Positions 1 through 64,000 of a stretch of 64,000 nucleotides of DNA are shown piece after piece. How positions within the stretch are numbered: the stretch's first letter is position 1; each line of letters opens with the position of its first letter. The notes under the pieces were generated by a model. That model ran no database searches. It saw only the letters and a program-made list of their open reading frames with translations, and was not told where the DNA came from. The position numbers were made by a program, and so were the translations under genes. The stretch comes from Candidatus Gorgyraea atricola (lineage in GTDB: Bacteria; Omnitrophota; Gorgyraeia; Gorgyraeales; Gorgyraeaceae): positions 311,666 to 375,665 of the forward strand of contig JAVCCW010000029.1 in NCBI GenBank assembly GCA_030765235.1, in the 5' to 3' direction.

Positions 1-264
1 GAAAAGGACGCGTCCAAGGAAGAGATTAACAGGGTACTTAAGGAAGCAGCTGAAGGAAAACTTAGCAGGGTTTTGGAATATTGTGACAAGCCGCTCGTAA
101 GCAAAGATTTCAATGGCAATCCAAAATCTTCCATAGTCGACGCAGCGCTTACCATTGTAATCGACAAGCGACTAGTAAAGGTCCTGAGCTGGTATGACAA
201 TGAATGGGGCTATTCCTCAAGAGTAGTCGACCTTATCGAGTTCATCGCTAATAAGGGATTGTAG
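1..264 (+). CDS. gap: glyceraldehyde-3-phosphate dehydrogenase, C-terminal fragment (5' end outside window)
   Basis: Frame-1 translation ends ...SWYDNEWGYSSRVVDLIEFIANKGL, a canonical GAPDH C-terminus; followed by pgk-tpiA-secG further downstream. Confidence 0.85.
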   Translation, partial: EKDASKEEINRVLKEAAEGKLSRVLEYCDKPLVSKDFNGNPKSSIVDAALTIVIDKRLVKVLSWYDNEWGYSSRVVDLIEFIANKGL

Positions 265-267
265 TAA

Positions 268-405
268 ATGTTTGTTGTGAGTTGTGAGGGTTGGTTGTGT
301 GTTGTGTGTCGGGTTGTGGGGATGGGTAGTGAGTTCTAACCCCACCCACATAACTCATAACTCGACTCACAACCCACAACTCACCCCAACCCTCACAACA
401 TTAAT
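268..405. repeat. long GT-rich/AC-rich inverted repeat (imperfect hairpin, ~60-nt arms) between gap and glgA
   Basis: gttgtgagttgtgagggttggttgtgtgttgtgtgtcgggttgtgggg...ccccacccacataactcataactcgactcacaacccacaactcaccccaaccctcacaac; arms built of GTTGTGA-like 7-mers. Confidence 0.6.
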
Positions 406-408
406 ATC

Positions 409-1815
409 ATGAATATCCTTTTCGTATCATCAGAAGTATTTCCATTTGCAAAAACAGGAGGGCTTGCCGATGTAGCGGCAGCCCTCCCTGTTGCGCTTTT
501 CAAAAAAGGCCACACCTGCAGCATCATACTCCCGTTTTATAAATGCGTAAAAGAAAGTGGATTTACGCCCGAGCTTTTTAAAAAAGAAAAAGGGTTTGAG
601 CTTTATTTCTTGAATCACGAGGGCGTTAACGTATATTTTATAAAAAAGGACGAGTATTTTGACAGGGATCAGTTATACGGCACGCCGCAGGGCGATTATC
701 CTGACAATGCGCTGCGCTTTGGATTTTTTGCAAAGTCTGTTATTGCGTCCATTCCTCATATTGGAAAAATCGATATACTTCATTGCAATGACTGGCAATC
801 AGCGCTTATCCCGCTTTACATCAGGCTCTTTCACAAAGAGCTCATCGTAAAAATCCTTTTTACAATACACAATATGGCTTATCAGGGCCTTTTTAATCGA
901 GAAGTCATGCGGGTCTTAGGCCTTCCTAAGAATTTATTCACGATGAATAGGCTGGAGTTCTGGGGCAGGCTTAATTTTATGAAGGCAGGCATTATATATT
1001 CTGATGTTCTTAGCACAGTGAGTAAAGGTTATAGCCGTGAGATCCTGACTCAGGAATTTGGATGTGGCCTGGACGGGCTTTTGCAGACGAGGAAAAAAGA
1101 CCTTTACGGTATAGTAAATGGTGCAGATTATTCCATATGGAATCCAGAGACAGATGATCTTATTATTAAAAAATATAGTAAGGATGATTTAAGTGGCAAA
1201 GTAGAATGCAAAAAAGATCTCTTAAAGCAATTTGACATAGAGTATAGCGCTGAGAGACCTGTTATTGGAATGATTACGCGTCTTGCTGAGCAAAAGGGCA
1301 TTGATTTAGTGGCAGACAGCATGGAGGAGATGCTGAATCTAGGTGTAGATTTTGTGCTCCTGGGATTTGGTGACCAGAAATACAATAATATCTTTAAGGA
1401 TCTTGCAAAACGCTACAAGGGCCGCGTTGGCGCAAAAATAGATTTTGACAATGCTCTCGCGCACAAAATAGAAGCAGGAAGCGACATGTTCCTCATGCCA
1501 TCGAGATACGAGCCCTGCGGCCTGAACCAACTCTACAGCATGAAATACGCCACAGTCCCAGTTGTCCGAGCAGTCGGTGGCCTGGACGACACTGTAGAAA
1601 ACTTTAACCCTGCCACAAAAAAAGGCAACGGCTTCAAATTCAAACACGCCACCAAGGATGCGGTGTTATCCGCCATCAAAAAAGCCACATCCCTATACAA
1701 AGACAAACCCTCATGGAGCGCTTTACTCCAAAACTCTCTCTCCTGCGACTTCTCCTGGTCCTCATCCGCTGAGAAGTATGAAGAGCTATACGCTAAACTC
1801 TTAAACTCAAAATAA
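409..1815 (+). CDS. glgA: glycogen synthase (GT5, ADP-glucose type)
   Basis: N-terminus MNILFVSSEVFPFAKTGGLADVAAALP is the hallmark of bacterial glycogen/starch synthase; 468 aa. Confidence 0.85.
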   Translation: MNILFVSSEVFPFAKTGGLADVAAALPVALFKKGHTCSIILPFYKCVKESGFTPELFKKEKGFELYFLNHEGVNVYFIKKDEYFDRDQLYGTPQGDYPDNALRFGFFAKSVIASIPHIGKIDILHCNDWQSALIPLYIRLFHKELIVKILFTIHNMAYQGLFNREVMRVLGLPKNLFTMNRLEFWGRLNFMKAGIIYSDVLSTVSKGYSREILTQEFGCGLDGLLQTRKKDLYGIVNGADYSIWNPETDDLIIKKYSKDDLSGKVECKKDLLKQFDIEYSAERPVIGMITRLAEQKGIDLVADSMEEMLNLGVDFVLLGFGDQKYNNIFKDLAKRYKGRVGAKIDFDNALAHKIEAGSDMFLMPSRYEPCGLNQLYSMKYATVPVVRAVGGLDDTVENFNPATKKGNGFKFKHATKDAVLSAIKKATSLYKDKPSWSALLQNSLSCDFSWSSSAEKYEELYAKLLNSK

Positions 1816-1820
1816 CCCTT

Positions 1821-1852
1821 GACTATGATAGTATCATATGATACTATATATA
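1821..1852 (+). promoter_or_regulatory. putative sigma70 promoter (TTGACT-17-TACTAT) overlapping a perfect 20-bp palindrome ATAGTATCATATGATACTAT (possible autoregulatory operator of fic)
   Basis: cttgactatgatagtatcatatgatactatatatagtATG read directly from the sequence. Confidence 0.4.
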
Positions 1853-1854
1853 GT

Positions 1855-2814
1855 ATGAGACCGGTATTTGAAGTTACTTTAAAGATCCTTAACCTATGCA
1901 CGCGTATTACCCGTCTTTTAGGGCAATATGAGGGTCTAAAGCAGCCAAGGCCACAACCCATTCTTCGTAGGCACAGCCGTATTAAAAGCATCCAATCTTC
2001 TTTAGCCATCGAAGGCAATAGCCTTACAGAAGACCAGATCACAGACCTTTTAAATAATAAAAGGGTTATCGGGCCTGCAAAAGATATCCTTGAGGCAAAA
2101 AATGCCATTAAGGCTTATGATGTATTGCGAAGCTATCGTATCTATAACATCAAGTCTTTTCTATCCGCGCATAAAACCATGACGCGTGGTTTAGTAAAAG
2201 ATGCAGGAGAGTTAAGAAACAGTAATGTCGGTATATTCAAGGGTGAAAAAGTAGCGCATGTTGCTCCTAAGTTTCAGCTTGTGCCTAAGCTCATGGATGA
2301 ACTTTTTCAATTTCTAAAAGAAGAATCCGATATTCACCCTTTAGTAAAGTCCAGTGTCTTTCATTATGAGATTGAGTTTATCCATCCATTTACTGATGGC
2401 AATGGACGCATGGGCCGGCTATGGCAATCAGCTATTCTTTTAGACTATCATCCTATGTTCGAATATATCCCTATTGAGTCAATAATCAAGAAGAAGCAGA
2501 AAGGGTATTATCAAGTTTTATCAGAAGCTGATAAGACGGGCACTTGTACCAAGTTTATCGAGTTTATACTAGCGGCCATTCACCAGTCAGCCAAGGAATT
2601 TTTTGCAGAACTTAGGCCCGAGGCAGAGACCATAGAGACGAGAATTGCTTTAGCCAAAAGCCATTTTCATAAACGTCGTTTCTCAAGAAAAGAGTACCTG
2701 ATTTTCCATAAGAATATTTCAACAGCTACAGCCAGTCGCGACCTCTTATTCGGAGTCAAACATAAAATCCTTAAAAAATCAGGAAAAAGAGCCCTGACCC
2801 GCTATAAATTTTGA
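1855..2814 (+). CDS. Fic family protein (class II, intrinsic inhibitory helix)
   Basis: Fic motif HPFTDGNGRMGRL; upstream SLAIEGN matches the [S/T]xxxE[G/N] inhibitory motif. ORF track starts at 1819 but the promoter lies inside that extension, so ATG 1855 (MRPVFEV) is the likely start. Confidence 0.75.
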   Translation: MRPVFEVTLKILNLCTRITRLLGQYEGLKQPRPQPILRRHSRIKSIQSSLAIEGNSLTEDQITDLLNNKRVIGPAKDILEAKNAIKAYDVLRSYRIYNIKSFLSAHKTMTRGLVKDAGELRNSNVGIFKGEKVAHVAPKFQLVPKLMDELFQFLKEESDIHPLVKSSVFHYEIEFIHPFTDGNGRMGRLWQSAILLDYHPMFEYIPIESIIKKKQKGYYQVLSEADKTGTCTKFIEFILAAIHQSAKEFFAELRPEAETIETRIALAKSHFHKRRFSRKEYLIFHKNISTATASRDLLFGVKHKILKKSGKRALTRYKF

Positions 2815-2861
2815 GGTTCATTTCTCGACACATTTGTCCATCTATGTTATAATAAACCATC

Positions 2862-4835
2862 ATGAATAAAGTTTATTTTGCTTTAGGTCTGCATTTTCAC
2901 CAGCCTGTTGGGAATTTTAGTGAGATCTTGGAGCGGGCGTATGAGAAGTGTTATAAGCCATTTCTGGAGGTCTATTCTAAGTATCCTAATATAAAGATGT
3001 CCCTGCATCTCTCTGGTAATCTCCTGGATTATTTTGAGAAAGCGCATCCTGAGTTTTTGGATAAGGTCAAAGCTCTTATTGATCGCGGTCAGGTGGAGAT
3101 CATGGGAGGAGGATATTACGAGCCTATACTACAGGCAATACCGCAGAAGGATAGGGTTGGCCAGATAGAGATGCTTTCAAGGTATTTTGAGAATAGATTT
3201 GGAAAAAGGCCAACTGGCTTGTGGGTGCCGGAAAGGGTATGGTCTCCTGAGATAATACCAGATCTAGCTAAGTGCAACATGAAGTATGCTGTTTTAGATG
3301 ACGCGCATCTAATAAAAGCAGGCGTTAGCGAGGATGATTTATACGGGTATTTCATGACTCAGGACAAGGATACAAAGATCGCTATATTTCCTTCAGACAA
3401 GGCTCTTCGTTACATAATACCTTTCAGGCCGCCCCGCGATACAATAGATTACTTCAGGGACATTGCAAGGAAAAAGACTGCACCGCTATTCATCTATGGG
3501 GATGATGCTGAGAAATTCGGGGAATGGCCTTATACGCATGACTGGGTGTATAAAAAAGGCTGGCTGGATAGTTTTTTTAAAAGCCTTACCAGGAATCAAC
3601 AGTGGATAGAGACGATCAGGTTTTCTGATTACTTGTCGCTATTCCAGCCCCTAAAAGAGCTCCATGTCCCAGAGGCATCTTATGAGGAGATGATGGAGTG
3701 GGCAAATGGATCGTGGATGAATTATTTAGAGCGCTATCCTGAGTCAAATCAGATGCACAAGCGAATGACGCTTATAAGCGAGAGGGTCACAGGCCTGGTT
3801 AATAGCCCGCACTTTGAAGCTAACAGGAATAAGGTTATAGAGGCGAGAAGGGAATTATATAAAGGCCAGACTAATTGCCCGTACTGGCACGGTGTATTTG
3901 GTGGGATCTACATGCATCATTTAAGGGGCGCAGTGTACGAGCATCTTATAAATGCGGACAGGATCTGCGACGAAGTAGAGGAAACATATCAAAATGGCTC
4001 TGTCAATACAAGGGATATTGATTTTTACAATGATGGCAATAGCACTGTGATCTGCGAGAACAAGGATTTTTTTCTATGCATAGATCCTGCGAGCGGAGGC
4101 GTTATAAGGGAACTGGACTATAAGCCAAGGTCAGTTAATTTTGTAAATACGCTTGCAAGACGTAAAGAATCTTATCATACGAAGATTTTGGAAAGGATCA
4201 ATAATAAGGTCACTGAGCCGCTCGCGATCCAAGAGGCTATTAAGAAGGTGGATCCCAGGATCAAGAAGGGGATTTTTTATGATAAGTTCAAGAGGGCGTG
4301 CCTGGTGGATCATTTTATAGATAAGGATCTGGAGAAGAATGATTTTGCGGATTGTAATTATGCTGATGATGGAGATTTTGCAGAGGGCCGCTATAATGTT
4401 GCGGAAGAAGAAGGCAGAGTTCTTTTGTCGCGCACAGGAAAACTCGGAGATAAATCAATAGAGGTTATGAAGGCGGTTTCTCTTTCGTCTGCTAAAGAAG
4501 TGGGGATTGTTTACACTTTGAAGAATAAGAGTAGCTCTAGAATCAATACATGTTTTGGCACAGAGCTAAACATAGCTATGCCCGGCGGCGAGACTGATAA
4601 GTTCGTAAGATCCGGCAATGCGTTTTCTGTAAAGGATGCGCAAGGCGCGCTGGAGCTTGATTTTATATTTTCCAAAAAGCCAGACAAGTTCTGGCACTTT
4701 CCAGTCCACACAGTCTCCCAATCAGAACGCGCGTACAGCCTGAGCTACCAGTCCCTGTGCATTTTCCCGATCTGGAACATAAAACTAGGCGCAGGAGAAG
4801 AATTCGAATTTTCCATAAGACTGATCGTGGTATGA
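2862..4835 (+). CDS. glycoside hydrolase family 57 (alpha-glucan-acting: amylase / branching enzyme / glucanotransferase type)
   Basis: N-terminal MNKVYFALGLHFHQPVGNF (the HQP motif of GH57); 657 aa; sits next to glgA. Confidence 0.8.
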   Translation: MNKVYFALGLHFHQPVGNFSEILERAYEKCYKPFLEVYSKYPNIKMSLHLSGNLLDYFEKAHPEFLDKVKALIDRGQVEIMGGGYYEPILQAIPQKDRVGQIEMLSRYFENRFGKRPTGLWVPERVWSPEIIPDLAKCNMKYAVLDDAHLIKAGVSEDDLYGYFMTQDKDTKIAIFPSDKALRYIIPFRPPRDTIDYFRDIARKKTAPLFIYGDDAEKFGEWPYTHDWVYKKGWLDSFFKSLTRNQQWIETIRFSDYLSLFQPLKELHVPEASYEEMMEWANGSWMNYLERYPESNQMHKRMTLISERVTGLVNSPHFEANRNKVIEARRELYKGQTNCPYWHGVFGGIYMHHLRGAVYEHLINADRICDEVEETYQNGSVNTRDIDFYNDGNSTVICENKDFFLCIDPASGGVIRELDYKPRSVNFVNTLARRKESYHTKILERINNKVTEPLAIQEAIKKVDPRIKKGIFYDKFKRACLVDHFIDKDLEKNDFADCNYADDGDFAEGRYNVAEEEGRVLLSRTGKLGDKSIEVMKAVSLSSAKEVGIVYTLKNKSSSRINTCFGTELNIAMPGGETDKFVRSGNAFSVKDAQGALELDFIFSKKPDKFWHFPVHTVSQSERAYSLSYQSLCIFPIWNIKLGAGEEFEFSIRLIVV

Positions 4836-4841
4836 TTAGCT

Positions 4842-4880
4842 AAAGTAGACAAAACAGACAATGACTGTTTTGTCTACTTT
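4842..4880. terminator. hairpin aaagtagacaaaacag-N8-ctgttttgtctacttt after the GH57 gene; repeated element (second copy 48853-48891)
   Basis: perfect 16-bp stem, T-rich 3' side; identical stem found again at 48.85 kb. Confidence 0.6.
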
Positions 4881-4939
4881 TCAGTTGCATCCCACACATA
4901 TTTATGCTATAAATAATAGCTTATTAAGGGTGGAGGAGT

Positions 4940-6133
4940 TTGTCCATGAATAAGAAGACTATAAAGGATATTGAGATTAAGGGTAAGCGGGTTTTGATGC
5001 GGGTGGATTTTAATGTGCCGTTGGATAAGGATTTGAGGATATCTGACGATACTCGTATACGCGCAGCGCTGCCTACTATAAAATATGCTGTGGAGCAGGG
5101 CGCAAAGGTGGTTTTGATGAGCCATCTTGGTCGGCCTAAGGGGCAGGTAGTTGATTCTATGAGACTGACACCTATTGCTGAGCGGCTTTCTGAGCTTTTA
5201 GGTAAGCCTGTTAAGAAACTGGATGAGTGTGTTGGCGCTGATGTAAAAAAGGTTGTATCTGGCATGAAGGTCGGAGATGTGGTTTTGCTTGAGAATCTCA
5301 GGTTTCATGCTGAGGAGACAAAGAATAATCCTGATTTTGCAAAGAAACTTGCTGCGCTGGGCGATGTTTATGTAAATGACGCGTTTGGTACTGCTCATCG
5401 GGCTCATGCTTCTACAGAAGGCGTTACAAAATTTATAAAGATCTCTGCTGCAGGATTTTTACTTGGCAAGGAGATTGAGTATTTTGATAAAGCCCTTTCT
5501 GATCCGCCAAAGCCATTTGTGGCAATACTGGGCGGCGCAAAGGTATCAGATAAGATCATGGTGATCGAGAATCTTTTGGAAAAGGTGCATGCGATTCTTA
5601 TTGGTGGCGGCATGGCCTATACATTTATTAAGGCAGAGGGTAAAGAGATAGGAAATTCCAAGCTAGAGGCAGATAAGATAGATGTTGCAAAGTCACTGAT
5701 AGAAAAGGCAAAGGCAAAGGGTGTAAAGATATTATTGCCTGTGGATCATTTGATCGCTGACAAGATCGATGCATATAGTAACACCAAGGTCGTAGATGAG
5801 ACCATACCAGTTAACTGGATGGGTGTTGATATCGGACCCAAGACAGTGGATGAATTTAAGAAAGAATTGCGCAATGCCAAGATGATCATATGGAACGGGC
5901 CTTTAGGAATATTTGAAATATCGAAATTCGCAAGAGGCACAGAGGATGTGGCAAGATTTGTTGCAGGACTTGATAAGGCAATCACGATCATAGGCGGAGG
6001 CGACACAGCAAGCGCAATATCAAAGTTTGGATTAGAGAATGCAATGACGCACATCTCCACAGGAGGCGGAGCGTCATTAGAATACATGGAAGGCAAGGTG
6101 CTGCCAGGTATCGCAGCACTCAACGACAAATAG
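4940..6133 (+). CDS. pgk: phosphoglycerate kinase
   Basis: RVDFNVPLD..., [17 protein letters not shown] motifs; 397 aa. Confidence 0.9.
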
Positions 6134-6142
6134 GAGATATAG

Positions 6143-6901
6143 ATGAGACGACCGATTATTGCTGGAAACTGGAAGATGAATAAGACTGTACAAGAGGCCA
6201 TGGATGTGGCTGTAGGGTTAAAGAGAAAATTCTATACTTTTTCAGAGGCAGATGTTGTGATATGTCCTCCATTTACAGCGCTCAGTAAAATACATGATGA
6301 GATAATAGACTCGAGCATAATGCTGGGGGCGCAGGATATGTATTGGGAGGCAGAGGGTGCTTTTACAGGAGAGATCTCGCCCAATATGCTAAGGGATGCT
6401 GGATGCAGATATGTGATCATAGGCCATTCTGAGAGAAGGCATATATTTGGAGAGACAGATGAAGATGTAAATAAAAAGCTCAAGATCGTGCTAAAACATG
6501 GCATGGTTCCTATAATGTGTGTTGGCGAAAAGCTTGAGGAACGGGACAATGGCATGACATTTGAAGTATTGGAAAAGCAGCTATCAAGGGGCTTAAAGGA
6601 TTTTCAGAAGGATGAGGTAATGCGTATTGTCATAGCTTATGAGCCAGTGTGGGCAATTGGCACAGGAAGGACTGCCACGCCGCAGCAGGCGCAGGAGGCG
6701 CATAAGTTTATCCGGGATTTTATAGAGCGCACTTATACTAAAGAGGCAGCTGTGAAAGTCAGGATACAGTATGGTGGAAGCGTAAAACCTGATAACATTT
6801 CAAATCTTATGTCGCAGGAAGATGTAGATGGCGCGCTGGTGGGCGGCGCAAGCCTTGATGTAAATTCATTCACGGAAATAGTTAAAAACGCTGTTTTATA
6901 A
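6143..6901 (+). CDS. tpiA: triosephosphate isomerase
   Basis: RRPIIAGNWKMN start, IGHSERR, AYEPVWAIGTG motifs. Confidence 0.9.
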   Translation: MRRPIIAGNWKMNKTVQEAMDVAVGLKRKFYTFSEADVVICPPFTALSKIHDEIIDSSIMLGAQDMYWEAEGAFTGEISPNMLRDAGCRYVIIGHSERRHIFGETDEDVNKKLKIVLKHGMVPIMCVGEKLEERDNGMTFEVLEKQLSRGLKDFQKDEVMRIVIAYEPVWAIGTGRTATPQQAQEAHKFIRDFIERTYTKEAAVKVRIQYGGSVKPDNISNLMSQEDVDGALVGGASLDVNSFTEIVKNAVL

Positions 6902-6910
6902 GGAGGCAAA

Positions 6911-7282
6911 ATGTACGGAGTGATCATTACTATACATGTAATCGCGAGTATCTTTTTGATACTGGTAATACTCTTGCAGGCGGGAAGAGGCGGAGGTCTG
7001 GCTGATTCATTCGGTGGTTCGCAGATGCAGAGCATGTTTGGCACAAAGAGCGCAAATGTACTTTCAAAGCTTACTGCTATATGCGCAGTCGCATTTATAG
7101 TAACGTGTCTGACTCTTGCGATTATTTCGAGCCGCAGGTCTAAATCTGTCGTAGATAAGGTTAATATACCTGCGCCTGTGTCAGTACCCCAGCAAACAAC
7201 AACAGTTGATGTTAGTGTTGCAGAGCCAGAAGCAGAGGCAACTACTATAACTCCAGACCAGACGCAAGAGGAAGCTGAATAA
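6911..7282 (+). CDS. secG: preprotein translocase subunit SecG
   Basis: ILVILLQAGRGGGLADSFGG motif; conserved gap-pgk-tpi-secG synteny. Confidence 0.8.
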   Translation: MYGVIITIHVIASIFLILVILLQAGRGGGLADSFGGSQMQSMFGTKSANVLSKLTAICAVAFIVTCLTLAIISSRRSKSVVDKVNIPAPVSVPQQTTTVDVSVAEPEAEATTITPDQTQEEAE

Positions 7283-7296
7283 GGTCTAATTTAATT

Positions 7297-8904
7297 ATGC
7301 ATGAGGACATGCTTAAAATTATAAGGGCCGTCTTTAAAAAGGCGGCCCTTTTGTTTTTATTGTTAGGTCTTTTAGGATTCAGGCCTGATTATGGGGATGC
7401 GATCGTGGCTGGCTCCATTGGCGAGCCGCGCACACTCATTCCTATATTAGCGTCTGATTCTGCGTCAGGCGCGATCTGTGGACTTGTATTCAATGGCCTT
7501 GTGAAATACGATAAGGATCTGAATTTAGTCGGAGACCTGGCTGAGACATGGGATGTCTCAGAAGACGGGCTTGAGATCACATTTTATTTAAGAAAAGGTG
7601 TAAGGTGGCACGACGGCGCGCCTTTTACAGCAAGGGATGTGGAATTTACTTATAAAAGCCTGATCGATCCGAATGTAAGGACAGCGTATAGCGGTGATTT
7701 TCAGATGGTTGAGAAATTCGATGTCTTGGATGACTATAGATTAAAGGTCACGTATAAAGAGCCGTTCTCGCCAGGCCTTTCGAGCTGGGGCATGAATATT
7801 ATGCCGCGACATTTGCTTGAGAAAGAGGATCTAAATAAAACAGAATTTTCAAGATCGCCCATTGGCACAGGGCGATATAAATTTAGTCTCTGGAAAACAG
7901 GAGAGAGACTTGAGCTCGTCTCGAATCATGATTATTTTGAAGGGCGGCCGCATATTGATAGATATATTTACAGGATCATACCTGACCAGGCAACCATGTT
8001 TCTGGAGCTGCGCTCAGAGGGCGTAGATTATATTGGGCTTACGCCTTTACAATTCAGCCGCCAGACACAGACAAAATTTTTCAAAGAAGATTTTCAAAAG
8101 TTTCGCTTTCCGAGTTTTGGTTATACATATCTGGGATACAGTTTAAAGGATCCGAGGTTTCAGGATCTAAAGGTCAGGCAGGCAATAAATTATGCAATAG
8201 ATAAGGAAGAGATTATTCGCGGCGTACTTCTGGGTCTTGGTAGGGTTGCAACAGGACCTTTTTTGCCAGAGTCATGGGCATACAATAAGGATGTTAAGGC
8301 CATAGGTTATAATCCTGATAAGGCGAGGCTGCTTTTGAAGGAAGCTGGGTGGCAGGATAGAGATGGTGACGGGATTTTAGAAAAAGATGGCGGGAAATTT
8401 TCATTTACTGTTGTTACAAATCAGGGAAATGAGCAGCGCAGGATGACAGCTGAGATTATTCAGCGCAGGCTCAAAGAAGTAGGCATTGAGCTTAAGATAA
8501 AGATAATCGAATGGAGTTCTTTTGTGAGTGAATTTATTGACAAGCGCAGGTTTGAAGCTGTGCTTTTAGGCTGGGGCCTTGGCCAGGACCCTGATATGTA
8601 TGATATCTGGCATTCGTCAAAGACAAAAGAGGGCGAATTTAATTTTGTTGGGTATGGAAATAAAGAGGTGGATGGGTTGCTTTTAGAAGGCCGCCGCACT
8701 TTTGATCAAAACGAACGCGCAAGGATCTATCACAGGATCCATGAGATCCTTTACGAGGAGCAGCCGTATCTATTTTTATACGTTCCAGACAGTCTGCCTA
8801 TTATTCATGGCAGGTTTAAAGGCATTGAGGTCGGCGCAGCAGGCATTGGCCATAATTTCATAGAGTGGTACGTGTCGAAAAGCGAACAGAAATACATAAG
8901 ATAG
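7297..8904 (+). CDS. ABC transporter substrate-binding protein, family 5 (oligopeptide/dipeptide/nickel)
   Basis: 535-aa SBP_bac_5-like protein with N-terminal signal/anchor, followed by OppBCDF-type genes. Confidence 0.8.
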
Positions 8905-8914
8905 CGCGTTAAAA

Positions 8915-8933
8915 GCCGAGGTCCAGCCTCGGC
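8915..8933. repeat. palindrome GCCGAGGTCCAGCCTCGGC between SBP and permease genes; same palindrome reused as a terminator at 18163-18181
   Basis: exact 19-nt palindrome at both sites. Confidence 0.5.
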
Positions 8934-8938
8934 AGGAT

Positions 8939-9910
8939 ATGATTAAATATATTTTTCGTAGAATAATAGGGCTAATTCCACTTCTCCTGGGTATAACCAT
9001 AATTACCTTTGCAGTGATACATCTTGCGCCAGGTAAGCCCACTGACATGGAGACGCAATTTAATCCAAAGGTCTCGCTCGAGGCCAGGCAGAGGATGATG
9101 ACTTTGTATGGGCTGGATAAGCCTATTCATGTGCAGTATACAGATTGGCTCAAAAGGCTTTTGCGATTTGATTTCGGTGTTTCTTTTGTTGATTCAAGGC
9201 CAGTCATTAAAAAGATAGGTGAGCGCATACCAGTTACGCTTGGCATAAATCTTGCATCAATGATCTTGATCTTATTGATCGCTATTCCTATAGGCGTGAG
9301 CTCTGCAGTAAAAGAGAAAAGTTTCTATGATAGATCAATGACAGTGTTCGTGTTCATTGGTTTTGCCATACCTACTTTCTGGCTGAGCTTGATGCTTATG
9401 GATCTTGTAGGTGTGCGGTGGGGGCTTTTGCCTGTCTCAGGCATAAAGTCGTTGGAGTTCGATAAGTTTAATTTTGTTGAGAAGGTGATTGATATTGCGC
9501 GGCATTTAATCCTGCCTGTTATTGTTTCAGCATTCGGAGGCCTTGCTGGGATCTCACGATATATGCGCAGTAACATGGTGCATGTCTTGAAACAGGATTA
9601 TATCAGGACTGCAAGGGCAAAGGGTCTGAAGGAAAAAGATGTGATTTATAAGCACGCTCTAAAGAATGCGCTTTTGCCAGTCGTGACTATTTTAGGATTA
9701 TCAGTGCCAGGCCTTATAGGCGGCAGTGTTATATTTGAATCGATTTTCAGCATCCCTGGTATGGGCAGACTTTTTTACGAATCAGTAATGGCTCGGGATT
9801 ATCCTGTGATTATGGGAGTCTTAGTGATTGGCGCAGCACTGACCTTATTAGGAAATCTCCTGGCAGATGTCTCTTACGCAGCAGTTGATCCAAGGATAAA
9901 GTATGAATAA
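8939..9910 (+). CDS. ABC transporter permease (OppB/DppB type)
   Basis: [33 protein letters not shown]-terminus typical of DppB/OppB; multiple TM segments. Confidence 0.85.
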
Positions 9911-10697
9911 ATTAATGATTTTTGGAATCGTAATTGTGGCCTTTTTTGCAATAATAGCAATCCTTGCGCCATTTATTGCACCTTATGATCCTGGCAAGAT
10001 TGATATTGAAAATATTCTTATAGGGCCGTCAAAGGCGCATCTTTTTGGTACTGATAGTCTGGGCAGGGATTTATTTAGCCGCATGGTTTATGGCACGCGC
10101 ATATCTTTATTGGTCGGCCTGATAGCAGTGGGTATTTCTGCGCTTATTGGAATTTTACTGGGGTCAATCGCAGGCTATTACGGCAGGTGGGTGGATCTCT
10201 TGATCATGAGATTTGTAGATATCATGCTTTGTTTCCCAACATTTTTTCTAATATTAGCTGTGATCGCGCTTTTAGAGCCAAGTATAGTGAACATTATGCT
10301 TATAATCGGCATTACGAGCTGGATGGGTGTTGCGCGACTCATCAGGGCAGAGATATTGAGTTTAAAGGAAAGGGATTTTATATACGCTGAGAGGGCGATC
10401 GGCGCAAGTGACTTCAGGATCATCGTAAAGCACCTGATCCCCAATGCCATGGCGCCTGTACTCGTGAGCATCACCCTTGGCATCGCAGCTGCGATTTTAG
10501 TGGAGTCGAGTCTGAGCTTCCTGGGCATAGGCGTGCAGCCACCCACGCCAAGCTGGGGCAACATCTTGAGTGAGGGCAAATCCGTAATGGGCGCAGCCTG
10601 GTGGATGATGCTATTCCCAGGCCTGGCGATTTTCATAACAGTGTTAGGCTATAACCTTCTCGGCGAAGGCCTTCGCGAGAAACTTTTAAAGACTTAA
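9903..10697 (+). CDS. ABC transporter permease (OppC/DppC type)
   Basis: BPD_transp_1-like membrane protein overlapping upstream permease by 8 nt. Confidence 0.85.
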
Positions 10698-10715
10698 GTT
10701 GACAGTTTAGCCAGG

Positions 10716-10761
10716 CTCCTCCTCTGTAGGCCAGGTTTAAACCTGGCCTACAGAGGAGGAG
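10716..10761. repeat. perfect palindrome CTCCTCCTCTGTAGGCCAGGTTTAAACCTGGCCTACAGAGGAGGAG (REP-like; related copy at 18955-19012)
   Basis: seen directly; centred on GTTTAAAC. Confidence 0.6.
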
Positions 10762-10782
10762 TAAAGTTGAGGAAAAATAGGC

Positions 10783-11718
10783 ATGTTTTTACGGATAGAG
10801 GGTTTGAGGGTTGAATATAGTGGGGTAGAGGTTGTGCGAGGACTTGACTTGGATATCCCGAAGGGGGAGTGCGTGGGTCTTGTGGGCGAGTCAGGGTGCG
10901 GCAAGACTACTGTTGGACTTGCTATAACTCGGCTGATACCTATTCAGAAAGGCAGGATCTTATTGGAAGACAGAGATGTCATGACTCTAAATCCTGAGGA
11001 ATTGAGAAAGATCAGAGGCAAGAAGATCTCATATGTATTTCAGGATCCGTTTAGTTCACTCAATCCTGTTTTTACTGTTTATGATCAATTAAAGGAATGC
11101 CTGTCTGATGCAGGAAGGATTCCCGAGATTTTAGAAAGTGTCGGACTTGGTAAAATAATCGGCAAAAAGATCTATCCTCATGAACTCTCAGGCGGCATGC
11201 AGCAGCGTGTAATGATAGCCATGGCCATTGCGTCAAAGCCGGACCTACTCATCCTGGATGAACCTACAACAGCCCTGGATGTAACTATCCAAAATCAGAT
11301 ACTAGATCTTATAATGGGGCTGAAGAAAAGGATGGGACTTTCTATTTTATTTATTTCGCATGATTTAAAGACAGTCTTCAGGCTTGCTGATAGAGTAGCT
11401 GTAATGTATGCAGGTAGAGTTGCGGAACAAGGGCCGAGGGATAAAATAGTTTCATCGCCCAGTCACCCATATACAATGGGTTTAATAGATTCGATCCCGT
11501 CTCTTGAGCACAGAAAGAAGAAATTTAATGTGATCGAGGGTAGGACACCTTTATTTTCTGATTTACCACAGGGGTGCAAGTTTTATCCTCGGTGTAAATT
11601 TAAAGTAGACAAGTGCGCAAGAGAAGAGCCGCAGCTGGAAAGTATTTCTGAGCAGCATTTCTCGCGCTGTATCAGATCAAAGGAGCTTTTACTGGATGGA
11701 GCTAATAAAGGTAAGTAA
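10783..11718 (+). CDS. ABC transporter ATP-binding protein (OppD/DppD type)
   Basis: Walker [18 protein letters not shown] signature, C-terminal oligopeptide-ABC extension. Confidence 0.85.
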
Positions 11719-12457
11719 TCTAAAAAAAGTCTTTCCAAAACACAAGGTCGCTGCTGTTGATGGCGTGGATTTTTCTGTGTTTAAAGGTGAGATACTGGGC
11801 TTGGTGGGTGAGTCAGGTTGTGGCAAGAGCACACTCGGCCGGTCGATCCTGCGGCTTACAGATGCACAGGAAGGAAGAGTTCTCTATGAAAATGAGGACT
11901 TATTAAAGGTATCTAAGTCGCAAATGAGAGGGATGCGAAAGAATCTGCAGATGATATTCCAGGATCCATACACGTCTTTAGATCCACGCATGAGGACAGG
12001 AGAGACTCTGGAAGAGGTTCTTATGATTCACGAGAATTTTTCCAGAAAAAAGAGAAAGGCTCGTGTGATAGAGATTTTGGAAATGGTAGGACTTGGCGAA
12101 ACCTATCTAAAGCGCCTCCCGTCTGAACTTTCTGGCGGAGAGCGCCAGAGGGTCGGCATTGGTAGGGCCCTGGCAACTGACCCTGAGTTCATCATATGCG
12201 ATGAACCTGTGTCGAGCCTTGATATCTCTATCCAGGCGCAAATCTTGAATCTTTTAATGGATCTTCAAAAGACAAAAAATCTTACATATCTATTTATAAG
12301 TCACGATTTAGGAGTAATAGCGTCTATCTGTGACAGGGTTATGGTGATGCAATCAGGAAGATTTGTGGAAACAGGTCTATGCGAGGAGATTTTTAGGGAT
12401 CCAAAGCACGAATATACCAAGAAATTATTGCATTCTAGTAGTTTGCATTTTGAATAG
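11696..12457 (+). CDS. ABC transporter ATP-binding protein (OppF/DppF type)
   Basis: Walker [18 protein letters not shown] signature. Confidence 0.85.
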
Positions 12458-12496
12458 ATTTGTTATATAATATTGCTTCTATAATAGGAGGTTGAT

Positions 12497-13711
12497 TTGG
12501 AAAAGGTTCTTACATTTATAATGGCTGGTGGAAAAGGCGAGAGGCTTTCTCCTCTTACAGAAGAGAGGACCAAGCCAGCAGTGCCTTTCGGAGGGGTATA
12601 TAGGATCATAGATTTTACGCTTTCTAACTGCGTAAACTCTGGATTGCGTAGGATCCATGTGCTTACACAATACAAGTCCTATTCGCTTACAAGACATATC
12701 TCTGGAGGATGGAATGTCTTGAATGGCGAGCTGGGAGAATATATAGATATCATACCTGCTCAGCAGCGCCTTGATGAGAGCTGGTATCAGGGTACAGCTG
12801 ATTCTCTTTACCAAAACATCTATGCCATCGAGGATGAGAAGCCGGATCGCGTTTTAATACTCGCTGGAGACCATGTCTATAAGATGGATTATAAAGACAT
12901 GCTGGATTTTCATGCGGCCAAAGGCGCGGATGTTACTTTGGGTGTTGTGCAGGTGCCTGCTGAGACGGCGGCCAAGCTTGGTGTGTGCGAGATCAATAGC
13001 GAATCGAGGCTGGTAAAATTGACAGAAAAACCCGGCCCTGAGGCAGCTAAATTTAAGGGTTCAAAGGATCTATTTGTGTCAATGGGCATATATGTCTTTA
13101 ACAGGCTGGTCCTGGAGAATGTTTTATGCGAGGACGCAAAGAATAAAAAATCCTCGCATGATTTTGCCAAAGACATTATACCTATTATGCTCAAGAAATA
13201 TAAGATCTACACTTATAATTTCGCGCATAAAGAAGAAAATGAACCAAAATACTGGCGCGATGTCGGAGACATAGATGCATATTACGAGGCCAATATGGAG
13301 CTCGTGAAGATCCTGCCGCGTTTTAATCTTTATGACAAGGATTGGCCGTTCAGGACTTACCAGAAACAGTTCGGCCCGTCCAAAACTGTGTTTGCGCAAG
13401 GTAATGAAAAAAGGATAGGCATGGCATTGAATTCACTAGTCTGCAATGGTTGCGTAATAAGCGGCGGTAAGGTCAATTCGAGTATTCTTTCACCTAATGT
13501 CAGGATAAACAGTTTTTCAGAAGTGGTGGATTCTATTCTTATGGAAGGTGTGGAGATAGGTAGGCATGCTAAAGTCAAGCGGACGATCATTGATAAATAT
13601 GTTAAGATCCCGCAGAAGATGGAAATAGGTTTTGACCTGGAAAAAGATAAGAAGAGATTTACTGTTACGGATTCAGGCATAGTCGTCATACCAAAAGGTA
13701 CGGTATTGTGA
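12497..13711 (+). CDS. glgC: glucose-1-phosphate adenylyltransferase
   Basis: MAGGKGERLSPLT...PAVPFGGVYRIIDFTLSNCVNSG; TTG start 5 nt after AGGAGG. Confidence 0.85.
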   Translation: MEKVLTFIMAGGKGERLSPLTEERTKPAVPFGGVYRIIDFTLSNCVNSGLRRIHVLTQYKSYSLTRHISGGWNVLNGELGEYIDIIPAQQRLDESWYQGTADSLYQNIYAIEDEKPDRVLILAGDHVYKMDYKDMLDFHAAKGADVTLGVVQVPAETAAKLGVCEINSESRLVKLTEKPGPEAAKFKGSKDLFVSMGIYVFNRLVLENVLCEDAKNKKSSHDFAKDIIPIMLKKYKIYTYNFAHKEENEPKYWRDVGDIDAYYEANMELVKILPRFNLYDKDWPFRTYQKQFGPSKTVFAQGNEKRIGMALNSLVCNGCVISGGKVNSSILSPNVRINSFSEVVDSILMEGVEIGRHAKVKRTIIDKYVKIPQKMEIGFDLEKDKKRFTVTDSGIVVIPKGTVL

Positions 13712-13712
13712 G

Positions 13713-14162
13713 ATGATAAGAAAAGCTGTCATAAATGACGTAAAAGAGATACAGGAGCTTATAAACTTCTACGCAAAAAAGGACAAGATGCTCCCGCGTT
13801 CTGTAAATGAGCTCTATGAGAATCTCAGGGATTTTTTTGTATACGAGAAGAATGGAAAGGTCGCAGGCTGCGTGGCGCTTCATATCAGCTGGGAAGACCT
13901 TGCTGAAATAAAATCCCTTGCTGTAGTAGAGTCAAAGCAGAAACAGAAAATAGGCACAGCCCTGGTTGATGCGGGCCTTGAAGATGCTAAAAAATTAAAG
14001 GTAAAGCGCGTATTCGCACTTACGTATGTACCTAAATTTTTTGAGAAACTTGGGTTTAAGAAGGTAGAGCATTCAGAATTGCCACATAAGATCTGGTCAG
14101 AGTGCATCAGGTGCGTGAAATTTCCAGATTGCGAAGAGACGGCGTTGGTAAAAGATATTTAA
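13713..14162 (+). CDS. GNAT family N-acetyltransferase (possibly short-form N-acetylglutamate synthase)
   Basis: 149 aa; acetyl-CoA binding-like QKIGTALVDAG; arg operon encodes ArgJ but no long ArgA. Confidence 0.55.
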   Translation: MIRKAVINDVKEIQELINFYAKKDKMLPRSVNELYENLRDFFVYEKNGKVAGCVALHISWEDLAEIKSLAVVESKQKQKIGTALVDAGLEDAKKLKVKRVFALTYVPKFFEKLGFKKVEHSELPHKIWSECIRCVKFPDCEETALVKDI

Positions 14163-14263
14163 AGGCAAAGGCCTTTGCGACAAATATGTAGGTCACACAA
14201 TAGCAGCTTATAGCAGCTGTAGGGCACACTTCAGTGTGCCAAAGATATTTAAAATTTCATATT

Positions 14264-15562
14264 ATGTCATATACAATTACTGAAAAAATATTACTGAAGC
14301 ATACTGACAAGAAATCTATCGTGCCTGGGGATTTTATCTACGCAGAGATTGATATGGCGCTTGGGAATGATATTACCGCGCCTATTGCCATAAAGGAATT
14401 CGAGTCTGCCGGAGCCAGGAAAGTTTTTAACAGAAAAAAGATCGCGCTTGTACCTGATCACTTTACGCCTGCCAAGGATAAGAAGAGCGCGGACCAGGCA
14501 AAGATCCTTAAGGAATTTGCCAGAAAGCATAATATAGAGAACTATTTTGAAATAGGCCGCATGGGTGTGGAGCACGTGCTTTTGCCAGAGCAGGGACTTG
14601 TCGGGCCGGGCCAACTCATTATAGGTGCTGATTCTCATACCTGTACGTATGGAGCACTTGGCGCATTCTCAACAGGTGTTGGCTCTACGGATCTTGCAGC
14701 AGGTTTCATAACAGGACGCGTATGGTTAAAGGTGCCTGAGAGCATGAAATTTATTTATTATGGCAAGCCTGGAAAATGGACAGGCGGCAAGGATTTTATT
14801 TTACACACTATTGGAGATATTGGCGTAGATGGCGCATTGTACAGGGCCATGGAATTTACAGGCGAGGCCATACGAAGGCTACCAATGGATGATAGATTTG
14901 CGATGTGTAACATGGCGATCGAGGCTGGTGGGAAGTCTGGGATTATTGAGGCGGATGATGCGACTATTAAATATTGCCTAGCGTCAGGGACAAGGGACCC
15001 CATACGAAAATCAAAGATTTCGTACGGGGCAGGCATGGGACAAGGGACAAGGAGTGATAAAGACGCCAGGTATTGTGAGACGCGGGAATATGATGTTAGT
15101 AAGATCGAGCCGCAGGTTTCTGCGCCGCATTTGCCTAGCAATGCCGGGGCTGTGAGCAAGTTTAAGAAAATAAATATAGATCAGTCAGTGATCGGCTCAT
15201 GCACAAATGGCAGGATAAGTGATCTGAGGATAGCTGCAAAGATCTTGAAAGGCAAAAAGGTTGATTCAGGAGTCAGGCTGATAATCATACCGGCTACACA
15301 AAAGATATATGTACAGGCAATGGAAGAAGGCCTTGCAGATATCTTTATTGATTCAGGCGGTGTTTTTTCAACGCCCAGCTGTGGGCCATGTCTTGGCGGA
15401 CACTTGGGTATTTTAGCAAAAGGCGAACGCGCAATCGCCACCACGAACAGAAACTTCCGCGGCAGAATGGGGCATCCTGAGAGCGAAGTCTATCTCTCGA
15501 ACCCAGCTGTAGCTGCGGCCAGCGCAATAAAAGGAAGGATAGCTCATCCTGATGAAATTTAA
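14264..15562 (+). CDS. leuC: 3-isopropylmalate dehydratase large subunit (aconitase family; homoaconitase-type not excluded)
   Basis: aconitase-family catalytic domain; SCTNGR, CGPCLG motifs; followed by leuD, leuB. Confidence 0.8.
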   Translation: MSYTITEKILLKHTDKKSIVPGDFIYAEIDMALGNDITAPIAIKEFESAGARKVFNRKKIALVPDHFTPAKDKKSADQAKILKEFARKHNIENYFEIGRMGVEHVLLPEQGLVGPGQLIIGADSHTCTYGALGAFSTGVGSTDLAAGFITGRVWLKVPESMKFIYYGKPGKWTGGKDFILHTIGDIGVDGALYRAMEFTGEAIRRLPMDDRFAMCNMAIEAGGKSGIIEADDATIKYCLASGTRDPIRKSKISYGAGMGQGTRSDKDARYCETREYDVSKIEPQVSAPHLPSNAGAVSKFKKINIDQSVIGSCTNGRISDLRIAAKILKGKKVDSGVRLIIIPATQKIYVQAMEEGLADIFIDSGGVFSTPSCGPCLGGHLGILAKGERAIATTNRNFRGRMGHPESEVYLSNPAVAAASAIKGRIAHPDEI

Positions 15563-16082
15563 AGGTAAGGTCTGGAAATTCGACAACGATGTAAATACAG
15601 ATGAGATCATACCCGCTCGTTTTCTCAACACGCAGGACCCTAAAGAGCTTGGAGAACATTGTATGGAAGACATTGATGCGGGTTTTTCCAAAAAGGTCTC
15701 TAAGGGCGATATAATCGTAGCAGGCAAAAACTTTGGTTGTGGTTCTTCAAGAGAGCACGCGCAGATCTCTATAAAAGGCGCAGGCGTATCATGTGTGATA
15801 GCAGAGAGTTTTGCCAGGATCTTTTACAGAAACGCGATCAATGTGGGACTTCCGATAATTGAAATAAAAGATACAGCAGATATAAAAGAAGGAGACTACC
15901 TGGAGGTAGACTTAGATAAAGGCACAGTTTTAAATCTAACAGAAGACAAGCAATATGAAACTCAACCGCTTTCCGGATTTATACAGGAAATAATTTCATC
16001 AGGCGGGCTTCTAAAATGGATCCGCCTTCGCCAAGGCTTCGGCGGACAGGTAAAAAGGAGGGGTTCCAAGTGCATAAAATAG
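15552..16082 (+). CDS. leuD: 3-isopropylmalate dehydratase small subunit
   Basis: MKFKGKVWKFDNDVNTDEIIPARFL, aconitase swivel domain. Confidence 0.85.
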   Translation: MKFKGKVWKFDNDVNTDEIIPARFLNTQDPKELGEHCMEDIDAGFSKKVSKGDIIVAGKNFGCGSSREHAQISIKGAGVSCVIAESFARIFYRNAINVGLPIIEIKDTADIKEGDYLEVDLDKGTVLNLTEDKQYETQPLSGFIQEIISSGGLLKWIRLRQGFGGQVKRRGSKCIK

Positions 16083-17119
16083 CAGTTCTCCCAGGAGATG
16101 GAACAGGGCCAGAGGTTATCAGAGAAGGATTAAAGGTTTTGAAGGCAGTAGCTGAGAAAACAGGTTTTAAATACGAGACCGTAGAATATGATCTGGGCGG
16201 AGACAGGTACTTAAAGACCAAAGAGCTCGTGCCTGATTCTGTTTTAAAGGAGCTTTCTAAGGTAGACGGCATATATCTCGGCGCAATAGGCCATCCTGGG
16301 GTAAAGCCAGGTATCCTGGAACAGGGAATTCTTTTAAAACTCAGGTTTCATTTTGACCAATATATAAACTTAAGGCCAGTAAAACTCTATCCAGGTGTGT
16401 GGACGCCTGTGAAAGACAAAGGCCCTGAGGATATAGACTTTGTAGTGGTAAGAGAAAATACAGAAGGGCTATATAAGGGGCTCGGCGAATTCAAGAATAA
16501 AGGCACAAAGGATGAAGTCGCGCTCCAGATATCTCATAATACAAGAAAAGGTGTTGAGCGCTGTCTCAGATTTGCGTTTGAATATGCGAAAAAGAGAAAT
16601 AAGAGGAAGCAGCTTACACTTTGCGGTAAGACAAATGTTTTAACATATGCATGGGATCTGTGGCAGAGGACGTTTGATGACGTAGCAAAGGAATATAAGG
16701 ATGTAAAGACAGACTATACGCATGTAGACGCAACATGCATGTGGATGATAAAAAACCCCGAGTGGTTTGATGTTATTGTGACAGATAATATGTTCGGCGA
16801 CATTATTACTGACTTGGGCGCAATGATCCAGGGCGGCATGGGTATTGCTGCAGGTGGGAATATAAATCCGGAGGGCATCTCCATGTTCGAACCAATAGGC
16901 GGCTCAGCGCCAAAATACACTGGCAAGAACGTGATCAATCCGCTCGCAGCTATCTGCGCAGGTGGCATGATGCTCGAGTATCTGGGCGAAGAAAAAGCAG
17001 CAGCCATGATCGAGAAATCAGTAATGAAAGTAACAGGAGAAAAGCTAAAAAGCCTTTCAGCGGGAAAGATGGGATACTCGACTAGCGAAGTAGGCGACCT
17101 AGTCGTTCAAAACCTATAG
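16070..17119 (+). CDS. leuB: 3-isopropylmalate dehydrogenase
   Basis: KIAVLPGDGTGPEV; GTG start at 16070, 8 nt after AAAAAGGAGGGG, preferred over the upstream in-frame ATG 16016. Confidence 0.85.
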   Translation: MHKIAVLPGDGTGPEVIREGLKVLKAVAEKTGFKYETVEYDLGGDRYLKTKELVPDSVLKELSKVDGIYLGAIGHPGVKPGILEQGILLKLRFHFDQYINLRPVKLYPGVWTPVKDKGPEDIDFVVVRENTEGLYKGLGEFKNKGTKDEVALQISHNTRKGVERCLRFAFEYAKKRNKRKQLTLCGKTNVLTYAWDLWQRTFDDVAKEYKDVKTDYTHVDATCMWMIKNPEWFDVIVTDNMFGDIITDLGAMIQGGMGIAAGGNINPEGISMFEPIGGSAPKYTGKNVINPLAAICAGGMMLEYLGEEKAAAMIEKSVMKVTGEKLKSLSAGKMGYSTSEVGDLVVQNL

Positions 17120-17127
17120 AGGTAATT

Positions 17128-18156
17128 ATGTCTAAAAAATATAATGTTGCAATAGTCGGAGCTACTGGGGTAGTGGGTAGCGAGTTTATAAAGGTATTGG
17201 AAGAGAGACGGTTTCCTGTTAAGGAGATTCGTTTGCTGGCATCTGGCCGCTCAAAAGGCAAGATGCTAAAGTTTTATGGAAAGGATTATGAGGTACAGGA
17301 GCTTACCAGGGATTCCTTTAAAGGCATTGAGGTCGCACTGTTTTCAGCAGGAGGAGGCATAAGTAAGGAATTTGCGCCTATTGCTGCAAAAGCAGGAGCG
17401 ATTGTAGTAGATAATTCCAGTGCATGGAGAATGGATCCGGAGGTGCCACTAGTAGTTCCTGAGGTAAATCCTGGCGCAATAAAGAGACACAAGGGTATTA
17501 TTGCAAATCCAAATTGCTCGACTATACAGATGGTAGTTGTCTTAAAGCCGATTCACGACGCTGCAAAGATAAAACGCGTAGTTGTATCCAGCTACCAGTC
17601 TGTATCTGGATGGGGCAAAGAGGCGGTAGATCAGCTTGATGCGGAGATAGAATCATACGTTAGCAACAAGCAACAAGCAACAAGCAACAGGGGGAGTAAA
17701 ATAAAGCGAGTGTTGCCGGCGCAGATCGCGTTTAATGTGATTCCGCATATAGATGTATTCTTGCCAAATAGATACACCAAAGAAGAGATGAAGATGGTAA
17801 ATGAGACTCAGAAGATCATGGAAGATACCAGCATCAAAGTCACTGCGACCTGCGTACGAGTGCCAGTAGTGATCTCACATGCAGAGGCAGTCAATGTTGA
17901 GACTGAGAAAAAATTAAGCGCGGACGAGGCTACCGAGATCCTGAAAAAGGCACCTGGCGTTGAGGTAATAGACGATATATCAAAAGAAAAATACCCCCTT
18001 CCTATAGATGCCGCAGGAAAAGATCCAAGTTATGTTGGCAGGATTCGCGAAGATGAATCCATAAAGAACGGTCTTAATCTCTGGATTGTCAGCGACAATC
18101 TGCGCAAGGGCGCAGCGCTAAACGCAGTCCAAATCGCCGAGCTCTTGATAGCTTGA
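17128..18156 (+). CDS. asd: aspartate-semialdehyde dehydrogenase
   Basis: VAIVGATGVVG Rossmann start; ANPNCSTIQMVV active-site Cys; carries an in-frame heptamer-repeat insert. Confidence 0.9.
   Translation: MSKKYNVAIVGATGVVGSEFIKVLEERRFPVKEIRLLASGRSKGKMLKFYGKDYEVQELTRDSFKGIEVALFSAGGGISKEFAPIAAKAGAIVVDNSSAWRMDPEVPLVVPEVNPGAIKRHKGIIANPNCSTIQMVVVLKPIHDAAKIKRVVVSSYQSVSGWGKEAVDQLDAEIESYVSNKQQATSNRGSKIKRVLPAQIAFNVIPHIDVFLPNRYTKEEMKMVNETQKIMEDTSIKVTATCVRVPVVISHAEAVNVETEKKLSADEATEILKKAPGVEVIDDISKEKYPLPIDAAGKDPSYVGRIREDESIKNGLNLWIVSDNLRKGAALNAVQIAELLIA
17662..17694 (+). repeat. tandem heptamer repeat (AGCAACA)x4 + GGGGG inside asd, in frame (encodes SNKQQATSNRG)
   Basis: agcaacaagcaacaagcaacaagcaacaggggg. 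Confidence 0.65.
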
Positions 18157-18162
18157 GAAAAA

Positions 18163-18187
18163 GCCGAGGCTGGACCTCGGCTTTTTT
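18163..18187 (+). terminator. rho-independent terminator after asd (GCCGAGGCTGGACCTCGGC + TTTTTT)
   Basis: palindrome followed by T-run; same palindrome as 8915-8933. Confidence 0.7.
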
Positions 18188-18196
18188 GATAATCTA

Positions 18197-18940
18197 ATGG
18201 TACGCAATATCCGACTCATAATCGAATACGACGGCACAAGGTTTTGTGGCTGGCAGGCGCAGCGCAAGCGCAAGAGAAAGACAGTGCAGGAAGAGATCGA
18301 AAAGGCAGGGAAAAGACTTTTCGGAAAAAAGATTAGTTTAATAGGCTCTGGACGTACAGATTCTGGCGTGCATGCACAAGCCCAGATAGCAAATTTCAGG
18401 ATAGATTCAAACCTACCTCTGCGTAATATCAAAAAAGGTCTAAATAGCCATCTCCCTAAAGACATCGCGATCCTTTTAGCTGAAGAAGTAAAGCCAAATT
18501 TCCACGCTAGGTTCAATGCAAAAGAAAAACTTTACAAATATACAATCATAAATAGAAAAGTCCGCTCGCCTTTATTGAATAGACATGCAGCATTAGTTTT
18601 TTATAATCTGGATCTAAAAGCAATGCGAAAGGGCGCTGGCTATTTAATCGGCAAGAAAAACTTTAAATCATTCCAGACATCTGACAAAAAAGAAAAAGAT
18701 CCTGTAAGAAAAATTACAAGACTCAGCATCACAGGCAAGCTGCCTTTAATAGAGATATATATCCAGGCAAACGGGTTTCTCTATAATATGGTCCGTAATA
18801 TTGTGGGCACATTGATAGATGTGGGTAGAGGCAGGACAAAACCAGAGGCAGTTAAGGAGATTTTGAAAAAGCGGCATCGCGTATCAGCTGGCCAAACTGC
18901 CCCTGCAAAGGGGCTGTGTTTAGTTGAGGTGTTTTACTAA
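18197..18940 (+). CDS. truA: tRNA pseudouridine(38-40) synthase
   Basis: RLIIEYDGTRFCGWQAQ; GSGRTDSGVHA catalytic Asp motif. Confidence 0.85.
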   Translation: MVRNIRLIIEYDGTRFCGWQAQRKRKRKTVQEEIEKAGKRLFGKKISLIGSGRTDSGVHAQAQIANFRIDSNLPLRNIKKGLNSHLPKDIAILLAEEVKPNFHARFNAKEKLYKYTIINRKVRSPLLNRHAALVFYNLDLKAMRKGAGYLIGKKNFKSFQTSDKKEKDPVRKITRLSITGKLPLIEIYIQANGFLYNMVRNIVGTLIDVGRGRTKPEAVKEILKKRHRVSAGQTAPAKGLCLVEVFY

Positions 18941-18954
18941 AGCCCCTTACCCAA

Positions 18955-19012
18955 CCCTCTCCTCTGTAGGCCGGGTTTAAACCCGGCCTACAGAGGTGGT
19001 GTAGGGAGAGGG
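18955..19012. repeat. palindrome CCCTCTCCTCTGTAGGCCGGGTTTAAACCCGGCCTACAGAGG...GGGAGAGGG (REP-like, family of 10716-10761)
   Basis: shares CTCTGTAGGCCnGGTTTAAACCnGGCCTACAGAG core with the opp intergenic copy. Confidence 0.6.
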
Positions 19013-19019
19013 AGAAAGG

Positions 19020-19523
19020 GTGAGGAGAGTATATGACATGGGCTACAAAGTCGCTTTAGAAAAATCATGGGAAGTGCTTCAGGAATCTGGGAAGAAAAGT
19101 GTAAGATTCCTAAACGACGAGTACGAAGTGGACTTTTCTAAAAAATCAGTCCTTTCATTGTCCTCTCATGTTGAGGCAAAGGAATATTATAAGATTTTAA
19201 TCCTTCATTACCTTGCAAATGAACACAAGGTTTCAAATATTGAGAATGATAAGTGGATTTCTTTCAAAGAATTAGAAGGCGGCAAGGAGTATTTTTCAGC
19301 ATTTCGTAACAGGGCGATAGAACCTATCCTGAGAAAATATGGAGATAGTTCTAAAGATGTATCTATCCAGATTTTTCCTAAGATAAATGTCCAGGTTAAG
19401 GTCTGGGCAAAGGACGAGGAGTTTGACGCAGATTGTAATATGCTATTTAACGAGAGCATTAAAGAGATCCTTCCAACAGAAGACGTAGCTGTTCTTGGCG
19501 GTATAGTAGCTTCGCAAATATGA
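19020..19523 (+). CDS. hypothetical protein
   Basis: 167-aa ORF with no motif I can assign. Confidence 0.45.
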   Translation: MRRVYDMGYKVALEKSWEVLQESGKKSVRFLNDEYEVDFSKKSVLSLSSHVEAKEYYKILILHYLANEHKVSNIENDKWISFKELEGGKEYFSAFRNRAIEPILRKYGDSSKDVSIQIFPKINVQVKVWAKDEEFDADCNMLFNESIKEILPTEDVAVLGGIVASQI

Positions 19524-20317
19524 TGAAAAACATTATCTATATAATAATCGCTGTAGTCTTTATATTTGGATATATACGCTATTTTGAATATAAGTCGCTT
19601 TATTTTCCAATGAAGGAGATAGAGATCACGCCAAGCGCTGTGGGGCTTAGCTATGAGGATGTGTATTTCCAGGCTGAGGATGGTGTTAAGATTAATGCAT
19701 GGTTTATACCAGCAAAGGATTCGAGGTTTACTCTGCTATTTTCGCATGGCAATGGCGGCAATATAAGCCACAGGGTAGAGAAGATTTTATTTTTAAATGG
19801 GTTGGGCCTGGATGTCTTTATCTTTGACTATCGTGGATATGGGAAAAGTTCTGGCAGGCCATCTGAAAAGGGATTTTATAAGGATATGGATGCAGCGTAT
19901 GATTGTCTGGTGACTAAGAGAAAAATTTCACCGGAACGTATCATACCTTATGGTGAGTCTTTAGGCGGCCCAGTAGCGCTTGAACTTGCTCGAAAGAAAG
20001 AGGTAAGGGCCGTGATTACAGAATCCACGTTTAGCTCTACTATGGATATGGCAAAGGCGCTTTATCCAATATTCCCAAGTTTTCTCATGGCAGAAAGATT
20101 CGATTCGCTAGCTAAGATCAAAGACGTAAAAGTACCCAAACTCATTATCCACAGCAAAAACGACGACATCGTACCATTTAGCCTCTCTCTAAAACTCTTT
20201 AACTCCGCCCCAGACCCCAAAACCCACCTAATCCTAATAGGCAGCCATAACAGCGCTTACGTGGATTCAAAAGACGTATACCTATCAGGAATTAGTGAAT
20301 TTTTGAGAGGCTTATGA
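19520..20317 (+). CDS. alpha/beta hydrolase with N-terminal membrane anchor
   Basis: N-terminal TM helix; HGNGGN oxyanion-hole region and GESLGG nucleophile elbow. Confidence 0.65.
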   Translation: MMKNIIYIIIAVVFIFGYIRYFEYKSLYFPMKEIEITPSAVGLSYEDVYFQAEDGVKINAWFIPAKDSRFTLLFSHGNGGNISHRVEKILFLNGLGLDVFIFDYRGYGKSSGRPSEKGFYKDMDAAYDCLVTKRKISPERIIPYGESLGGPVALELARKKEVRAVITESTFSSTMDMAKALYPIFPSFLMAERFDSLAKIKDVKVPKLIIHSKNDDIVPFSLSLKLFNSAPDPKTHLILIGSHNSAYVDSKDVYLSGISEFLRGL

Positions 20318-21192
20318 AAACCAAAGTTTACTACGAGGTGGATCCGCATAATAGGCTTGTTATTAAGAGCCCGTCGAAGAAGTCTAATGTAAAGAAGTTT
20401 CGCAGGGTTGTTGAAGGCCGGTTTAGGGCAGATGGGAAAAATCGGCTGTATTACGAGGTTTTTAAATCTTCCAAGAGTGACACTCCTCAAAAGATAAAAT
20501 TTTCTGGCAAATATTCTCTGGATAAAAAGCATAATCTTATTTATACGTTAGATAAGTGGAGTAATCAGTGTGAGGGCAATCGACTTAGGTTAAAGACGAA
20601 ACTTCTGGATGCTGGAAAGAATGAGATCATGTTTTTAGTTCAGTCTCGAGATCCTTCTAAGGGTAAGAGGCGTATTTATACAATGAAGCTGCATGGCAAA
20701 TGGCAGGCAGATAAGAATAATAGGCTTTGTTTTGGGATAGAAAAGACCAGGAATAAATTAACCTTATCAAATGCATGGCAGATAAACAAGAACAATGAGA
20801 TAGTCTATAAATATGGCAGACAGCCAGAGGCTATTGTGTTAAAAGGTAAATGGCAGATAAGGAAAAAACATAGATTGGGATATGTCTTGGAGAAAAGACT
20901 CGATTCTGGATTTAACTTCAGGACATCGCTTGGCCAGATAGTGCCAAAGAAAAAAAAGACATACCTAAAGTTCGATGTTATTATAGATATAACAAAGAGG
21001 AAGAGGATAAAAAGAAAAATTACTTTTTGCGGTACGTGCAAGCTTACTAAAGATGGAAGGATTTTATTAGAAATGTCTCCTGGTAAAGAAAAGAAACTTA
21101 GCCTGAAATTAACAAAGCGCATGGCCTATATTGAGTCTTTTATTAAAGGCAGGGAAAGATATTTAGGCGGAGGTATTGCTTTTAGATGGTAG
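20314..21192 (+). CDS. hypothetical lysine-rich protein with internal repeats
   Basis: recurring GKWQxxKxxRL / NRLYYEV-like segments; no known domain recognised. Confidence 0.45.
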   Translation: MKTKVYYEVDPHNRLVIKSPSKKSNVKKFRRVVEGRFRADGKNRLYYEVFKSSKSDTPQKIKFSGKYSLDKKHNLIYTLDKWSNQCEGNRLRLKTKLLDAGKNEIMFLVQSRDPSKGKRRIYTMKLHGKWQADKNNRLCFGIEKTRNKLTLSNAWQINKNNEIVYKYGRQPEAIVLKGKWQIRKKHRLGYVLEKRLDSGFNFRTSLGQIVPKKKKTYLKFDVIIDITKRKRIKRKITFCGTCKLTKDGRILLEMSPGKEKKLSLKLTKRMAYIESFIKGRERYLGGGIAFRW

Positions 21193-23750
21193 AGTATAGT
21201 TTAATCAAAAATTTTGATAACTCAGTAGAGCAGTTTAAGGATAAGGTTGCTATTTTATCTGGTTCAACGTCACTGACTTATGCAGAGCTTGGCGAGAAGA
21301 TAAAAAATACCGCATGTTACATATCTTCATTAGGCATTGAAAAAGGTGACAGGGTTGCGATCATTCTTGATAATGGGCCAGAGTTTGCGAGCGTATTTTT
21401 TGCATTGGCTTATATAGGCGCGGTCGCGGTTCCTCTTGATCCAAGGATGACAGAGAAGGATGTAGCAAACATCATGTCTGACTCTGGCGCAAAGATCCTT
21501 CTTACAATTGATAAAATAAAAGAACTAGACCCACCGCAAGTTTTTGAGAAAGCCATAGTAGAACCAGACGACCTTATAGTGCTGCTTTACACCTCTGGCA
21601 CCACAGACCTTCCAAAAGGTGTAATGCTCACGCATAAGAATCTGTGCTCGAATTTTAATTCTTTGAGGAAGATGAAGATCTTTACGCCAAAGGATACGAT
21701 ATTATCAATTCTCCCGCTTTACCATTCCTATTCACTCATGACTACGCTTATCGCGCCTCTTTTTTCAGGTTCAAAGATCGTGTATGTCTCTAGTGACTGG
21801 CCAGAGAAATTAGCTGACTATATAAAGGAAGCTGGAACAACCGTATTTATAGGTGTACCGCAGATTTATCACATGATGCATTCGCGCATGATTAAAAAGC
21901 TTAGCAGTATAGAAGGCCTTAAGGGGCTATTTGTAAAATCAGTAATAGCTCTTGGCCTTACAAAGGTACTTTTGCCCAAGGTCAAAAACGCCTTTGGAAA
22001 AAGGCTTCGCTTTTTTATAAGCGGCGGCGCAAAGCTGGATGCTACAGTGGCAAGGGATTTTTTCAAGCTTGGCTTTAAGATATTGGAAGGCTATGGCCTG
22101 ACTGAAACTTCTCCTGTTGCAAGTATAAATCCAGTGAAAAGGCCAAAGATAGGGTCGATTGGCACGCCTGTTCCTGATGTAAGGATGAGGATCTTGAATC
22201 CAGATTCCAGCGGCGTAGGCGAGATCGTGATCCAGGGCCCAAATGTCATGAAAGGCTACTATAAGAATGAGGAAAAGACAAAAGAGGTGCTTAAGAATAA
22301 CTGGTTTTATTCAGGCGACCTGGGATACAAGAATAGAGATGGATATTTTTATATTACAGGCAGGTCTAAAGAGGTGATAGTACTTAGCTCAGGCAAGAAT
22401 ATCTATCCTGAGGAGATTGAAAAGCATTATTCGAATACGTCCTACATAAAAGAAATGTGTGTTATAGGCGTATTAAAGGGAAAAGGCAATAGTAAGCTTG
22501 AATATCTGCATGCGATTGTTGTACCAGACCTTGAGTTTTTTAAAGAGCGCGGCGAAATGAATGTGAATCAAGTGTTAAAGGCCACATTTGATAATCTCTC
22601 TAAAGACATACCTGGCTATAGGCATATCATGGGATTTACTGTGACAAAAGAGGCTCTGTCGCGTACTGTGCTGGGCAAGCTCAAGCGATATGAGATCGAG
22701 AAAAAATTCCTTCCTGTTATTTTAGAAGAGACAGAGGAAGAAAAAGCTGTGAGTCCAGAAGATCAGGCTTTGCTTCAATCTGATACAGCGAAAAGGCTAA
22801 TAGCGTGCATAAAGGATGCGCTTGAGATAAAAGGGGATGCGCATCTTAATGACAGTATTGAGCTTGATCTGGGAGTGGATTCACTTACCAGGGTAGAGCT
22901 TGTTCTGGCTGTTGAGAAGTGTTTTAACATAGAGATATCGGATGAGATGATCGCGGCGGGGATATTTACGGTTAAGGATATTCTTACGAAAGTTGAAGAA
23001 CTCTTGGCAAGTGACAAGCGACAAGTGACAAGCGACAAGGGCGTGGAAAGAGCTATTCACTGGGCTGGGATTTTGAAGCAGGAATTGGCAAAGGATTTTC
23101 AGGACAAGATATCGTTGGAGTTGAGCTGGATAGATTATGTGTTTACTTTTATAATTAAAGGGTGCGTTGGTTTATTTTTCAGGATTTTTTATAGGCTCAA
23201 GGTAGAAGGCGCGGAAAAGATACCTAAGAAAGGGCCTTATGTTTTATGTGTGAATCATACTAGTTTCCTGGACGGGTTTATTGTACTATCTGGTGTGCCG
23301 CTTAGGACAGAACTTGAGTTATTCTTTATTGGATTCAGGAGATATTTTATAGTGCCTATCATAAGGAATCTTGTAAGGCGCTCAAGGATCATTCCTGTAG
23401 ATGCCACGCAGATCATAGAGGCAATGCAAGGCTCTGCGTATATCCTGAAGCACAATAAGGCCCTCTGTATATTCCCTGAGGGAGAGCGTTCTATTGACGG
23501 CGAGGTAAAGGAATTCAAGAAAGGTATTGGCATAATTGCAAAAGAACTAAATGCGCCACTTGTACCGGTTTATATCAATGGCGCTTTCAAAGCCTGGCCC
23601 AGGACACAGAAATTTCCAAAACTACACCCTATTAGCATAAAATTTGGCAGTCCTGTTGCACCTGATGTGTTAGCCAAGAAAGGCGACGCAAAAGACGAAC
23701 ACGAAGCAATTGCTGCAGGTATAAGAGGAGAGGTAATTAACCTTGGGTAA
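21186..23750 (+). CDS. tri-domain fusion: acyl-CoA/acyl-ACP synthetase (AMP-binding) + acyl carrier (PP-binding) domain + 1-acyl-sn-glycerol-3-phosphate acyltransferase (Aas-like)
   Basis: LLYTSGTTDLPKGV AMP motif; DSLTRVEL phosphopantetheine site; NHTSFLD (HX4D) and FPEGERS acyltransferase motifs; 854 aa. Confidence 0.75.
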   Translation: MVEYSLIKNFDNSVEQFKDKVAILSGSTSLTYAELGEKIKNTACYISSLGIEKGDRVAIILDNGPEFASVFFALAYIGAVAVPLDPRMTEKDVANIMSDSGAKILLTIDKIKELDPPQVFEKAIVEPDDLIVLLYTSGTTDLPKGVMLTHKNLCSNFNSLRKMKIFTPKDTILSILPLYHSYSLMTTLIAPLFSGSKIVYVSSDWPEKLADYIKEAGTTVFIGVPQIYHMMHSRMIKKLSSIEGLKGLFVKSVIALGLTKVLLPKVKNAFGKRLRFFISGGAKLDATVARDFFKLGFKILEGYGLTETSPVASINPVKRPKIGSIGTPVPDVRMRILNPDSSGVGEIVIQGPNVMKGYYKNEEKTKEVLKNNWFYSGDLGYKNRDGYFYITGRSKEVIVLSSGKNIYPEEIEKHYSNTSYIKEMCVIGVLKGKGNSKLEYLHAIVVPDLEFFKERGEMNVNQVLKATFDNLSKDIPGYRHIMGFTVTKEALSRTVLGKLKRYEIEKKFLPVILEETEEEKAVSPEDQALLQSDTAKRLIACIKDALEIKGDAHLNDSIELDLGVDSLTRVELVLAVEKCFNIEISDEMIAAGIFTVKDILTKVEELLASDKRQVTSDKGVERAIHWAGILKQELAKDFQDKISLELSWIDYVFTFIIKGCVGLFFRIFYRLKVEGAEKIPKKGPYVLCVNHTSFLDGFIVLSGVPLRTELELFFIGFRRYFIVPIIRNLVRRSRIIPVDATQIIEAMQGSAYILKHNKALCIFPEGERSIDGEVKEFKKGIGIIAKELNAPLVPVYINGAFKAWPRTQKFPKLHPISIKFGSPVAPDVLAKKGDAKDEHEAIAAGIRGEVINLG
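23010..23043 (+). repeat. tandem heptamer repeat (GTGACAA/GCGACAA)x4 + GGG in frame inside the Aas-like gene (encodes SDKRQVTSDKG)
   Basis: agtgacaagcgacaagtgacaagcgacaagggc. Confidence 0.65.
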
Positions 23751-23792
23751 CTTCGTAAGTTGTCCATTTGGACAACTTACGAAGTTACCCAA
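23743..23792. terminator. near-perfect 23-bp hairpin TTGGGTAACTTCGTAAGTTGTCC-loop-GGACAACTTACGAAGTTACCCAA overlapping the stop of the Aas-like gene
   Basis: seen directly; no T-run, so terminator versus structural element is unresolved. Confidence 0.5.
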
Positions 23793-23811
23793 GGTAGAAC
23801 AGGGGGATTGT

Positions 23812-24084
23812 ATGAGCAAAGTAACAGTTAAAAAGCCCACCAAGGAAGAGCTGCAGAAGTTAGGCGTGGACAAATGGCCTACATGGACGAGTGAGGTAAA
23901 GAAATTTGACTGGGAATATAGCGACAACGAGACATTTTATGTGCACGAAGGCAAGGTAAAGGTAATCATAACTGACGGCCAGGAAGTCGAATTCGGCAAA
24001 GGCGACCTCGTAACATTCCCCAAAGGCGTAAAATGCACATGGGACGTAAAAGAATCTATCCGTAAGGTCTATAATTTCGGATAA
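23812..24084 (+). CDS. cupin-domain small protein (DUF861-like)
   Basis: ~90 aa with FPKGVKCTWDVKESIRKVYNFG C-terminus typical of small cupins; start moved to ATG 23812 with GGGGGA Shine-Dalgarno; the upstream extension is the hairpin. Confidence 0.55.
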   Translation: MSKVTVKKPTKEELQKLGVDKWPTWTSEVKKFDWEYSDNETFYVHEGKVKVIITDGQEVEFGKGDLVTFPKGVKCTWDVKESIRKVYNFG

Positions 24085-24087
24085 GTT

Positions 24088-24191
24088 AACCCCATTCCAA
24101 ATTCTGAGTGACGCGTAATTTATTTTTTGGAACTACTTGCGTGCAATTCTTAAAGATTATTTGATGATCTTTAAGAATTTGGAACGGGGTT
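24088..24191. mobile_element. MITE-like element, ~104 bp, terminal inverted repeats AACCCCATTCCAAATTC / GAATTTGGAACGGGGTT
   Basis: TIRs seen directly; internal palindrome aattcttaaagat...atctttaagaatt; related TIRs at 47.5 and 47.85 kb. Confidence 0.5.
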
Positions 24192-24247
24192 CAATTCGTA
24201 CAGTGAGTTACGAAAATCAGAGATTTCCGTAACTCAGGTGCTCATTG

Positions 24248-24301
24248 AAATGCACCTGGGATGTAAAGCAACCCATCCGCAAAGTCTATAACTTTGGATA
24301 A
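24248..24301 (+). pseudogene. duplicated, diverged fragment of the 3' end of the cupin gene (KCTWDVKQPIRKVYNFG*)
   Basis: ~80% nt identity to 24031-24084 including the stop codon; lies just beyond the MITE-like element. Confidence 0.45.
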
Positions 24302-24346
24302 CTTTACATTTTAGGTCTTGCTTTAAATGTAAAGTTATGTTATAAT
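24296..24346 (+). promoter_or_regulatory. inverted repeat AACTTTACATTT-N13-AAATGTAAAGTT containing the 25-mer AGGTCTTGCTTTAAATGTAAAGTTA, followed by an extended -10 TGTTATAAT
   Basis: 25-mer repeated exactly at 44679-44703 (uvrA 5' UTR); half-site shared with the inverted repeat at 27220-27262. Confidence 0.4.
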
Positions 24347-24354
24347 CTTTTTGA

Positions 24355-25605
24355 GTGCAAGGAGATATGGCCATGGAAGCATGGTCATATTGTGTCTGGG
24401 TTATGATGGGAATTAGAAAAGTTTATTATATAGCAGTAATATTGATGCTAATACTAATGTTAACATCAGGTGATGCGGTCTGTCTAGGCTCCCTCAGGCC
24501 ATACATGCAGCTTGAAAAAGGTAAGAACAAAGAAATTAATCTAGATAAAGTTTCTTTGAGCGAGACAGAAGAGGTCGTTGAGGAATTTGACAATTTAGTT
24601 AGACTTAATATGAACTTTGAACCGGATAATGAAAAGCAGGATTATGGCAGCAAACCTCGATCAATGTTAATTCAACTTGTCAATGATTGGAGGAATTGGG
24701 AGTCAAATGAGAGACGTATTTTGGATTTATCATGTCATTTGTTGGGGATAGAAAATATTTTAGAATTCAAAACTATCAGACCCATTAAACCCATTATCCT
24801 TGCCGGTGGAAGAGGGTCAAGAGCAAATAATAAAGCCAAAGTTTTAGAGAGAGTCGACGGAAAGTCGACCATAATGCATATTTTAAATAATATTTTAATC
24901 CTAAAAAAGAGCAACCTGGGATTTCAGATCGAAATAGAGAAACCTCTAATTGTGGTTAACTATGAAAATGCAGAGTTAATAGCAAATGCTTTAAAGGGTT
25001 ATGAAGTTGAATATTTTATAGAAGAGAAGCCACTTGGCACAGGTAAAGGCGTATTAGAGACAGAAGAGCTTACGAGAGATTTTAAAGGCGATGTCTTAGT
25101 TTATTTAGGTGCCAGACCATGTGTATATACACCTAGTATTTTAAAGAGCATTCTTATACATCAGGCTATAGAATTTTCTTCCATGACGCTTATCACAACT
25201 GTAGTAAAAAAACCTTATGCACCGCTTGTAAGGGATCCAGAAAATAGTTTTGTGATTGATAGTGTAGAGACACACTTGGAAAAAGCGAAAGCACCTCCTA
25301 TAGGCGAGAGCAATATAGGTGTTTATCTTGTAAGGAAGCAGGATCTATATTGGCCGTTACATGAAGCACATAATGAATTATATAATGCTGCTGATAATAC
25401 TTACAAGTGGCCGGGAGAGCTAGGATTTGTCAATCAGATGGTACGCAGGTTAGCTGCAGAAGATAGACTAGTAATCAGTTTACCCTTGGCTAATACTGAA
25501 GAGGGGTCCGGTATTAGATTCGCAGGTGATAGTCATGCAATGCACATATCAAGAGAACATTTATTAACATCCATTAAAAGCATTGCTCCGCGGTATGGAT
25601 TATAG
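24355..25605 (+). CDS. exported/membrane-anchored protein with conserved N-terminal leader + sugar-nucleotidyltransferase-like domain
   Basis: leader MMGIRKVYYIAVILMLILMLTSGDAVC...LRPYMQLE; ILAGGRGSRANNKAKVL and KPLGTGKGV resemble G-x-G-T-R / LGTGHA motifs of GlmU/RmlA-type NTP transferases; true start may be ATG 24409. Confidence 0.5.
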   Translation: MQGDMAMEAWSYCVWVMMGIRKVYYIAVILMLILMLTSGDAVCLGSLRPYMQLEKGKNKEINLDKVSLSETEEVVEEFDNLVRLNMNFEPDNEKQDYGSKPRSMLIQLVNDWRNWESNERRILDLSCHLLGIENILEFKTIRPIKPIILAGGRGSRANNKAKVLERVDGKSTIMHILNNILILKKSNLGFQIEIEKPLIVVNYENAELIANALKGYEVEYFIEEKPLGTGKGVLETEELTRDFKGDVLVYLGARPCVYTPSILKSILIHQAIEFSSMTLITTVVKKPYAPLVRDPENSFVIDSVETHLEKAKAPPIGESNIGVYLVRKQDLYWPLHEAHNELYNAADNTYKWPGELGFVNQMVRRLAAEDRLVISLPLANTEEGSGIRFAGDSHAMHISREHLLTSIKSIAPRYGL

Positions 25606-25625
25606 AAAAACCTGGGAGCCATTTT

Positions 25626-27185
25626 ATGATAACTATTAGAAAAGTTTATTATATAGGACTAATATTTACGCTAATAGCAATGTTAGCGGCAGGTGATGTG
25701 GTCTGCGCCCAAGACCTGCTCAGGCCGTATATGCAGCTTGAAGCAAAAACAAAGAAGCCCAACAGGCGGCAGAGGATTTTGGGGGAGAATGAGAAAGAGG
25801 TTGAGTATTTAGGGAAGATAGCAACTGCAGCTAGTAGGGGTGAAAATGCGCTGGAGGGAAAAGCAAGGATGTTGTTTGAGAGATTGACTGAAGATCCTGA
25901 GTCTGATTTGCTGGATACAGTAGAATTCGATAAAAGATTTATTACTTGGTTTTATGCTGTATTTAATCCTTATGAGCCAACAAAAGTGGCAAAGGAATAT
26001 TTAGAAAAATATCCCGGCATATTTAATCAGAGTTACGATAATGATGTCGCCAAGATAAAAAGTTTATTTAAAAGAATATTTCATGCTGCAGCATTAAAGG
26101 AATTAGACTTGTCAAAGAAAAATATCAAAGAATTAGAGCAATATATGATTCTACATAGTGATTCTCTGTCAATGAGAGGTGAAAAAATAGAGAAAATGTC
26201 CAAGTTGCTTAAAACAGGCAAGCCTAAATCCCATAAAGAGATTTTTTATAAATATTGTAGTATCATTTATCGTTTTTATGAAGAGACCTGTACATGGAAT
26301 AAGGAGATTTCAGGGCCAGCTGATTTTGATCGATATGGTGATGAATATGGATTAAATGGAGGATTGCCGTACCTTGCTTTTATGGAAAGATATAGAAAAG
26401 AGCATAATTTAATGGAGATTCATCGCTGGCTAGAAATTGGCAAAGCAAGATATTGTATACTTAATAATAATATTCCCATGGTAATTGAAATATTTGAAAG
26501 ACTATCTGAGGCTTGTGAGTACGATGTCAATTCCCCTATCCGCCAGACGCTTTTGTGGACGTATAAAAACGGCCTGCCTGGCCTTGGCCAGATAGTGGAA
26601 GAGCTGGGTATGGATGGGATTTGTGTTGAGGAAATAGGTATGCTTATGGAGCAGCTTTCGGATTTTTTAGATAATAAGGAAGAACTGGTTGATATGCCAG
26701 AACCCATATATGATGTATTAATAAAGGGACACTTAGGCAGACTAATAGAAGTAGAGAGTTTGAATGTCGTAGGTATTACAGCATTAAAGCAGACAAAAAA
26801 TCACCTTAAAAGTGTTATTATGGATGAATACTTGACTGAAAAGGAAAAGCTTTCTATTATTAATGACTGGATTTCTGGCCTAAAGATAGCTTTTAGAGAC
26901 TATAGAAATATAGTAAAAGTATTTTTAAACACGAATGTGCTTTTAAAATGGGCAAAGTTATTGGCAGAAAGCAAAAACGAAGATAAAAATAAAACCGCTC
27001 AAATGCTTAAAGATGAAGATTTCAGGAATAGGTTTATGCGGATTATGAGTGAATATCTACAACTGGTTAATCACGTACAGCAAAGTTTTAATGAAATCAT
27101 CCCCTATTTCCAAATGCGCTTGGAGATGGAGCAAGGGGTGGGGGAGGTTTTGGAGTCTAATGGGGCTGTGGAGGTGGCGATTTAA
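25626..27185 (+). CDS. hypothetical 519-aa protein sharing the N-terminal leader of the preceding gene; remainder alpha-rich, no recognised domain
   Basis: MITIRKVYYIGLIFTLIAMLAAGDVVCAQDLLRPYMQLE aligns with residues ~19-57 of the upstream protein; the rest is unrelated. Confidence 0.5.
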   Translation: MITIRKVYYIGLIFTLIAMLAAGDVVCAQDLLRPYMQLEAKTKKPNRRQRILGENEKEVEYLGKIATAASRGENALEGKARMLFERLTEDPESDLLDTVEFDKRFITWFYAVFNPYEPTKVAKEYLEKYPGIFNQSYDNDVAKIKSLFKRIFHAAALKELDLSKKNIKELEQYMILHSDSLSMRGEKIEKMSKLLKTGKPKSHKEIFYKYCSIIYRFYEETCTWNKEISGPADFDRYGDEYGLNGGLPYLAFMERYRKEHNLMEIHRWLEIGKARYCILNNNIPMVIEIFERLSEACEYDVNSPIRQTLLWTYKNGLPGLGQIVEELGMDGICVEEIGMLMEQLSDFLDNKEELVDMPEPIYDVLIKGHLGRLIEVESLNVVGITALKQTKNHLKSVIMDEYLTEKEKLSIINDWISGLKIAFRDYRNIVKVFLNTNVLLKWAKLLAESKNEDKNKTAQMLKDEDFRNRFMRIMSEYLQLVNHVQQSFNEIIPYFQMRLEMEQGVGEVLESNGAVEVAI

Positions 27186-27219
27186 GATAGGTCCCCGCTT
27201 TCGCGGGGATGACAACTGG

Positions 27220-27262
27220 TTAACTTTACACTTTTGTGACACACAGAAAAGTGTCAAGTTAA
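27220..27262. promoter_or_regulatory. imperfect palindrome TTAACTTTACACTTTTGTG-N5-CACAGAAAAGTGTCAAGTTAA upstream of rplM promoter (operator-like)
   Basis: seen directly; outer half-sites AACTTTACA / TGTCAAGTT resemble those at 24296-24337. Confidence 0.4.
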
Positions 27263-27276
27263 GTCGAATATTTCGC

Positions 27277-27304
27277 TTGACAGAGGTGGGTTTTATGGTA
27301 TAAT
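27277..27304 (+). promoter_or_regulatory. sigma70-type promoter TTGACA-16-TATAAT for rplM-rpsI
   Basis: consensus hexamers read directly from the sequence. Confidence 0.5.
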
Positions 27305-27329
27305 TCAAGTTTCTAAATAAAGGTGGATT

Positions 27330-27764
27330 ATGGATACGGTTATGTTAAATAAGAAGGATGTTGTGAGAAAGTGGTATGTTATCGACGCTAATGGTAAGAT
27401 TCTGGGTAGATTAGCTGTTGAGATAGCGCTTATTTTGAGCGGCAAGCGCAAGAATAACTATACACCGCATGTGGATAATGGTGACTTTGTGGTTGTGCTG
27501 AACGCGGGCAAGGTAGCTGTTACAGGCGCTAAGCTTGAGAACAAGACATATAAGCGTTACTCAGGATATCCGAGCGGTCTAAAGATAAAGAACTTAGAGA
27601 CAGTTTTAAGGACAAAGCCTACTGAGGCATTGCATCATGCAGTAAAGGGTATGTTACCTAAGAATAAGCTGGGCTCAAGGATGATCACAAGGCTCAAGCT
27701 TTACGCAGGTTCAGAGCACGAACATCAGGCTCAGAATCCTGAGAAGTTAGAGATAAAAGGATAA
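27330..27764 (+). CDS. rplM: 50S ribosomal protein L13
   Basis: [15 protein letters not shown]..., [12 protein letters not shown]. Confidence 0.9.
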
Positions 27765-27767
27765 ATC

Positions 27768-28163
27768 ATGGTAGAGCAGAACATAATCTGGGCAACTGGG
27801 AGGCGGAAGTCATCTGTGGCTCGCGTGCGGCTTATGCCGGGAAATGGCGAGGTACAGGTCAATAAAAAGCCTCTCGATAAATATTTTGAAAGACCTACAT
27901 CTATACTGGTTGTAATGCAGCCGCTAAAGTCCACTAACCTGTTTGATAAGTTCAATGTGATCGCAAGTGTTAAGGGTGGTGGAAAGTCAGGTCAGGCAGG
28001 AGCTTTAAGGCATGGCATAGCAAGGGCCTTGGCTAAAACAGGTGATGATACAAAGGTCTTATTAAGGAGAAAGGGTTATTTGACCAGGGATCCTCGGGCA
28101 AAGGAACGCAAGAAGTACGGACAAAAAGGCGCCCGAAAGAGATTCCAGTGGACAAAGCGATAA
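27768..28163 (+). CDS. rpsI: 30S ribosomal protein S9
   Basis: GGGKSGQAGALRHGIARAL and C-terminal KKYGQKGARKRFQWTKR. Confidence 0.9.
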   Translation: MVEQNIIWATGRRKSSVARVRLMPGNGEVQVNKKPLDKYFERPTSILVVMQPLKSTNLFDKFNVIASVKGGGKSGQAGALRHGIARALAKTGDDTKVLLRRKGYLTRDPRAKERKKYGQKGARKRFQWTKR

Positions 28164-28189
28164 AGATATAAAACTATAATTTTCCATAA

Positions 28190-28253
28190 AAGCCTATCTT
28201 GCTTTTTCCGACGAGGAAATCAATTGACAAGATAGGCTTTTTTATTTTATAAT
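28190..28253 (+). terminator. rho-independent terminator after rpsI (stem AGCCTATCTTG/CAAGATAGGCT + T-run) overlapping a TTGACA-18-TATAAT promoter for argC
   Basis: stem-loop followed by TTTTTTATTTT; -35/-10 hexamers at 28224-28229 / 28248-28253. Confidence 0.55.
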
Positions 28254-28279
28254 CGTCTATAACACAGACGGAGGACAAT

Positions 28280-29293
28280 ATGTTAAAAATAGGAATAATG
28301 GGAGCGAGCGGTTATGCTGGTGAAGAACTTTTAAGGATTTTATTAAATCATCCTGAAGCCCGGATCACAGCAGTTGCTGCTAAGATAGATACTGTACCAA
28401 TATATAAGCTATATCCATGGCTAAAGGGTGTGCTTGACCTGGAGTGCGGAGACATGAGCGCAGACGAAGTCGCTAAGAAATGCGATGTAGTTTTCTTAGC
28501 GCTTCCGCACAAGGTCTCTATGCAGTTCGCGCCGATATTTTTGAAAAAAGGCAAGAAGGTCATAGACCTGAGCGCTGATTTTAGGTTAAGGGATGTAGGC
28601 GTATACGAGAAGTGGTATGTTAAGCACGAATGCCCTGACTATGTTAAGAAGGCAGTTTATGGGCTTTGCGAATTTTATAGAGATGAGATCAAGAAGGCAG
28701 AGCTGATCGCAAATCCAGGGTGCTATCCAACGAGCATTATCTTTGGCTGCGCTCCACTTTTAAAGAAAAAAATAGTGGATATAGATTCCATTGTATGCAA
28801 TTCAGTTTCAGGTGTGAGTGGCGCAGGCAGGGTCCCAAGTCAGGCGCTTATGTTTACAGAGCTACAAAATAGTTTTAGGGCATATAAGCCAAATAGCCAC
28901 AGACACATGCCTGAGATAGATCAGGAGCTGAGCGAGATCAGTGGCGCTAAGATAGCAGTGAATTTTGTGCCGCATCTTGTGCCAATGGAAAGAGGCATAC
29001 TCTCTACGATCTACCTGAGGCTAAAAAAGAACATAACTACAAAAGAGACTGTGAAGCTGTATAAGGATTTCTATAAAGGTGAGTATTTTATAAGGGTTAT
29101 GGACGAGGGAGTATTGCCTGATACAAAGAATGTAGCGAGATTAAATTTCTGCGACATAGGTGTGCAGGCGTTTCCTGAGAAAAAGACAATAGTAGTTACA
29201 ACTGCTATTGACAATCTTGTAAAGGGCGCAAGCGGCCAGGCAGTACAGAACATGAATATCATGTATGGGTTCGAGGAGAAGATGGGATTATGA
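28280..29293 (+). CDS. argC: N-acetyl-gamma-glutamyl-phosphate reductase
   Basis: MLKIGIMGASGYAGEELLRIL; active-site NPGCYPT. Confidence 0.9.
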   Translation: MLKIGIMGASGYAGEELLRILLNHPEARITAVAAKIDTVPIYKLYPWLKGVLDLECGDMSADEVAKKCDVVFLALPHKVSMQFAPIFLKKGKKVIDLSADFRLRDVGVYEKWYVKHECPDYVKKAVYGLCEFYRDEIKKAELIANPGCYPTSIIFGCAPLLKKKIVDIDSIVCNSVSGVSGAGRVPSQALMFTELQNSFRAYKPNSHRHMPEIDQELSEISGAKIAVNFVPHLVPMERGILSTIYLRLKKNITTKETVKLYKDFYKGEYFIRVMDEGVLPDTKNVARLNFCDIGVQAFPEKKTIVVTTAIDNLVKGASGQAVQNMNIMYGFEEKMGL

Positions 29294-30468
29294 AATCTAT
29301 AACAGCACCGCAAGGATTTTTGGCAAGCGCAATAAGCTGCGGGATAAAGAGAAGCAAGAGAGATGATCTGGCTTTGCTTTATTCTGAAGTGCCATGTCTA
29401 TGCGCAGGCACTTTTACTACCAATAAGATGAAGTCTGGCTCTGTTATCCTTGCCGAAGACAGGGTAAAAAATGGCATTGCACAGGCAGTTATAGTAAATA
29501 GCGGCAATGCAAACTGCTGTGTTGGAAAAAAAGAATTAATGGATGCTAAAGACATGACTGGTGTGGCTGCAAAAAGTCTGGACTTAGACCCAGAGCATGT
29601 TTTAATCGCGTCAACTGGTATTATAGGCAGACCTTTGCCTATAAAAAAGATCAAGCCCAAGATAGGCGCTTTAGTAAAAGGGCTAAAGAGTTCAGGCGGT
29701 TCAAAGTTTGCTAAGGCGATCATGACTACAGATACTGTGCCAAAAGAGATCGTAACCCAGATAAAGATAGGCCCAGTAAAAGTAAGAATAGCTGGCGCGG
29801 CAAAAGGCGCTGGCATGATCTGTCCTAACATGGCAACCATGCTCGCGTTTTTTACTACAGACGCGGCAATTGAGAAGAGCGCGTTGAATCTGGCATTTAA
29901 GGAAGCTGTTGCTGATTCATTTAATAGGATCACTATTGATGGCGATATGTCTACGAATGACAGTGCTATAATATTTGCAAATGGGCTTGCAGGAAATAAG
30001 ACTATAAAGAAAGGCAGCGCCAGCTACTCTAAATTCCTTAATGCGTTAAAGAATGTCGCAACAGAACTTGCGAGAAAGATGATCCTTGATGGCGAGGGCG
30101 CTACGAAATTTGTAGAAATAATCATTAAAGGCGCGAAGACACAGAAAGACGCGGATACTATCGCAAGGCATGTCGCTGATTCGAGCCTCATAAAGACAAT
30201 GATCGCAGGCGGTGATCCAAATTGGGGAAGAATAGCCGCGAGCGCAGGCTCGGCAGGCATAAAGCTTAATAAAGATAGAGTTGATATATATATTGGAAAA
30301 AAATTAGCAATGAAAAATGGCGCAGCTACGAATGCATCGTTAAGCGCGCTTAAAGGCAAAGAGGTAAAGATAGTAATCGATCTAAAGTCTGGAAGGGCGT
30401 TTAGCAAGATCTGGACGTGTGACCTGACAGAGGAATACGTGAGGATCAACGCGGAGTATGAGACATGA
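29290..30468 (+). CDS. argJ: bifunctional glutamate N-acetyltransferase / amino-acid acetyltransferase
   Basis: ATMLAFFTTDA self-cleavage region; 392 aa. Confidence 0.9.
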   Translation: MKSITAPQGFLASAISCGIKRSKRDDLALLYSEVPCLCAGTFTTNKMKSGSVILAEDRVKNGIAQAVIVNSGNANCCVGKKELMDAKDMTGVAAKSLDLDPEHVLIASTGIIGRPLPIKKIKPKIGALVKGLKSSGGSKFAKAIMTTDTVPKEIVTQIKIGPVKVRIAGAAKGAGMICPNMATMLAFFTTDAAIEKSALNLAFKEAVADSFNRITIDGDMSTNDSAIIFANGLAGNKTIKKGSASYSKFLNALKNVATELARKMILDGEGATKFVEIIIKGAKTQKDADTIARHVADSSLIKTMIAGGDPNWGRIAASAGSAGIKLNKDRVDIYIGKKLAMKNGAATNASLSALKGKEVKIVIDLKSGRAFSKIWTCDLTEEYVRINAEYET

Positions 30469-31310
30469 TGGAAGAAGCGATTAGAAAATCAGCAGTTTTA
30501 ATAGAGGCGTTACCTTATATGAAGGCGTACGCTAGTAAGATATTTGTTATAAAGTACGGCGGCAGTGCGCTCATAGATCCTGAGATAAAAAGGCGCGTGC
30601 TTCAGGATATTGTGTTTATGAGCTATGTTGGGATCAGGCCTATTCTTGTACATGGCGGCGGACCTTTTATAAATGAGGAACTAAAAAAAACAGGAGGGAA
30701 GATAGAATTTAAAGACGGCCTCAGGGTCACGTCAAAAGAGACCATGGAAGTGGTCGATAGAGTCTTAACCGGGGTCAATCAAAGTATCGCGGACGATATT
30801 AAAAAGATAGGCGGCAGGGCTGTGAGTTTAAATAAAGTTGTAAGGGCCAAGCCGCATAAAGAGGCTAAGAAATTAGGTTTCGCGGGAGAGGTTGACACTA
30901 TAAAATCTGACGTGATCAGAAAAGCAGTAAGGCCAAGATCAGTGCCTATAATATCGTCAGTGGGTTTTGGCGCAGATAATAAATCGTATAATATAAATGC
31001 GGATGATGTGAGCTCAGAGGTAGCTGTTGCTGTTAAGGCAGTGAAGCTGGTATTATTGACAGATGTCAAAGGTATTATGAAGAAAAAGGAAGACGAGAAG
31101 ACACTGATCTCTGCTCTGACTATGGAAGAGACAGAAAGGCTCATAGATGAAAATGTTATCCAGGGCGGCATGATACCAAAGGTCAAGGCATGTACAAACG
31201 CTCTGGCAGGAGGCGTGTCAAAGACTCACATAATCGATGGCAGGCTCCCGCACAGTTTGCTGCTGGAGATTTTTACAGACAAAGGAATCGGAACGGAGAT
31301 AGTAAGATGA
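30465..31310 (+). CDS. argB: acetylglutamate kinase
   Basis: VIKYGGSAL, VHGGGP motifs. Confidence 0.9.
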   Translation: MMEEAIRKSAVLIEALPYMKAYASKIFVIKYGGSALIDPEIKRRVLQDIVFMSYVGIRPILVHGGGPFINEELKKTGGKIEFKDGLRVTSKETMEVVDRVLTGVNQSIADDIKKIGGRAVSLNKVVRAKPHKEAKKLGFAGEVDTIKSDVIRKAVRPRSVPIISSVGFGADNKSYNINADDVSSEVAVAVKAVKLVLLTDVKGIMKKKEDEKTLISALTMEETERLIDENVIQGGMIPKVKACTNALAGGVSKTHIIDGRLPHSLLLEIFTDKGIGTEIVR

Positions 31311-32482
31311 ATACACACGAGCTGATCGCGCAGTACGAGAAGTATGTAATGAAGACTTATACGAGGATCCCCTCTGTTATAGTTAAAGGTAAGGGGCTGA
31401 AGGTGTGGGATCTGGATGGTAATGAGTATCTGGATTTTTTTCCTGGCTGGGCTGTGAGCGGGTTAGGCCACTGTCATCCAGAGGTCGTGAATGCTATAAG
31501 GAATTATGTAAAAAAGATCATACATGTATCCAATAATTATTACAACATGCTCCAGGGAAAGCTGGCGCAGGAGATAATCGAGAATTCCTTTAAAGGTAAA
31601 GTATTTTTCTGCAATAGCGGCGCAGAGGCAAATGAGGGCGCGATAAAGCTGGTCAGGGCCTATGGTGTAGCAAATGGAAAATACGAGATCATCACGATGC
31701 AGAATTCTTTTCATGGGAGGACACTCGCGACCATAACAGCTACTGGACAGCCAAAATACAGCAAGGATTTCGTGCCATTACCAGTTGGTTTTAAGTCAGT
31801 GCCTTTTAATGATATAAAAGCGCTGGAGGCTGGCATAACAGATAAGACTATAGCTATAATGTTAGAGCCAATACAGGGTGAGGGCGGAATAAATGTTGCG
31901 CATGATGACTATATAAAGGAAGTAAGAGAACTTTGCGATAAAAAAGGTTTGATCCTGATATTTGATGAAGTGCAGACAGGCATGGGTAGGACCGGTAAGA
32001 TGTTTTGTTTTCAACATTATGGTGTAGAGCCTGATGTTATGACACTTGCCAAGTCTTTGGCTGGCGGGATCCCGATAGGCGCGCTTGTCGCGTCGAAAAA
32101 ATACGCGGATGTTTTAAAGCCTGGCATGCACGCGTCTACTTTTGGAGGAAGCCCTATTGCATGCAGCGCAGCGCTGGGTGTATTCGAGGCTATAAAAAGA
32201 GAAAAGCTTCTTAAGAATACACAGGAGATGGGAAAATATCTGGTTGAAAAATTGAATGAGCTCAAAAAGAAAAAATCTATTATAAAGGAGATCAGAGGTA
32301 AAGGCCTTATGATAGGCATGGAGCTTAAGATTGAAGGCGCGGCTATAGTGGAGGCGTGTTTTAAAGAGAAGCTGTTGATCAATTGCGCGCATGGCAATGT
32401 ATTAAGACTTATGCCTGGTATAATAGTAACCAAAAAGCAAATAGACAAGGCGATTGAAATTTTGGATAAGGTGATGATTTGA
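31307..32482 (+). CDS. argD: acetylornithine aminotransferase
   Basis: class-III aminotransferase (DEVQTGMGRTGK); start ATG 31307 overlaps argB stop as ATGA; upstream in-frame extension in ORF track rejected. Confidence 0.85.
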   Translation: MNTHELIAQYEKYVMKTYTRIPSVIVKGKGLKVWDLDGNEYLDFFPGWAVSGLGHCHPEVVNAIRNYVKKIIHVSNNYYNMLQGKLAQEIIENSFKGKVFFCNSGAEANEGAIKLVRAYGVANGKYEIITMQNSFHGRTLATITATGQPKYSKDFVPLPVGFKSVPFNDIKALEAGITDKTIAIMLEPIQGEGGINVAHDDYIKEVRELCDKKGLILIFDEVQTGMGRTGKMFCFQHYGVEPDVMTLAKSLAGGIPIGALVASKKYADVLKPGMHASTFGGSPIACSAALGVFEAIKREKLLKNTQEMGKYLVEKLNELKKKKSIIKEIRGKGLMIGMELKIEGAAIVEACFKEKLLINCAHGNVLRLMPGIIVTKKQIDKAIEILDKVMI

Positions 32483-32501
32483 ATAAAAAATGGAGTTATT
32501 T

Positions 32502-33380
32502 ATGAAAAAGGATCTTATAACAATTAAAGATTTATCAGCGCAGGAGATAGGCGAGCTCTTTGAACTCGCAGCTAAGTTCAAGGCCAAGAGAAAGACGCAT
32601 GAGACGCCGCTAAAGAATAAAACTCTGGGTCTAGTTTTTGAAAAGCCGTCGAATAGGACAAGGGTGTCTTTTGAGGTCGGCATGTTTGAGCTGGGCGGGA
32701 ATGCTATTTACTTAGGGGAGAGCGAGGTCAAGCTAGGCAAGAGGGAGTCTGCGAAGGACGCGGCAATGGTGCTCTCAAGATACCTTGACGCAATGGTCAT
32801 AAGGACGTTTTCTCATGATAGATTGCTTGAGATGGCAAAGAATTCTACGATACCTGTAATAAATGGACTGACAGACCTGCTTCACCCATGTCAGGCATTG
32901 AGTGATCTGTTTACAATAAAGGAAAAAAAGGGACTAAAGAATATTACTGTAGCTTTTGTTGGGGATGGCAACAATGTAGTGAATTCGCTCTTGAATGGGT
33001 GTGATAAGCTGGGTATTAAGATAAAAGTCGCGTGTCCAAAAGGCTATGAGCCAAAGGTCGATGCAGGCCAGCTTTTTAATTCGCCTCAAGAAGCAGTTAA
33101 GGATGCGGACATTATTTATACGGACGTGTGGACGAGCATGGGTAAGGAAAAAGAGCAAAAAGAAAGAGCAGAGATATTTAAGAAGTTTCAGATCAATTCT
33201 AAGCTGATGAAATCAGCAAAGAAAGACGCAATGGTAATGCATTGCCTGCCAGCGCACAGGGGCGAAGAGATCACAGACGAGGTAATAGACAGCCCACAAT
33301 CTATTGTAATTGACCAGGCAGAGAATAGGCTCCACGTGCAGAAGGCAATACTTGTGAAATTATTAGGAGATAAATCATGA
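32502..33380 (+). CDS. argF: ornithine carbamoyltransferase
   Basis: STRTRVSFE carbamoyl-phosphate motif, HCLP; ATG 32502 preferred (GGAG 8 nt upstream). Confidence 0.85.
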   Translation: MKKDLITIKDLSAQEIGELFELAAKFKAKRKTHETPLKNKTLGLVFEKPSNRTRVSFEVGMFELGGNAIYLGESEVKLGKRESAKDAAMVLSRYLDAMVIRTFSHDRLLEMAKNSTIPVINGLTDLLHPCQALSDLFTIKEKKGLKNITVAFVGDGNNVVNSLLNGCDKLGIKIKVACPKGYEPKVDAGQLFNSPQEAVKDADIIYTDVWTSMGKEKEQKERAEIFKKFQINSKLMKSAKKDAMVMHCLPAHRGEEITDEVIDSPQSIVIDQAENRLHVQKAILVKLLGDKS

Positions 33381-34555
33381 AGAATAAAAAGGTGGTTTTA
33401 GCGTATTCAGGCGGGTTAGATACTTCGGTGGCTGTGAGATGGCTTACAGATAAGGGCTATGATGTTGTTGCCTACATGGCTGATGTGGGCCAGGGCGGGA
33501 ATTTTCAGAAGCTCAAGAAAAGGGCCTTGTCTACAGGTGCCTCAAAGGTCGTGATCGAGGATCTCAAAGACGAATTTGCAAAAGACTTTGCCTTTCAGTC
33601 GTTAAAGGCAGGCGCAGTCTATGAATCAAAGTATCTATTGGCAACCGCGCTTTCAAGGCCGATCATCGCAAAGGGCCTGGTGCAGACCGCGAAAAAGGAA
33701 AAGGCTAGTTTTATCGCGCATGGCTGTACAGGAAAAGGCAATGACCAGGTAAGGTTCGAGGTCACTGCAATGGCGCTTGCGCCTGAGCTCGGCATACTGG
33801 CGCCGCTCAGGGAATGGAATATGTATTCCAGAGACGAAGAAATAGAGTATGCAAAGGAAAAAGGCATAGACATAGATGTTACGAAAAAAAGCCCTTATAG
33901 TTTAGATCAGAATATTTGGGGAATAAGCATTGAGTGTGGCGTGCTAGAAGATCCATGGAATGAGCCGCCAGAAGACGCGTATAAAATGAGTATTGATCCA
34001 AAAATGGCGCCAAATAAATCAACATATGTAGAGATCGAGTTTAAAAATGGCATACCAGTAAAGATCAATGGAAAAAAATACGCGGCAGTGGATCTGGTAA
34101 TGAAGCTCAATAAGATCGGCGGCAAAAATGGCATAGGCAGGACTGATCTTGTTGAGAATAGACTCGTTGGCATTAAATCAAGGGAGATATATGAGGCGCC
34201 AGGGGCGTGGATCTTACATAAGGCGCATAAGGATTTAGAGGCGCTTGTGCTCGACAGGGAGCTGTTGCATTTTAAGGAAGTTATTTCCTTAAAATACGCG
34301 GAGCTTATATATTACGGCTTATGGTTTACACCTTTAAAAAAGGCGCTGGACGGATTTATAAACCAGACGCAGAAGAATGTAACAGGCAGTGTGAAGATGA
34401 AGCTGTTAAAGGGTCTTGCGAGTGTAGTAGGGAGAAAATCAGCGCACTCACTTTATAAAAAAGAAATGGCAACATATGACCCAGGCGATAAGTTCGACAG
34501 GACCATTGCGGAAGGATTTATTAAAGTGTGGGGAATGCCGTATAAAAAGGTGTAA
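33377..34555 (+). CDS. argG: argininosuccinate synthase
   Basis: VVLAYSGGLDTSV PP-loop. Confidence 0.9.
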   Translation: MKNKKVVLAYSGGLDTSVAVRWLTDKGYDVVAYMADVGQGGNFQKLKKRALSTGASKVVIEDLKDEFAKDFAFQSLKAGAVYESKYLLATALSRPIIAKGLVQTAKKEKASFIAHGCTGKGNDQVRFEVTAMALAPELGILAPLREWNMYSRDEEIEYAKEKGIDIDVTKKSPYSLDQNIWGISIECGVLEDPWNEPPEDAYKMSIDPKMAPNKSTYVEIEFKNGIPVKINGKKYAAVDLVMKLNKIGGKNGIGRTDLVENRLVGIKSREIYEAPGAWILHKAHKDLEALVLDRELLHFKEVISLKYAELIYYGLWFTPLKKALDGFINQTQKNVTGSVKMKLLKGLASVVGRKSAHSLYKKEMATYDPGDKFDRTIAEGFIKVWGMPYKKV

Positions 34556-34617
34556 GGTGTCAAGTGTCAGGTGTCAGGGAAGGTGCCTTGACACCTGACA
34601 CCTTTAACCTGACACTA
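34548..34617. repeat. heptamer-repeat hairpin (GGTGTCA-type units x4 + GGG, then reverse-complement arm) between argG and argH
   Basis: aaggtgtaaggtgtcaagtgtcaggtgtcagggaaggtgccttgacacctgacacctttaacctgacact. Confidence 0.6.
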
Positions 34618-34632
34618 ACAAGGAGTCCAAAT

Positions 34633-35940
34633 ATGTCAAAGATGTGGGGTGGGAGATTTAACAAGAAAACAGATCCTTTGGTCGAGGAATTTACAAAGTC
34701 GATTCAGTTTGATAAAAAATTGGCTGAATATGATTGTGTGGGATCCCTTGCGCATATTGGAGTGCTTAAAAATGCGAAGCTCTTGACTGGTAAGGAGCAT
34801 AAAGAATTGCAGACGGGCCTGAATGCTATTTTGTCATCGATCAAAAAAGGCACCCTTAAGGTAGATGAGTCTTTCGAAGACATTCATAGCTATATGCAGC
34901 ATCTTCTGGAGAAAAAACTCGGCAAGGTAGCTTTGAAGCTGCATACCTGTAGATCCAGAAATGACCAGGTAGCGCTAGACACAAAACTTTATTGTTTAAA
35001 AAATATTTCGATTGCACTGGAGCTTGTTTCGCAGACAATAAAGAAATTGGCAAAGCTATCCAAGGACAATGCAAAGCAGATCATACCTGCTTATACGCAC
35101 CTGCAGCATGCTATGCCAGTGAGCTTATCTCATTATCTTGATGCATATATTCAGATGTTTTCAAGGGACGCCAAGAGATTAGGCGCTATCTTTGATGATA
35201 TGGAGCCGACCATGGGCGCTGGTGCTGTTGCTGGAACATGTATTGATTCATCAAAGTATAAGATTGATTCAAAACCTTGCAGTCCTGTTAATTCCATAGA
35301 CAGCGTGAGTGACAGGGATTTTGTTGTAGAGATATTGAGTGCCCTGGCAATATCAGGGATGCATCTATCAAGACTGGCAGAGGATCTGATCCTGTGGTCG
35401 ACAAAGGAGTTTGATTTTATTGACATAGATGACGCGTTTTGCACTGGAAGTTCTCTTATGCCGCAGAAGAAAAATCCTGATGTACTGGAGCTCATAAGAG
35501 GCAATGCAGGAAAATTGTATGGCAATTTGATGAGCGTATTAGTAATGATGAAGGGACTACCTTTATCATACAATAGAGACATGCAGCTTGATAAAGAGCC
35601 GCTTTTTAGTTCATTTGAGATCATTCAGGATGAGTTTAGTATTTTGGCAAAACTTTTGCCAAAAATAAAATTCAAGAAAGAAAATATCGCAGAGCAGCTC
35701 AAGGATGAAAGCCTGTACGCTACTGACATGGCTGATTATCTGGTGCAAAAAGGAGTTGCTTTTAAGGACGCGCATACTGTCATCGGCAAACTTGTTAAAA
35801 ATGGCAAAGAGATAAAAGAGATGAAAAACGAGGAACTTCAGAAATTTCATCCTTTGCTGACTCATAAGGCAGTAAAAAAGATCATAGATCCAAAGAGATC
35901 AGTAGCATCTAAAAAATCTATCAGAAGAAAGAAAAGGTAA
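34633..35940 (+). CDS. argH: argininosuccinate lyase
   Basis: MSKMWGGRFNKKTDPLVEEF start; fumarate-lyase signature GSSLMPQKKNPD; ORF-track start 34564 lies inside the repeat hairpin. Confidence 0.9.
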   Translation: MSKMWGGRFNKKTDPLVEEFTKSIQFDKKLAEYDCVGSLAHIGVLKNAKLLTGKEHKELQTGLNAILSSIKKGTLKVDESFEDIHSYMQHLLEKKLGKVALKLHTCRSRNDQVALDTKLYCLKNISIALELVSQTIKKLAKLSKDNAKQIIPAYTHLQHAMPVSLSHYLDAYIQMFSRDAKRLGAIFDDMEPTMGAGAVAGTCIDSSKYKIDSKPCSPVNSIDSVSDRDFVVEILSALAISGMHLSRLAEDLILWSTKEFDFIDIDDAFCTGSSLMPQKKNPDVLELIRGNAGKLYGNLMSVLVMMKGLPLSYNRDMQLDKEPLFSSFEIIQDEFSILAKLLPKIKFKKENIAEQLKDESLYATDMADYLVQKGVAFKDAHTVIGKLVKNGKEIKEMKNEELQKFHPLLTHKAVKKIIDPKRSVASKKSIRRKKR

Positions 35941-35943
35941 GCT

Positions 35944-37176
35944 ATGCATGACTTCAAATACAAACGTAATGAACTTTATTGTGAATCTGTGAGCATAGAA
36001 AAGCTTGCCAGAAGGTATGGCACGCCTCTATATGTTTACAGCAAAAAGACATTTCTGGATCATTACAGAAAATTACGGGATGCGTTTAGGAGAGTAAAAC
36101 CACTTATCTGTTATTCAGTAAAGGCGAATTCGAATCATTCAATATTAAAGACGCTTATTGCTTCAGGCGCGGGCCTGGATATAGTATCTGGCGGCGAGCT
36201 TTACAGGGCGCTTAAGGCAGGGGCTTCGCCAAGGAAGATCGTGTATGCAGGTGTTGGCAAAACAGAAAAAGAGATAGAGTTTGCCATCAAGAGCAATATC
36301 CTGCTTTTTAATGTTGAGTCTTTGCCTGAACTCGAGATGATCAATAAAGTTGCTGGTAGGTTGCGCAAGAAGCAAGCTGTTGCGATCCGCGTAAATCCGG
36401 ATGTAAAGGCGCGTACGCATAAATATATCACCACAGGACACAAACAGAATAAATTTGGCATTGATATTGAGGCTGCGAGAGGTATTTTCCTGTGTCATCG
36501 AGAATTTAGAAATCTGGATATTACGGGCGTGCATCTACATATTGGTTCGCAGATAGTTGACGCAAGGCCGTTTGTGAAAGCCATTGAGAAACTGGTAAGT
36601 TTTGTCCGGAACCTTGAAAAAGCTGGTATAAGGATAAAATGGTTTAATGTCGGCGGGGGCCTTGGAATAATCTATTCCGGCGAGAGGCCGCAGACTGCCC
36701 AGGAATACGCAAAGGCAGTTTTGCCGCTGCTCAAAAAGCTAAATGCCAGGATAATACTTGAGCCAGGCAGGTTTATCGCAGGGAACGCAGGCATACTCGC
36801 TGCAAAGACCATATATATAAAGGAGACACCCAGCAAAAATTTTGCCATAGTGGACAGCGCCATGAATGATCTGGTGAGGCCGAGCCTTTACCATGCCTAT
36901 CATGAGATATTGCCTGTTAGATCCAAATCCTACAAAGGTGATATACGCAGATACGATGTTGTAGGCCCTATTTGTGAAAGCGGAGACTTTCTGGGCAAAG
37001 ACAGGAAATTTATTGACTTAAAACAAGGGGATTTGCTGGCTATCATGAGCGCAGGCGCATATGGCTACAGCATGGCCAGCACCTATAATTCCAGGCCAAG
37101 GCCAGCAGAGGTCCTGGTAGACAGAACTCGCGCCAAACTAGTAACACAGCGCGAAACCTACAAAGATTTAAGATGA
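35944..37176 (+). CDS. lysA: diaminopimelate decarboxylase
   Basis: YSVKANSN PLP-lysine motif; Orn/DAP/Arg decarboxylase family 2. Confidence 0.9.
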   Translation: MHDFKYKRNELYCESVSIEKLARRYGTPLYVYSKKTFLDHYRKLRDAFRRVKPLICYSVKANSNHSILKTLIASGAGLDIVSGGELYRALKAGASPRKIVYAGVGKTEKEIEFAIKSNILLFNVESLPELEMINKVAGRLRKKQAVAIRVNPDVKARTHKYITTGHKQNKFGIDIEAARGIFLCHREFRNLDITGVHLHIGSQIVDARPFVKAIEKLVSFVRNLEKAGIRIKWFNVGGGLGIIYSGERPQTAQEYAKAVLPLLKKLNARIILEPGRFIAGNAGILAAKTIYIKETPSKNFAIVDSAMNDLVRPSLYHAYHEILPVRSKSYKGDIRRYDVVGPICESGDFLGKDRKFIDLKQGDLLAIMSAGAYGYSMASTYNSRPRPAEVLVDRTRAKLVTQRETYKDLR

Positions 37177-37964
37177 ATAAGCTAAAATTTACGAAAATGG
37201 TTGGGGCTGGGAATGATTTTGTCTTGATTGATATTAGGGACAAGAGACAAGGAACAAGGGACAAGGGCTGGTCTAGGGTTGCGCAGGATTTATGTCAGAG
37301 GAAGACTGGGGTTGGTGCGGATGGGTTGCTTGTACTGGAGAAGTCTAAAAGAGCAGATTTTAGGATGCGCATATTCAATGCTGATGGCAGTGAAGCAGAG
37401 ATGTGTGGCAATGGCCTAAGGTGCGCTGCACTATACGTAGGCAAAAAAGGCAAGGCAAAGGTTGAGACAAAAGCAGGTCTTTATGAAGCGACCATTACAG
37501 GTAAAAATAGAGTTAAGATAAAGATGGAAGAACCCAAGGATTTGAAATCAGGTTTTCCGATCAGAGTAAATGATAGGCGCATAAGAGTGAGTTATGTTGA
37601 TACTGGTGTGCCGCATACAGTGGTTTTTGTGCAGGGCATTGAAAAGATAGACGTTGATTCTATTGGCAGAAGTATAAGATATCATAAAGAATTCAAGCCG
37701 CGTGGCACAAATGTTGATTTTGTCGAAATTATAGACGATAAAAATATAAAGATGCGGACGTATGAGCGCGGAGTAGAAGGGGAGACGCTTGCCTGTGGCA
37801 CGGGAGCAGTGGCGGCGGCGATTATAAGTAGTGTCAGGTGTCAGGTGTCAGGTGTCAATGTGCACACAAAAGGTGGGATTTTAAAGGTTTATATTGGTCA
37901 TAAAGGAGTATATTTAGAAGGAGAAGCGCGAAAGGTTTACCAGGGAGAGGTGAATTATGTTTGA
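37173..37964 (+). CDS. dapF: diaminopimelate epimerase
   Basis: FTKMVGAGNDFVLID, two catalytic Cys (MCGNGLRC, LACGTGAVAAA); carries two in-frame heptamer-repeat inserts. Confidence 0.85.
   Translation: MNKLKFTKMVGAGNDFVLIDIRDKRQGTRDKGWSRVAQDLCQRKTGVGADGLLVLEKSKRADFRMRIFNADGSEAEMCGNGLRCAALYVGKKGKAKVETKAGLYEATITGKNRVKIKMEEPKDLKSGFPIRVNDRRIRVSYVDTGVPHTVVFVQGIEKIDVDSIGRSIRYHKEFKPRGTNVDFVEIIDDKNIKMRTYERGVEGETLACGTGAVAAAIISSVRCQVSGVNVHTKGGILKVYIGHKGVYLEGEARKVYQGEVNYV
37247..37278 (+). repeat. in-frame heptamer repeat (GGGACAA/GAGACAA/GGAACAA)x4 + GGGC inside dapF (encodes RDKRQGTRDKG)
   Basis: gggacaagagacaaggaacaagggacaagggc. Confidence 0.65.
37830..37858 (+). repeat. in-frame heptamer repeat (GGTGTCA)x4 inside dapF (encodes VRCQVSGVN)
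   Basis: agtgtcaggtgtcaggtgtcaggtgtcaa. Confidence 0.65.
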
Positions 37965-38832
37965 AGGTTCAATGACGGCATTGATAACACCGTTTAAAAA
38001 AGGTAAAGTGGATGAAAAAAAGCTCGCGGAGCTTGTGGAATTCCAGATAAAGAATGGCACGAGCGCTATAGTACCGTGCGGTACAACAGGCGAATCAACA
38101 ACGCTTTCTTATGAAGAGCACGAGCATGTTATAGAAGTCGTGGTAGAGGCCGCGAATAAAAAAGTACCTGTTATTGCTGGTACTGGCGCTAACAATACTA
38201 GCGAGGCCCTTGTGCTGACCAAATACGCGAAAGAGGTCGGTGCTGAGGCGTCGCTGCAGATCACGCCTTATTACAACAAGCCCACGCAGGAAGGCATCTA
38301 CCGGCATTTCAAGAAAATCGCTGAAGAGTGCAAGATACCTCTTATTGTCTATAACATCATGTCTCGTACGGGCGTGAATATAACTCCAGAGACAATGCAG
38401 CGCTTGAGCAAAGTAAAGAATATAGTGGGCGTAAAAGAGGCAAGCGGGAACCTGGAGCAGATGGCGCAGATACATGCTTTATGCGGAGATGAGTTTGATC
38501 TGATTTCAGGAGATGATGTCCTGACTCTGCCTCTTTTAGCAATAGGCGGCACAGGTGTTATTTCAGTGGTAAGCAATATTGCGCCAAAAGATGTATCAGA
38601 TATGGTCTCTAAGTTTAGAAAAGGAGACATTGCTGGAGCAAGAAAGCTGCACTACAAGCTTTTACCTTTAGTAAAGGCAATGTTTATAGAGACAAATCCG
38701 ATCCCAGTAAAAACTGCTATGGCCCTTATGGGCATGATAGATGAGCCAGGTTTGCGTCTTCCGATGTGTGACATCTCTGAAGAGAATCTGGTAAAACTTA
38801 AAAAGGCATTAAAGGATTACGGGCTTTTGTAA
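37957..38832 (+). CDS. dapA: 4-hydroxy-tetrahydrodipicolinate synthase
   Basis: ALITPF, VPCGTTGE; Schiff-base lysine region GVKEASG. Confidence 0.9.
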   Translation: MFEGSMTALITPFKKGKVDEKKLAELVEFQIKNGTSAIVPCGTTGESTTLSYEEHEHVIEVVVEAANKKVPVIAGTGANNTSEALVLTKYAKEVGAEASLQITPYYNKPTQEGIYRHFKKIAEECKIPLIVYNIMSRTGVNITPETMQRLSKVKNIVGVKEASGNLEQMAQIHALCGDEFDLISGDDVLTLPLLAIGGTGVISVVSNIAPKDVSDMVSKFRKGDIAGARKLHYKLLPLVKAMFIETNPIPVKTAMALMGMIDEPGLRLPMCDISEENLVKLKKALKDYGLL

Positions 38833-38840
38833 GGAGTAAC

Positions 38841-39545
38841 ATGGTAAAACTTGTTATAAGCGGAATTGCAGGAAGAATGGGAAAGCGTATTGCTTTCTTG
38901 GCTTCAAAGGATAAGGAAATTGAAATTACAGGCGGCATAGAATCAGCTGATAATCCTGCTGTTGGACAGGGCGGAGTCGCGTCTGACTTTGCAAAGATAG
39001 CCAGCGCGTGCAGCGTATTGATTGAATTTACTTTTCCAGACGTGACAATGAAACATCTGGAGATCGCTCGCAAGAATAAAGTCGGGATGGTAATAGGTAC
39101 AACAGCTTTATCTAAGGAGCAGATAAGCCAGATAAAAAAGGCGTCCAAGGAAATCCCGATTGTATTTTCTCCTAATATGAGCGTTGGCGCAAATCTATTG
39201 TTCAAGCTTACAGAGATCGCATCAAAGGCGCTTGATGCGAGTTATAAAATTGAAATAGTAGAGGCGCACCATGCCAAGAAAAAGGACGCGCCAAGCGGTA
39301 CTGCCGCTAATATTTCTCTGGTAGTCTCAAAGGTTCGTGGCGAAACACCGCCCATAGAGTCTATAAGAGAAGGCGACATAGTAGGCGATCATAGCGTTAT
39401 GTTCACAGGACAAAACGAAAAAATAGAACTTAAACACAGCGCTTTTTCCAGAGACGTATTTGCTCAGGGCGCGCTTGACGCAGCAAAGTTTATCGCAGCT
39501 AAAAAATCAGGACTTTACACCATGCAGGATGTAATCACGACTTAG
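38841..39545 (+). CDS. dapB: 4-hydroxy-tetrahydrodipicolinate reductase
   Basis: ISGIAGRMGKRI N-terminal NAD(P) site; EIVEAHHAKKKDAPSGTA motif. Confidence 0.8.
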   Translation: MVKLVISGIAGRMGKRIAFLASKDKEIEITGGIESADNPAVGQGGVASDFAKIASACSVLIEFTFPDVTMKHLEIARKNKVGMVIGTTALSKEQISQIKKASKEIPIVFSPNMSVGANLLFKLTEIASKALDASYKIEIVEAHHAKKKDAPSGTAANISLVVSKVRGETPPIESIREGDIVGDHSVMFTGQNEKIELKHSAFSRDVFAQGALDAAKFIAAKKSGLYTMQDVITT

Positions 39546-39557
39546 AAAGGGTAGGAT

Positions 39558-40709
39558 ATGGGATTTGAATTAAGTGAGAGAGTAAAAAGGCTTCCGCCTT
39601 ATTTGTTTGTGGAGATCGATAAGGCGAAACGAAAAGCCAGGGCTGAAGGAAGAGACATAATAGATCTTGGGATCGGGGATCCTGATGAGGCCTCGCCAAA
39701 AGAGGTGGTGGATGTTTTCTGTAAAGCAGCAGGAGATCCAAAAAATCAACGCTATCCTTTGGATGAAGGGATACCAGCCCTAAGGAATAAAATAGCAGAG
39801 TGGTACAAGACCAGATTCAGCGTTACGCTGGATCCTGATAAAGAGGTGCTTGTTCTTATAGGCTCAAAAGAGGGAATAGCACATATGCCTTTGGCATTTA
39901 TTAATCCAGGAGATGTCTCGCTTGTGCCTGATCCTTGCTACCCTCCGTATAAAAGCGGGACTATTCTTGCCGGAGGAAAAGTGCATACAATGCCTCTTTT
40001 AGAGGAGAATAATTTTTTACCGGATTTAAAGCCTGTAAAAAAAGCAAAACTGCTCTATATAAATTATCCGAATAATCCTACGAGTGCTGTGTGTGACAAA
40101 AGATTTTTTGAAGACGCAGTGCTTTTCGCAAGAAAAAACAATGTTATTGTTGCGCATGACGCGGCATATTCTGAAATAGCATTTGATGGATATAGACCTG
40201 AGAGCTTCTTAAAAGTAGCTGGCGCAAAAGAACTGGGCGTTGAATTTCATTCTCTGTCCAAGACCTGTAATATGACTGGATGGCGCATTGGCTTTGTGTG
40301 CGGTAATGAGAAAATTATATCAGCCATAGCCAAAGTAAAATCCAACATCGACTCGGGCGCGTTCAATGCTATTCAAGTCGCTGGTATAACTGCTCTGGAT
40401 ATAGCAGAGAAACATACGCAGAGGATGAATAAGATCTATCAAGAGCGGCGTGACGTGCTTGTAGACGGCCTGAATAAAATTGGCTGGGCAACAAGAAAGC
40501 CAAAAGCAACTTTTTATGTCTGGACTCGGATCCCAAAGCAGTATAAATCATCTATTGAATTTGCCGAAATGGTACTTGAAAAAGCAAATATAGTTATTAC
40601 TCCAGGCATAGGCATGGGAGAAAGCGGCGAAGGATACGTGCGTATGGCGCTCACTGTTTCAAAGGAGCGGATGTTGGAGGCGGTGGAGAGGCTGAGGAAG
40701 ATACTTTAA
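39558..40709 (+). CDS. dapL: class-I PLP aminotransferase, probably LL-diaminopimelate aminotransferase
   Basis: RLPPYLFVEIDKAK N-terminus typical of DapL-family enzymes; follows lysA-dapF-dapA-dapB with no dapD/dapE in the window. Confidence 0.55.
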   Translation: MGFELSERVKRLPPYLFVEIDKAKRKARAEGRDIIDLGIGDPDEASPKEVVDVFCKAAGDPKNQRYPLDEGIPALRNKIAEWYKTRFSVTLDPDKEVLVLIGSKEGIAHMPLAFINPGDVSLVPDPCYPPYKSGTILAGGKVHTMPLLEENNFLPDLKPVKKAKLLYINYPNNPTSAVCDKRFFEDAVLFARKNNVIVAHDAAYSEIAFDGYRPESFLKVAGAKELGVEFHSLSKTCNMTGWRIGFVCGNEKIISAIAKVKSNIDSGAFNAIQVAGITALDIAEKHTQRMNKIYQERRDVLVDGLNKIGWATRKPKATFYVWTRIPKQYKSSIEFAEMVLEKANIVITPGIGMGESGEGYVRMALTVSKERMLEAVERLRKIL

Positions 40710-40710
40710 A

Positions 40711-40782
40711 GTGACAAGGGACAAGAGACAAGAGACAAGGGAGTTAGATACTCCTTGTCCCATGTCCCTTGTTGCTTGTCCC
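40711..40782. repeat. heptamer-repeat hairpin element (GTGACAA GGGACAA GAGACAA GAGACAA GGGA - loop - reverse-complement arm), upstream of folK
   Basis: gtgacaagggacaagagacaagagacaagggagttagatactccttgtcccatgtcccttgttgcttgtcc. Confidence 0.65.
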
Positions 40783-40789
40783 TGATATT

Positions 40790-41233
40790 ATGCATTGCTA
40801 CATAGGCATTGGCTCAAATCTAGGCAATAGACGCAAGAACATTGATGCTGCGATAGAGAGATTGCAGCAGGCAAAAGAGATCGAGGTCAAAAAAATCTCG
40901 AGTGTATACGAGACAGAGCCAGTGGGCGGGCCAAAACAGTCTGATTATCTGAACGCTGCCATAGAAATCAACACAACATTTGGACCAAGAGAGCTTCTTG
41001 CAGCTTTACGCGAGATAGAAGATCATCTTGACAGAGAAAGATCAGTCAAGGATGGACCGCGTACCATTGATCTAGACATATTGACTTACGGTGATGAAAA
41101 AATAGATGAACCAGATCTAAAGATCCCACATCCAAGAATGAATGAACGAGAGTTTGTGCAGAAGCCTTTGAGGGATATCCAGGGAGGGACAAGAAGTGAC
41201 AAGGGACAAGAGACAAGGGACAAGGGGGTTTAG
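40790..41233 (+). CDS. folK: 2-amino-4-hydroxy-6-hydroxymethyldihydropteridine pyrophosphokinase (HPPK)
   Basis: YIGIGSNLGNRRKNI and TIDLDIL motifs; C-terminal 16 residues (GGTRSDKGQETRDKGV) are encoded by the downstream repeat element. Confidence 0.8.
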   Translation: MHCYIGIGSNLGNRRKNIDAAIERLQQAKEIEVKKISSVYETEPVGGPKQSDYLNAAIEINTTFGPRELLAALREIEDHLDRERSVKDGPRTIDLDILTYGDEKIDEPDLKIPHPRMNEREFVQKPLRDIQGGTRSDKGQETRDKGV

Positions 41234-41261
41234 ATGCTCCTTGTCCCATGTCCCTTGTTGC
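41183..41261. repeat. second copy of the GACAA-type heptamer hairpin, same orientation, downstream of and overlapping the 3' end of folK
   Basis: gggacaagaagtgacaagggacaagagacaagggacaagggggtttagatgctccttgtcccatgtcccttgttgc; loop TTAGAT as in the first copy. Confidence 0.65.
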
Positions 41262-41267
41262 TAAAGT

Positions 41268-42098
41268 ATGAAAATATACAGAAGCATCAAGCCATTGATT
41301 AATCTGAAAGGGAAAAAGGGAACCATTGGCCTTGTTCCTACCATGGGTTTTCTGCACGGGGGCCATTTGAGCCTGATAAGAAGGGCGAGAAAAGATACAG
41401 ATCGTGTTGTCGTGAGTATTTTTGTAAATCCTACTCAATTCGGTCCAAAAGAGGACCTTAAGAAGTACCCAAGAGACTTGAATCGTGATCTAAGACTTTG
41501 CAGAAAAGAAGGCGTTGACATTGTATTTATCCCTACAGCCAGGACCATTTATGCAAATGGATTTTCAACATATGTAAATGTCGGAAATATTGCAGGAACT
41601 CTTTGTGGCGCCTCAAGACCAGGCCATTTTAAGGGCGTTGCAACAGTTGTGGCTAAACTTTTTAATATTGTACAGCCAGACATAGCATACTTTGGCCAAA
41701 AAGACGCGCAGCAGGCCATTGTGATAAAGAAAATGGTAGAAGATCTAAATATACCGATAAAGATAAAGGTCATGCCTATAGTGCGAGAGAAAGACGGCCT
41801 TGCAATGAGCTCGCGAAATCTCTATTTATCTCCCCAGGAACGCCGAGAAGCCCTCTCATTATATAAATCCTTAAAATTAGCAAAGACTCTTTACAGAAAA
41901 GGCGAAAGGGATTCGAGAAACATAATCAAAATGATACAGAAGGAAATCCTTAAAGAGTCTAATGCGAAGATAGACTATGTCTCTATAGTAGATACAAAGA
42001 ATCTTAAACCATTGGATAGAATTTCTAATAAGGCCTTAGTTGCTGTTGCAGCTAAAATTGGCAAGACAAGACTGATCGACAATGCCATTTTAAATTAA
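41268..42098 (+). CDS. panC: pantoate--beta-alanine ligase
   Basis: GLVPTMGFLHGGHLSLI HIGH-type motif. Confidence 0.9.
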   Translation: MKIYRSIKPLINLKGKKGTIGLVPTMGFLHGGHLSLIRRARKDTDRVVVSIFVNPTQFGPKEDLKKYPRDLNRDLRLCRKEGVDIVFIPTARTIYANGFSTYVNVGNIAGTLCGASRPGHFKGVATVVAKLFNIVQPDIAYFGQKDAQQAIVIKKMVEDLNIPIKIKVMPIVREKDGLAMSSRNLYLSPQERREALSLYKSLKLAKTLYRKGERDSRNIIKMIQKEILKESNAKIDYVSIVDTKNLKPLDRISNKALVAVAAKIGKTRLIDNAILN

Positions 42099-42112
42099 AG
42101 GGGGCAGGGATA

Positions 42113-42469
42113 ATGTTTCGTACAATATTAAAATCAAAGATACATGGCGCAAGGGTCACAGAGGCAAATGTTGACTATGCGGGCAGCATTACGATAGACA
42201 CAGGGCTTTTAGAGGCCGTTGATGTTATAGCCAATGAAAAGGTACAGATCGTCAATCTAAACAACGGCATGAGAATGGAGACCTATGTCATACCAGGAGA
42301 AAAAGGTTCGGGTATAATCGGGATGAATGGCGGAGTTGCCATGCACGCCAAAATAGGAGACAAGCTTCTTATAATGTCATATATACAGATCGAGACAAAG
42401 GACGCGATTTCCTATAGACCAAAGATCATTTTCACCGATGATAAAAACAAAATAACAGGTAAAAAATGA
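42113..42469 (+). CDS. panD: aspartate 1-decarboxylase
   Basis: MFRTILKSKIHGARVTEANVDYAGSITID with the G-S self-cleavage site. Confidence 0.9.
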   Translation: MFRTILKSKIHGARVTEANVDYAGSITIDTGLLEAVDVIANEKVQIVNLNNGMRMETYVIPGEKGSGIIGMNGGVAMHAKIGDKLLIMSYIQIETKDAISYRPKIIFTDDKNKITGKK

Positions 42470-43428
42470 TGGACGAGATCAAATACAAGGAAAATCTAAA
42501 GAAAAAGATACGTAAGCTTAAGAAAGAGAAGCATGCTGTAATAATCGTGCATAATTACCAGCGGGACGAGATCCAGGATATCGCAGACATAAGCGGTGAT
42601 TCGCTTGGCTTGAGCCAGGCAGCAGTACGGGCAGATGCCAAGGTGATCGTATTTTGCGGCGTGGATTTTATGGCAGAAAGCGCATCAATACTGAATCCTG
42701 ACAAGATCGTACTTTTGCCAGTAAAAGAGGCAGGCTGTCCAATGGCAGATATGGTCACTGTAGAGAGGCTCAGGGAAAAGAAAAAGGAATATCCTAACGC
42801 TGCTACTGTATGCTATGTAAATACCTCTGCGGAAATCAAGGCAGAGAGTGATATATGCTGTACATCCTCAAATGCCATTCAAGTCGTAAATTCCCTTAAA
42901 GATCATAAAGAGATCATATTTATCCCTGATAAGAATTTAGGCAGATATGTTCAGGCCAATGTGCCTGATAAAAAGATCATTCTGTGGGAGGGTTTTTGCC
43001 CTACTCATATACGCGTTTCAAAGGAAGAGGTCTTAAGGTCAAAGAAAGAGCATCCAGAGGCAGTGGTGCTGGCCCATCCAGAATGCAATCCAGATGTACT
43101 TTCTGTCAGCGACCATATCTGCTCGACAGGCGGTATGTTTAAATTTGTGGAAAAGTCCAAGGATAAATCTTTTATTATAGTTACAGAGACAGGTATGCTC
43201 TATGGACTAAATAAGAAAAACCCTGACAAGAATTTTTACGTGCCTACAGAGAGGCTCGTATGCCCGACAATGAAACTTACGACATTGGGATGGGTTGCGC
43301 ATTCTCTCGAGACAATGGAACACCAGATCAAGATCACAGGAGAGATAAGAGAAAAGTCATACAAATCTTTGATGCGCATGCTTAAAGTCTCTGGCGAGAA
43401 ATCAGGGGCAGCAATATCAGGTGTCTAG
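42466..43428 (+). CDS. nadA: quinolinate synthase A
   Basis: HNYQ motif and three Cys for the 4Fe-4S cluster; 320 aa. Confidence 0.85.
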   Translation: MMDEIKYKENLKKKIRKLKKEKHAVIIVHNYQRDEIQDIADISGDSLGLSQAAVRADAKVIVFCGVDFMAESASILNPDKIVLLPVKEAGCPMADMVTVERLREKKKEYPNAATVCYVNTSAEIKAESDICCTSSNAIQVVNSLKDHKEIIFIPDKNLGRYVQANVPDKKIILWEGFCPTHIRVSKEEVLRSKKEHPEAVVLAHPECNPDVLSVSDHICSTGGMFKFVEKSKDKSFIIVTETGMLYGLNKKNPDKNFYVPTERLVCPTMKLTTLGWVAHSLETMEHQIKITGEIREKSYKSLMRMLKVSGEKSGAAISGV

Positions 43429-44194
43429 TATGAAAAAAATAGGAATAATCGGCTGTGGCGCAATAGGAACAGGCATTGCAGAGTTTATCCAGCAAAACCT
43501 TAGAAAAAAGGCAAAGATCGTGGCGCTTTGCGATCTAGACATCAAGAAAGCGCGATCCCTCTCCAAAAAGATAAAACCTTGTCCACAAGTCATCAATATC
43601 GATCGTCTAATAAAAAAATGTGATCTGATAATAGAAGCAGCCAGCCCCAAGATATCAGGAAAGATAGCGCAAAAGGCAGTCTTACACAAAAAAGAGGTCC
43701 TTATAATGAGTACAGGGGGGCTTTTGAAATTCAAAGACATAAAGTCAGTGCATATCCCCAGTGGCGCTGTTTGTGGCATAGATGGAATCCGGGCTGCAGC
43801 TATTGGAAAGATCAAAAGAGTAACATTGACCACTAGAAAACCTCCAAGAGGACTAAGAGGCGCGCCGTATTTGGAAAAAAGAAAGATAGATATAGATAAG
43901 ATCAAGAAAGAGACTGTAATATATGATGGGACTGCAACAGATGCTGTAAAACATTTCCCAAAGAACATCAATGTGGCAGCGACGCTGAGCCTTTCAGGAA
44001 TAGGGCCTGATCGCACAAAGGTACGAATAGTTACATCCCCAAAATATAAGACAAATTCGCACGAGGTCGAAGTCGAGGGTGAGTTTGGGAGACTTTTTAC
44101 AAAGACCGAGAATGTGCCCTCTAAACAAAACCCAAAAACGAGTCAACTTGCCATATTTTCAGCGCTTGCGAAGTTAAAAGAGGTAATATCATGA
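43421..44194 (+). CDS. nadX: L-aspartate dehydrogenase
   Basis: [19 protein letters not shown] Rossmann start; ~257 aa, Thermotoga NadX-like; adjacent to nadA. Confidence 0.7.
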
Positions 44195-44334
44195 AGGATA
44201 AGTGCAAGAATTTCGATAAAAACATGAAGGATTGTCCGTGTACGTATGAGCCGTGCTCGAGAAAAGGTTTTTGCTGCGAATGCCTGCAGTATCATCTGAA
44301 GAACGGCGGGCTACCGGCATGCATTAATAAATAA
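44191..44334 (+). CDS. small cysteine-rich protein (47 aa, 8 Cys)
   Basis: [47 protein letters not shown]; start overlaps nadX stop (ATGA); below the ORF-track length cutoff. Confidence 0.4.
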
Positions 44335-44365
44335 CAAAAATAAAATAGAGGGGAGGTGAGACAGA

Positions 44366-44494
44366 ATGGCAGAAAAAGTCCTGAAATGCGGCGTAAAGAA
44401 GGCAAAGGGATATCTTTATTTCATCGATAAGAAGGGAGATATTTCCAGAGCAAAGATGGCACGCGGTGGAAAGAAAAAGAAGAAGAGAAGATAA
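44366..44494 (+). CDS. small basic protein (42 aa), hypothetical
   Basis: GGGAGGTGA Shine-Dalgarno then MAEKVLKCGVKKAKGYLYFIDKKGDISRAKMARGGKKKKKRR. Confidence 0.35.
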   Translation: MAEKVLKCGVKKAKGYLYFIDKKGDISRAKMARGGKKKKKRR

Positions 44495-44506
44495 GAAAGC
44501 AACAAT

Positions 44507-44578
44507 CCCCTCGGGGGAGGGGACAGCGACCATTTTTTCTAGATAAAAAATGGTCGCTGTCCCCCTTTCCCCGAGGGG
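44507..44578. terminator. long imperfect palindrome CCCCTCGGGGGAGGGGACAGCGACCATTTTTT-ctaga-TAAAAAATGGTCGCTGTCCCCCTTTCCCCGAGGGG
   Basis: ~33-bp arms; likely bidirectional terminator between the small-protein genes and uvrA. Confidence 0.55.
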
Positions 44579-44678
44579 CATCTTTAATATGCGAGCAATA
44601 GTAATAATCCTGGCATTTGTACTCCTTTTTATATTCCAGATAAATACTGTAGTAAGCGTAGATTTATGGCGGATCCTA

Positions 44679-44703
44679 AGGTCTTGCTTTAAATGTAAAG
44701 TTA
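44679..44703 (+). promoter_or_regulatory. 25-mer AGGTCTTGCTTTAAATGTAAAGTTA, 7 nt upstream of uvrA start; identical copy at 24313-24337
   Basis: exact repeat; contains the near-palindrome CTTTAAATGTAAAG. Confidence 0.4.
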
Positions 44704-44709
44704 AGGGTT

Positions 44710-47496
44710 ATGGGCGAGAAGTGTATTCGGATAGTTGGGGCAAAGGAACATAATCTTAAGAATATTAGTCTGGATATTCCGCGGAACAGGCTTACTGTGA
44801 TTACTGGCTTGAGCGGTTCAGGTAAGTCCTCGCTTGCATTTGATACGATATATGCAGAAGGTCAGCGCAGGTATGTGGAGAGTCTTTCTGCTTACGCGCG
44901 TCAGTTTTTAGAGCAGCTCGAGAAGCCTGATGTAGAGCATATCGAGGGCATGTCTCCTGCGATCTCGATCGAGCAGCGCAGCGCTGGCAGCAATCCCCGC
45001 TCTACAGTAGGCACCACGACTGAGCTTTATGATTATCTGCGCCTGCTTTTCAGCCGCATTGGCACGCCTTACTGTTATAAATGTGGTAAAAAAATAATCC
45101 AGCAGAGTCAGGACGAGATAATAGACAGGATATTGAAATATCCTAAAGGTACGGCGCTTTTGATATTGGCGCCTGTAATAAGAGGCAGAAAAGGTGAATA
45201 TTATAATCTCTTTAAGGAATTAAAAAAGCAGGGGTTTGTCAGAGTGAGGGTAGATGGAGATATAAAATCCCTGGATGATAAAATAAAATTAGATAAGAAG
45301 AAAAAACATAATATAGAGGTCGTGATCGATAGGCTCGTGATGGATAAGGATATCAGAAACAGACTTTCTGATTCTGTAGAGATCGCATTAAAGGCTGGTA
45401 AGGGGCTTTTATTGGTCTCAAAGGTCGAGACTAAAGAAGAAATTTTATTCAGCGCGCTGTACTCCTGTCCTAATTGTGGTATAAGCTATGAGGAGATCGA
45501 ACCAAGGATATTTTCTTTTAATAGTCCTTATGGCGCGTGCAAGGCATGCGCTGGGCTTGGCACAAAGATGGAGATAGACGCGGATTTAGTAATACCTGAT
45601 AAGTCAAAGTCATTAAGAGAGGCAATAAAACCATGGCGCGTGGGCGGTAAAAGAATAGTCCTTCACTATAGAAGGTTATTAAGAAGAATGGGCGCTGAGT
45701 ATGGTTTTGATATAGACACGCCTTTTAACAAGATCCCCGGAGAAGTCAGGGATATTATCCTCCATGGTACAAAAGGAAGTAACTGGGGGAGATTCGAGGG
45801 TGTGATACCAAATCTCTTGAGGCGTCTCAAGGTGACAGACAGTGAATTCATGCGGCAGGAGATCAATAAGTATACCAATGAAAGCGAATGCCCGGACTGC
45901 AAAGGAAAACGGCTAAGACATGAGAGTCTCTCAATAAAGATAAATGAAAAATCCATAAGCGATATAACAAAACTTTCAATAAAAGACGCGAAAGAATTTT
46001 TCTTAGAATTAAGGCTTTCAACAAAACAAGAAAAGATAGCGCATCAGATCTTAAAAGAGATAAGGGAGCGCCTGGGGTTTATGGCCAATGTAGGCCTGGA
46101 GTACCTTACAGTAGACAGGCGTAGCTCTACGCTTTCAGGTGGAGAGGCGCAGAGGATAAGGCTTGCCACGCAGATAGGCGCAGGCCTTGTTGGTGTGGTC
46201 TATATCCTGGATGAACCAAGCATTGGACTACATCAGAAGGACAATTCGAAATTACTTGATACCTTAAAGGCGTTAAGGGATTTAGGAAATACTTTAATAG
46301 TTGTTGAGCATGATGAGGCTACGATAAGGAATGCCGATCATATTATTGATCTTGGGCCAGGCGCAGGAAGGCATGGGGGCCATATTGTAGCGCAGGGCAA
46401 GATCGAAGATATTTTAAACTCTAAAGAATCTCTTACAGGAAAGTATCTGCGCGGTAAATTAAAGATAAAGGCGCCAAAGAAAAGAAGAAAAGAGAATAAA
46501 GATAAGCAGCTTATCATACGAGGCGCAAGAGAGCATAATCTGAAAAACATAGATGTAAAGATTCCGCTTGGCCTTTTTGTCTGTGTCACAGGTGTTTCAG
46601 GTTCAGGTAAGAGTACGCTCGTTGACGATATACTTTACAGGGCCTTGGCAAAACATGTTTATGGATCCAGACAGAAACCTGGTTTGCATGAAAAGATAGA
46701 GGGCTTGAAGAATATAGACAAGGTCGTGGTTGTGGATCAGAGTCCTATCGGCAGAACTCCACGTTCTAATCCTGCTACGTACACAGGTGTTTTTTCTTTT
46801 ATCAGGAATCTTTATTCAAGGCTGCCAGAGTCTCGCATGAGAGGCTATGGTCCTGGTAGATTTAGTTTTAATGTAAAAGGCGGTCGCTGCGAGGCGTGCC
46901 AGGGCGATGGCATTAAGAAGATAGAGATGCATTTTTTGCCAGATGTCTATGTCAAGTGTGAGATCTGTGATGGCAGACGGTATAATCACGAGACACTGCA
47001 GGTTTTATATAAGGGAAAATCCATAGCAGATGTTTTAGAGATGACAGTAGAGGAGGCACTTGAACTTTTTAAGAATATCCCCCATGTCTACCAGAAGTTG
47101 AAAATACTCAATGAAGTCGGACTTGGCTACATTGAACTCGGCCAATTCGCAACTACGCTTTCAGGTGGCGAGGCGCAGCGCGTGAAACTCACAACAGAGC
47201 TTTCAAAGATCGGCACAGGCAAGACACTCTATATTCTTGACGAACCTACAACAGGCCTTCACTTTGCTGACATTGACAAGCTCCTAAATGTCCTCCATGC
47301 ATTAGTAGAAGCAAAGAACACCGTCCTTGTCATAGAACACAACTTAGACGTAATAAAATCCGCAGACCACATAATAGATCTAGGCCCAGGCGGCGGCGAC
47401 TCCGGCGGCCAAATAGTAGCCACTGGCCCCCCAGAAAAAATAGCCAAAACCCCATCCTCATACACAGGCGAATACTTAAAAACCCGTCTCTCGTAA
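44710..47496 (+). CDS. uvrA: excinuclease ABC subunit A
   Basis: two ABC ATPase modules ([23 protein letters not shown]), zinc-finger Cys motifs; 928 aa. Confidence 0.95.
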
Positions 47497-47500
47497 AAAT

Positions 47501-47863
47501 GTAACCCAAAAGCAGGCCTGCCTGCCCCGTACCAAATCGACCTGCCCCGTATCTTGCCGAAGGCAATGGTATGGGGAGATTTTGGTATGGGGGTCGCTCA
47601 GGGGAAAATTTCCCCATCCAGTATTGTGTGGCACGGGGTGTCCTGTGAGTGGGCCCCTCCGCCCGGTGTGGATCCTCCCACTCACAGGACACCCCGCGCC
47701 ACACTTATCCCATAAAAGGCTAAATTTTCAATTCGCCTGCCCCGTTCCAAATTCTTAAATATCAGCAAACAATCTATTAGAATTGTACGCGATTAGTTAC
47801 AAATAATAAATAGCTTATCTATCAGAATTTGGAACGGGGCTCCCAGGCCTCCTTTTGGGTTAC
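47501..47863. mobile_element. ~360-bp non-coding element with ~38-bp terminal inverted repeats (GTAACCCAAAAGCAGGCCTGCCTGCCCCGTACCAAAT ... GAATTTGGAACGGGGCTCCCAGGCCTCCTTTTGGGTTAC) and a GC-rich structured core
   Basis: TIRs seen directly; inner TIR portion (CCCCGTTCCAAATTC) matches the 24088-24191 element; core has a long hairpin gtggcacggggtgtcctgtgagtggg...cccactcacaggacaccccgcgccac. Confidence 0.5.
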
Positions 47864-47900
47864 ACTGTCATAGAAATATCTTCAAATATCAGCTCTTTTA

Positions 47901-47980
47901 TGGTATAATAAAAACAAATTGAGGAGAGGTTGTTTCTGCGAAGCCAAGCATGAAAATAGCTTGGCGAAGCAGAATTTTTT
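47901..47980 (+). promoter_or_regulatory. extended -10 promoter TGGTATAAT followed by a leader stem-loop + U-run (CTGCGAAGCCAAGC-atgaaaata-GCTTGGCGAAGCAG-AATTTTTT) ahead of the 47990 gene
   Basis: intrinsic-terminator-like structure in the 5' UTR; loop carries an ATG opening a 21-codon uORF with three Trp codons. Confidence 0.35.
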
Positions 47981-47989
47981 GGGTGGATT

Positions 47990-48757
47990 ATGAGGAAGAT
48001 TGGAAAAGGGTATAAACTCATTCTAATATCTATACTAATGGGGGGGGCGTTTTTATCGTCGACTCTTGCCTACCCAGTGTATGGCTTTAACCTAAGACCA
48101 GCACTTAAGTTTCAAGGTCAAAACTCTCTTGGTGAAAATTTACAAAAACTTCGTGATACAGCGGGAAAAATTGACGATGAAATTAGTAAAATTTTTATCT
48201 GCGCAGAAACGCTTTCCGAGGGCATTTCTGCGCCAAATTACTTTCATGATAAATGCATTAAAAACGAGATGTTAATCCTTGAGAAAGGTAAAAAACGTAT
48301 TTATTTAACGCGACAATTAGCTCATCTACTAGGACATTTGTTAAATGAAGTTTCTTTGTTAATTAATCATACAGTGACCAAAGATATAGCAATGCGTTAT
48401 ACAATCAGTATATGCAGAAAATTAGATGTTCTTGCAAGACTAAAAGAAAAAGATTTAATGTTAAGGTTGTTGCAAGGTAACGAAGTATTCAATATATTAG
48501 GTTATCCACCAAATAAAGGACGTATACCAAAAATAGAAAATCGTGATGCCGTTATTTCAAAAGCTCGTGAGTTAATAACTGTGTTTAAAAATGAAGTCAT
48601 AAAGGACGAGCTGTTTGAGCTAGTAAGACTCTGTGACAGAGATCCAAATTTAGTTTTGAAGAAATGGTACGGAAACGAAAATGAGGTAGCTTCAAATTCC
48701 AATATTTCTTATAAGGTAAACTTTGGTTCGGATGAAATTCATAGAACAGGATTGTGA
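47990..48757 (+). CDS. hypothetical secreted protein
   Basis: signal peptide MRKIGKGYKLILISILMGGAFLSSTLA; LRP tripeptide just after the predicted cleavage site, as in the 24355/25626 leaders; AT-rich gene. Confidence 0.5.
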   Translation: MRKIGKGYKLILISILMGGAFLSSTLAYPVYGFNLRPALKFQGQNSLGENLQKLRDTAGKIDDEISKIFICAETLSEGISAPNYFHDKCIKNEMLILEKGKKRIYLTRQLAHLLGHLLNEVSLLINHTVTKDIAMRYTISICRKLDVLARLKEKDLMLRLLQGNEVFNILGYPPNKGRIPKIENRDAVISKARELITVFKNEVIKDELFELVRLCDRDPNLVLKKWYGNENEVASNSNISYKVNFGSDEIHRTGL

Positions 48758-48795
48758 TTGGTAAGTTAGTATGGTGGAATCGAATGCCTGTCTTC

Positions 48796-48973
48796 TGCAC
48801 CACTCAGACCAAGGGGGCATGGGGCTTCTTTTACGCGAGCGGGCACGGTGCTAAAGTAGACAAAACAGTCACTGACTGTTTTGTCTACTTTAGTGAGCGA
48901 GCGTAAAAAAAGAGCAAAATTTTCACGCTGGGAAAATTTTGCGTCCCCAGGACCCCTTGGTCTGGGTGGTGCA
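48796..48973. ncRNA. ~180-nt nested palindromic element / candidate structured RNA (21-bp outer stem enclosing three hairpins, one identical to the 4842-4880 hairpin)
   Basis: outer TGCACCACTCAGACCAAGGGG / CCCCTTGGTCTGGGTGGTGCA; inner cttttacgc/gcgtaaaag, aaagtagacaaaacag/ctgttttgtctacttt, gcaaaattttc/gaaaattttgc. Confidence 0.4.
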
Positions 48974-49062
48974 AGAGGTGTTATGCGATATTTAGAGTAT
49001 TGCATGTCTACAGCTTTTTTCTCTTGCCTTAATTTCTGCTCAGTGGTATATTCATAGACAAG

Positions 49063-51531
49063 ATGAAGACTATAGCTGCTATATATATTATTATAGGTGC
49101 TATACTTGTTGCGCCTTTGACACCTTTATTGGCGCAGGCAGTTGATAGCAATGACTTTATCCTTGCCAAGAAATCCTTCCAGGATGGGTTCTATGAGATC
49201 GCTGCGCGGTCGTTCGAGAAATTCATATCAAATAATCCAAGCAATGAAGGTATCATAGAGGCGCGGCTTCTCTTGGGCGAGTCGCTTGTGCACCTTGAAC
49301 GATTTAATGACGCGATAAAAGAACTCGAAGTGGTTTTGGATTCCGGGGTATCGGGTCTCATCAAGGCCGAGGCGATTTACTGGAAGGCTGAGATATATTT
49401 CAGGACCCGGGACTTTGAAAAGGCAAGAGAGCTTTACGCTAAGCTACTAAATGATCACCCTTCATCCAAATACACGCCTCACGCAGAATATTCCACAGCC
49501 TGGTCCTTATATGAAGAGAAAAAATATGACCAGGCCCTTGATAAATTTTCCGCATTTCTGTCAAACTATCCTTCAGACAAACTAAAGGACGAGGTAGAGC
49601 TGAAGATAGCAGAGACACTTCACAAGCTCAAAGAGTATAAAAAGTCCAAAGAAAAACTTACAGCCTTTATTTCAAGGCAGGATGATCCTGAAAAATTATC
49701 AAGGGCGTATTTCTTGATGGCAGAAAACTCCTACTATTTAGGCCATTACAAAGACGCGCTCCAGTCTTACGAAAAATCCTTAAGCTCAAGCTCTGATCTG
49801 GACAGAGACGTACATGCGATATATGGAAGGGCGTGGAGCTACATCAAGATGCGCAAATACGAAGACGGTCTAATGGAATTTGAAAGATTGCGGGCCTTAA
49901 ATAGAGAAGTCCCTATCATGGATTCTGTCTTGTTTGGGGAAGCAGAATCATTCATAAAGATGCAGAGATTTGAAGAAGCCATAAAGGGCTTTAATGGTAT
50001 TATAGAGAATTTTCCCAGAAGCAGGTGGGCGGCTAATGCCTATCTTGGCAAGGGCGAGGCATTGCACAGGTTAGGACTGTACGAAGATGCCGTCAAGGTC
50101 TTGCAGCAGGGGCTAAAGCTCTTCCCTTCGAGTGAATATTCAGATGATATGCGACATAATCTGGCATGGACATATTTTAAAATGGATAGGTTTGATGATG
50201 TAGTTAGAGAGTTTACCAGGGTAATAAAGGAGTCGGACAGTGATTTCTACCGCATATCCGCGTATTGCAGATTGGGTGATGTCTACGTCCAGAGAGACGA
50301 ACCCAAAAAGGCCTTAGATGTGTATGACATGGTCATTAAAGAGGCCAATGTCAATCCTGACGCAGTATTTGGTTATGTGGATTACGCGCAGTATCAAATA
50401 GGACGCATCCTTTTTAAATTAGAAAGATTTGAAGGCGCTATCCTGACATTTCAGAGCCTATTAAAGAATTATCCTGATTCAAGCAACACAGAAGATGCTA
50501 TGTTTGGTCTGGCTGTAGCGCATTTTAAAAAAGGGGCTTTTGAATCTTCGATCCGCGAGATAGAAAATTTATTGGACAAGTTTAAAAGCAGTAAATACGA
50601 ACGAGAGGCCAATTTTTATCTGGCAAAAGCGCATTATAATATTGCGAACTACAGAGAGGCGTTACGTATATTTAAGGCTATATCATCGACAGGGACTGCT
50701 TCAGAATCTTCGACCAGGGCATTTTATGAGATGGGGTGGTGCTATTATAAGACAGGGGATACCCATAAGGCCTTGGCGCACTTTGAGAATTTTATTAATA
50801 TCTACCCTGAAGATGCCTTGTCTGAGGACGCGCGTTTCTGGCTCGCAGAGCAATATGCAAATAAAAAGGCAATTGAGAAGGCTGAAAAATACTTCCGTGA
50901 TGTGATCAAGAACTATCCTGGAGGGGTATTGGCTGACGATGCAGAATACAGGCTTGCTATCATGGCTTATGAGAATGGAGACAAAAATAAAAGCATCAGG
51001 ATGTTAAATCGATTAAAGGAAAATTATCCGGAAAGCGAACTCCTTCCTGTGGCTGAGCTTAAGGTAATCGAGATATCGATCAAGAAAAAGAATTTTGTAA
51101 GGGCAAAGGAGCTCCTGGAGAAATTCATGAAGGATTATAAAGAGACATCATATATAAAGGTTGCCTCCAGGTATTTCGCAGACATATTAAGGACAGAGGG
51201 AGATATGGAAAAGGCTATAGATTATTACAAGAAGGCCCTGGATAATAGACGCGGAGATTTTAACGCGAATATACAATATCTGGTAGCAGAGCTTTACGAG
51301 GGCTTAGGCGGTCTTGATGATGCAGTCGCAGAATATATGAAGGTCGGGTATATATATCCTGATTCTACACAGACCGTTGTTAAATCTCAGCTGGCCTGCG
51401 CTAAGATATTCGAGAAACAAAAAAAATGGCAAGACGCAGAGAAGCTTTATAAAAAGGTCTCTGTGATGGAGGTCAATGAGTCGATGTATGCGAGAGAGAG
51501 ATTGGAGTGGATAAGGAGAAATAAACGCTAA
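49063..51531 (+). CDS. tetratricopeptide-repeat protein with signal peptide (822 aa)
   Basis: more than a dozen TPR-like units; precedes exbB-exbD-tonB. Confidence 0.8.
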   Translation: MKTIAAIYIIIGAILVAPLTPLLAQAVDSNDFILAKKSFQDGFYEIAARSFEKFISNNPSNEGIIEARLLLGESLVHLERFNDAIKELEVVLDSGVSGLIKAEAIYWKAEIYFRTRDFEKARELYAKLLNDHPSSKYTPHAEYSTAWSLYEEKKYDQALDKFSAFLSNYPSDKLKDEVELKIAETLHKLKEYKKSKEKLTAFISRQDDPEKLSRAYFLMAENSYYLGHYKDALQSYEKSLSSSSDLDRDVHAIYGRAWSYIKMRKYEDGLMEFERLRALNREVPIMDSVLFGEAESFIKMQRFEEAIKGFNGIIENFPRSRWAANAYLGKGEALHRLGLYEDAVKVLQQGLKLFPSSEYSDDMRHNLAWTYFKMDRFDDVVREFTRVIKESDSDFYRISAYCRLGDVYVQRDEPKKALDVYDMVIKEANVNPDAVFGYVDYAQYQIGRILFKLERFEGAILTFQSLLKNYPDSSNTEDAMFGLAVAHFKKGAFESSIREIENLLDKFKSSKYEREANFYLAKAHYNIANYREALRIFKAISSTGTASESSTRAFYEMGWCYYKTGDTHKALAHFENFINIYPEDALSEDARFWLAEQYANKKAIEKAEKYFRDVIKNYPGGVLADDAEYRLAIMAYENGDKNKSIRMLNRLKENYPESELLPVAELKVIEISIKKKNFVRAKELLEKFMKDYKETSYIKVASRYFADILRTEGDMEKAIDYYKKALDNRRGDFNANIQYLVAELYEGLGGLDDAVAEYMKVGYIYPDSTQTVVKSQLACAKIFEKQKKWQDAEKLYKKVSVMEVNESMYARERLEWIRRNKR

Positions 51532-51547
51532 GAAGGAGGGAAGGAAT

Positions 51548-52165
51548 ATGTTCGAACTAATCCAAAAAGGTGGACCAGTGATGTACCCTATTGCATTGTG
51601 TTCAGTATTGGCTTTTGCCATAGTGATAGAGAGATTTTATTATCTTTACAAGGCAAAGATAGATACAAGAGATTTCATGAGCAACATAGAGATCACCATA
51701 AAGCGCAATAGGATAGCAGAGGCGATAAAGATCTGTGAAAAGACATCAGGCCCTATCGCCCATATAATCAAGGCAGGGATCTTAAAGCATGATAGGTCCA
51801 GGCAGGAGATAAGAGAATCTATTGAAGATGCTGGACATCAGGAAGTCCCGAGACTTGAAAGACACATAAGCCTTCTAGCAACAATAGCGCATATTGCGCC
51901 GCTTTTGGGACTATTGGGTACTGTTACAGGGATGGTCAGGGCATTTCAGATAATCCAGGAGAAATCTGTTTCATTTAATCCTGTGAGCCCTGGAGATTTA
52001 GCAGGCGGCATATGGGAGGCGCTTTTGACTACAGTAGCTGGTCTTATCGTTGCTATTCCTACAGTCGTGGCGTACAACTACATGGTTAGCAGAATCGAGG
52101 AGTTTGTACTTGAGATGGAACGCAGCGCAACAGAAGTGACAGATATGCTGTCACAGAGAGCGTAA
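51548..52165 (+). CDS. exbB: MotA/TolQ/ExbB proton-channel family protein
   Basis: MFELIQKGGPVMYPIALCSVLAFAIVIERF start and three TM helices. Confidence 0.85.
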   Translation: MFELIQKGGPVMYPIALCSVLAFAIVIERFYYLYKAKIDTRDFMSNIEITIKRNRIAEAIKICEKTSGPIAHIIKAGILKHDRSRQEIRESIEDAGHQEVPRLERHISLLATIAHIAPLLGLLGTVTGMVRAFQIIQEKSVSFNPVSPGDLAGGIWEALLTTVAGLIVAIPTVVAYNYMVSRIEEFVLEMERSATEVTDMLSQRA

Positions 52166-52180
52166 ACAAGGAGTTCTACT

Positions 52181-52582
52181 ATGAGATTTAAACGTCATGT
52201 CCAATTCAAAAAAGGTCATCTAGATATTGCGCCGCTTATTGATTGTATCTTTCTGCTTCTGATATTCTTTCTTCTGACATCAAATTTTATATTTCAGCCA
52301 GGAATAAAGATAGATCTTCCAAAGGCAGTAACAAGCGAAGTCGTGCAGGAGAATACACTGGTGATCACAGTAACATCGGATAACAGGTTTTATCTGAACG
52401 AGGCGCCCATAACCTTTGCTGAGTTAAAGAGTAAATTAAAGCGTATAGCTGGCAAGGACAAACCTATTTTAATAAAATCAGATAGGGATGTCGCATTAGG
52501 CAAGGTAGTGGGTATCTGGGATTTTTGCAGGGATATAGGTGTTACGCAGGTAAATATAGCAACGAACCAGGAAGTTAGATAG
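52181..52582 (+). CDS. exbD: ExbD/TolR biopolymer transport protein
   Basis: DIAPLIDCIFLLLIFFLLTS TM region; 133 aa. Confidence 0.85.
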   Translation: MRFKRHVQFKKGHLDIAPLIDCIFLLLIFFLLTSNFIFQPGIKIDLPKAVTSEVVQENTLVITVTSDNRFYLNEAPITFAELKSKLKRIAGKDKPILIKSDRDVALGKVVGIWDFCRDIGVTQVNIATNQEVR

Positions 52583-52589
52583 AGATGCA

Positions 52590-52716
52590 TAAATCCCAAA
52601 TCCCAATAATACCAATACTACCAAATAAATCCCAATCTCCAAATCCCAAACATGGTTTTGGATTTGGGATTTTGGATTTATTTGGGATTTGGTAGTATTG
52701 GGATTTGGGATTTTTT
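52590..52716. repeat. ~125-nt imperfect palindrome built of AATCCCA heptamer repeats (arms ~60 nt) ending in a T-run, between exbD and tonB
   Basis: aatcccaaatcccaataataccaatactaccaaataaatcccaatctccaaatcccaaa-catgg-ttttggatttgggattttggatttatttgggatttggtagtattgggatttgggatttttt. Confidence 0.65.
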
Positions 52717-52720
52717 AAAT

Positions 52721-53377
52721 ATGTTACTAAAAGACCGAAATCTAAACATTGCGATAATAGTATCCGCATCGTGGCATCTTGTCTGCATGTTCTCAGTAAG
52801 CCCTGTGCTTATATCGCCAGACATAAGAAAGGACTATGCAGCTGTTTCGTTCCTGGGCTCTATTTTAGAGAAGGTCAAACCTCTCCCGGAAAAATCAATA
52901 GATCTCGATAAGAGTTCTTTTGTAGAAAAACTAGAAGAGAGAAAGACAGTTCACTTAGATGATTTTGAGCTTGGTTTACCAGAGGTATTTTCAAGGTCTG
53001 CGCAGGCCAAGTCAGATAAAGAAGAAATTGATCTTTCAGTAAAGAAAGATGTTGGCTTTATTTCGGAACTGTATTCTAGTGATAGAGGAAAGAGGAGGCT
53101 TCGTTTTAAGGATGCCTTGGTTGGCGGCGATGCTAAAAATAGAACCCTGTTATATAAACCGGATTTACCAAAGTTACCATATTTACTCTCTGGTTTTTAT
53201 GAGGCGACTATCAGGTTTATAGTGTCAAAAGATGGCATCCTCAGAGATCCAGAGTGTATTGTCTCCAGTGGTTCTTCTGAGATAGATCAGCTTGCTATAA
53301 GATACATAAGAAGGTGGCAATTCGCGCCGCATGATGAGGATCAAGAGGGCATTGTGAGGATTAAATTTGGTGACTAG
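52721..53377 (+). CDS. tonB: energy transducer TonB-like protein
   Basis: N-terminal TM anchor IAIIVSASWHLVCMF; C-terminal RFIVSKDG...IRYIRRWQFAP resembles the TonB C-terminal domain; start moved to ATG 52721 because 52652 lies inside the palindrome. Confidence 0.65.
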   Translation: MLLKDRNLNIAIIVSASWHLVCMFSVSPVLISPDIRKDYAAVSFLGSILEKVKPLPEKSIDLDKSSFVEKLEERKTVHLDDFELGLPEVFSRSAQAKSDKEEIDLSVKKDVGFISELYSSDRGKRRLRFKDALVGGDAKNRTLLYKPDLPKLPYLLSGFYEATIRFIVSKDGILRDPECIVSSGSSEIDQLAIRYIRRWQFAPHDEDQEGIVRIKFGD

Positions 53378-53383
53378 TGACCT

Positions 53384-53617
53384 ATGGTAAGAATAGAATT
53401 CTCATTAGCTATTTCGCTATATCTTATTATAACAATATGCGTGATCTTGGCGGCGTGGATAATATGCGAAAAGAAAAAGACACTAGAATTATTTTCTTCC
53501 GAAAAGAATTTTTTCTGGCAATGCGATATATGCACTTATGTATATGTTGACAGTAGGCATGCTGCTATTTCAACATGTCCCAGGTGCGGGAGTTATAACA
53601 AGAAAGCTGACAGCTGA
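53384..53617 (+). CDS. small membrane-anchored zinc-ribbon protein
   Basis: one TM helix then CDIC...CPRCG; stop codon embedded in an AGCTGA heptamer repeat. Confidence 0.45.
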   Translation: MVRIEFSLAISLYLIITICVILAAWIICEKKKTLELFSSEKNFFWQCDICTYVYVDSRHAAISTCPRCGSYNKKADS

Positions 53618-53639
53618 TAGCTGAAAGCTGATAGCTAGC
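53604..53639 (+). repeat. tandem heptamer repeat (AGCTGAN)x5 overlapping the stop codon of the zinc-ribbon gene
   Basis: aagctgacagctgatagctgaaagctgatagctagc. Confidence 0.6.
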
Positions 53640-53651
53640 AAGGAGGTATAT

Positions 53652-53918
53652 ATGGCAGAAGCAAAAGCAAGGGCAGAAGAGAAGCTGCCTATTGGTCCAC
53701 CTTTAAAGGTGCTGGACTACAGGACCATAAGCAAGGGTTTTGGCTGGTGGTCAGCAGTGGTTCTGATCGAGTCATGGGGCAATAAGAGATTATGTCTTTA
53801 CCTATGGCAAAAATCAGACACTGGCTGGAAAAGAAAACAGAAGTATACCATACACAGTCAGGAACGCTGGCGCTTGATCCTAGGGTCGATAGAAGAATTG
53901 ATAGGCGATTTACAATAA
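53652..53918 (+). CDS. hypothetical small protein (88 aa)
   Basis: AGGAGG Shine-Dalgarno 6 nt upstream; no recognised domain. Confidence 0.4.
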   Translation: MAEAKARAEEKLPIGPPLKVLDYRTISKGFGWWSAVVLIESWGNKRLCLYLWQKSDTGWKRKQKYTIHSQERWRLILGSIEELIGDLQ

Positions 53919-53945
53919 TCGCGGAATCTACGCGCAAGGTATTAT

Positions 53946-54353
53946 ATGTTGAATATAAATAACAATAAGGGTGTAGCCTTGTTTATAAGCTTAGCTTTAC
54001 TGTTGCTGCTGTCTACAGGCGCAATAGTATTTCTTTTGACAGCATATAACTCTGTAAATATCAATGAGGCTATTGCAAGAAAAAAGCGAGCTATCATTGT
54101 AGCAGAAGCAGGCATTAACTATGCCTATTGGAAGATCCGGATTAACGAAGATGATGCTGGAGACCCCATGAGCGACTATTTCCCTTCCCCTGGCACTTGT
54201 ACATTCACAACAGAAGATACCCCTCCAGATATTCCTATTTCCCTGTTGCCAGGTTGGACTTTACAGGTCGATGTAGTTGATTTAGTAGGCACTGGCCGCA
54301 AGACAATAAACTCAACTGTTACCTATCCCAAGTCATCCGTTTTTAGCCCATAA
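53946..54353 (+). CDS. PilX-like type IV pilus minor pilin/assembly protein
   Basis: N-terminus NNKGVALFISLALLLLLSTGAIVFLL resembles the PilX_N hydrophobic segment. Confidence 0.5.
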   Translation: MLNINNNKGVALFISLALLLLLSTGAIVFLLTAYNSVNINEAIARKKRAIIVAEAGINYAYWKIRINEDDAGDPMSDYFPSPGTCTFTTEDTPPDIPISLLPGWTLQVDVVDLVGTGRKTINSTVTYPKSSVFSP

Positions 54354-54487
54354 AAATCTAATTACATAACTCATTTATTTATATATAGTTATGTATCCTT
54401 TCCAGCTCCCTACCTTGACAAAGTAAGTTCCTTATGGTATATTTTATTTCACCTAACTCTAGGTAAGTGCATTAGGGGGTGTTATAG

Positions 54488-54676
54488 ATGACTAGACTCA
54501 TGGATACTGATGAATTGGCCAGATATCTTAAGTTGGAAAAGCAGACTATTTATAATTGGCTTCATCAAAAGAAGATTTCAGGCATAAAGGTTGGACATGT
54601 CTGGAGATTTGATAAGCGGTCAATTGATAAATGGTTGTCTTCCAATCTGATCGAGGCCAAAGCAAAGGTAAAATAA
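54488..54676 (+). CDS. excisionase-family helix-turn-helix DNA-binding protein
   Basis: TDELARYLKLEKQTIYNWLHQKKISGIKVGHVWRF matches the HTH_17 (MerR/excisionase-type) pattern. Confidence 0.65.
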   Translation: MTRLMDTDELARYLKLEKQTIYNWLHQKKISGIKVGHVWRFDKRSIDKWLSSNLIEAKAKVK

Positions 54677-54689
54677 ACAGGGATCTGCT

Positions 54690-56303
54690 ATGAATAAGAA
54701 TCTCCTGGCTATTACAAAACAGGTAGTAGGTCTATATGTAAGTAATGATACTGTAGATCTCGTTGTGCTTAAGGGGACCTTAAAAGGTCCAAAACTTGTT
54801 AAGTTTGGCCAGACAGCTATATATCCAAAGAAACAAGAAGCTCAGGCAGCAGTGGTCGAGTCTCAGGATGATGCTGCGCCTTTGGCAAGCAAGCTCTCCC
54901 AGCAAAAGACGGAAGAAAAAACCAGGGATGACTATGTAGTCGAGGCTATACAAAGAGTTTTCAGGGACAACAATGTCAAGCCAGGTAATGTAGTCACTGC
55001 TATTTCGAGCGAAGAAACAATGGTGCGCTATTTTCAAATGCCGAAGATACCAAAACAGGAATGGTCATCAGCAATAAATTTTGAGGCAAAGCGCTATATC
55101 CCTTTCCGCATGGAGGATGTGGCTTCAGATTTTCAGGTGATAAAAGGGTCGTCTTCCGATAGCAGTATGGATGTTGTATTTGCCGCAGTGAAGCAAAAGG
55201 CAATAGCAGACTTTGTAAGCCTGATCGAACGCGCAGGCGTGAAACCTGTTATTGTAGAACCATCGCCTTTTAGTCTTATAAGGGCCTTTAATGCAGCTGA
55301 ACAGATAAGCAATAAGGTAAATACCGCAATCGTCAATATAACTACGAATTCAGCAAATATAACCATACTTAGAAACGGAGTCCCATATATAATTAGAGAT
55401 ATTCCTCTTGACGAGAGCGCCCCGGGCGATGGCTCGCTTGATCCTGTATTTGAAAAGCTCCTTTCTGAGATAAGGTTGTCATTTGATTTTTATGAGAAGC
55501 AATTTCCATCAGAGGTGATCGACAAGATAATCATCTATAGCCAATTACCCATTGAGAACTGGCATGAATTAGTAGGCAAGGAACTGCAGATACCTGTAGA
55601 GGTTGGTGATCCGCTGAGGGGGGTAAGGGTTAAAAAAGATATAGTGCCTCCTAAACTCGCTATTGCCTTTGGCCTTGCGCTCAGAGGTCTTTCAGAAACT
55701 TTTATAGGAGTGAATCTATGTAAAGAAAGGCTGCTTGTTTATAAGCATAAAGAGATATTCTTAAGGACCGCATTTCTCGAGGCGTCTGCTGCAATATTGT
55801 TGCTGATAATATTAAGGGTGATATGCATGAAGATGATAGCCCCGCTTCCAAAGGAGCTCGATCGTACTTTATCTGAAAGGCCAAAGGTCGAGGTCAATAT
55901 AAAGGATAGTTCTATAGATACTTTAGAGAGAATGAAGAATGAGATGGAGGCAAAGAGGCATTTGATGGAGAATATCATCTTGAGCAGGACATATTTTACG
56001 GATAGATTAGTAGAATTAGCAGAGTTGATACCCAAGGACGTATGGCTTACTGAGATAGATTTTGAAGAGAAGATAGATAAAAAGAATGTGTCTAAGATTT
56101 CCAGAAGGCTCAGTCTCAGAGGCTACTGCATAATCGGCGAGAATAAAAATGAGGCAGATACTGTCAATAATTTTTTGATAGATTTAAAACAGAGTACTGC
56201 CATACAGAATGGTATGACGAGGGCGGATATCGTGTCTGTTGAGAAGACAGAGATACGAGGAGAAGGGGCAGCGAGTTTCGAGATATTATTCATTGGCCCG
56301 TGA
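54690..56303 (+). CDS. pilMN: type IV pilus assembly PilM-PilN fusion protein
   Basis: actin-like PilM N-terminus (FEAKRYIPFRMEDVASDFQV); C-terminal IGVNLCKERLL + TM helix + coiled-coil region typical of PilN; 537 aa. Confidence 0.7.
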   Translation: MNKNLLAITKQVVGLYVSNDTVDLVVLKGTLKGPKLVKFGQTAIYPKKQEAQAAVVESQDDAAPLASKLSQQKTEEKTRDDYVVEAIQRVFRDNNVKPGNVVTAISSEETMVRYFQMPKIPKQEWSSAINFEAKRYIPFRMEDVASDFQVIKGSSSDSSMDVVFAAVKQKAIADFVSLIERAGVKPVIVEPSPFSLIRAFNAAEQISNKVNTAIVNITTNSANITILRNGVPYIIRDIPLDESAPGDGSLDPVFEKLLSEIRLSFDFYEKQFPSEVIDKIIIYSQLPIENWHELVGKELQIPVEVGDPLRGVRVKKDIVPPKLAIAFGLALRGLSETFIGVNLCKERLLVYKHKEIFLRTAFLEASAAILLLIILRVICMKMIAPLPKELDRTLSERPKVEVNIKDSSIDTLERMKNEMEAKRHLMENIILSRTYFTDRLVELAELIPKDVWLTEIDFEEKIDKKNVSKISRRLSLRGYCIIGENKNEADTVNNFLIDLKQSTAIQNGMTRADIVSVEKTEIRGEGAASFEILFIGP

Positions 56304-56307
56304 TATT

Positions 56308-56856
56308 ATGAAAAAACCTGCGACCAAAAAAATAAGCAAGACCCTTATACTGACTGCAGTAGTAGTTGTCGTCACGCTGTTTATCGGTATAGTATTTATT
56401 TTTATACCGTTTTTAAGTAAAAGCAGGTCCTTTAGGGCTGATATATTGCAGGAAAGGGACAGAAATATTCTTATTGGCACAGTGAGGGCGCTTGACAAGC
56501 ACCTGAAGGTTTACGAAAAAAGGCTGCCAGAAGGAAGGGGTGTTTCATGGCTTTTGAGCCAGATCTCTGATATGGCGGCAGAAGAAGGCATAGATATGGC
56601 TTCTATAAAACCAGGTACGCCAGAGAAAAGAGGCCTATACACTAAATTATATGTAGAAATGGATATTACCTCTACGTATCATCAGCTTGGCAGGTTTATA
56701 TCTAAGGTTGAATCGTCAGAGAAATTCTTAAGAGTCGAACGTATCAATACAAAGAGGCTTGACGAGAATGCGGATTTTGAGGCAGGCGATTCAAAGGTCA
56801 AGGCCTTTGACACGAAGTCACACATTGTGATCAGCATGGTAGTTTTAAAGGAATAA
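56308..56856 (+). CDS. pilO: type IV pilus assembly protein PilO
   Basis: N-terminal TM helix and periplasmic domain; position after pilMN; start ATG 56308. Confidence 0.55.
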   Translation: MKKPATKKISKTLILTAVVVVVTLFIGIVFIFIPFLSKSRSFRADILQERDRNILIGTVRALDKHLKVYEKRLPEGRGVSWLLSQISDMAAEEGIDMASIKPGTPEKRGLYTKLYVEMDITSTYHQLGRFISKVESSEKFLRVERINTKRLDENADFEAGDSKVKAFDTKSHIVISMVVLKE

Positions 56857-56857
56857 A

Positions 56858-57343
56858 ATGGCTGAGATGAATCTGAAAAAACAACAGATAGAATATATAG
56901 GCGTAGGCGCTCTTGTGCTTGTGGCGCTTTTAATCGGCCTTACAAGGTTTAAGAAGGGCGACAACAATGACGAGGTTTTTTCCAGAAAGGAATTTAATGA
57001 GAAGTGGGCCGAGGTAGAGGTATTAGAGGCAAAGGTTCCGGAAGAGGAAAGCGGCGTGGCTTATTTAGCTGGAACAGGAAGGGTGCCGTTCAAGAGTCCA
57101 TTGGAGGAAGAGGCAGTAAGCGTGGAAGATGAAAGCGCGATTCTTCCTGAGATGAAGTTTCAGGGCATGGTGTGGAGCAGCATAAGGCCGCAGGCTATAA
57201 TAGATGATAAACTTTATGATGTGGATGATGTAATAGAGGTAGGTCTGGGAGAGACCAAATCTCAAGTTAAAATTAAAGATATTACCAGGACTGGAATACG
57301 TTTAAGGTTTAAGGGTAAAGATTTTATTGTTAGGCCCAAATAA
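56858..57343 (+). CDS. type IV pilus assembly protein PilP-like
   Basis: small protein with N-terminal anchor immediately upstream of the secretin; assignment mainly by position. Confidence 0.4.
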   Translation: MAEMNLKKQQIEYIGVGALVLVALLIGLTRFKKGDNNDEVFSRKEFNEKWAEVEVLEAKVPEEESGVAYLAGTGRVPFKSPLEEEAVSVEDESAILPEMKFQGMVWSSIRPQAIIDDKLYDVDDVIEVGLGETKSQVKIKDITRTGIRLRFKGKDFIVRPK

Positions 57344-57357
57344 CAAAGGAGGTCATT

Positions 57358-58746
57358 ATGAAGATAGTAAGACTTATCATCGCCATTATATTTAGTATTT
57401 TTATGTCATCATCTTCGATTGCTGCGAAAGTAGGGGCAAGTCCTGGAAACCTGATTTCCATGGATTTTCAGGATGCAAATCTAAAGACTGTCCTTAAGTT
57501 ATTTTCACAACAATCAGGACTTAATTTTGTCGCAGGCCAGAATATAAAGGCCAGGACAGTCACGATTTATTTTGATGGTGTCACAGTGGAAGATGCCTTG
57601 AATCATATTATGAGCGCAAATAACCTTGTCTATGAACAAGAGCCTGGCAGTAATATATTTATAGTCAAGGAATCCGTGAAACCAAAGGTCGAGACATTGA
57701 CTAAGATATACGAGTTAAAGTATGCGCAGTTAGCACCTCCTCCGACAGAAGCAGGGGAATCAAAACAGGACGCGGAGATAGTTAAAGTTATAGAGGACAT
57801 TCTGAGTAAAGATGGCAAGGTTATAGCTGATAAAAGATCCAACAGCCTTATTATAAAGGAGATGCCGAGCCAGTTTGCTATTATTGAGGATGTGCTGGCA
57901 AGGCTTGATGTAAGGACATCTCAGGTCATGATAGAGGTGGAGATAATAGAGACTACAACAACTGTTGCTGATAGATTGGGCATACAATGGTCAGGTACGT
58001 TTGGTGCATACGCAGGTCCTGCGTTGACTACCAGGTGGCCTTTAAAGGGAGCGCTTGTAGATAAGGATCTTATCACAGGAACTGGCGGCACCATGACTTT
58101 CGCTAGTACTACTGCTACGATGAGGGCTATATTGAGCGATACAGATTCCAGAGTTTTGGCAAGACCCAAAATACTTACATTGAATAATGAAACAGCATTG
58201 ATAGAACTTACTGCTCAGACAGCTGTTGCCAGTATGACGAGTACTACAGATACTGGCTCTACGTCAACCACATCCACTCAGGCAGAGAGGATAGATACAG
58301 GCATAACATTAGAGGTCACACCACAGATAAATAAAGGTGGTTATATCACTATGCATATAGAGCCCACTGTTATAGTGCCAGTATTGTCAACGTATTTCAC
58401 GACAGAAGGCAGCAAATTTGTAGATCCACAGAAAAGAAGCGCGAAGACTACGGTTATGGTCAGGGATGGCGAGACCATTATTATAGGAGGCTTGATATCC
58501 AGGGAAGATAGCTATGGAAAGACCAAGATCCCGTTTCTTGGGGATCTACCTTTAATAGGAGCTGCATTTCGTTATAAATCCAAGGATGAATTAGATAAAG
58601 AACTCTTGATATTTATCACACCTCATGTAGCGGATGACAGCGCATATAAGCTGGCAAATATCTCTGAGCGCGAACAGGAAAAACCAAAGGCTGTGAGAGA
58701 AAAAGAGATAAAGACGATATTAGATCTATTAGGGGAAGAAAAATAG
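57358..58746 (+). CDS. pilQ: type IV pilus secretin PilQ
   Basis: secretin C-terminal signature GDLPLIGAAFRYKSKDELDKELLIFITPHV; signal peptide. Confidence 0.8.
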   Translation: MKIVRLIIAIIFSIFMSSSSIAAKVGASPGNLISMDFQDANLKTVLKLFSQQSGLNFVAGQNIKARTVTIYFDGVTVEDALNHIMSANNLVYEQEPGSNIFIVKESVKPKVETLTKIYELKYAQLAPPPTEAGESKQDAEIVKVIEDILSKDGKVIADKRSNSLIIKEMPSQFAIIEDVLARLDVRTSQVMIEVEIIETTTTVADRLGIQWSGTFGAYAGPALTTRWPLKGALVDKDLITGTGGTMTFASTTATMRAILSDTDSRVLARPKILTLNNETALIELTAQTAVASMTSTTDTGSTSTTSTQAERIDTGITLEVTPQINKGGYITMHIEPTVIVPVLSTYFTTEGSKFVDPQKRSAKTTVMVRDGETIIIGGLISREDSYGKTKIPFLGDLPLIGAAFRYKSKDELDKELLIFITPHVADDSAYKLANISEREQEKPKAVREKEIKTILDLLGEEK

Positions 58747-58747
58747 A

Positions 58748-60463
58748 ATGAGAAAGTCCAAGGATAAGTTGGGGCAAATATTACTTAACGAGAAGATCGT
58801 AACCGAGGAGCAGCTTAGAAAGGCCGTCGAGGTACAAAGGAAGGAAGGCGCAAAACTCGGTGACGTTCTGGTAAATCTTGGGCTTGTATCTGAAAAAGAT
58901 ATTGTGGTTGCGCTGGCAAAACAGTTAGCTATACCTTACGCGTCTTACTCTAAGGGACTCCTCAAGCCTACGGAAGGCCAGGATCTTGAAAAAGTAATAC
59001 CTGAAGAATATGCCCGCAGGCACATGCTTCTGCCTATTTCAAAACACCTGGATTCTCTTACCATTGCTTTTGTTGATCCTTTGGATTTAATTGCAATAGA
59101 CAATCTCAGACACATGACAGGATGCGAAATAAATCCTATTATAGCGACAAAATCCGATCTTCAGAGGGCCATCGACGAATTTTACGGAAGAGAGGACTTG
59201 CTTAAGGACGCAATAAGCGGTTCGTATGACCTCGAGGAATTTAAGACAGAAAAAATAAAAGAAGAAGATAATCTCAGCCTTGATGATTTGATCGCGCGCG
59301 CAGAAGAGGCGCCAGTGGTCAAGCTGGTCGATCTATTGCTTATGCAGGCCATAAAAGACAGGGTGAGTGATATACATATAGAGCCGTTTATGAACAAGAT
59401 AAATATAAGATACAGGATCGACGGCGTGCTTTATGAAATACCGCCTCCGGCAAAACATCTTATTTCTGCCATTGTTTCAAGGGTAAAGATACTGGCTAAT
59501 CTTGATATAGCAGAGAGGCGGCTTCCTCAGGACGGGGCGTTTTTAGTAAAGGTAGAGAACAAGGGCATTGATATACGTGTTTCAACAGTACCTGCTATCT
59601 ACGGCGAAAAGGTCGTTATGAGGATACTGGATAAGTCAGCGACTCCTTTGGATTTAAATCGCCTTGGCTTTGAGCCAAAGGCGCTTGAGAATTTTAAAAA
59701 GGCTATAAAGAGTCCGCATGGTTTGATCCTGGTGACAGGTCCGACAGGAAGCGGAAAGACCACCACACTTTATGCTGCCTTAAATGAGATCAAGAGTCCG
59801 CGTCAGAATATTTCTACGGTCGAGGATCCTGTGGAATATAAGATCGAGGGTATAAATCAGGTCCAGATAAAACCTTCTATAGGTCTGACATTCGCTGCTG
59901 CGCTCAGGGCATTTTTAAGGCAGGACCCTGATGTTATAATGGTAGGAGAGGTGAGAGATCTTGAGACTGCTCAGATATGCATACGGGCATCACTTACAGG
60001 ACATCTTGTTTTAAGCACGCTCCATACCAATGATGCGCCTAGCGCTATATCAAGGCTAATAGATATAGGTATCGAACCTTACTTGATAAGCTCTTCTTTG
60101 CTTGTTGTAGGCGCGCAAAGACTAGTGAGAAAATTGTGCCCTGAATGCAAGGAGGCGTATGAAACTCCGCCCAATCTAATAAGAGACTTTAAGCTAAAAC
60201 AGGAACTTTTATATAAGCCAAAGGGTTGTGCTGCGTGTAGTCACACAGGTTACAGGGGAAGGATAGCTATTTATGAGGTAATATTACTCAATGATAGACT
60301 AAAGGAATTAGTTTCAAAGGGCGCAGGCCTGGGCGAACTTAAGAAGGTAGTCAGGGAGATGGGCATAAGATCTCTTGTAGATAGCGGTATTGAAAAAGTA
60401 GAAGCCGGAGTTACCAGTATAGAGGAAGTATTGAGTATAGCAATGGTGGCAGGGGGAGAATAA
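58748..60463 (+). CDS. pilB: type IV pilus assembly ATPase PilB (GspE family)
   Basis: Walker A GPTGSGKTTTLYA, Asp box, tetra-Cys motif CPEC...CAAC. Confidence 0.9.
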   Translation: MRKSKDKLGQILLNEKIVTEEQLRKAVEVQRKEGAKLGDVLVNLGLVSEKDIVVALAKQLAIPYASYSKGLLKPTEGQDLEKVIPEEYARRHMLLPISKHLDSLTIAFVDPLDLIAIDNLRHMTGCEINPIIATKSDLQRAIDEFYGREDLLKDAISGSYDLEEFKTEKIKEEDNLSLDDLIARAEEAPVVKLVDLLLMQAIKDRVSDIHIEPFMNKINIRYRIDGVLYEIPPPAKHLISAIVSRVKILANLDIAERRLPQDGAFLVKVENKGIDIRVSTVPAIYGEKVVMRILDKSATPLDLNRLGFEPKALENFKKAIKSPHGLILVTGPTGSGKTTTLYAALNEIKSPRQNISTVEDPVEYKIEGINQVQIKPSIGLTFAAALRAFLRQDPDVIMVGEVRDLETAQICIRASLTGHLVLSTLHTNDAPSAISRLIDIGIEPYLISSSLLVVGAQRLVRKLCPECKEAYETPPNLIRDFKLKQELLYKPKGCAACSHTGYRGRIAIYEVILLNDRLKELVSKGAGLGELKKVVREMGIRSLVDSGIEKVEAGVTSIEEVLSIAMVAGGE

Positions 60464-60475
60464 GGAGCGCAAGAT

Positions 60476-61699
60476 ATGCCGTTTTTCAAGTATGTAGCGC
60501 GGGATAAAACTGGGAAGTTGACAGAGGAGACTATAGAGGCTGCTTCTGAAGCAGCACTCTTGAATTCATTACAGGCAAGAGGGCTTTTTGTTGTTTCTAT
60601 TGGCTCAGCTGCACAAGTAAAGCATGTAAAAAAGATGAAAAGGCGTTATCATCGCGGGGTCAAGACAGCTGATCTCATAATGTTCTCTAAGGAGCTGGCC
60701 ACGCTTTTAAGTGCAGGAGTGACTCTTATAAAGAGCCTGGATATATTATGCAAGCAGATAGAGTCGCAGCTTTTGCTGAGGGCCGTGGAAACTATAAAAA
60801 AGGATGTTGAAGGAGGTTATACATTTCAGAATGCATTAAGGAAGCACAACAAGATCTTTTCTGAGTTTTGGATCCATCTTGTTGAGACAGGAGAGGCCAG
60901 CGGTCATTTGCCTGTCAGCCTTGAACAGCTCGCAGGATACCTGGAAGAGAGCGCGTCGCTAAAAAGAAAGATCACATCGGCCATGATCTATCCAATAATA
61001 CTTATTTGTGTTGCAGTTGGCGCTATAGCGATATTTTTACTCAAGATCATCCCTATATTTTCTGAGATATTCAAGGGGTTTAACGTTGAGTTACCTTTAC
61101 TTACTCAAATGGTGATCATGGCGAGCAATATTGCGAGAAAGTATTTTTTAATCGTCGCTGGGATGGTGGTGGCACTATTTTTTATTCTCAAGAAATATGT
61201 ATCTACAAAAGCAGGGAGATGGCAGTTTGACAGTATTAAGCTAAAATTGCCTTTGATAGGACCGTTAATACAAGAGATAGCAACGGAGAGATTTGCAAGC
61301 GGCCTGGCAACTCTTCTTAAGAGCGGGGTTCCTATATTGCATGCCCTTGAGATCGCTGAAAAGACAGCAGGTAATAAATTAATGGAACAAGCGCTTAGAG
61401 ACGTAAAGACATCTGTAAGGGATGGTAAGGGCATGGCGCAGACCATGCAGGAGAGTGCCTTATTTTCTCCGCTTGTGGTTCAGATGATAGGTGTGGGGGA
61501 GGAGATAGGGGAGCTAGGCAAGATGCTGGACAGGATATCCGCATTCTATAAAGAACGGGTCAATACCTTTATTACGAGACTTACAACGATGTTTGAACCA
61601 CTGGTCCTGGTTTTTATGGGTATAGTGGTAGGTGTTCTTGTCGTGGCAATGTTTCTGCCCATATTCGGCATATCCAGCGCTATAAAAAGCTCTGGTTGA
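60476..61699 (+). CDS. pilC: type IV pilus inner-membrane platform protein PilC (GspF family)
   Basis: two T2SSF repeats; 407 aa. Confidence 0.9.
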   Translation: MPFFKYVARDKTGKLTEETIEAASEAALLNSLQARGLFVVSIGSAAQVKHVKKMKRRYHRGVKTADLIMFSKELATLLSAGVTLIKSLDILCKQIESQLLLRAVETIKKDVEGGYTFQNALRKHNKIFSEFWIHLVETGEASGHLPVSLEQLAGYLEESASLKRKITSAMIYPIILICVAVGAIAIFLLKIIPIFSEIFKGFNVELPLLTQMVIMASNIARKYFLIVAGMVVALFFILKKYVSTKAGRWQFDSIKLKLPLIGPLIQEIATERFASGLATLLKSGVPILHALEIAEKTAGNKLMEQALRDVKTSVRDGKGMAQTMQESALFSPLVVQMIGVGEEIGELGKMLDRISAFYKERVNTFITRLTTMFEPLVLVFMGIVVGVLVVAMFLPIFGISSAIKSSG

Positions 61700-61716
61700 C
61701 ATAAAAAGAAAAAAGA

Positions 61717-61744
61717 TTTGACTTAATACTGTTTTAATGTATAC
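61717..61744 (+). promoter_or_regulatory. sigma70-type promoter TTGACT-16-TATACT upstream of the first pilin gene
   Basis: hexamers read directly; AGGGGGAG Shine-Dalgarno follows. Confidence 0.45.
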
Positions 61745-61774
61745 TTTATTTATAAAAACGAAAGGGGGAGTAAC

Positions 61775-62197
61775 ATGAGAAGTAAAGGTTTTACGCTGGT
61801 AGAAGTATTGATAGTCGTTATCATCATAGGTATCCTCGCTGCCATAGGCATACCGCAGTTTTCAGCTGCTATGGAAAAAGCAAAAGGCGGTGAGGCAAGG
61901 GCAGGCCTGGGGCATATACAGACCGCAGAAAAGATTTATTTTGCAGAAAACGACGCATATATTGGTGAACTTGGGGATACTAGTCTAGATTCATTACCGA
62001 TCAGTGCCTTAGATTTGACTTTGACTCAGAAATACTGGACCTTTACAATTGACGTACCAGGCGAGAATGAAGATGGCGGTGCAACTGGCTACACGGCAAC
62101 TGCGACAAGGAAAGGTGGATCCACAGCCTATCAAAATGACACTATTATGATGGACAACACCGGAGAGATAGGCGGAACTTGGGATTTTATTAATTAG
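61775..62197 (+). CDS. type IV pilin (prepilin-type N-terminal cleavage/methylation domain)
   Basis: MRSKGFTLVEVLIVVIIIGILAAIGIPQF class III signal. Confidence 0.8.
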   Translation: MRSKGFTLVEVLIVVIIIGILAAIGIPQFSAAMEKAKGGEARAGLGHIQTAEKIYFAENDAYIGELGDTSLDSLPISALDLTLTQKYWTFTIDVPGENEDGGATGYTATATRKGGSTAYQNDTIMMDNTGEIGGTWDFIN

Positions 62198-62261
62198 GGT
62201 ATGTTAAATAGGGCATGATCCGTTCTCAAACAACGGGGCATGTTATGCAAGGAGAAAGATT

Positions 62262-62675
62262 ATGACAAAAAGAGGTTTTACCCTTTTAGAGGTTCTTATT
62301 GTCGTTATCATCATAGGTATACTTGCTGCGATTGCCTTGCCACAGTATACAAGCACCCTTGAGAAGGCAAAATCAGCCGAAGCCTTAACTGGATTAGGGT
62401 CTCTTAGGAGCTCTATGGATCGATATTGGTATGATCAGATGGCTACATCTGCATATACGCAGTTAAGCGGCGCTGCCGGGGTAGATAGTTTAGATGTGGA
62501 GGTTGATGTTACAACGTGGACTTATACTATAGATGATGCCGGCGATACAGACGGCAGAGATTATGTTATACAGGCAACTAAAGGTGATTTTTGGATAGAT
62601 ATAGATGAAGACGGGAATACTGCCAAGTCTACGAATTTGGGAGGGGATGGTACTGGGTTAAGTACAGGCAGCTAA
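62262..62675 (+). CDS. type IV pilin paralog
   Basis: MTKRGFTLLEVLIVVIIIGILAAIALPQY. Confidence 0.8.
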   Translation: MTKRGFTLLEVLIVVIIIGILAAIALPQYTSTLEKAKSAEALTGLGSLRSSMDRYWYDQMATSAYTQLSGAAGVDSLDVEVDVTTWTYTIDDAGDTDGRDYVIQATKGDFWIDIDEDGNTAKSTNLGGDGTGLSTGS

Positions 62676-62693
62676 AAAAGAGCCAATTGATAT

Positions 62694-63101
62694 ATGAAGA
62701 TTAAGTGGCGCAGGATAGGTTTTACGCTTACGGAATTATTGATCGTAGTGATAATAATCGGAGTGCTGGCGACCCTGGCACTTCCGATGCTTGTCAAGAC
62801 ACTTGAAAAGGCAAAGGTCGGAGAGGCGATAAGCAATTTAAATCTCATAAGGACAGGACAAAAAGTCTATTATCTGGAATATGGGCAATTTTCCGATACT
62901 GTAGGCCGTTTGAATATAGAAAATCCAAATAGTGCAGCAACTAGCTATTTTGATTATACCGTTGAAGACTCGGATAGTTCTGATTTTACTGCAAGGGCTC
63001 AAAGAAAGAGTGACGCCCCATCTCCCTACAGCACGTATTATTATGAAATAGGTAAGAACGGTACAGTTAGTTCCGAACCAACCCCTGGCAACCCCTTTTA
63101 A
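62694..63101 (+). CDS. type IV pilin paralog
   Basis: GFTLTELLIVVIIIGVLATLALPMLV. Confidence 0.75.
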   Translation: MKIKWRRIGFTLTELLIVVIIIGVLATLALPMLVKTLEKAKVGEAISNLNLIRTGQKVYYLEYGQFSDTVGRLNIENPNSAATSYFDYTVEDSDSSDFTARAQRKSDAPSPYSTYYYEIGKNGTVSSEPTPGNPF

Positions 63102-63111
63102 GTAATCAATA

Positions 63112-63480
63112 ATGAACAATAAAGGTTTTACCCTTACAGAGATCATAGTAGCGGTGCTCATTATAGTCATCGCGTCAACTGGTCTATTGGGAGCGTTTTT
63201 TGGAGGGCAACAGATAATGGAGCGTTCATGGCACAGGATGCAGGCGTTGAATTTTGCAATAGAGGCACATGAGAAGTTAAGGGCCGGTTATAATTACAAT
63301 GATTCTGAAATGTCTGTGGGTGCCCATACAGAGGCAGACATAGGGACTGTTCTAAAAGGAGATCTCGCGGACTCAGATCTGAGCGCAGTTCTTACCTATG
63401 ATGTAATAGCAGAACCAGAACCAGCAAGCTATAAGGAAGTGGCTATAAATGTCAGCTGGGACGAGAGGAGTTTTGAATAA
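63112..63480 (+). CDS. prepilin-type minor pilin (PilV/GspI-like)
   Basis: MNNKGFTLTEIIVAVLIIVIASTGLLGAF. Confidence 0.65.
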   Translation: MNNKGFTLTEIIVAVLIIVIASTGLLGAFFGGQQIMERSWHRMQALNFAIEAHEKLRAGYNYNDSEMSVGAHTEADIGTVLKGDLADSDLSAVLTYDVIAEPEPASYKEVAINVSWDERSFE

Positions 63481-64000
63481 AAAGGGGCTTACCTTAATAG
63501 AAGTCATACTGTCAATGGCCCTTTTGAGTATTATATTTCTGGCAGTGTCTTCTTTGTATGTTGCCAATCACAGGTTCTACCTTACTGCAAATGATAAGGT
63601 AAACATAAACTATGAATTGCAATACGCCTTTCAGCATATTTATGAGAATGTGATCACTGGGATAGGAGATAAGAATAACCTTGCCGTAGACATACAGGCA
63701 GGAAACCTCGAATTTAGTGTTCGGCAGATAGATGATATCGACCCGGACGCGCCGCCCACGTATAACGACTATGATGATGATTTAGATGTAGGCTATAAGA
63801 TCGACAGCGCTGCCAAGACTCTTTTATTTGACAGTGATGACGATGGCGTTTATGAAGAGTCTCTTGTTCCTACCATTGATATCCTTGGTACTGGCGGGCT
63901 GTCCAGTTTTACCTTAGAGGATAATGTGCTCATAATCAAGCTGACAGGCGAATCCAAGACATCAGTGGGAGACACAAAACAGCGCCTGACCATGTACTCT
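63473..64000 (+). CDS. prepilin-type minor pilin (PilW-like), 3' end outside window
   Basis: TTG start overlapping upstream stop; LNKKGLTLIEVILSMALLSIIFLAVS class III signal; open to window end. Confidence 0.55.
   Translation, partial: MNKKGLTLIEVILSMALLSIIFLAVSSLYVANHRFYLTANDKVNINYELQYAFQHIYENVITGIGDKNNLAVDIQAGNLEFSVRQIDDIDPDAPPTYNDYDDDLDVGYKIDSAAKTLLFDSDDDGVYEESLVPTIDILGTGGLSSFTLEDNVLIIKLTGESKTSVGDTKQRLTMYS

Follow-up and report, generated by a model that had tools for sequence, protein, structure and literature searches.

What kind of repeat brackets folK in Candidatus Gorgyraea atricola, an uncultured bacterium of the Omnitrophota, and how did a single gene come to lie between two of its copies, one of which is translated as the end of the protein? 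In the window (the whole stretch of 64,000 nt that was analysed), both elements were found within 1-3 nt of the positions read by the initial annotation, in the same orientation, at a spacing of 485 nt and with exactly one gene between them (Table 1). The upstream hairpin began 1 nt past the TAA of the aminotransferase gene and finished 6 nt short of the folK ATG. Its left arm was AGTGACAA GGGACAA GAGACAA GAGACAA GGGAG, its right arm was CTCCTTGTCC CATGTCC CTTGTTG CTTGTCC CTG, and TTAGAT lay in the loop. The fold predicted for it had 29 pairs (RNA MFE -37.8 kcal/mol, z = -6.1 vs shuffles), and the predicted downstream hairpin (41195-41262) had 25 pairs (-41.4 kcal/mol, z = -5.4). Left arms held 4.4 and 4.7 units and right arms had a 7/14-nt period (TRF and our own scan); counted per arm, there were 4+4 units in the one copy and 5+3 (left and right) in the downstream one, and arm-to-arm complementarity was 81-90%. 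The heptamer arms and the TTAGAT loop were thus as first described, but GNGACAA (GACAAGR in another register) describes the unit better than the GNNACAA given before, since one position alone varies. The copies matched each other at 95% over 37 nt, at 92% over 38 nt and at 94.2% over 69 nt (E = 2.5e-21). A 26-mer, CTCCTTGTCCCATGTCCCTTGTTGCT, with its irregular units, was common to both and had no further occurrence in the window even when 3 mismatches were allowed. Judged by their sequences, ~94% identical and with the same imperfections, the two copies are homologous, and the earlier reading of them as same-orientation copies of one structured dispersed repeat was borne out. The folK region was identical in an independent ENA assembly (L001) and the tail of FolK is present in the NCBI protein MDP8230887.1, which makes an assembly artefact unlikely.

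Table 1. Positions in the window of the folK-flanking elements, their neighbouring genes and the other heptamer hairpins and arrays.
Feature	Position	Strand	Remarks
Hairpin, GTTGTGN-type heptamer arms, upstream of glycogen synthase gene	269..400	+	Long; -67.3 kcal/mol, z = -5.0
One-armed array, five GACAAGY units	23005..23039	+	Linker of ORF 21186-23750, PP-binding/acyltransferase domains
Hairpin, GGTGTCA units, argG/argH junction	34548..34615	+	Different heptamer from folK copies; -41.9 kcal/mol, z = -5.3
One-armed GACAAGR array in dapF	37236..37267	+	In frame; N-terminal loop, RDKRQGTRDKG
One-armed array, four GGTGTCA units in dapF	37831..37857	+	In frame; C-terminal loop
LL-diaminopimelate aminotransferase gene	39558-40709	+	Stop TAA 40707..40709
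Upstream copy	40710..40783	+	Fills aminotransferase/folK junction; nhmmer family match E = 6e-24
folK (HPPK)	40790..41233	+	147 aa from ATG 40790; Pfam PF01288, E = 1.5e-41
Downstream copy	41180..41262 (start 41180/41183)	+	~80-nt insertion; nhmmer E = 7e-23
FolK C-terminal tail GGTRSDKGQETRDKGV and TAG stop	41183..41233	+	Encoded by downstream element
panC	41268..42098	+	ATG 5 nt past downstream element
Hairpin, AAATCCC/GGGATTT heptamer arms, exbD/tonB-like junction	52591..52713	+	Long; -67.6 kcal/mol, z = -9.2

The origin of the two copies could be read from the same junctions in related genomes. In the comparison with L229/L226 (89.35% nucleotide identity over 7,249 columns), large indels were limited to the two ~80-nt elements, another palindrome and an array that had been swapped. 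In these relatives the aminotransferase/folK junction was TAATG, relative to which the upstream copy was an insertion of ~80-81 nt. The downstream copy was absent from L229, L226 and L222, in which the folK TGA overlapped the panC ATG (ATGA). As a close relative had no spacer at either junction, each copy is an insertion of ~80 nt; the junctions had no spacer before the insertions and were probably translationally coupled. The junctions were either fully empty or filled with ~80 nt, and intermediates were not seen. When filled and empty sites were compared at three junctions, no target-site duplication of more than 1 nt was found, at most the shared A of TAATG/TGATG, and the flanks of 7 copies contained no conserved insertion target and likewise no target duplication. 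A further relative, L224, had the upstream copy but not the downstream one, so that two separate insertion events took place. The upstream copy was 96.7% identical to its counterpart in L224 whereas the flanking genes were 83-87% identical, which could point to selection on the sequence rather than neutrality. In other lineages the same junctions were filled by unrelated elements; for example, folK in L233 was bracketed by a different repeat family. At the same junction, L222 and L225 had hairpins of 10-nt units that differed by concerted, arm-compensated changes while their flanks were 91% identical. The gene order dapA-dapB-aminotransferase-folK-panC-panD-nadA was kept in relatives with no, one or different elements. 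Since folK keeps these neighbours with or without elements, it is not cargo; the gene did not move, and the elements settled in a gene string, arg-dap-folK-pan-nad, that is conserved.

The downstream insertion changed the protein. It entered ~3 codons before the old folK stop, and FolK now reads through the left arm to a TAG (41231-41233) inside the loop, GGGGGTTTAGATGCTCC. Deleting 41180-41259 in silico (80 nt = 2 mod 3) restored the end ...PLRDIAKV*, with a TGA overlapping the panC ATG and the same length as PLRELLNV* in L229. A hydrophilic tail of 16 residues thus replaced the short ancestral end of FolK. The claim that this copy supplies the FolK C-terminus, and the tail as it had been read, were both correct. 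Identical tails in related genomes, which would have marked it as an ordinary coding sequence, were not found, as the related genomes lacked the tail. It was absent from most of the 120 closest homologues, which for the most part were 131-136 aa long (a minority had unrelated longer tails) and ended 2-5 residues past a PL(R/K)(D/E)(I/L) motif. The start of the gene was checked as well: the TTG at 40769 given by the ORF lister falls within the upstream element and homologues do not start there but begin with M(R/H/A)CYIGIGSNLG; within the 154-aa ORF from this TTG the Pfam HPPK match stopped at residue 138, directly followed by the tail. The NCBI annotation gives 147 aa for FolK, tail included. 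Neither folK nor panC was preceded by a Shine-Dalgarno sequence. In the three other long-tailed cases that were fetched (L233, L234 and L235), each FolK tail was also encoded by a palindrome or a repeat hairpin.

The element was not confined to folK. Two more copies of the folK type flanked queA in the same genome (the locus was tied to the same MAG through QueA, MDP8230478.1; L236 and L001 share one assembly), and elements with the same ends and loop were present on related contigs at the recG/rsmD (L154) and yaaT-like/metG (L221) junctions, where they started 1-2 nt past the stop codon and left 8-10 nt to the following ATG. Over all intact junctions examined, the hairpin started 1-2 nt after the upstream stop, and its distance to the following ATG was 5-10 nt. 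The spoIID/queA junction of the relative L239 was TGATG and element-free, and the queA/tgt junction was occupied by differing arrays. The ends of 7 members were AGTGACAAG / AGGGACAAG and CTTGTCCCT, and both orientations relative to transcription occurred. In total, four full copies were tied to G. atricola, and the window had three one-armed arrays built from the same unit besides. Heptamer arrays were frequent there in general: two tandem GACAAGR units occurred 15 times against 0.15 expected, and 9 arrays of period 7 were counted in these 64 kb against 0-1 for each of the periods 5, 6 and 8-12. About half of 12 window arrays were inside ORFs, in loops or linkers, and were read in frame. Further heptamer families (GGTGTCA, AGCAACA and AGCTGAN) were all without G-tracts. 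The relative L231 had 8 nt only at the argG/argH junction and, at the position of the N-terminal dapF array, a same-length stretch without repeats, while L229/L226 had four GGGACAA units instead of GGTGTCA in the same C-terminal dapF codons. Several unrelated palindrome families were also present in the window, and some of them contained GTAG.

A known structured RNA, such as a THF riboswitch upstream of folate genes, was rejected because no Rfam match reached the gathering threshold in the whole window; in E-value mode, the region 40600-41400 gave just sub-threshold matches to miRNA-precursor hairpins. Intrinsic terminators were also rejected, as the tails after the hairpins, GATATTATG and AAAGTATG, have no U-tract, and at neither folK-flanking element did a scan for terminator and promoter consensus sequences give a + strand site. 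There was no tRNA or tmRNA and no IS element in the window. Among the submitted ORFs of at least 110 aa, covering about the whole + strand gene string, no Pfam match to a transposase, RAYT or recombinase was found; three of the submitted ORFs had no Pfam match at all. Two further ideas, CsrA-type GGA motifs and SD/anti-SD-like pairing close to the loop, were dropped, since other heptamer families of the same genome do not have such motifs. Literature searches found no description of repeats in Omnitrophota.

Nearest to these elements among known repeats are the paired heptamers of Xanthomonas, in which 70-75 paired inverted heptamer sites per genome, mostly of four units each, were reported (Rehm et al. 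2015, PMC4692102). The GGGAATC repeats of Xanthomonas and the GGGGAYT repeats of Nostoc are mostly intergenic and transcribed, and related genomes have them at conserved positions, with variation in length (PMC4692102). Like the Xanthomonas pairs, the elements described here consist of tandem 7-nt units, ~4 per array, with convergent arms able to form a stem-loop. However, they are discrete units of ~75-80 nt with a conserved loop and irregular units across loci, they sit exactly in stop/start junctions and are read through by a gene, and several heptamer families occur in one genome, including in-frame arrays inside genes. In cyanobacteria, STRR heptanucleotide repeats are said to have been described by Mazel and colleagues in 1990. 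Long heptanucleotide SSRs were treated by Mrazek et al. 2007, as summarised in PMC4679880 and PMC4692102, and the Beggiatoaceae genome has TAACTGA repeats with a single inverted set reported (PMC4679880). All these repeats resemble ours in an excess, genome-wide in their case and measured within the window in ours, of period-7 arrays made of few recurrent heptamers dispersed over many loci, and they often adjoin start codons. Their arrays are, however, overwhelmingly one-armed and direct, and were not described as fixed-length hairpins or as insertions into overlapping junctions. REP/REPIN sequences, which are mobilised by RAYT transposases (PMC3116915, PMC3733652, PMC8266576), are likewise short, palindromic and intercistronic, are multi-copy (here, four full copies were tied to the genome), occur in both orientations without target duplication, and place hairpins directly after stop codons with likely effects on mRNA stability and translation. 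In contrast to them, the 7 members of the folK family end without a GTAG or CGTC tag, their arms are direct heptamer arrays rather than REPs with a small palindrome of their own, and no RAYT gene was seen within the 64 kb searched. The Correia/NEMIS elements of Neisseria and the ERIC/IRU elements of enterobacteria are MITE-like palindromes of ~70-150 nt that lie in the transcribed spacers of operons, in some cases joined to the end of a coding sequence, and that one genome may have and a close relative lack. Correia elements duplicate a TA, contain an IHF site and end in inverted repeats of 26 bp. Ours share the palindromic unit in operon spacers, the fusion to a coding end and the presence or absence between relatives with the Correia/ERIC group, but the 26-bp terminal inverted repeats, the IHF site and the duplication of Correia elements were not seen. 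The earlier comparison with REPIN/Correia-type elements was supported in so far as the family is REP/MITE-like, with filled and empty sites and same-ended copies at unrelated junctions; specific membership was not established, given no GTAG, no internal REP palindrome, a target-site duplication of at most 1 nt and, within the window, no transposase.

Taken together, the folK-flanking repeat adds a further case to a kind of intergenic repeat already known from bacteria and is not a new system. We consider it likely that it belongs to a dispersed REP/MITE-like palindromic family of Candidatus Gorgyraea atricola, whose two ~80-nt junction insertions here left the tail as a by-product. Spread would occur by copy-and-paste on hairpin DNA, leaving no target duplication; a single-strand transposase of the HUH/RAYT type, with its gene elsewhere, is a candidate mover, and exchange between copies by gene conversion or template switching is another candidate. 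Once inserted, an element would evolve through slippage of its heptamers and through correction of one arm by the other. The elements may be essentially selfish or near-neutral passengers. Gene boundaries and protein loops would be the only places where they survive, since the heptamers have no stop codon in the reading direction, and the FolK tail would be a side effect of one such insertion. Once transcribed, they would form intercistronic hairpins of -38 to -41 kcal/mol which probably act as REP elements do, on mRNA decay, on ribosome stalling close to termination and on stop-start coupling within the operon. One-armed arrays of the same heptamer inside genes are left unexplained by simple transposition, as are the array swaps at the same dapF codons and at the same queA/tgt junction. 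Any mechanism must account both for whole hairpin units with conserved loops at unrelated loci and for the replacement of heptamer arrays at identical positions between ~89% identical genomes. The locus offers a clean and datable case in which small palindromic repeats have reshaped a compact genome and made new protein C-termini, and FolK tails vary among Omnitrophota lineages because insertions create such ends. It also brings an uncultured phylum into the heptamer-repeat phenomenon, which is known from cyanobacteria, Xanthomonas and Beggiatoaceae. If the hairpins alter translational coupling or mRNA decay, enzyme ratios in long biosynthetic operons would be retuned by them at little cost.

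A wider proposal, which we put forward tentatively and regard as rather doubtful, is that Gorgyraea-lineage Omnitrophota carry an undescribed class of 'tandem-unit-armed' hairpins (with units of 6, 7 or 10 nt), written into overlapping stop/start junctions and protein loops by a dedicated, duplication-free mechanism and turning over so rapidly that arrays differ between close relatives at identical codons or junctions. Such elements might be tolerated because the hairpin holds stop and start adjacent, preserving termination-reinitiation coupling. Also unlikely, in our opinion, is independent growth in situ, in which local heptamer slippage would be followed by fold-back (template-switch) duplication and nothing would move between loci. 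The dominance of period 7 among window arrays of many different units is consistent with it, as are the unlike unit numbers of the two folK copies and the arm-compensated differences between the L222 and L225 hairpins; furthermore, a documented excess of heptamer SSRs is attributed to polymerase slippage in PMC4679880 (citing Mrazek 2007) and PMC4692102. However, at least five unrelated junctions had in common the TTAGAT loop, the irregular units and the end units (AGTGACAAG ... CTTGTTGCTTGTCCCT), which independent slippage would not reproduce, and the lack of any intermediate seen between empty and ~80-nt filled junctions also speaks against it.

If the hairpins were instead a selected, operon-specific regulatory RNA, they would insulate low-demand folK (and queA) by uncoupling, by ribosome stalling or as a barrier to RNases and exonucleases. 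The fixed placement between stop and ATG at every intact junction examined fits with this, and so do the missing Shine-Dalgarno sequences of folK and panC, the greater conservation of the element than of the flanking genes between the window and L224, and the fact that three times a single small gene had an element on both sides (folK of the window, folK of L233 with its other repeat family, and queA). A 2015 study of E. coli by Liang, Rudd and Deutscher reportedly found that a REP less than ~15 nt from a stop codon cuts upstream expression via ribosome stalling and trans-translation. Against it, close relatives do without any element at the same junctions, unrelated elements occupy these junctions in other lineages, both orientations relative to transcription occur and the hairpins have no terminator-like tail. 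Covariation was not significant either: in the 7-member test, 92.6% of cells were paired with one compensatory cell and 85/500 shuffles were as good, which gives no support for a selected RNA fold. We regard a selected, operon-specific regulatory RNA as improbable.

It is very improbable that the repeat acts at the DNA level as a protein-binding or structural array, be it a GGGACAA G-quadruplex, a nucleoid or gyrase site or a DNA-uptake signal. Four GGGACAA units would fit the G3N4 quadruplex pattern studied for GGGAATC and GGGGAYT (PMC4692102), ~4 units per array are typical, and 61775-62197 encodes a minor pilin with weak resemblance to ComP_DUS. However, GGG was present in only some units of the folK copies, the GGTGTCA, AGCAACA and AGCTGAN families lack G-tracts, and several unrelated units speak against a single binding protein or uptake signal. 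We give almost no credence to the mobilisable unit suggested at the outset, taken as a composite or gene cassette in which direct repeats delimit a folK segment moving as a block: ~94% identical copies bracketing exactly one gene in the same orientation would suit it, but it is contradicted by the gene order around folK, which was unchanged in all relatives examined whether they had no element, one or two (of various families), by the absence of a recombinase or transposase nearby and by the separate insertions that L224 reveals. The dispersed REP/MITE-like family is the reading we prefer.

Outside the window, a scan of genome contigs with GACAAGNGACAAGNGACAAG was too generic; many phyla, but not the source genome, were among the matches listed. 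GTGACAA/GGGACAA arrays were widespread among these listed matches, and a convergent partner array was present at 12 of the 120 loci listed. In the queA-bearing contig L236 an element lay near each contig end, and L001 began just upstream of one; such repeats probably fragment short-read assemblies.

Our results confirmed that folK is bracketed by two heptamer-armed hairpins, as the initial annotation had described from sequence alone; alignment and predicted fold agreed on this point, and only the repeat unit, which had been given as GNNACAA, was corrected to GNGACAA. The left arm of the upstream copy reads AGTGACAA GGGACAA GAGACAA GAGACAA GGGAG, its loop contains TTAGAT, and its right arm is the complementary array CTCCTTGTCC CATGTCC CTTGTTG CTTGTCC CTG. 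The two copies are homologous, matching at 92-95% in two ungapped blocks (94.2% over 69 nt, E = 2.5e-21) and sharing an exact 26-mer that includes irregular units and has no other occurrence in the window with 3 mismatches allowed. Both were predicted to form long hairpins on either strand (-37.8 to -41.7 kcal/mol, z -5.4 to -6.7), and none of the shuffled sequences folded as stably. Tandem pairs of GACAAGR units were found 15 times in the window vs 0.15 expected.

Repeat elements and adjoining codons (window positions unless a contig handle, L plus number, is given)
Feature	Position	Setting
LL-diaminopimelate aminotransferase stop TAA	40707-40709 (+)	
Upstream copy, 74-nt imperfect palindrome	40710-40783	between aminotransferase stop and folK ATG
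folK start ATG	40790 (+)	
Downstream copy	41180-41262	left arm 5 units, right arm 3
folK stop TAG	41231-41233	inside loop of downstream copy
panC start ATG	41268	3' of downstream copy
Family member	L154	recG/rsmD junction
Family member	L221	yaaT-like/metG junction
Family members	L147 = L236	both sides of queA
Junction hairpin, GGTGTCA arms		argG/argH
Junction hairpin, AAATCCC/GGGATTT arms		exbD/tonB
Junction hairpin, GTTGTGN arms		upstream of glgA
dapF array, four GGTGTCA	37831-37857	C-terminal loop
dapF array, four GGGACAA	L229 1172-1201; L226 75-104	same codons
In-frame insertion with hairpin CCCCATACGAAAATCAAAGATTTCGTACGGGG	14985-15060	leuC-like ORF 14234-15562
Hairpin with related loop	24199-24240	
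Hexamer-armed (RTTRAG) hairpins	L233 331-400, 800-885	both sides of folK
Palindrome CCCCGTACC...GGTACGGGG	L236 ~544-575	queA coding region
ACCTTGGGTAACTTCGTAAGTTGTCCA/TG/reverse complement	23740-23795	across ORF 21186-23750/cupin ORF junction
ACCTTGGGTAACTTCGTAAGTTGTCCA palindrome	L225 3396-3452	folK/panC
AACTTTACATTTTAGGTCTTGCTTTAAATGTAAAGTT palindrome	24299-24341	270-nt spacer before ORF 24355
AACTTTACATTTTAGGTCTTGCTTTAAATGTAAAGTT palindrome	L229 2888-2935; L225 1674-1720	dapB/aminotransferase
AACTTTACATTTTAGGTCTTGCTTTAAATGTAAAGTT palindrome, 95% identity	L010 3552-3594	contig labelled Planctomycetia
CCTCTGTAGGCC(A/G)GGTTTAAACC...	10716-10761, 18961-18996	gene junctions
AAAGTAGACAAAACAG(A/T)CA-T-reverse complement	4842-4880, 48851-48893	gene junctions
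Multi-copy junction palindromes	L231 2557-2637, 10403-10445	
Multi-copy junction palindromes	L231 1587-1665; L232 12744-12824	
Multi-copy junction palindromes	L222 1425-1507; L231 11289-11423	

The neighbours of folK are conserved, the order dapF-dapA-dapB-aminotransferase-folK-panC-panD-nadA-aspDH being kept in relatives. In a close relative (L229/L226; 89.35% identity to the window over 7,249 aligned nucleotides) neither element is found, and stop and start codons overlap at both aminotransferase/folK (TAATG) and folK/panC (ATGA). Large differences between L229 and the window over this stretch were limited to the two ~80-nt elements, found only in the window, a 42-nt palindrome that only L229 has, at dapB/aminotransferase, and one swapped array in dapF. 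When 41180-41259 (80 nt, 2 mod 3) was deleted in silico, FolK ended in ...PLRDIAKV*, with a TGA overlapping the panC ATG, and this end has the same length as the PLRELLNV* of L229. The overlapping codons of the relative and the restored FolK end demonstrate that each element was inserted at a junction with no spacer; the restored end further demonstrates that the downstream insertion gave rise to the FolK tail as a by-product. The proposal that one copy supplies the FolK C-terminus therefore held: the heptamer-coded tail GGTRSDKGQETRDKGV begins exactly at the end of the Pfam HPPK domain. Most of the 120 best FolK homologues, nearly all of them from Omnitrophota, have 131-136 aa and end 2-5 residues past the PL(R/K)(D/E)(I/L) motif, and the window FolK is 16 residues longer than these. 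NCBI annotates the 147-aa protein, tail included, as MDP8230887.1, and the window DNA at folK is also present in an independent ENA assembly. At a further folK locus (L224), the upstream junction carries the same element at 96.7% identity (vs 83-87% in the flanks) and the downstream junction a sequence unrelated to the window element, indicating that the two insertions were separate events. L222 and L225, with folK 91-92% identical to that of L224, have hairpins of 10-nt units at the upstream junction.

The element family is dispersed. Scanning metagenomes with a 19-mer from the right arm and then searching with an nhmmer profile brought up elements at unrelated junctions whose end units and TTAGAT/ATCTAA loop are those of the folK copies. 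One of these contigs, L236, shares its ENA assembly with L001, which holds the same DNA as the window at folK, and the QueA it encodes is that of the same MAG (MDP8230478.1), indicating that the G. atricola genome has at least four full copies. In a relative 86% identical in queA, spoIID/queA reads TGATG, an overlapping stop/start and hence an empty site, and at queA/tgt four GTGTAAN units form a one-armed array. The intergenic copies started 1-2 nt past the upstream stop and ended 5-10 nt ahead of the next ATG in every case. Copies occurred in both orientations relative to transcription, and around them neither target duplication longer than 1 nt nor a conserved flanking motif was visible. 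In ENA ERZ27315536, L001 and L236 measure 4.1 and 1.6 kb; L236 has a hairpin element near each contig end and L001 starts ~35 nt upstream of one, so that these repeats probably fragment short-read assemblies of the organism. The queA coding region of L236 also contains an 18-nt insertion vs L239 that forms a palindrome of a type which encodes the FolK tail in L234.

Among tandem periods of 5 to 12, period 7 stood out in the window with nine clear arrays vs 0 or 1 for each of the others. Several genes also contain one-armed arrays of these heptamers that are read in frame and invariably fall in loops or linkers (dapF at two places, leuC, asd and an acyl-ACP synthetase/acyltransferase ORF); in GACAAGR, GGTGTCA and AGCAACA (5' to 3', array strand as written), none of the three frames has a stop codon. 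In dapF, the window and the 89%-identical L229 have different heptamer arrays between nearly identical flanks, one array having replaced the other at an unchanged site; in L231, which is more distant, the loop at this position is shorter and non-repetitive. The leuC-like insertion, in which short GGGACAA arrays flank a small hairpin, occupies a loop for which the solved homologue 4kp1_A has 8 residues fewer. In another Omnitrophota lineage (L233), the hairpin downstream of folK is translated as a FolK tail, ...NKLRLRLRLRLSKSP, and the FolK tails of L234 and L235 are likewise encoded by palindromes. A convergent partner array was found at 12 of the 120 listed GACAAGN-array loci (many phyla). 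The window further holds several unrelated palindrome families of at least two copies each, of which some have GTAG and some recur in relatives at different junctions; junction occupancy by palindromes is lineage-specific. The ACCTTGGGTAACTTCGTAAGTTGTCCA palindrome, with perfect 27-nt arms, represents another dispersed family. The CCTCTGTAGGCC- and AAAGTAGACAAAACAG-type families contain GTAG, which tags the main REP superfamily. More distant relatives have their own multi-copy palindromes at operon junctions, such as TTGTTCAAGGCTTAGCCTTGAACA and GTCATTGCGAG...GCAATCTCATGAGATTGC...CTCGCAATGAC.

The folK element is real and of an ordinary kind, namely a palindromic repeat with dispersed copies. 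Its behaviour is that of a REP/REPIN or small MITE, yet it fails those defining tests that were run; neither a GTAG/CGTC tag nor an internal REP palindrome was found in it. Of the described cases, the GGGAATC heptamer repeats of Xanthomonas come nearest: they typically have four units, and 70-75 sites per genome form convergent pairs that could fold as stem-loops and keep their positions between species (PMC4692102). One-armed analogues are the STRR and heptanucleotide SSRs of cyanobacteria, together with the Beggiatoaceae TAACTGA repeats (PMC4679880). Among the papers searched, none described repeats in Omnitrophota. The element is unusual in its heptamer-array arms, its fixed loop, its exact insertion at overlapping stop/start codons and the new protein end that it creates. 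It is puzzling that the same few heptamers recur at many loci and that one array can take the place of another at an identical position. The elements may have spread by copy-and-paste on hairpin DNA without target duplication, for which an HUH/RAYT-type enzyme would be a fitting agent, as would template switching or gene conversion among the copies. Slippage and arm-to-arm correction would then change them in situ, as supported by the L222/L225 pair, in which GTTAC/GTAAC units changed together to GTTTC/GAAAC in both arms. Insertions would persist only at tolerated sites.

As RNA, the folK elements are predicted to be very stable intercistronic hairpins; they are followed by no U-tract and have no relative in Rfam. 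The analogy of REP elements suggests that they may protect the mRNA upstream, hold up ribosomes at termination or change how stop and start are coupled. Both folK and panC lack a Shine-Dalgarno sequence, and the relatives depend on overlapping codons at these junctions. The stop lies at the stem's 5' base and the start a few nt beyond its 3' base; hypothetically, this arrangement would hold the two codons next to each other in the folded RNA. Covariation support for a selected fold was not significant, and the elements are absent from close relatives.

The window (GC 42.3%) is an unusually long co-oriented gene string: all ~62 plausible genes in the 64 kb lie on the + strand, many with overlapping or abutting stops and starts. 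Exact protein matches, PanC (MDP8230888.1) and the aminotransferase (MDP8230886.1) on a 404-kb contig, assign the window to Candidatus Gorgyraea atricola (phylum Omnitrophota). Among the scanned ORFs, three had no Pfam match, none had a transposase or recombinase domain, and the matches were to housekeeping families only (glycogen metabolism, glycolysis, Opp transporter, leu/asd, arg, lys/dap, folK, pan, nad, uvrA, Tol/Ton-like and type IV pilus). A type IV minor pilin (61775-62197), within a pilMOQ/T2SS-like cluster, gave a weak match to ComP_DUS, the DNA uptake sequence receptor (31.7 bits vs a cutoff of 27.3).

Follow-up and report, generated by a model that had tools for sequence, protein, structure and literature searches.

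The described systems that appear closest to the element analysed here, as judged by analogy, are the REPIN/BIME mosaics, the insertion sequences that target REP hairpins and the small dispersed repeats (SDR) of Nostoc punctiforme. The latter were reportedly described by Elhai et al. in 2008 (Genome Res 18:1484) as very small mobile repeats that lie within conserved hairpin contexts and inside other repeats, and the N. punctiforme genome is reported to contain heptamer tandem repeats as well. The element studied here lies at positions 48784-49008 of a 64,000-nucleotide stretch of DNA (the window) from Candidatus Gorgyraea atricola. Heptamer-repeat hairpins are also present in the window, but Nostoc belongs to another phylum and the sequences are unrelated.

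A REP sequence is an imperfect palindrome of 20-40 bp, one end of which carries GTAG or CGTC as an unpaired tag (PMC3733652). The REP, BIME and REPIN sequences of Proteobacteria (PMC3116915, PMC2817692, PMC3333891) resemble the element in being extragenic, palindromic, dispersed and composed as mosaics of several motifs, in having conserved inverted arms around a less conserved, hairpin-forming centre, and in lying mostly downstream of genes. REP clusters form by insertion into or beside existing elements (PMC3116915), and the element appears to have grown likewise. There are also clear differences. The conserved unit is about 135-225 nt long, whereas a REP has 20-40 nt; six copies are known as opposed to hundreds, and no RAYT gene was found in the ORFs screened. 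RAYT-associated families are marked by more than 100 copies per genome and by repeats on both sides of a RAYT gene. The centre is not a drifting spacer as in REPINs but a discrete slot holding unrelated, independently repeated hairpins. When the sequence was tested for REP tags, no tagged unit was found to recur, and the GTAG of the central hairpin (module B, see below) is base-paired with CTAC inside the stem.

Bacterial MITEs such as Correia/NEMIS, RUP and Nezha (reviewed in PMC3184786) are non-coding, 100-300 nt long and bounded by long terminal inverted repeats; they are intergenic and dispersed, differ by presence or absence between close relatives, and can nest. The element shares these properties, and by its sequence would be classed structurally as a MITE. 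It differs from MITEs in that there is no known insertion sequence whose ends would identify it as the parent. Moreover, the flanks beyond the outer stem differ among copies (module G, arms of the composite P), thus the mobile unit is not sharply bounded. Module D, a smaller sequence of ~105 nt, has clean sites of both kinds, filled and empty, as a classical MITE does. Finally, for IS1397, ISKpn1 and ISPpu9/IS110-family elements (PMC1525189, PMC12288879) an existing palindrome is the preferred target. This likeness applies to module D, found in the loop of a side hairpin, and to the slot, with the difference that the inserts seen here are non-coding palindromes of 43-105 nt without a transposase.

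The locus and the anatomy of the element

The MAG of Candidatus Gorgyraea atricola (Omnitrophota) originates from Ace Lake, Antarctica (PMC8542988). The gene order at the locus is uvrA (44710-47496), the nested palindromic composite P (47500-47864), a gene for a 255-aa protein (47990-48757), the element, a promoter-like site and a gene for an 822-aa TPR protein, after which exbB and tonB follow. The only homologue found for the 255-aa protein was the protein itself, on a 404-kb contig of this MAG, therefore the gene was regarded as an orphan; Pfam did not return any match for it. The element thus lies after the stop codon of the orphan gene and before the promoter of the TPR/ExbB/TonB operon. 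The spacer here, which an earlier note on this DNA had called AT-rich, is 305 bp long and not AT-rich, its GC content being 0.45 compared with 0.29-0.37 in the upstream gene.

The earlier note, made from the sequence alone, had described a nested palindrome at 48796-48973 with a 21-bp outer stem enclosing three further hairpins. All of these inverted repeats are present. The 21-bp stem is the core of two 29-nt arms (48796-48824 and 48945-48973) of 90% complementarity, with one T.G pair; the arms, extended by CTTC/GAAG, constitute terminal inverted repeats. The three enclosed structures are a second stem (48825-48836/48901-48912), a perfect hairpin (48851-48893) and an AT-rich hairpin (48914-48942). 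The conserved unit exceeds the outer stem and extends from about 48784 to about 49008. Its parts are listed below together with the downstream promoter-like site; the designations L007, L012, L026, L027 and L029 refer to the loci of the five other copies described in the next section.

48784..48795, left terminal segment, ATGCCTGTCTTC here and ATGCCTTC in other copies; lengthens the palindrome past the outer stem
48796..48824, left arm of the outer stem, TGCACCACTCAGACCAAGGGGGCATGGGG; inverted repeat; the arm is also found in L007, L012, L026 and L027
48825..48836, left arm of the second stem, CTTCTTTTACGC; inverted repeat; invariant in five aligned copies
48837..48850, unpaired segment forming the left edge of the slot, GAGCGGGCACGGTG; identical in 6/6 copies; the slot starts right after ...GGTG
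48851..48893, slot occupant, module B, a 43-nt perfect hairpin, CTAAAGTAGACAAAACAG...CTGTTTTGTCTACTTTAG; inverted repeat with arms 48851-48871 and 48873-48893 (21 + 21 nt)
48894..48900, right edge of the slot, TGAGCGA here and CGAGCGA in other copies
48901..48912, right arm of the second stem, GCGTAAAAAAAG; inverted repeat
48914..48942, AT-rich hairpin, GCAAAATTTTC-ACGCTGG-GAAAATTTTGC; inverted repeat with arms 48914-48924 and 48932-48942
48945..48973, right arm of the outer stem, CCCCAGGACCCCTTGGTCTGGGTGGTGCA; inverted repeat; invariant in five aligned full copies
48974..49008, right-hand module G, ~35 nt, AGAGGTGTTATGCGATATTTAGAGTATTGCATG; adjoins the scaffold in the window, L007, L012 and L026
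49024..49052, plus strand, promoter-like site of the downstream TPR gene, TTGCCT-17-TATATT with TG upstream; just beyond the repeat

The constant scaffold of ~135 nt consists of the 29-bp outer stem, the 12-bp second stem and the AT-rich side hairpin. The left terminal segment was kept in all five copies whose left end is visible, and the homology between loci L044 and L045 stops exactly at the end of the scaffold formed by this segment. The right arm of the outer stem deviates at two positions in L029. Module G, present in four of the six copies, is missing from L027 and L029, and also from the syntenic spacers of L034/L038 and L039. Read on the minus strand, the AT-rich hairpin is followed by a run of seven T and looks terminator-like.

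The plus strand of the element had a predicted RNA folding energy of -113.1 kcal/mol, compared with -56.6 +/- 4.1 kcal/mol in 200 shuffled sequences (z = -13.6). The nested structure is real and far above chance. The opposite strand was predicted to fold equally well (-105 kcal/mol, z = -13.7), a symmetry which is what a DNA palindrome gives. Coding by the overlapping ORFs (one of 79 aa on the minus strand and two, of 50 and 58 aa, on the plus strand) was considered and rejected, because the length of the slot varies out of frame (the slot lengths of 43, 64 and 75 nt disrupt any reading frame) and the tblastx similarity mirrors nucleotide identity only.

Copies of the element and the occupants of its slot

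The outer-arm pattern, scanned against one genome per bacterial species, yielded 26 loci. Paired inverted matches on both strands, 157-187 nt apart, were found in L007, L012 and L026, three contigs of one MAG (CAZWYD01). The other 23 loci, each with a single unpaired match and belonging to unrelated phyla, were read as chance matches; the one that was inspected, L018, is coding sequence. A metagenome scan with a 19-mer of the scaffold added L027 and L029, while the matches L028, L030 and L031 were set aside as chance, like the single-arm loci. Searches of phages, plasmids and viral contigs gave no match, and an nhmmer profile, applied to the 386 kb of the window plus the 47 loci, recovered no degenerate copies in addition to the six. 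The scaffold is thus a repeat, present in the window and at five other, unrelated intergenic sites: one in the same genome (L027), three in the related MAG CAZWYD01 and one in an unassigned metagenome contig. With the central hairpin left out, the five full scaffolds align over 145 columns at 96% identity; no alignment is obtained for their flanks. With six known copies the family is possibly small.

The CvpA protein encoded by L027 is identical to MDP8230918.1 of G. atricola, which comes from the same 404-kb contig as the UvrA of the window (MDP8230894.1). From the protein numbering we infer that L027 is a second copy located a few kb past the right end of the window, so that the 64 kb and the genome fragments covered would hold two scaffolds of G. 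atricola, one inside the window and one shortly beyond it. Exact look-ups of contigs encoding the orphan protein or UvrA of the window, or the DegT of G. atricola, returned none, and that of CvpA retrieved contigs of 1-2.4 kb only. CAZWYD01 was considered a close relative, because the 1041-aa protein of L007 clusters at 90% identity with a G. atricola protein. The 83% identity of DegT had served as an argument for this MAG being a distant species, and was dropped, since degT is part of an LPS locus that is variable, and since the GspK-like proteins of this MAG and of G. atricola share a 90%-identity cluster. Short-read contigs end inside the repeat cluster or within about 130 nt of it: those of L007, L026 and L029 end beside the scaffold and that of L047 inside the adjoining composite P, which is what a multicopy repeat would lead one to expect.

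The gene context of all six copies is co-directional, each copy being preceded by a stop codon and followed by the next promoter. Relative to transcription three are in forward (window, L012, L026) and three in reversed orientation (L007, L027/L044, L029). The annotated neighbours of the other five copies are PolX, a radical SAM protein, GT9, a GspK-like protein and the CvpA neighbourhood; several other flanking genes had no Pfam match. Among the selected window ORFs and copy-flanking genes screened there was no transposase, no RAYT and no autonomous parent with the same ends.

At the centre of the scaffold all six copies read ...GGCACGGTG / occupant / YGAGCGAG..., the wider context being ...CTTCTTTTACGCGAGCGGGCACGGTG / X / YGAGCGAGYGTAAAAAAAGAGCAAAATTTTCACGCTGGGAAAATTTTGCGT.... 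A hairpin is present at the identical scaffold point in each copy, and four types of occupant (43, 43, 64 and 75 nt) were distinguished. The position of the slot is thus constant and its contents are variable. The occupants and the free-standing form of one of them are:

module B, 43-nt hairpin: window, L027 and L029
a different 43-nt hairpin: L012
75 nt, the stem base of the L012 occupant with another palindrome at the tip: L007
64-nt inverted-repeat element: L026
4839..4880 of the window, free-standing module B (family D11), 4 nt past the stop codon of the GH57 gene; 95% identity over 42 nt

Three of the occupant types also exist as free-standing sequences (window 4839-4880; window 24299-24337 and L026 3575-3613; L029 1632-1733). 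Of the L007 occupant, the ~20-nt core alone matches the window at 8911-8929 and 18167-18187. The earlier note had equated the inner hairpin with a hairpin used as a terminator after a GH57 gene, and this identity held: the gene at 2862-4835 was confirmed as GH57. By its position the hairpin at 4839-4880 is plausibly a terminator. The gap between the 16-nt arms of the inner hairpin, given before as 8 nt, is in fact 7 nt. The 16-nt arm of module B occurs four times in the window, where 0.1 occurrences would be expected by chance.

No empty slot was seen in any of the six copies, which is unexpected if the occupants came by independent insertions. The occupants could have been exchanged by recombination or template switching, or the scaffold could need an apical hairpin; if the slot is filled by insertion, it would have to be an extremely hot target, and exchange by one of the two routes would be the other choice. 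A more specific reading would make the scaffold a purpose-built carrier, whose apical slot captures or exchanges terminator-type hairpins by a structure-directed mechanism (template switching or a hairpin-specific recombinase), possibly coupled to an ~85-nt antisense transcript from module G. It is suggested by the finding that all six slots are filled at the identical nucleotide position with four unrelated occupants, and we hold it to be improbable. If true, such a carrier would represent a type of modular hairpin mobilisation that is not described for REP, BIME or MITE families.

Composite P, module D and the sites in related genomes

A second nested palindrome lies near the element, and it contains the MITE-like module D:

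47500..47864, nested palindromic composite P, 364 nt; downstream of uvrA; z = -14.5
47738..47841, module D, inverted-repeat element of ~105 nt, GCCCCGTTCCAAATTC...GAATTTGGAACGGGGC; nested in P

In the window a distance of 920 nt, which includes the orphan gene, separates P from the scaffold. In L007, L012, L026 and L027 the scaffold has a P composite, or an arm of one, directly beside it, and in L029 the scaffold itself lies inside one. Members of the module D family are also present at 24088-24192 of the window and in the scaffold of L029, where ~105 nt of module D occupy the 7-nt loop of the AT-rich GCAAAATTTTC hairpin; this hairpin is uninterrupted in the five other copies. Comparison of 47738-47841 with L039 revealed a clean empty site, the identical flanks being joined directly (AAAGGCTAAATTTTCAATTCGC / CCCAGGCCTCCTTTTGGGTT). 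The insertion of module D into an existing palindrome is therefore observed directly. Both of its target sites read TTCRCGC, and a duplication of 2-3 bp (CG/CGC) is possible, although ambiguous. The suggestion of the earlier note that the structure could be a composite of nested REP-type insertions is borne out by the six-locus family, the swapped central hairpins and the extra element in one hairpin loop.

Corresponding sites in related genomes were reached through the TPR gene, UvrA and members of the 90%-identity clusters. L039, whose TPR protein is 87% identical to that of the window and whose UvrA belongs to the same 90%-identity cluster, has no scaffold and a spacer of 82 nt before the TPR gene. 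It keeps P with the same outer arms and another interior, an unrelated gene encoding a 251-aa orphan protein replaces that of the window, and homology restarts at about 49015. In L040-L043 there is no scaffold after the gene for the GspK-like protein, where L007 has one, and homology stops at the stop codon. Where L012 has its scaffold, upstream of the GT9 gene, L034/L038 carry other nested palindromes, and homology restarts just past module G, at the GT9 promoter. L045, which encodes an identical CvpA, has the P composite and lacks the scaffold; its homology with L044 starts exactly at the scaffold end.

The scaffold was thus missing at all three sites that could be compared with closely related genomes. 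At none of them is the scaffold the only thing missing from an otherwise intact site, as the neighbouring sequence also differs in each syntenic comparison. The two nearest sequenced relatives reached via the TPR gene (53% and 50% identity) have uvrA-TPR spacers of 123 and 48 bp, therefore the segment from 47497 to about 49014 is specific to the lineage of the window. The outer stem, for which conservation in relatives had been proposed as a test, is not conserved in them, the scaffold being absent from their syntenic spacers.

Origin of the element and alternative explanations

Taken together, the sequence at 48784-49008 is probably a single member of a mosaic palindromic repeat family of Candidatus Gorgyraea that is dispersed, non-coding and MITE-like and was built by serial insertion of palindromes. 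The description best supported by the sequence features would be MITE-like with respect to the inverted ends, the size, the lack of coding capacity and the presence/absence pattern, and BIME-like with respect to the modular, combinatorial build. Most likely it is at the DNA level that the composite arises and is spread. Small elements, either inverted repeats or hairpins, would insert into or beside existing palindromes, giving rise to Russian-doll structures, and the whole composite would then be copied to new intergenic sites just after stop codons by a putative transposase or recombinase acting in trans.

Any effect of the repeat on the cell is probably incidental. It may act as a hairpin barrier to read-through or as a stabiliser of mRNA 3' ends, a role that is plausible by analogy with what is known for REP/BIME (PMC3733652, PMC2817692). 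Close relatives manage without the element.

That the element is a selected terminator or insulator, whose stacked hairpins keep transcription of the orphan gene and of the TPR/ExbB operon from reading into one another, in either direction, and whose family supplies the terminators of the genome, appears unlikely, even though such a function would be compatible with the mosaic-repeat explanation. The location of all six copies after a stop codon, in co-directional context and before the next promoter, agrees with it, as do the lone module B placed 4 nt past the GH57 stop codon and the matches of the L007 occupant core, since the sequences at 8911-8929 and 18167-18187 are hairpins followed by a T-run. 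However, a search for intrinsic terminators found no hairpin of the element with a U-tract on the plus (transcribed) strand, and the single site detected was the AT-rich hairpin with its seven T residues on the minus strand. Relatives have spacers of 48-152 nt at these sites and do without the element, and a composite of ~225 nt far exceeds what termination needs.

The earlier note had also offered a small RNA as an explanation. In this interpretation the copies would be paralogous genes of a structured RNA, either a ~180-nt plus-strand fold or a ~85-nt antisense RNA from the minus strand. The suggested Rfam/Infernal search did not give any match in the whole window at gathering thresholds; at E <= 10 the best hits in 48650-49150 reached 12-28 bits against thresholds of 37-100, and these were microRNA, snoRNA and unrelated sRNA models, which we regard as noise. 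In the alignment of five copies 93.9% of the cells pair and 43 of the 56 pairs never vary. None of the 56 pairs showed a compensatory change, a result of low power because the copies are 96% identical, and near-identity of this kind leaves covariation with little power against selection on RNA structure. Changes on one side of the outer stem that leave a G.U pair on the plus strand are tolerated, which would suit an RNA, but changes of this type were about as common as A.C changes, indicating that there is no strand preference.

The very stable fold would speak for an RNA, the equally good folding of the other strand against it. The minus-strand hairpin with its T-run and the retention of module G in four of the six copies would fit the shorter, antisense form. 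Its putative start would lie in module G, where TGnAATACT resembles an extended -10 sequence (49006-48998), and its end at 48942-48905. On the other hand, module G is absent from L027 and L029, the promoter scan detected no promoter-like site inside the element, and the orientation of the copies relative to transcription is evenly divided. The central hairpin is swapped wholesale among the copies, and the element is missing from the syntenic spacers of close relatives. These latter observations argue against a small RNA, which we consider quite improbable.

The weakest alternative, that the element is an attC-like recombination site marking the 3' end of an orphan-gene cassette, is very improbable: the imperfect palindrome with a variable centre recalls attC sites, and in L039 the unrelated gene for the 251-aa protein takes the place of the whole segment 47865-49014 with its promoter, orphan gene and element, but an element of this kind is lacking from the cassette of L039, the genes preceding the other five copies are ordinary housekeeping genes and not cassette arrays, no GTTRRRY core was seen at the ends when the sequence was read by eye, and there was no integrase among the window ORFs and copy-flanking genes screened. 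A retron was rejected on context and sequence.

The mosaic repeat represents a familiar category of bacterial junk or regulatory DNA, met here in a phylum that has barely been studied, and its novelty is modest. The Omnitrophota are uncultured and their repeat content is scarcely described; no palindromic repeats were found to be reported for the phylum in the literature on the genus Gorgyraea or on Omnitrophota MITEs. For work with such genomes it means that a striking multi-stem fold should not be called an sRNA gene without checking its copy number. Mosaic repeats of this type break short-read assemblies, with contigs ending in or beside the repeat cluster. They also mark hot spots of intergenic turnover, including a slot beside uvrA in which sister genomes carry different orphan genes. 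Finally, the slot of the scaffold, constant in position and variable in occupant, presents a small puzzle about how tiny palindromes move.

An apparently variable gene site beside uvrA

The region adjoining uvrA looks like a hypervariable gene slot. The stretch from composite P (a nested palindromic composite downstream of uvrA) to the promoter of the 822-aa TPR gene, window 47865-49014, was compared with positions 7108-8025 of L039, a locus of a sister genome (TPR identity between the two genomes, 87%). The orphan genes at this site are similar in size (255 aa in the window, 251 aa in L039) and wholly unrelated (BLASTP E = 20), and neither matched any Pfam model. In more distant relatives the site between uvrA and the TPR gene is empty of any orphan gene.

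Palindromes and heptamers in spacers

At the site that holds the scaffold (the dispersed mosaic palindromic repeat) in L012, other nested palindromes are present in a related Omnitrophota population (L034 2229-2613, L038 735-1119), for example GGAGTTTCCCCAGTTTTT...AAAAACTGGGGAAACTCC around GCGCAAATTTGGG...CCCAATTTGCGC. The nested architecture is common to these sites, but the sequences differ. Inside the uvrA coding region of the sister genome, at L039 4736-4768, is an 18-nt palindromic stretch that matches the GGCTGGACCTCGGC-type hairpin core and could represent a repeat within the gene or have arisen by chance.

Most intergenic spacers of the window fold unusually strongly. Perfect or near-perfect palindromes common to different spacers occupy short gaps between the genes of the all-plus-strand array:

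10707-10763 and 18947-19003, palindrome
8911-8933 and 18163-18185, palindrome
23740-23795, palindrome
44519-44564, palindrome

Many spacers and gene ends also contain tandem heptamers, (GGGACAA)n, (TGTCAGG)n and (CCAAATC)n, which resemble the cyanobacterial STRR repeats and are often arranged as inverted pairs forming hairpins:

15031-15052, 23005-23045, 34550-34617, 37235-37271, heptamer repeats
37829-37858, 40709-40779, 41194-41262, 52591-52713, heptamer repeats

Elements at gene ends and starts

In the region 24030-24300, module D, a ~105-nt inverted-repeat element, comes after the 3' end of a small gene:

23812-24084, small EutQ-like cupin gene
24088-24192, module D element

Beyond it, at ~24247-24300, lies a diverged second copy of the last 17 codons and stop codon of the EutQ-like gene. 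It looks as if a replacement 3' end was brought, or left behind, by insertion into the end of the gene.

Hairpin C (TAACTTTACATTT.AGGTCTTGC.TTAAATGTAAAGTTA) occurs immediately 5' of genes:

24299-24346, hairpin C
44677-44705, hairpin C
L026 3575-3617, hairpin C

The one at 44677-44705 is a half copy, located 5 nt upstream of the uvrA start codon. Since the loop, right arm and downstream bases of hairpin C can be read as TTGCTT-17-TATAAT (24318-24346), this mobile hairpin may carry a promoter along with it.

Pilin-like genes and possible DNA uptake

Three of four tandem genes matched ComP_DUS, the Pfam model of the DNA-uptake-sequence receptor, one above threshold (31.7 bits) and two below:

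61775-63480, four small type IV pilin-like genes

These matches raise the question whether some of the abundant repeats might serve as uptake sequences.

Follow-up and report, generated by a model that had tools for sequence, protein, structure and literature searches.

In cyanobacteria, the STRR sequences and the small dispersed repeats reportedly reflect a genome-wide excess of tandem heptamers belonging to several unit families, and the very small repeats in these systems are said to lie one inside another or within hairpins. Heptamers are documented to be over-represented in bacteria (PMC4692102, citing Mrazek 2007), and Rehm et al. 2015 (PMC4692102) described repeats of the form (GGGANTN)n, with the units GGGAATC in Xanthomonas and GGGGAYT in Nostoc, which are intergenic, lie nearer to the upstream stop than to the next start, mostly between co-directional ORFs, and include 70-75 convergent array pairs per Xanthomonas genome that are capable of forming stem-loops. 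The length and sequence of these repeats are poorly conserved among related species, and no function was found for them (PMC4692102). Direct repeats of another heptamer, TAACTGA, occur in Beggiatoaceae, Cyanobacteria, and Bacteroidetes a few nucleotides before start codons, with one inverted case, and have been proposed to be sites for a translational regulator (MacGregor 2015, PMC4679880). The REP, REPIN, and BIME sequences have been proposed to function in mRNA stabilization and termination (PMC3116915, PMC3733652).

Candidatus Gorgyraea atricola is an Omnitrophota MAG from Ace Lake, Antarctica (PMC8542988). The window, which is the whole 64-kb (64,000-nt) stretch of its DNA that was analyzed, contains in the exbD-tonB spacer a palindrome of ~125 nt that is built from heptamers and ends in a U-run, as the initial annotation had described (Table 1). 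The structure is probably a recently inserted copy of a dispersed heptamer palindromic repeat, similar in kind to MITEs or REPINs, and not a conserved regulator of TonB. Taken alone, the locus represents an ordinary insertion; the architecture of the family to which it belongs, and the apparent spread of that family over phyla and into archaea, are unexpected.

Table 1. Coordinates of the features discussed, in positions of the window.
Feature	Coordinates	Strand	Basis or content
Heptamer-periodic hairpin	269-399		
Heptamer-periodic hairpin, argG-argH	34548-34615		
Heptamer-periodic hairpins, flanking folK	40709-40783 and 41194-41258		
exbB	51548-52165	+	Pfam PF01618, E 7e-34; synteny in L001-L037
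exbD, 133 aa, stop TAG 52580-52582	52181-52582	+	Pfam PF02472, E 6e-30
ATG, 2 nt after exbD stop, out of frame with tonB	52585-52587	+	Sequence
Heptamer-periodic hairpin, exbD-tonB	52590-52716	+	
5' arm	52591-52651	+	AAATCCC AAATCCC AATAATACC AATACTACC AAAT AAATCCC AATCTCC AAATCCC AAAC
Tandem duplication of 9-mer, AATAATACC / AATACTACC	52599-52624	+	Tandem Repeats Finder, period 9, 2.9 copies
Apical loop ATG, 3 nt	52652-52654	+	Fold
3' arm, near-mirror, GGGATTT-type units, ending in GGGATTTTTT	52655-52716	+	Sequence, fold
T6 run	52711-52716	+	Sequence, fold
TonB_C gene (tonB), 218 aa, ATG 52721-52723	52721-53377	+	Pfam PF03544; tblastn to 33 orthologues

The hairpin has ~52 bp and arms of AAATCCC/GGGATTT-type heptamers, with T6 at its end. 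There is no G in the 5' arm and no C in the 3' arm, and self-folding of the 5' arm is therefore impossible. Tandem Repeats Finder reports a period of 7 with 8.4 copies in each arm, and the heptamer AATCCCA is present 20 times in the window as compared with 10.1 expected, 8 of the 20 being inside the element. The 9-mer duplication is restricted to the 5' arm. A single copy together with an additional heptamer is present in the 3' arm, so that the arms differ by whole units gained or lost. In the lowest part of the stem, an uninterrupted helix of 17 bp with 6 G-C pairs (52592-52608 / 52696-52712), which is followed by UUUUAAAU, is separated by a 1-nt bulge from a further 6 bp, and the total is 52 base pairs over 127 nt, with no G-U pairs on either strand. 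The first three residues of the T6 run are part of the last heptamer and can pair with AAA at 52591-52593; the asymmetry of the T-run is mild in this copy (T6 versus A3 on the mirror side). In the minimum free energy fold, UUUUAAA is unpaired after the stem and the tonB AUG is weakly paired with CAU at 52588-52590. The folding energy, which the initial annotation had suggested as a check, confirms that the hairpin is extremely stable: the RNA minimum free energy is -67.6 kcal/mol for the + strand (z -9.2, equaled by 0 of 200 shuffles) and -67.1 kcal/mol for the - strand (z -10.2), and that of the single-stranded DNA is -44.7 kcal/mol (z -10.5). The predicted stem would supply the near-continuous double-stranded RNA of at least ~20 bp that is expected of an RNase III substrate.

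An assembly artefact is ruled out by an independent assembly (L281), which covers the entire hairpin with 100% identity over 1270 nt; three short-read assemblies from the same population are identical to the window up to a break inside the 5' arm. Members of the family are found inside operons, and short-read assemblies break at them.

The hairpin lies within a conserved TPR-exbB-exbD-tonB gene string, in which the match of the last gene to PF03544 (27.8 bits) is barely over the cut-off of 24.6. The ExbD encoded there is 100% identical to that of the G. atricola MAG. Its 5' arm begins 8 nt past the exbD stop, and the tonB ATG is 4 nt past the T-run; these 4 nt contain no Shine-Dalgarno motif, and the sole remaining upstream signal is a weak GGGA, located 10 nt before the AUG and inside the stem. 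A promoter scan identified no promoter-like site between the hairpin and tonB. The loop ATG at 52652 opens a mechanical ORF of 241 aa that shares the frame of tonB, and in L281 the gene was called from this ATG. This N-terminal extension of TonB was rejected and 52721 taken as the real start, because the homologues all begin at that position (MLLKDRNLNIA); the loop ATG misleads gene callers into predicting a 241-aa TonB.

A scan of one genome per species gave 37 related loci with ExbD 54-89% identical, all of which retain the exbB-exbD-tonB synteny as far as the extent of the contig permits. The hairpin that the initial annotation had proposed to look for in orthologous spacers is absent from them. 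In the closest relatives found (ExbD 90-91% identical), the two genes overlap or are separated by a junction of 8 nt (CGAGGAAC-ATG); the exbD-tonB gap is at most 21 nt (0-21 nt) in 17 of 33 orthologous loci, and at the short junctions CAGGAGGT is present inside the end of exbD. The last codons of exbD are CAG GAG GT in most relatives with tight junctions, an AGGAGG-like and hence Shine-Dalgarno-like motif, and CAG GAA GT in the window. Because the junction is short in the nearest relatives and in about half of the loci, with a Shine-Dalgarno-like motif inside exbD, the ancestral junction was tight and translationally coupled, and the 138-nt spacer of the window is a lineage-specific insertion. 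In the exbD tail, the ratio of GAG to GAA is 10:2 where the junction is 20 nt or less, as compared with 5:8 where it is longer (Fisher p 0.04, with the loci treated without phylogenetic correction), which suggests that the embedded Shine-Dalgarno motif becomes relaxed after something inserts. As tonB starts 0-10 nt past the exbD stop in the orthologues, the ATG at 52585-52587 may be what is left of the start codon that tonB had ancestrally; together with the ATG at 52721-52723, it gives the element an ATG...ATG flank that is ambiguous as a target-site duplication.

Other palindromes have entered the same position. Eleven of the 33 exbD-tonB junctions contain unrelated palindromes of 46-209 nt. 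In three of these, the palindrome is from another heptamer family, AGCYTTC/AGCTGAW, with 1.5 units per arm in L018, ~3 in L009, and 5 in L014; the others are unrelated hairpins (L001/L004, L008, L013, L019, L020, L025, and L026). The exbB-exbD junction is also invaded, in 7 of 35 loci, including L001 with a 149-nt AGAAGWC/GACTTCT heptamer hairpin, and invasion is therefore not specific to the position before tonB. The presence of a hairpin in about one-third of the orthologous junctions could nevertheless reflect a mild advantage at this position. No AAATCCC-type element was found in 244 kb from the 37 related Omnitrophota, and the window contains one copy.

The only enriched long repeat period in the window is 7 (8 regions, as compared with 0 for periods 6 and 8-12), and in the window together with the related loci there are 25 arrays of period 7 and 0-4 of periods 5, 6, 8, and 9. 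The window contains five heptamer-periodic hairpins, all in intercistronic spacers between co-directional genes, each beginning no more than about 20 nt from a stop codon and ending a few nucleotides before the next start. The initial annotation grouped the exbD-tonB hairpin with the others in a heptamer-repeat superfamily. Since they are sequence families distinct from the AAATCCC element, and the other four have no T-run, the term is valid for architecture (five hairpins of period 7) but not for sequence. The two folK hairpins, of the GACAAGR type, represent a single element in two copies, which share the loop as well as an irregular 3' arm. Several perfect palindromes that are not heptameric are present at equivalent positions in the window, and there are in-frame heptamer inserts in housekeeping genes of this genome.

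Copies of the AAATCCC element itself are found far from this locus. An exact match to its outer 18 nt (AAATCCCAAATCCCAATA) is present in at least 120 metagenome contigs with G+C contents of 0.31-0.67, and about half of the matches listed have a hairpin partner. Among the matches listed, blastn with the whole element gave 91.6% identity over 119 nt for L144 (E 4e-43) and 85.9% over 128 nt for L045 (E 4e-36), and the arms match at 88-94% in L148, L135, L120, L115, L127, L043, L084, L099, and L128. None of the matched family loci encodes ExbB, ExbD, or TonB: in L144 the element is upstream of accD (recognized by eye from its translation), in L045 it separates the genes for an M16 peptidase and a radical SAM enzyme, and elsewhere it is adjacent to glnA and a glutamate-synthase-like gene in L120, to rpsT and leuC in L115, and to hemC and cobA-hemD in L084. 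The irregular interior (AATAAT(T)ACCAATACTACC and AAAT-AAATCCC, with a phase shift of +4) is common to the window element and the copies elsewhere, among them L144, L045, L120, and L099, and because this non-heptamer interior is shared by unrelated loci, independent slippage is very unlikely. An alignment of 14 members makes the plan of the family visible, namely two AAATCCC, an AATAnCC-type unit, a variable unit, the +4 shift (AAAT-AAATCCC), two or three further units, and AAAC at the loop, with the same plan mirrored in the second arm and an element length of ~110-140 nt. Small G+C-rich hairpins are nested inside the elements of L084/L043, L148, and L115, and in L045, L115, and L099 elements lie within or around ACACAGAT-type palindromes. 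The 25 members whose gene context could be classified comprise 17 between co-directional, 6 between convergent, and 2 between divergent genes, and they often fill the spacer.

The hosts of these metagenomic copies are labeled from the names of 90%-identity protein clusters and from one archaeal Pfam domain. Flanking proteins of L045, L135, and L120 share clusters, at an identity of 90% or more, with proteins of "Armatimonadetes bacterium CG07_land_8_20_14_0_80_40_9"; for L120, the glutamate-synthase-like protein is ambiguous and the assignment comes from an exact cluster look-up. Those of L128 and L107 are grouped with proteins from Methanosarcinales, Halobacteriota, and Ca. Syntrophoarchaeum, and L099, with four or five such palindromes in 10 kb, encodes a GvpD/KaiC-like ATPase as well as a type IV pilin domain of the archaeal kind. 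Elements with this irregular interior are present in Omnitrophota, an Armatimonadetes-labeled MAG, and Syntrophoarchaeum-like archaea. Palindromes that fit AAATCCC more loosely were found in Ca. Portnoybacteria (L059), Ca. Falkowbacteria (L154), and Vicinamibacterales (L116).

The searches for a carrier or a mobilizing enzyme gave negative results within their scope. No target-site duplication flanks the element in L144, L045, or L120, no partner transposase was found among the part of the ORFs scanned in the 64-kb window, and blastn of the element against PLSDB plasmids gave no match. In L099, an IS1-like transposase is adjacent to one of the elements. The interior 15-mer ACCAATACTACCAAA has 121 matches in viral contigs, but as none of them is in an AAATCCC context a phage carrier is not indicated. 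Rfam models gave nothing at gathering scores in the whole window; matches by E-value, mostly to plant and animal miRNA precursor models, are far below gathering, correspond to a generic long hairpin, and were rejected. The strings GGGATTTGGGATTT and AAATCCCAAATCCC were not found in the papers searched, and repeats of this kind are not described in two Omnitrophota genome papers in which Gorgyraea is named.

If the family were retained for the sake of its transcript, the sense strand should be favored, with G-U replacing A-C pairs. Gene direction is known for 26 hairpins, of which 12 are more stable on the sense strand and 11 on the antisense strand, and the T content past the hairpin does not favor the sense side (5.0, as compared with 5.35 for antisense); there is no signal of RNA-level selection from stability or T-tails across the family. 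An apparent excess of elements with the C-rich arm first (45-58 versus 1-3 among the metagenome matches listed) was discounted as an artefact of the search, because the anchor (…AATA) favors that order; the two orders were equally frequent (3:3) when viral contigs were scanned with an unbiased 14-mer, an informal count by eye of non-anchor pairs in the fetched loci gave ~6:3, and palindromes of this class also occur with the G-rich arm first and without U-rich tails. Arm complementarity averages 0.75 (0.62-0.89) within elements, which in this crude comparison is only modestly higher than the 0.64 between elements. The value for the window copy (0.89) is one of the highest, in keeping with a recent insertion that belongs to a family in which the older copies decay. 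In a MAFFT alignment of 14 members, 9 of 22 consensus pairs have double changes, but this count was discounted since the register is unreliable in repeats.

The initial annotation favored a dedicated terminator, attenuator, or regulatory RNA, and a selected intrinsic terminator that halts some polymerases after exbD would keep the ratio of TonB to ExbBD low. TonB is generally known to be required in smaller quantity than ExbB or ExbD, the basal helix with its CCC/GGG clamps is followed by UUUUAAAU with six T residues against three A residues on the mirror side, and some hairpin of at least 46 nt is present in 11 of 33 orthologous junctions. On balance, such a role is improbable: the hairpin is missing from the nearest relatives, which the initial annotation had itself listed among the outcomes that would refute it, is ~5 times the canonical length, and was not called in a consensus terminator scan, and the tonB ATG is only 4 nt away with no promoter-like site ahead of it. 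The family lacks a sense-strand excess of T or of stability, includes G-arm-first palindromes without U-rich tails, and has copies at unrelated loci, and the other intercistronic hairpins of the window have no T-runs; moreover, since it is also found in archaea, bacterial intrinsic termination is unlikely to be the reason for its existence. The hairpin should not be annotated as a conserved TonB attenuator. A REP-like element selected for RNA processing or stability, in which RNase III cleavage or a block to exonucleases yields stable exbBD and less stable tonB mRNA, is very improbable. In its favor, there are 52 base pairs with an uninterrupted 17-bp helix; REP sequences are a generally known precedent; the heptamer and perfect palindromes of the window start within about 20 nt of stop codons between co-directional genes, and 17 of 25 family members have a similar context, often filling the spacer. 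However, a position just after a stop is equally expected from the tolerance of compact genomes to insertion, and the site is not conserved, the family has no sense-strand G-U signature, and many of its copies are decaying.

Formation of the palindrome in place, by heptamer slippage and an inverted template switch, would involve no mobility and would make its likeness to sequences elsewhere convergent. It fits the strong and specific enrichment of period-7 arrays in this genome and its relatives, the documented heptamer excess of bacteria (PMC4692102), and the difference between the arms by whole units, and L018, L009, and L014 vary in unit number at one site. Yet the interior (AATAATACCAATACTACC, the AAAT phase shift, and AATCTCC) recurs at unrelated loci with 86-94% identity, for which convergence is very unlikely, and the two GACAAGR hairpins of the window are likewise copies of one element, loop included; local generation is thus quite unlikely as the source of the element. 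It is almost certainly not a G-quadruplex or i-motif element of the type proposed for the GGGAATC and GGGGAYT heptamers. The unit GGGATTT does fit the (GGGANTN)n of PMC4692102, and the 3' arm has four GGG tracts, but the loops between them are 15, 13, and 4 nt as compared with the canonical 1-7 nt, half of the units lack GGG, and the complementary C-rich arm is only 3 nt away, in a hairpin of -67.6 kcal/mol.

The element is an insertion and a member of a dispersed palindromic family, with its symmetry at the DNA level. The insertion appears to have occurred recently in the G. atricola lineage and into a tight, translationally coupled junction, which, together with the dispersal of the family, suggests that it is chiefly DNA that is selfish or has arisen by mutation, and that it survives at sites where it is tolerated. 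The element would shift the tonB AUG 138 nt from the Shine-Dalgarno-like motif of exbD, which itself seems to have decayed from GAG to GAA. Folding is predicted to bring the exbD stop and the tonB AUG within a few nucleotides of one another at the base of the helix, and a palindrome may be the least harmful of inserts because it rejoins the two in this way; a ribosome finishing exbD would melt the weak AUG-CAU pairing. The stem is also a potential site for RNase III and a potential barrier to 3' exonucleases, and the hairpin with its U4-6 could terminate a share of the transcripts. The net effect is likely to be an output of TonB below that of ExbB and ExbD. The uncoupling or processing of tonB suggested in the initial annotation is plausible to this extent, as the hairpin separates tonB from the Shine-Dalgarno-like motif, but no selected role is supported. 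ExbB and ExbD are present in excess of TonB, which is needed at lower amounts; a lowered TonB is compatible with this excess, although the evidence here does not support selection for the lowering.

A wider proposal, that AAATCCC-type palindromes are an undescribed class of miniature mobile elements that moves between domains, is tentative and on present evidence doubtful. Such elements would insert without target-site duplication, preferably by stop codons or in the centers of palindromes, and would nest in one another. A life on, or as predators of, other cells has been suggested for Omnitrophota and CPR bacteria, so that the sharing of the interior could record DNA exchange in such consortia. 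If this class exists, the in-frame heptamer inserts of housekeeping genes may arise through that process too. Confirmation of mobility would provide a testable origin for unexplained heptamer repeats and a marker of gene flow in subsurface and lake consortia.

Comparison with known systems indicates partial likeness to several. The element resembles intrinsic terminators in part, with a G-C-clamped helix, a 5' A-run, and a U-run of which three of the six residues can instead pair with that A-run, but its stem is 52 bp as against 5-14 bp, in contrast to a compact hairpin (stem ~5-20 bp, loop 3-8 nt), and it is located within an operon, with the next start only 4 nt away, rather than at the end of a unit whose downstream gene has its own promoter; its orthologous site is not conserved, and the family is also in archaea. 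The heptamer excess and the nesting recall the cyanobacterial STRR and small dispersed repeats as these are reportedly constituted, but the STRR units are said to be CCCCAGT and the like, in another phylum and mainly in direct arrays, not in palindromes of ~125 nt. Like a MITE it has terminal inverted repeats, the whole element being one, but there is no target-site duplication, and the copies are at unrelated sites in other organisms, with one in the window and 0 in the 37 related loci. The REP, REPIN, and BIME sequences (PMC3116915, PMC3733652) are likewise short non-coding palindromes that form intercistronic hairpins, lack target-site duplications, and are nested or clustered. However, the ends of the element (AAATCCC / GGGATTT) carry no GTAG/CGTC head, GTAG being only internal (52692-52695), and its halves are not self-palindromic; as one arm has no G and the other no C, neither can itself be a REP palindrome. 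The TAACTGA repeats (PMC4679880) are also intergenic heptamers of distant phyla with suspected horizontal spread and no evident mechanism, but they are direct and upstream of starts whereas the present element is inverted.

The element most resembles the G-rich heptamer inverted repeats of Xanthomonas and Nostoc, whose unexplained units its own unit matches. It has at least two GGGANTN units, with 8.4 degenerate copies of GGGATTT per arm, and the arrays are convergent and near a stop, with the arms 3 nt apart (PMC4692102). It differs from them in lacking the G-quadruplex geometry emphasized in that study and in its hosts, which here are Omnitrophota, CPR bacteria, Acidobacteriota, an Armatimonadetes-labeled MAG, and archaea. 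It differs also in its fixed irregular plan of 9-mers and a +4 shift; since this plan recurs with 86-92% identity at unrelated loci elsewhere, the AAATCCC palindrome is a dispersed element as opposed to a plain microsatellite.

The palindrome at the exbD-tonB junction breaks de Bruijn assemblies: all three short-read assemblies from the same population as the window (L278-L280) terminate 35-55 nt past the exbD stop codon, within the 5' arm of the hairpin. The palindrome would in this way keep such elements out of sight in many MAGs. The hairpin also affects gene calls. An ATG in its loop starts an ORF in the tonB frame, and the public gene call in L281, an independent assembly that spans the hairpin, takes this ATG and gives a 241-aa product, in which the 23-residue hydrophobic extension is spurious. 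The L281 contig itself stops shortly ahead of an AGCTGAW heptamer array, with which a 77-aa zinc-ribbon-like ORF ends; units of this heptamer family also build the exbD-tonB hairpin of three related loci (L009, L014, and L018).

Positions of the repeats, genes, and ORF discussed
Feature	Sequence	Position	Context
leuC-like gene	window	14234-15562	isopropylmalate/citramalate isomerase large subunit
GGGACAA block	window	14985-15052	leuC-like gene, in frame
Tandem heptamer array	window	17662-17689	asd, in frame
Tandem heptamer array	window	23008-23039	aas-like linker, in frame
Tandem heptamer arrays	window	37236-37267, 37831-37857	dapF, in frame
Tandem heptamer array	window	41194-41233	folK C terminus, in frame
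GACAAGR hairpins	window	40709-40783, 41194-41258	flanking folK
Perfect palindromes	window	10716-10761, 23740-23795, 44519-44564, 48851-48893	intergenic spacers
Repeat-rich DNA	window	47497-49062	
Loop-ATG ORF	window	52652-53377	tonB frame
AGCTGAW array	window	53605-53636	
AGAAGWC-type hairpin	L001	3850-3982	exbB-exbD spacer
Heptamer-periodic palindromes	L099	800-1010, 2250-2600, 6390-6650, 8020-8110, 9240-9400	

In L001, a related locus, the junction adjoining exbD-tonB in the same operon carries units of a distinct heptamer family; its 149-nt spacer is built from about 12 AGAAGWC-type units and, after them, about 4 in inverted orientation, and the hairpin has a ΔG of −38.9 kcal/mol (z −5.5). 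The metagenome contig L099, called archaeal from an archaeal pilin and a GvpD/KaiC-like ATPase, has 4-5 heptamer-periodic palindromes within 10 kb. In one of them, other small repeats fill a 240-nt center, and an IS1-like transposase ORF is found about 200 nt away from this palindrome.

The four perfect palindromes of the window have arms of 20-27 nt with 100% complementarity and are located at the preceding stop codon or 18-324 nt past it; none of the four has a T-run. The repeat-rich segment, about 1.5 kb of low coding capacity, is crowded with G+C-rich inverted repeats that nest in one another (I2, I4, I6, and I11), and no Rfam match or tRNA was found in it.

Heptamer arrays are also read in frame within conserved housekeeping genes, asd, the aas-like gene, dapF, and folK, with the units AGCAACA, GACAAGY, GACAAGR, and GTGTCAG. 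Since 7 is not a multiple of 3, the gain or loss of one heptamer in these genes would shift the frame. folK (HPPK) is bracketed by two copies of a single heptamer hairpin, in which an irregular 3' arm of 23 nt is identical and the loop is nearly the same. The block in the leuC-like gene comprises a G+C hairpin with two GGGACAA units on either side, and the loop encoded through it is 8-13 residues longer than in PDB 4kp1_A and in the homologue from the metagenome locus L115.
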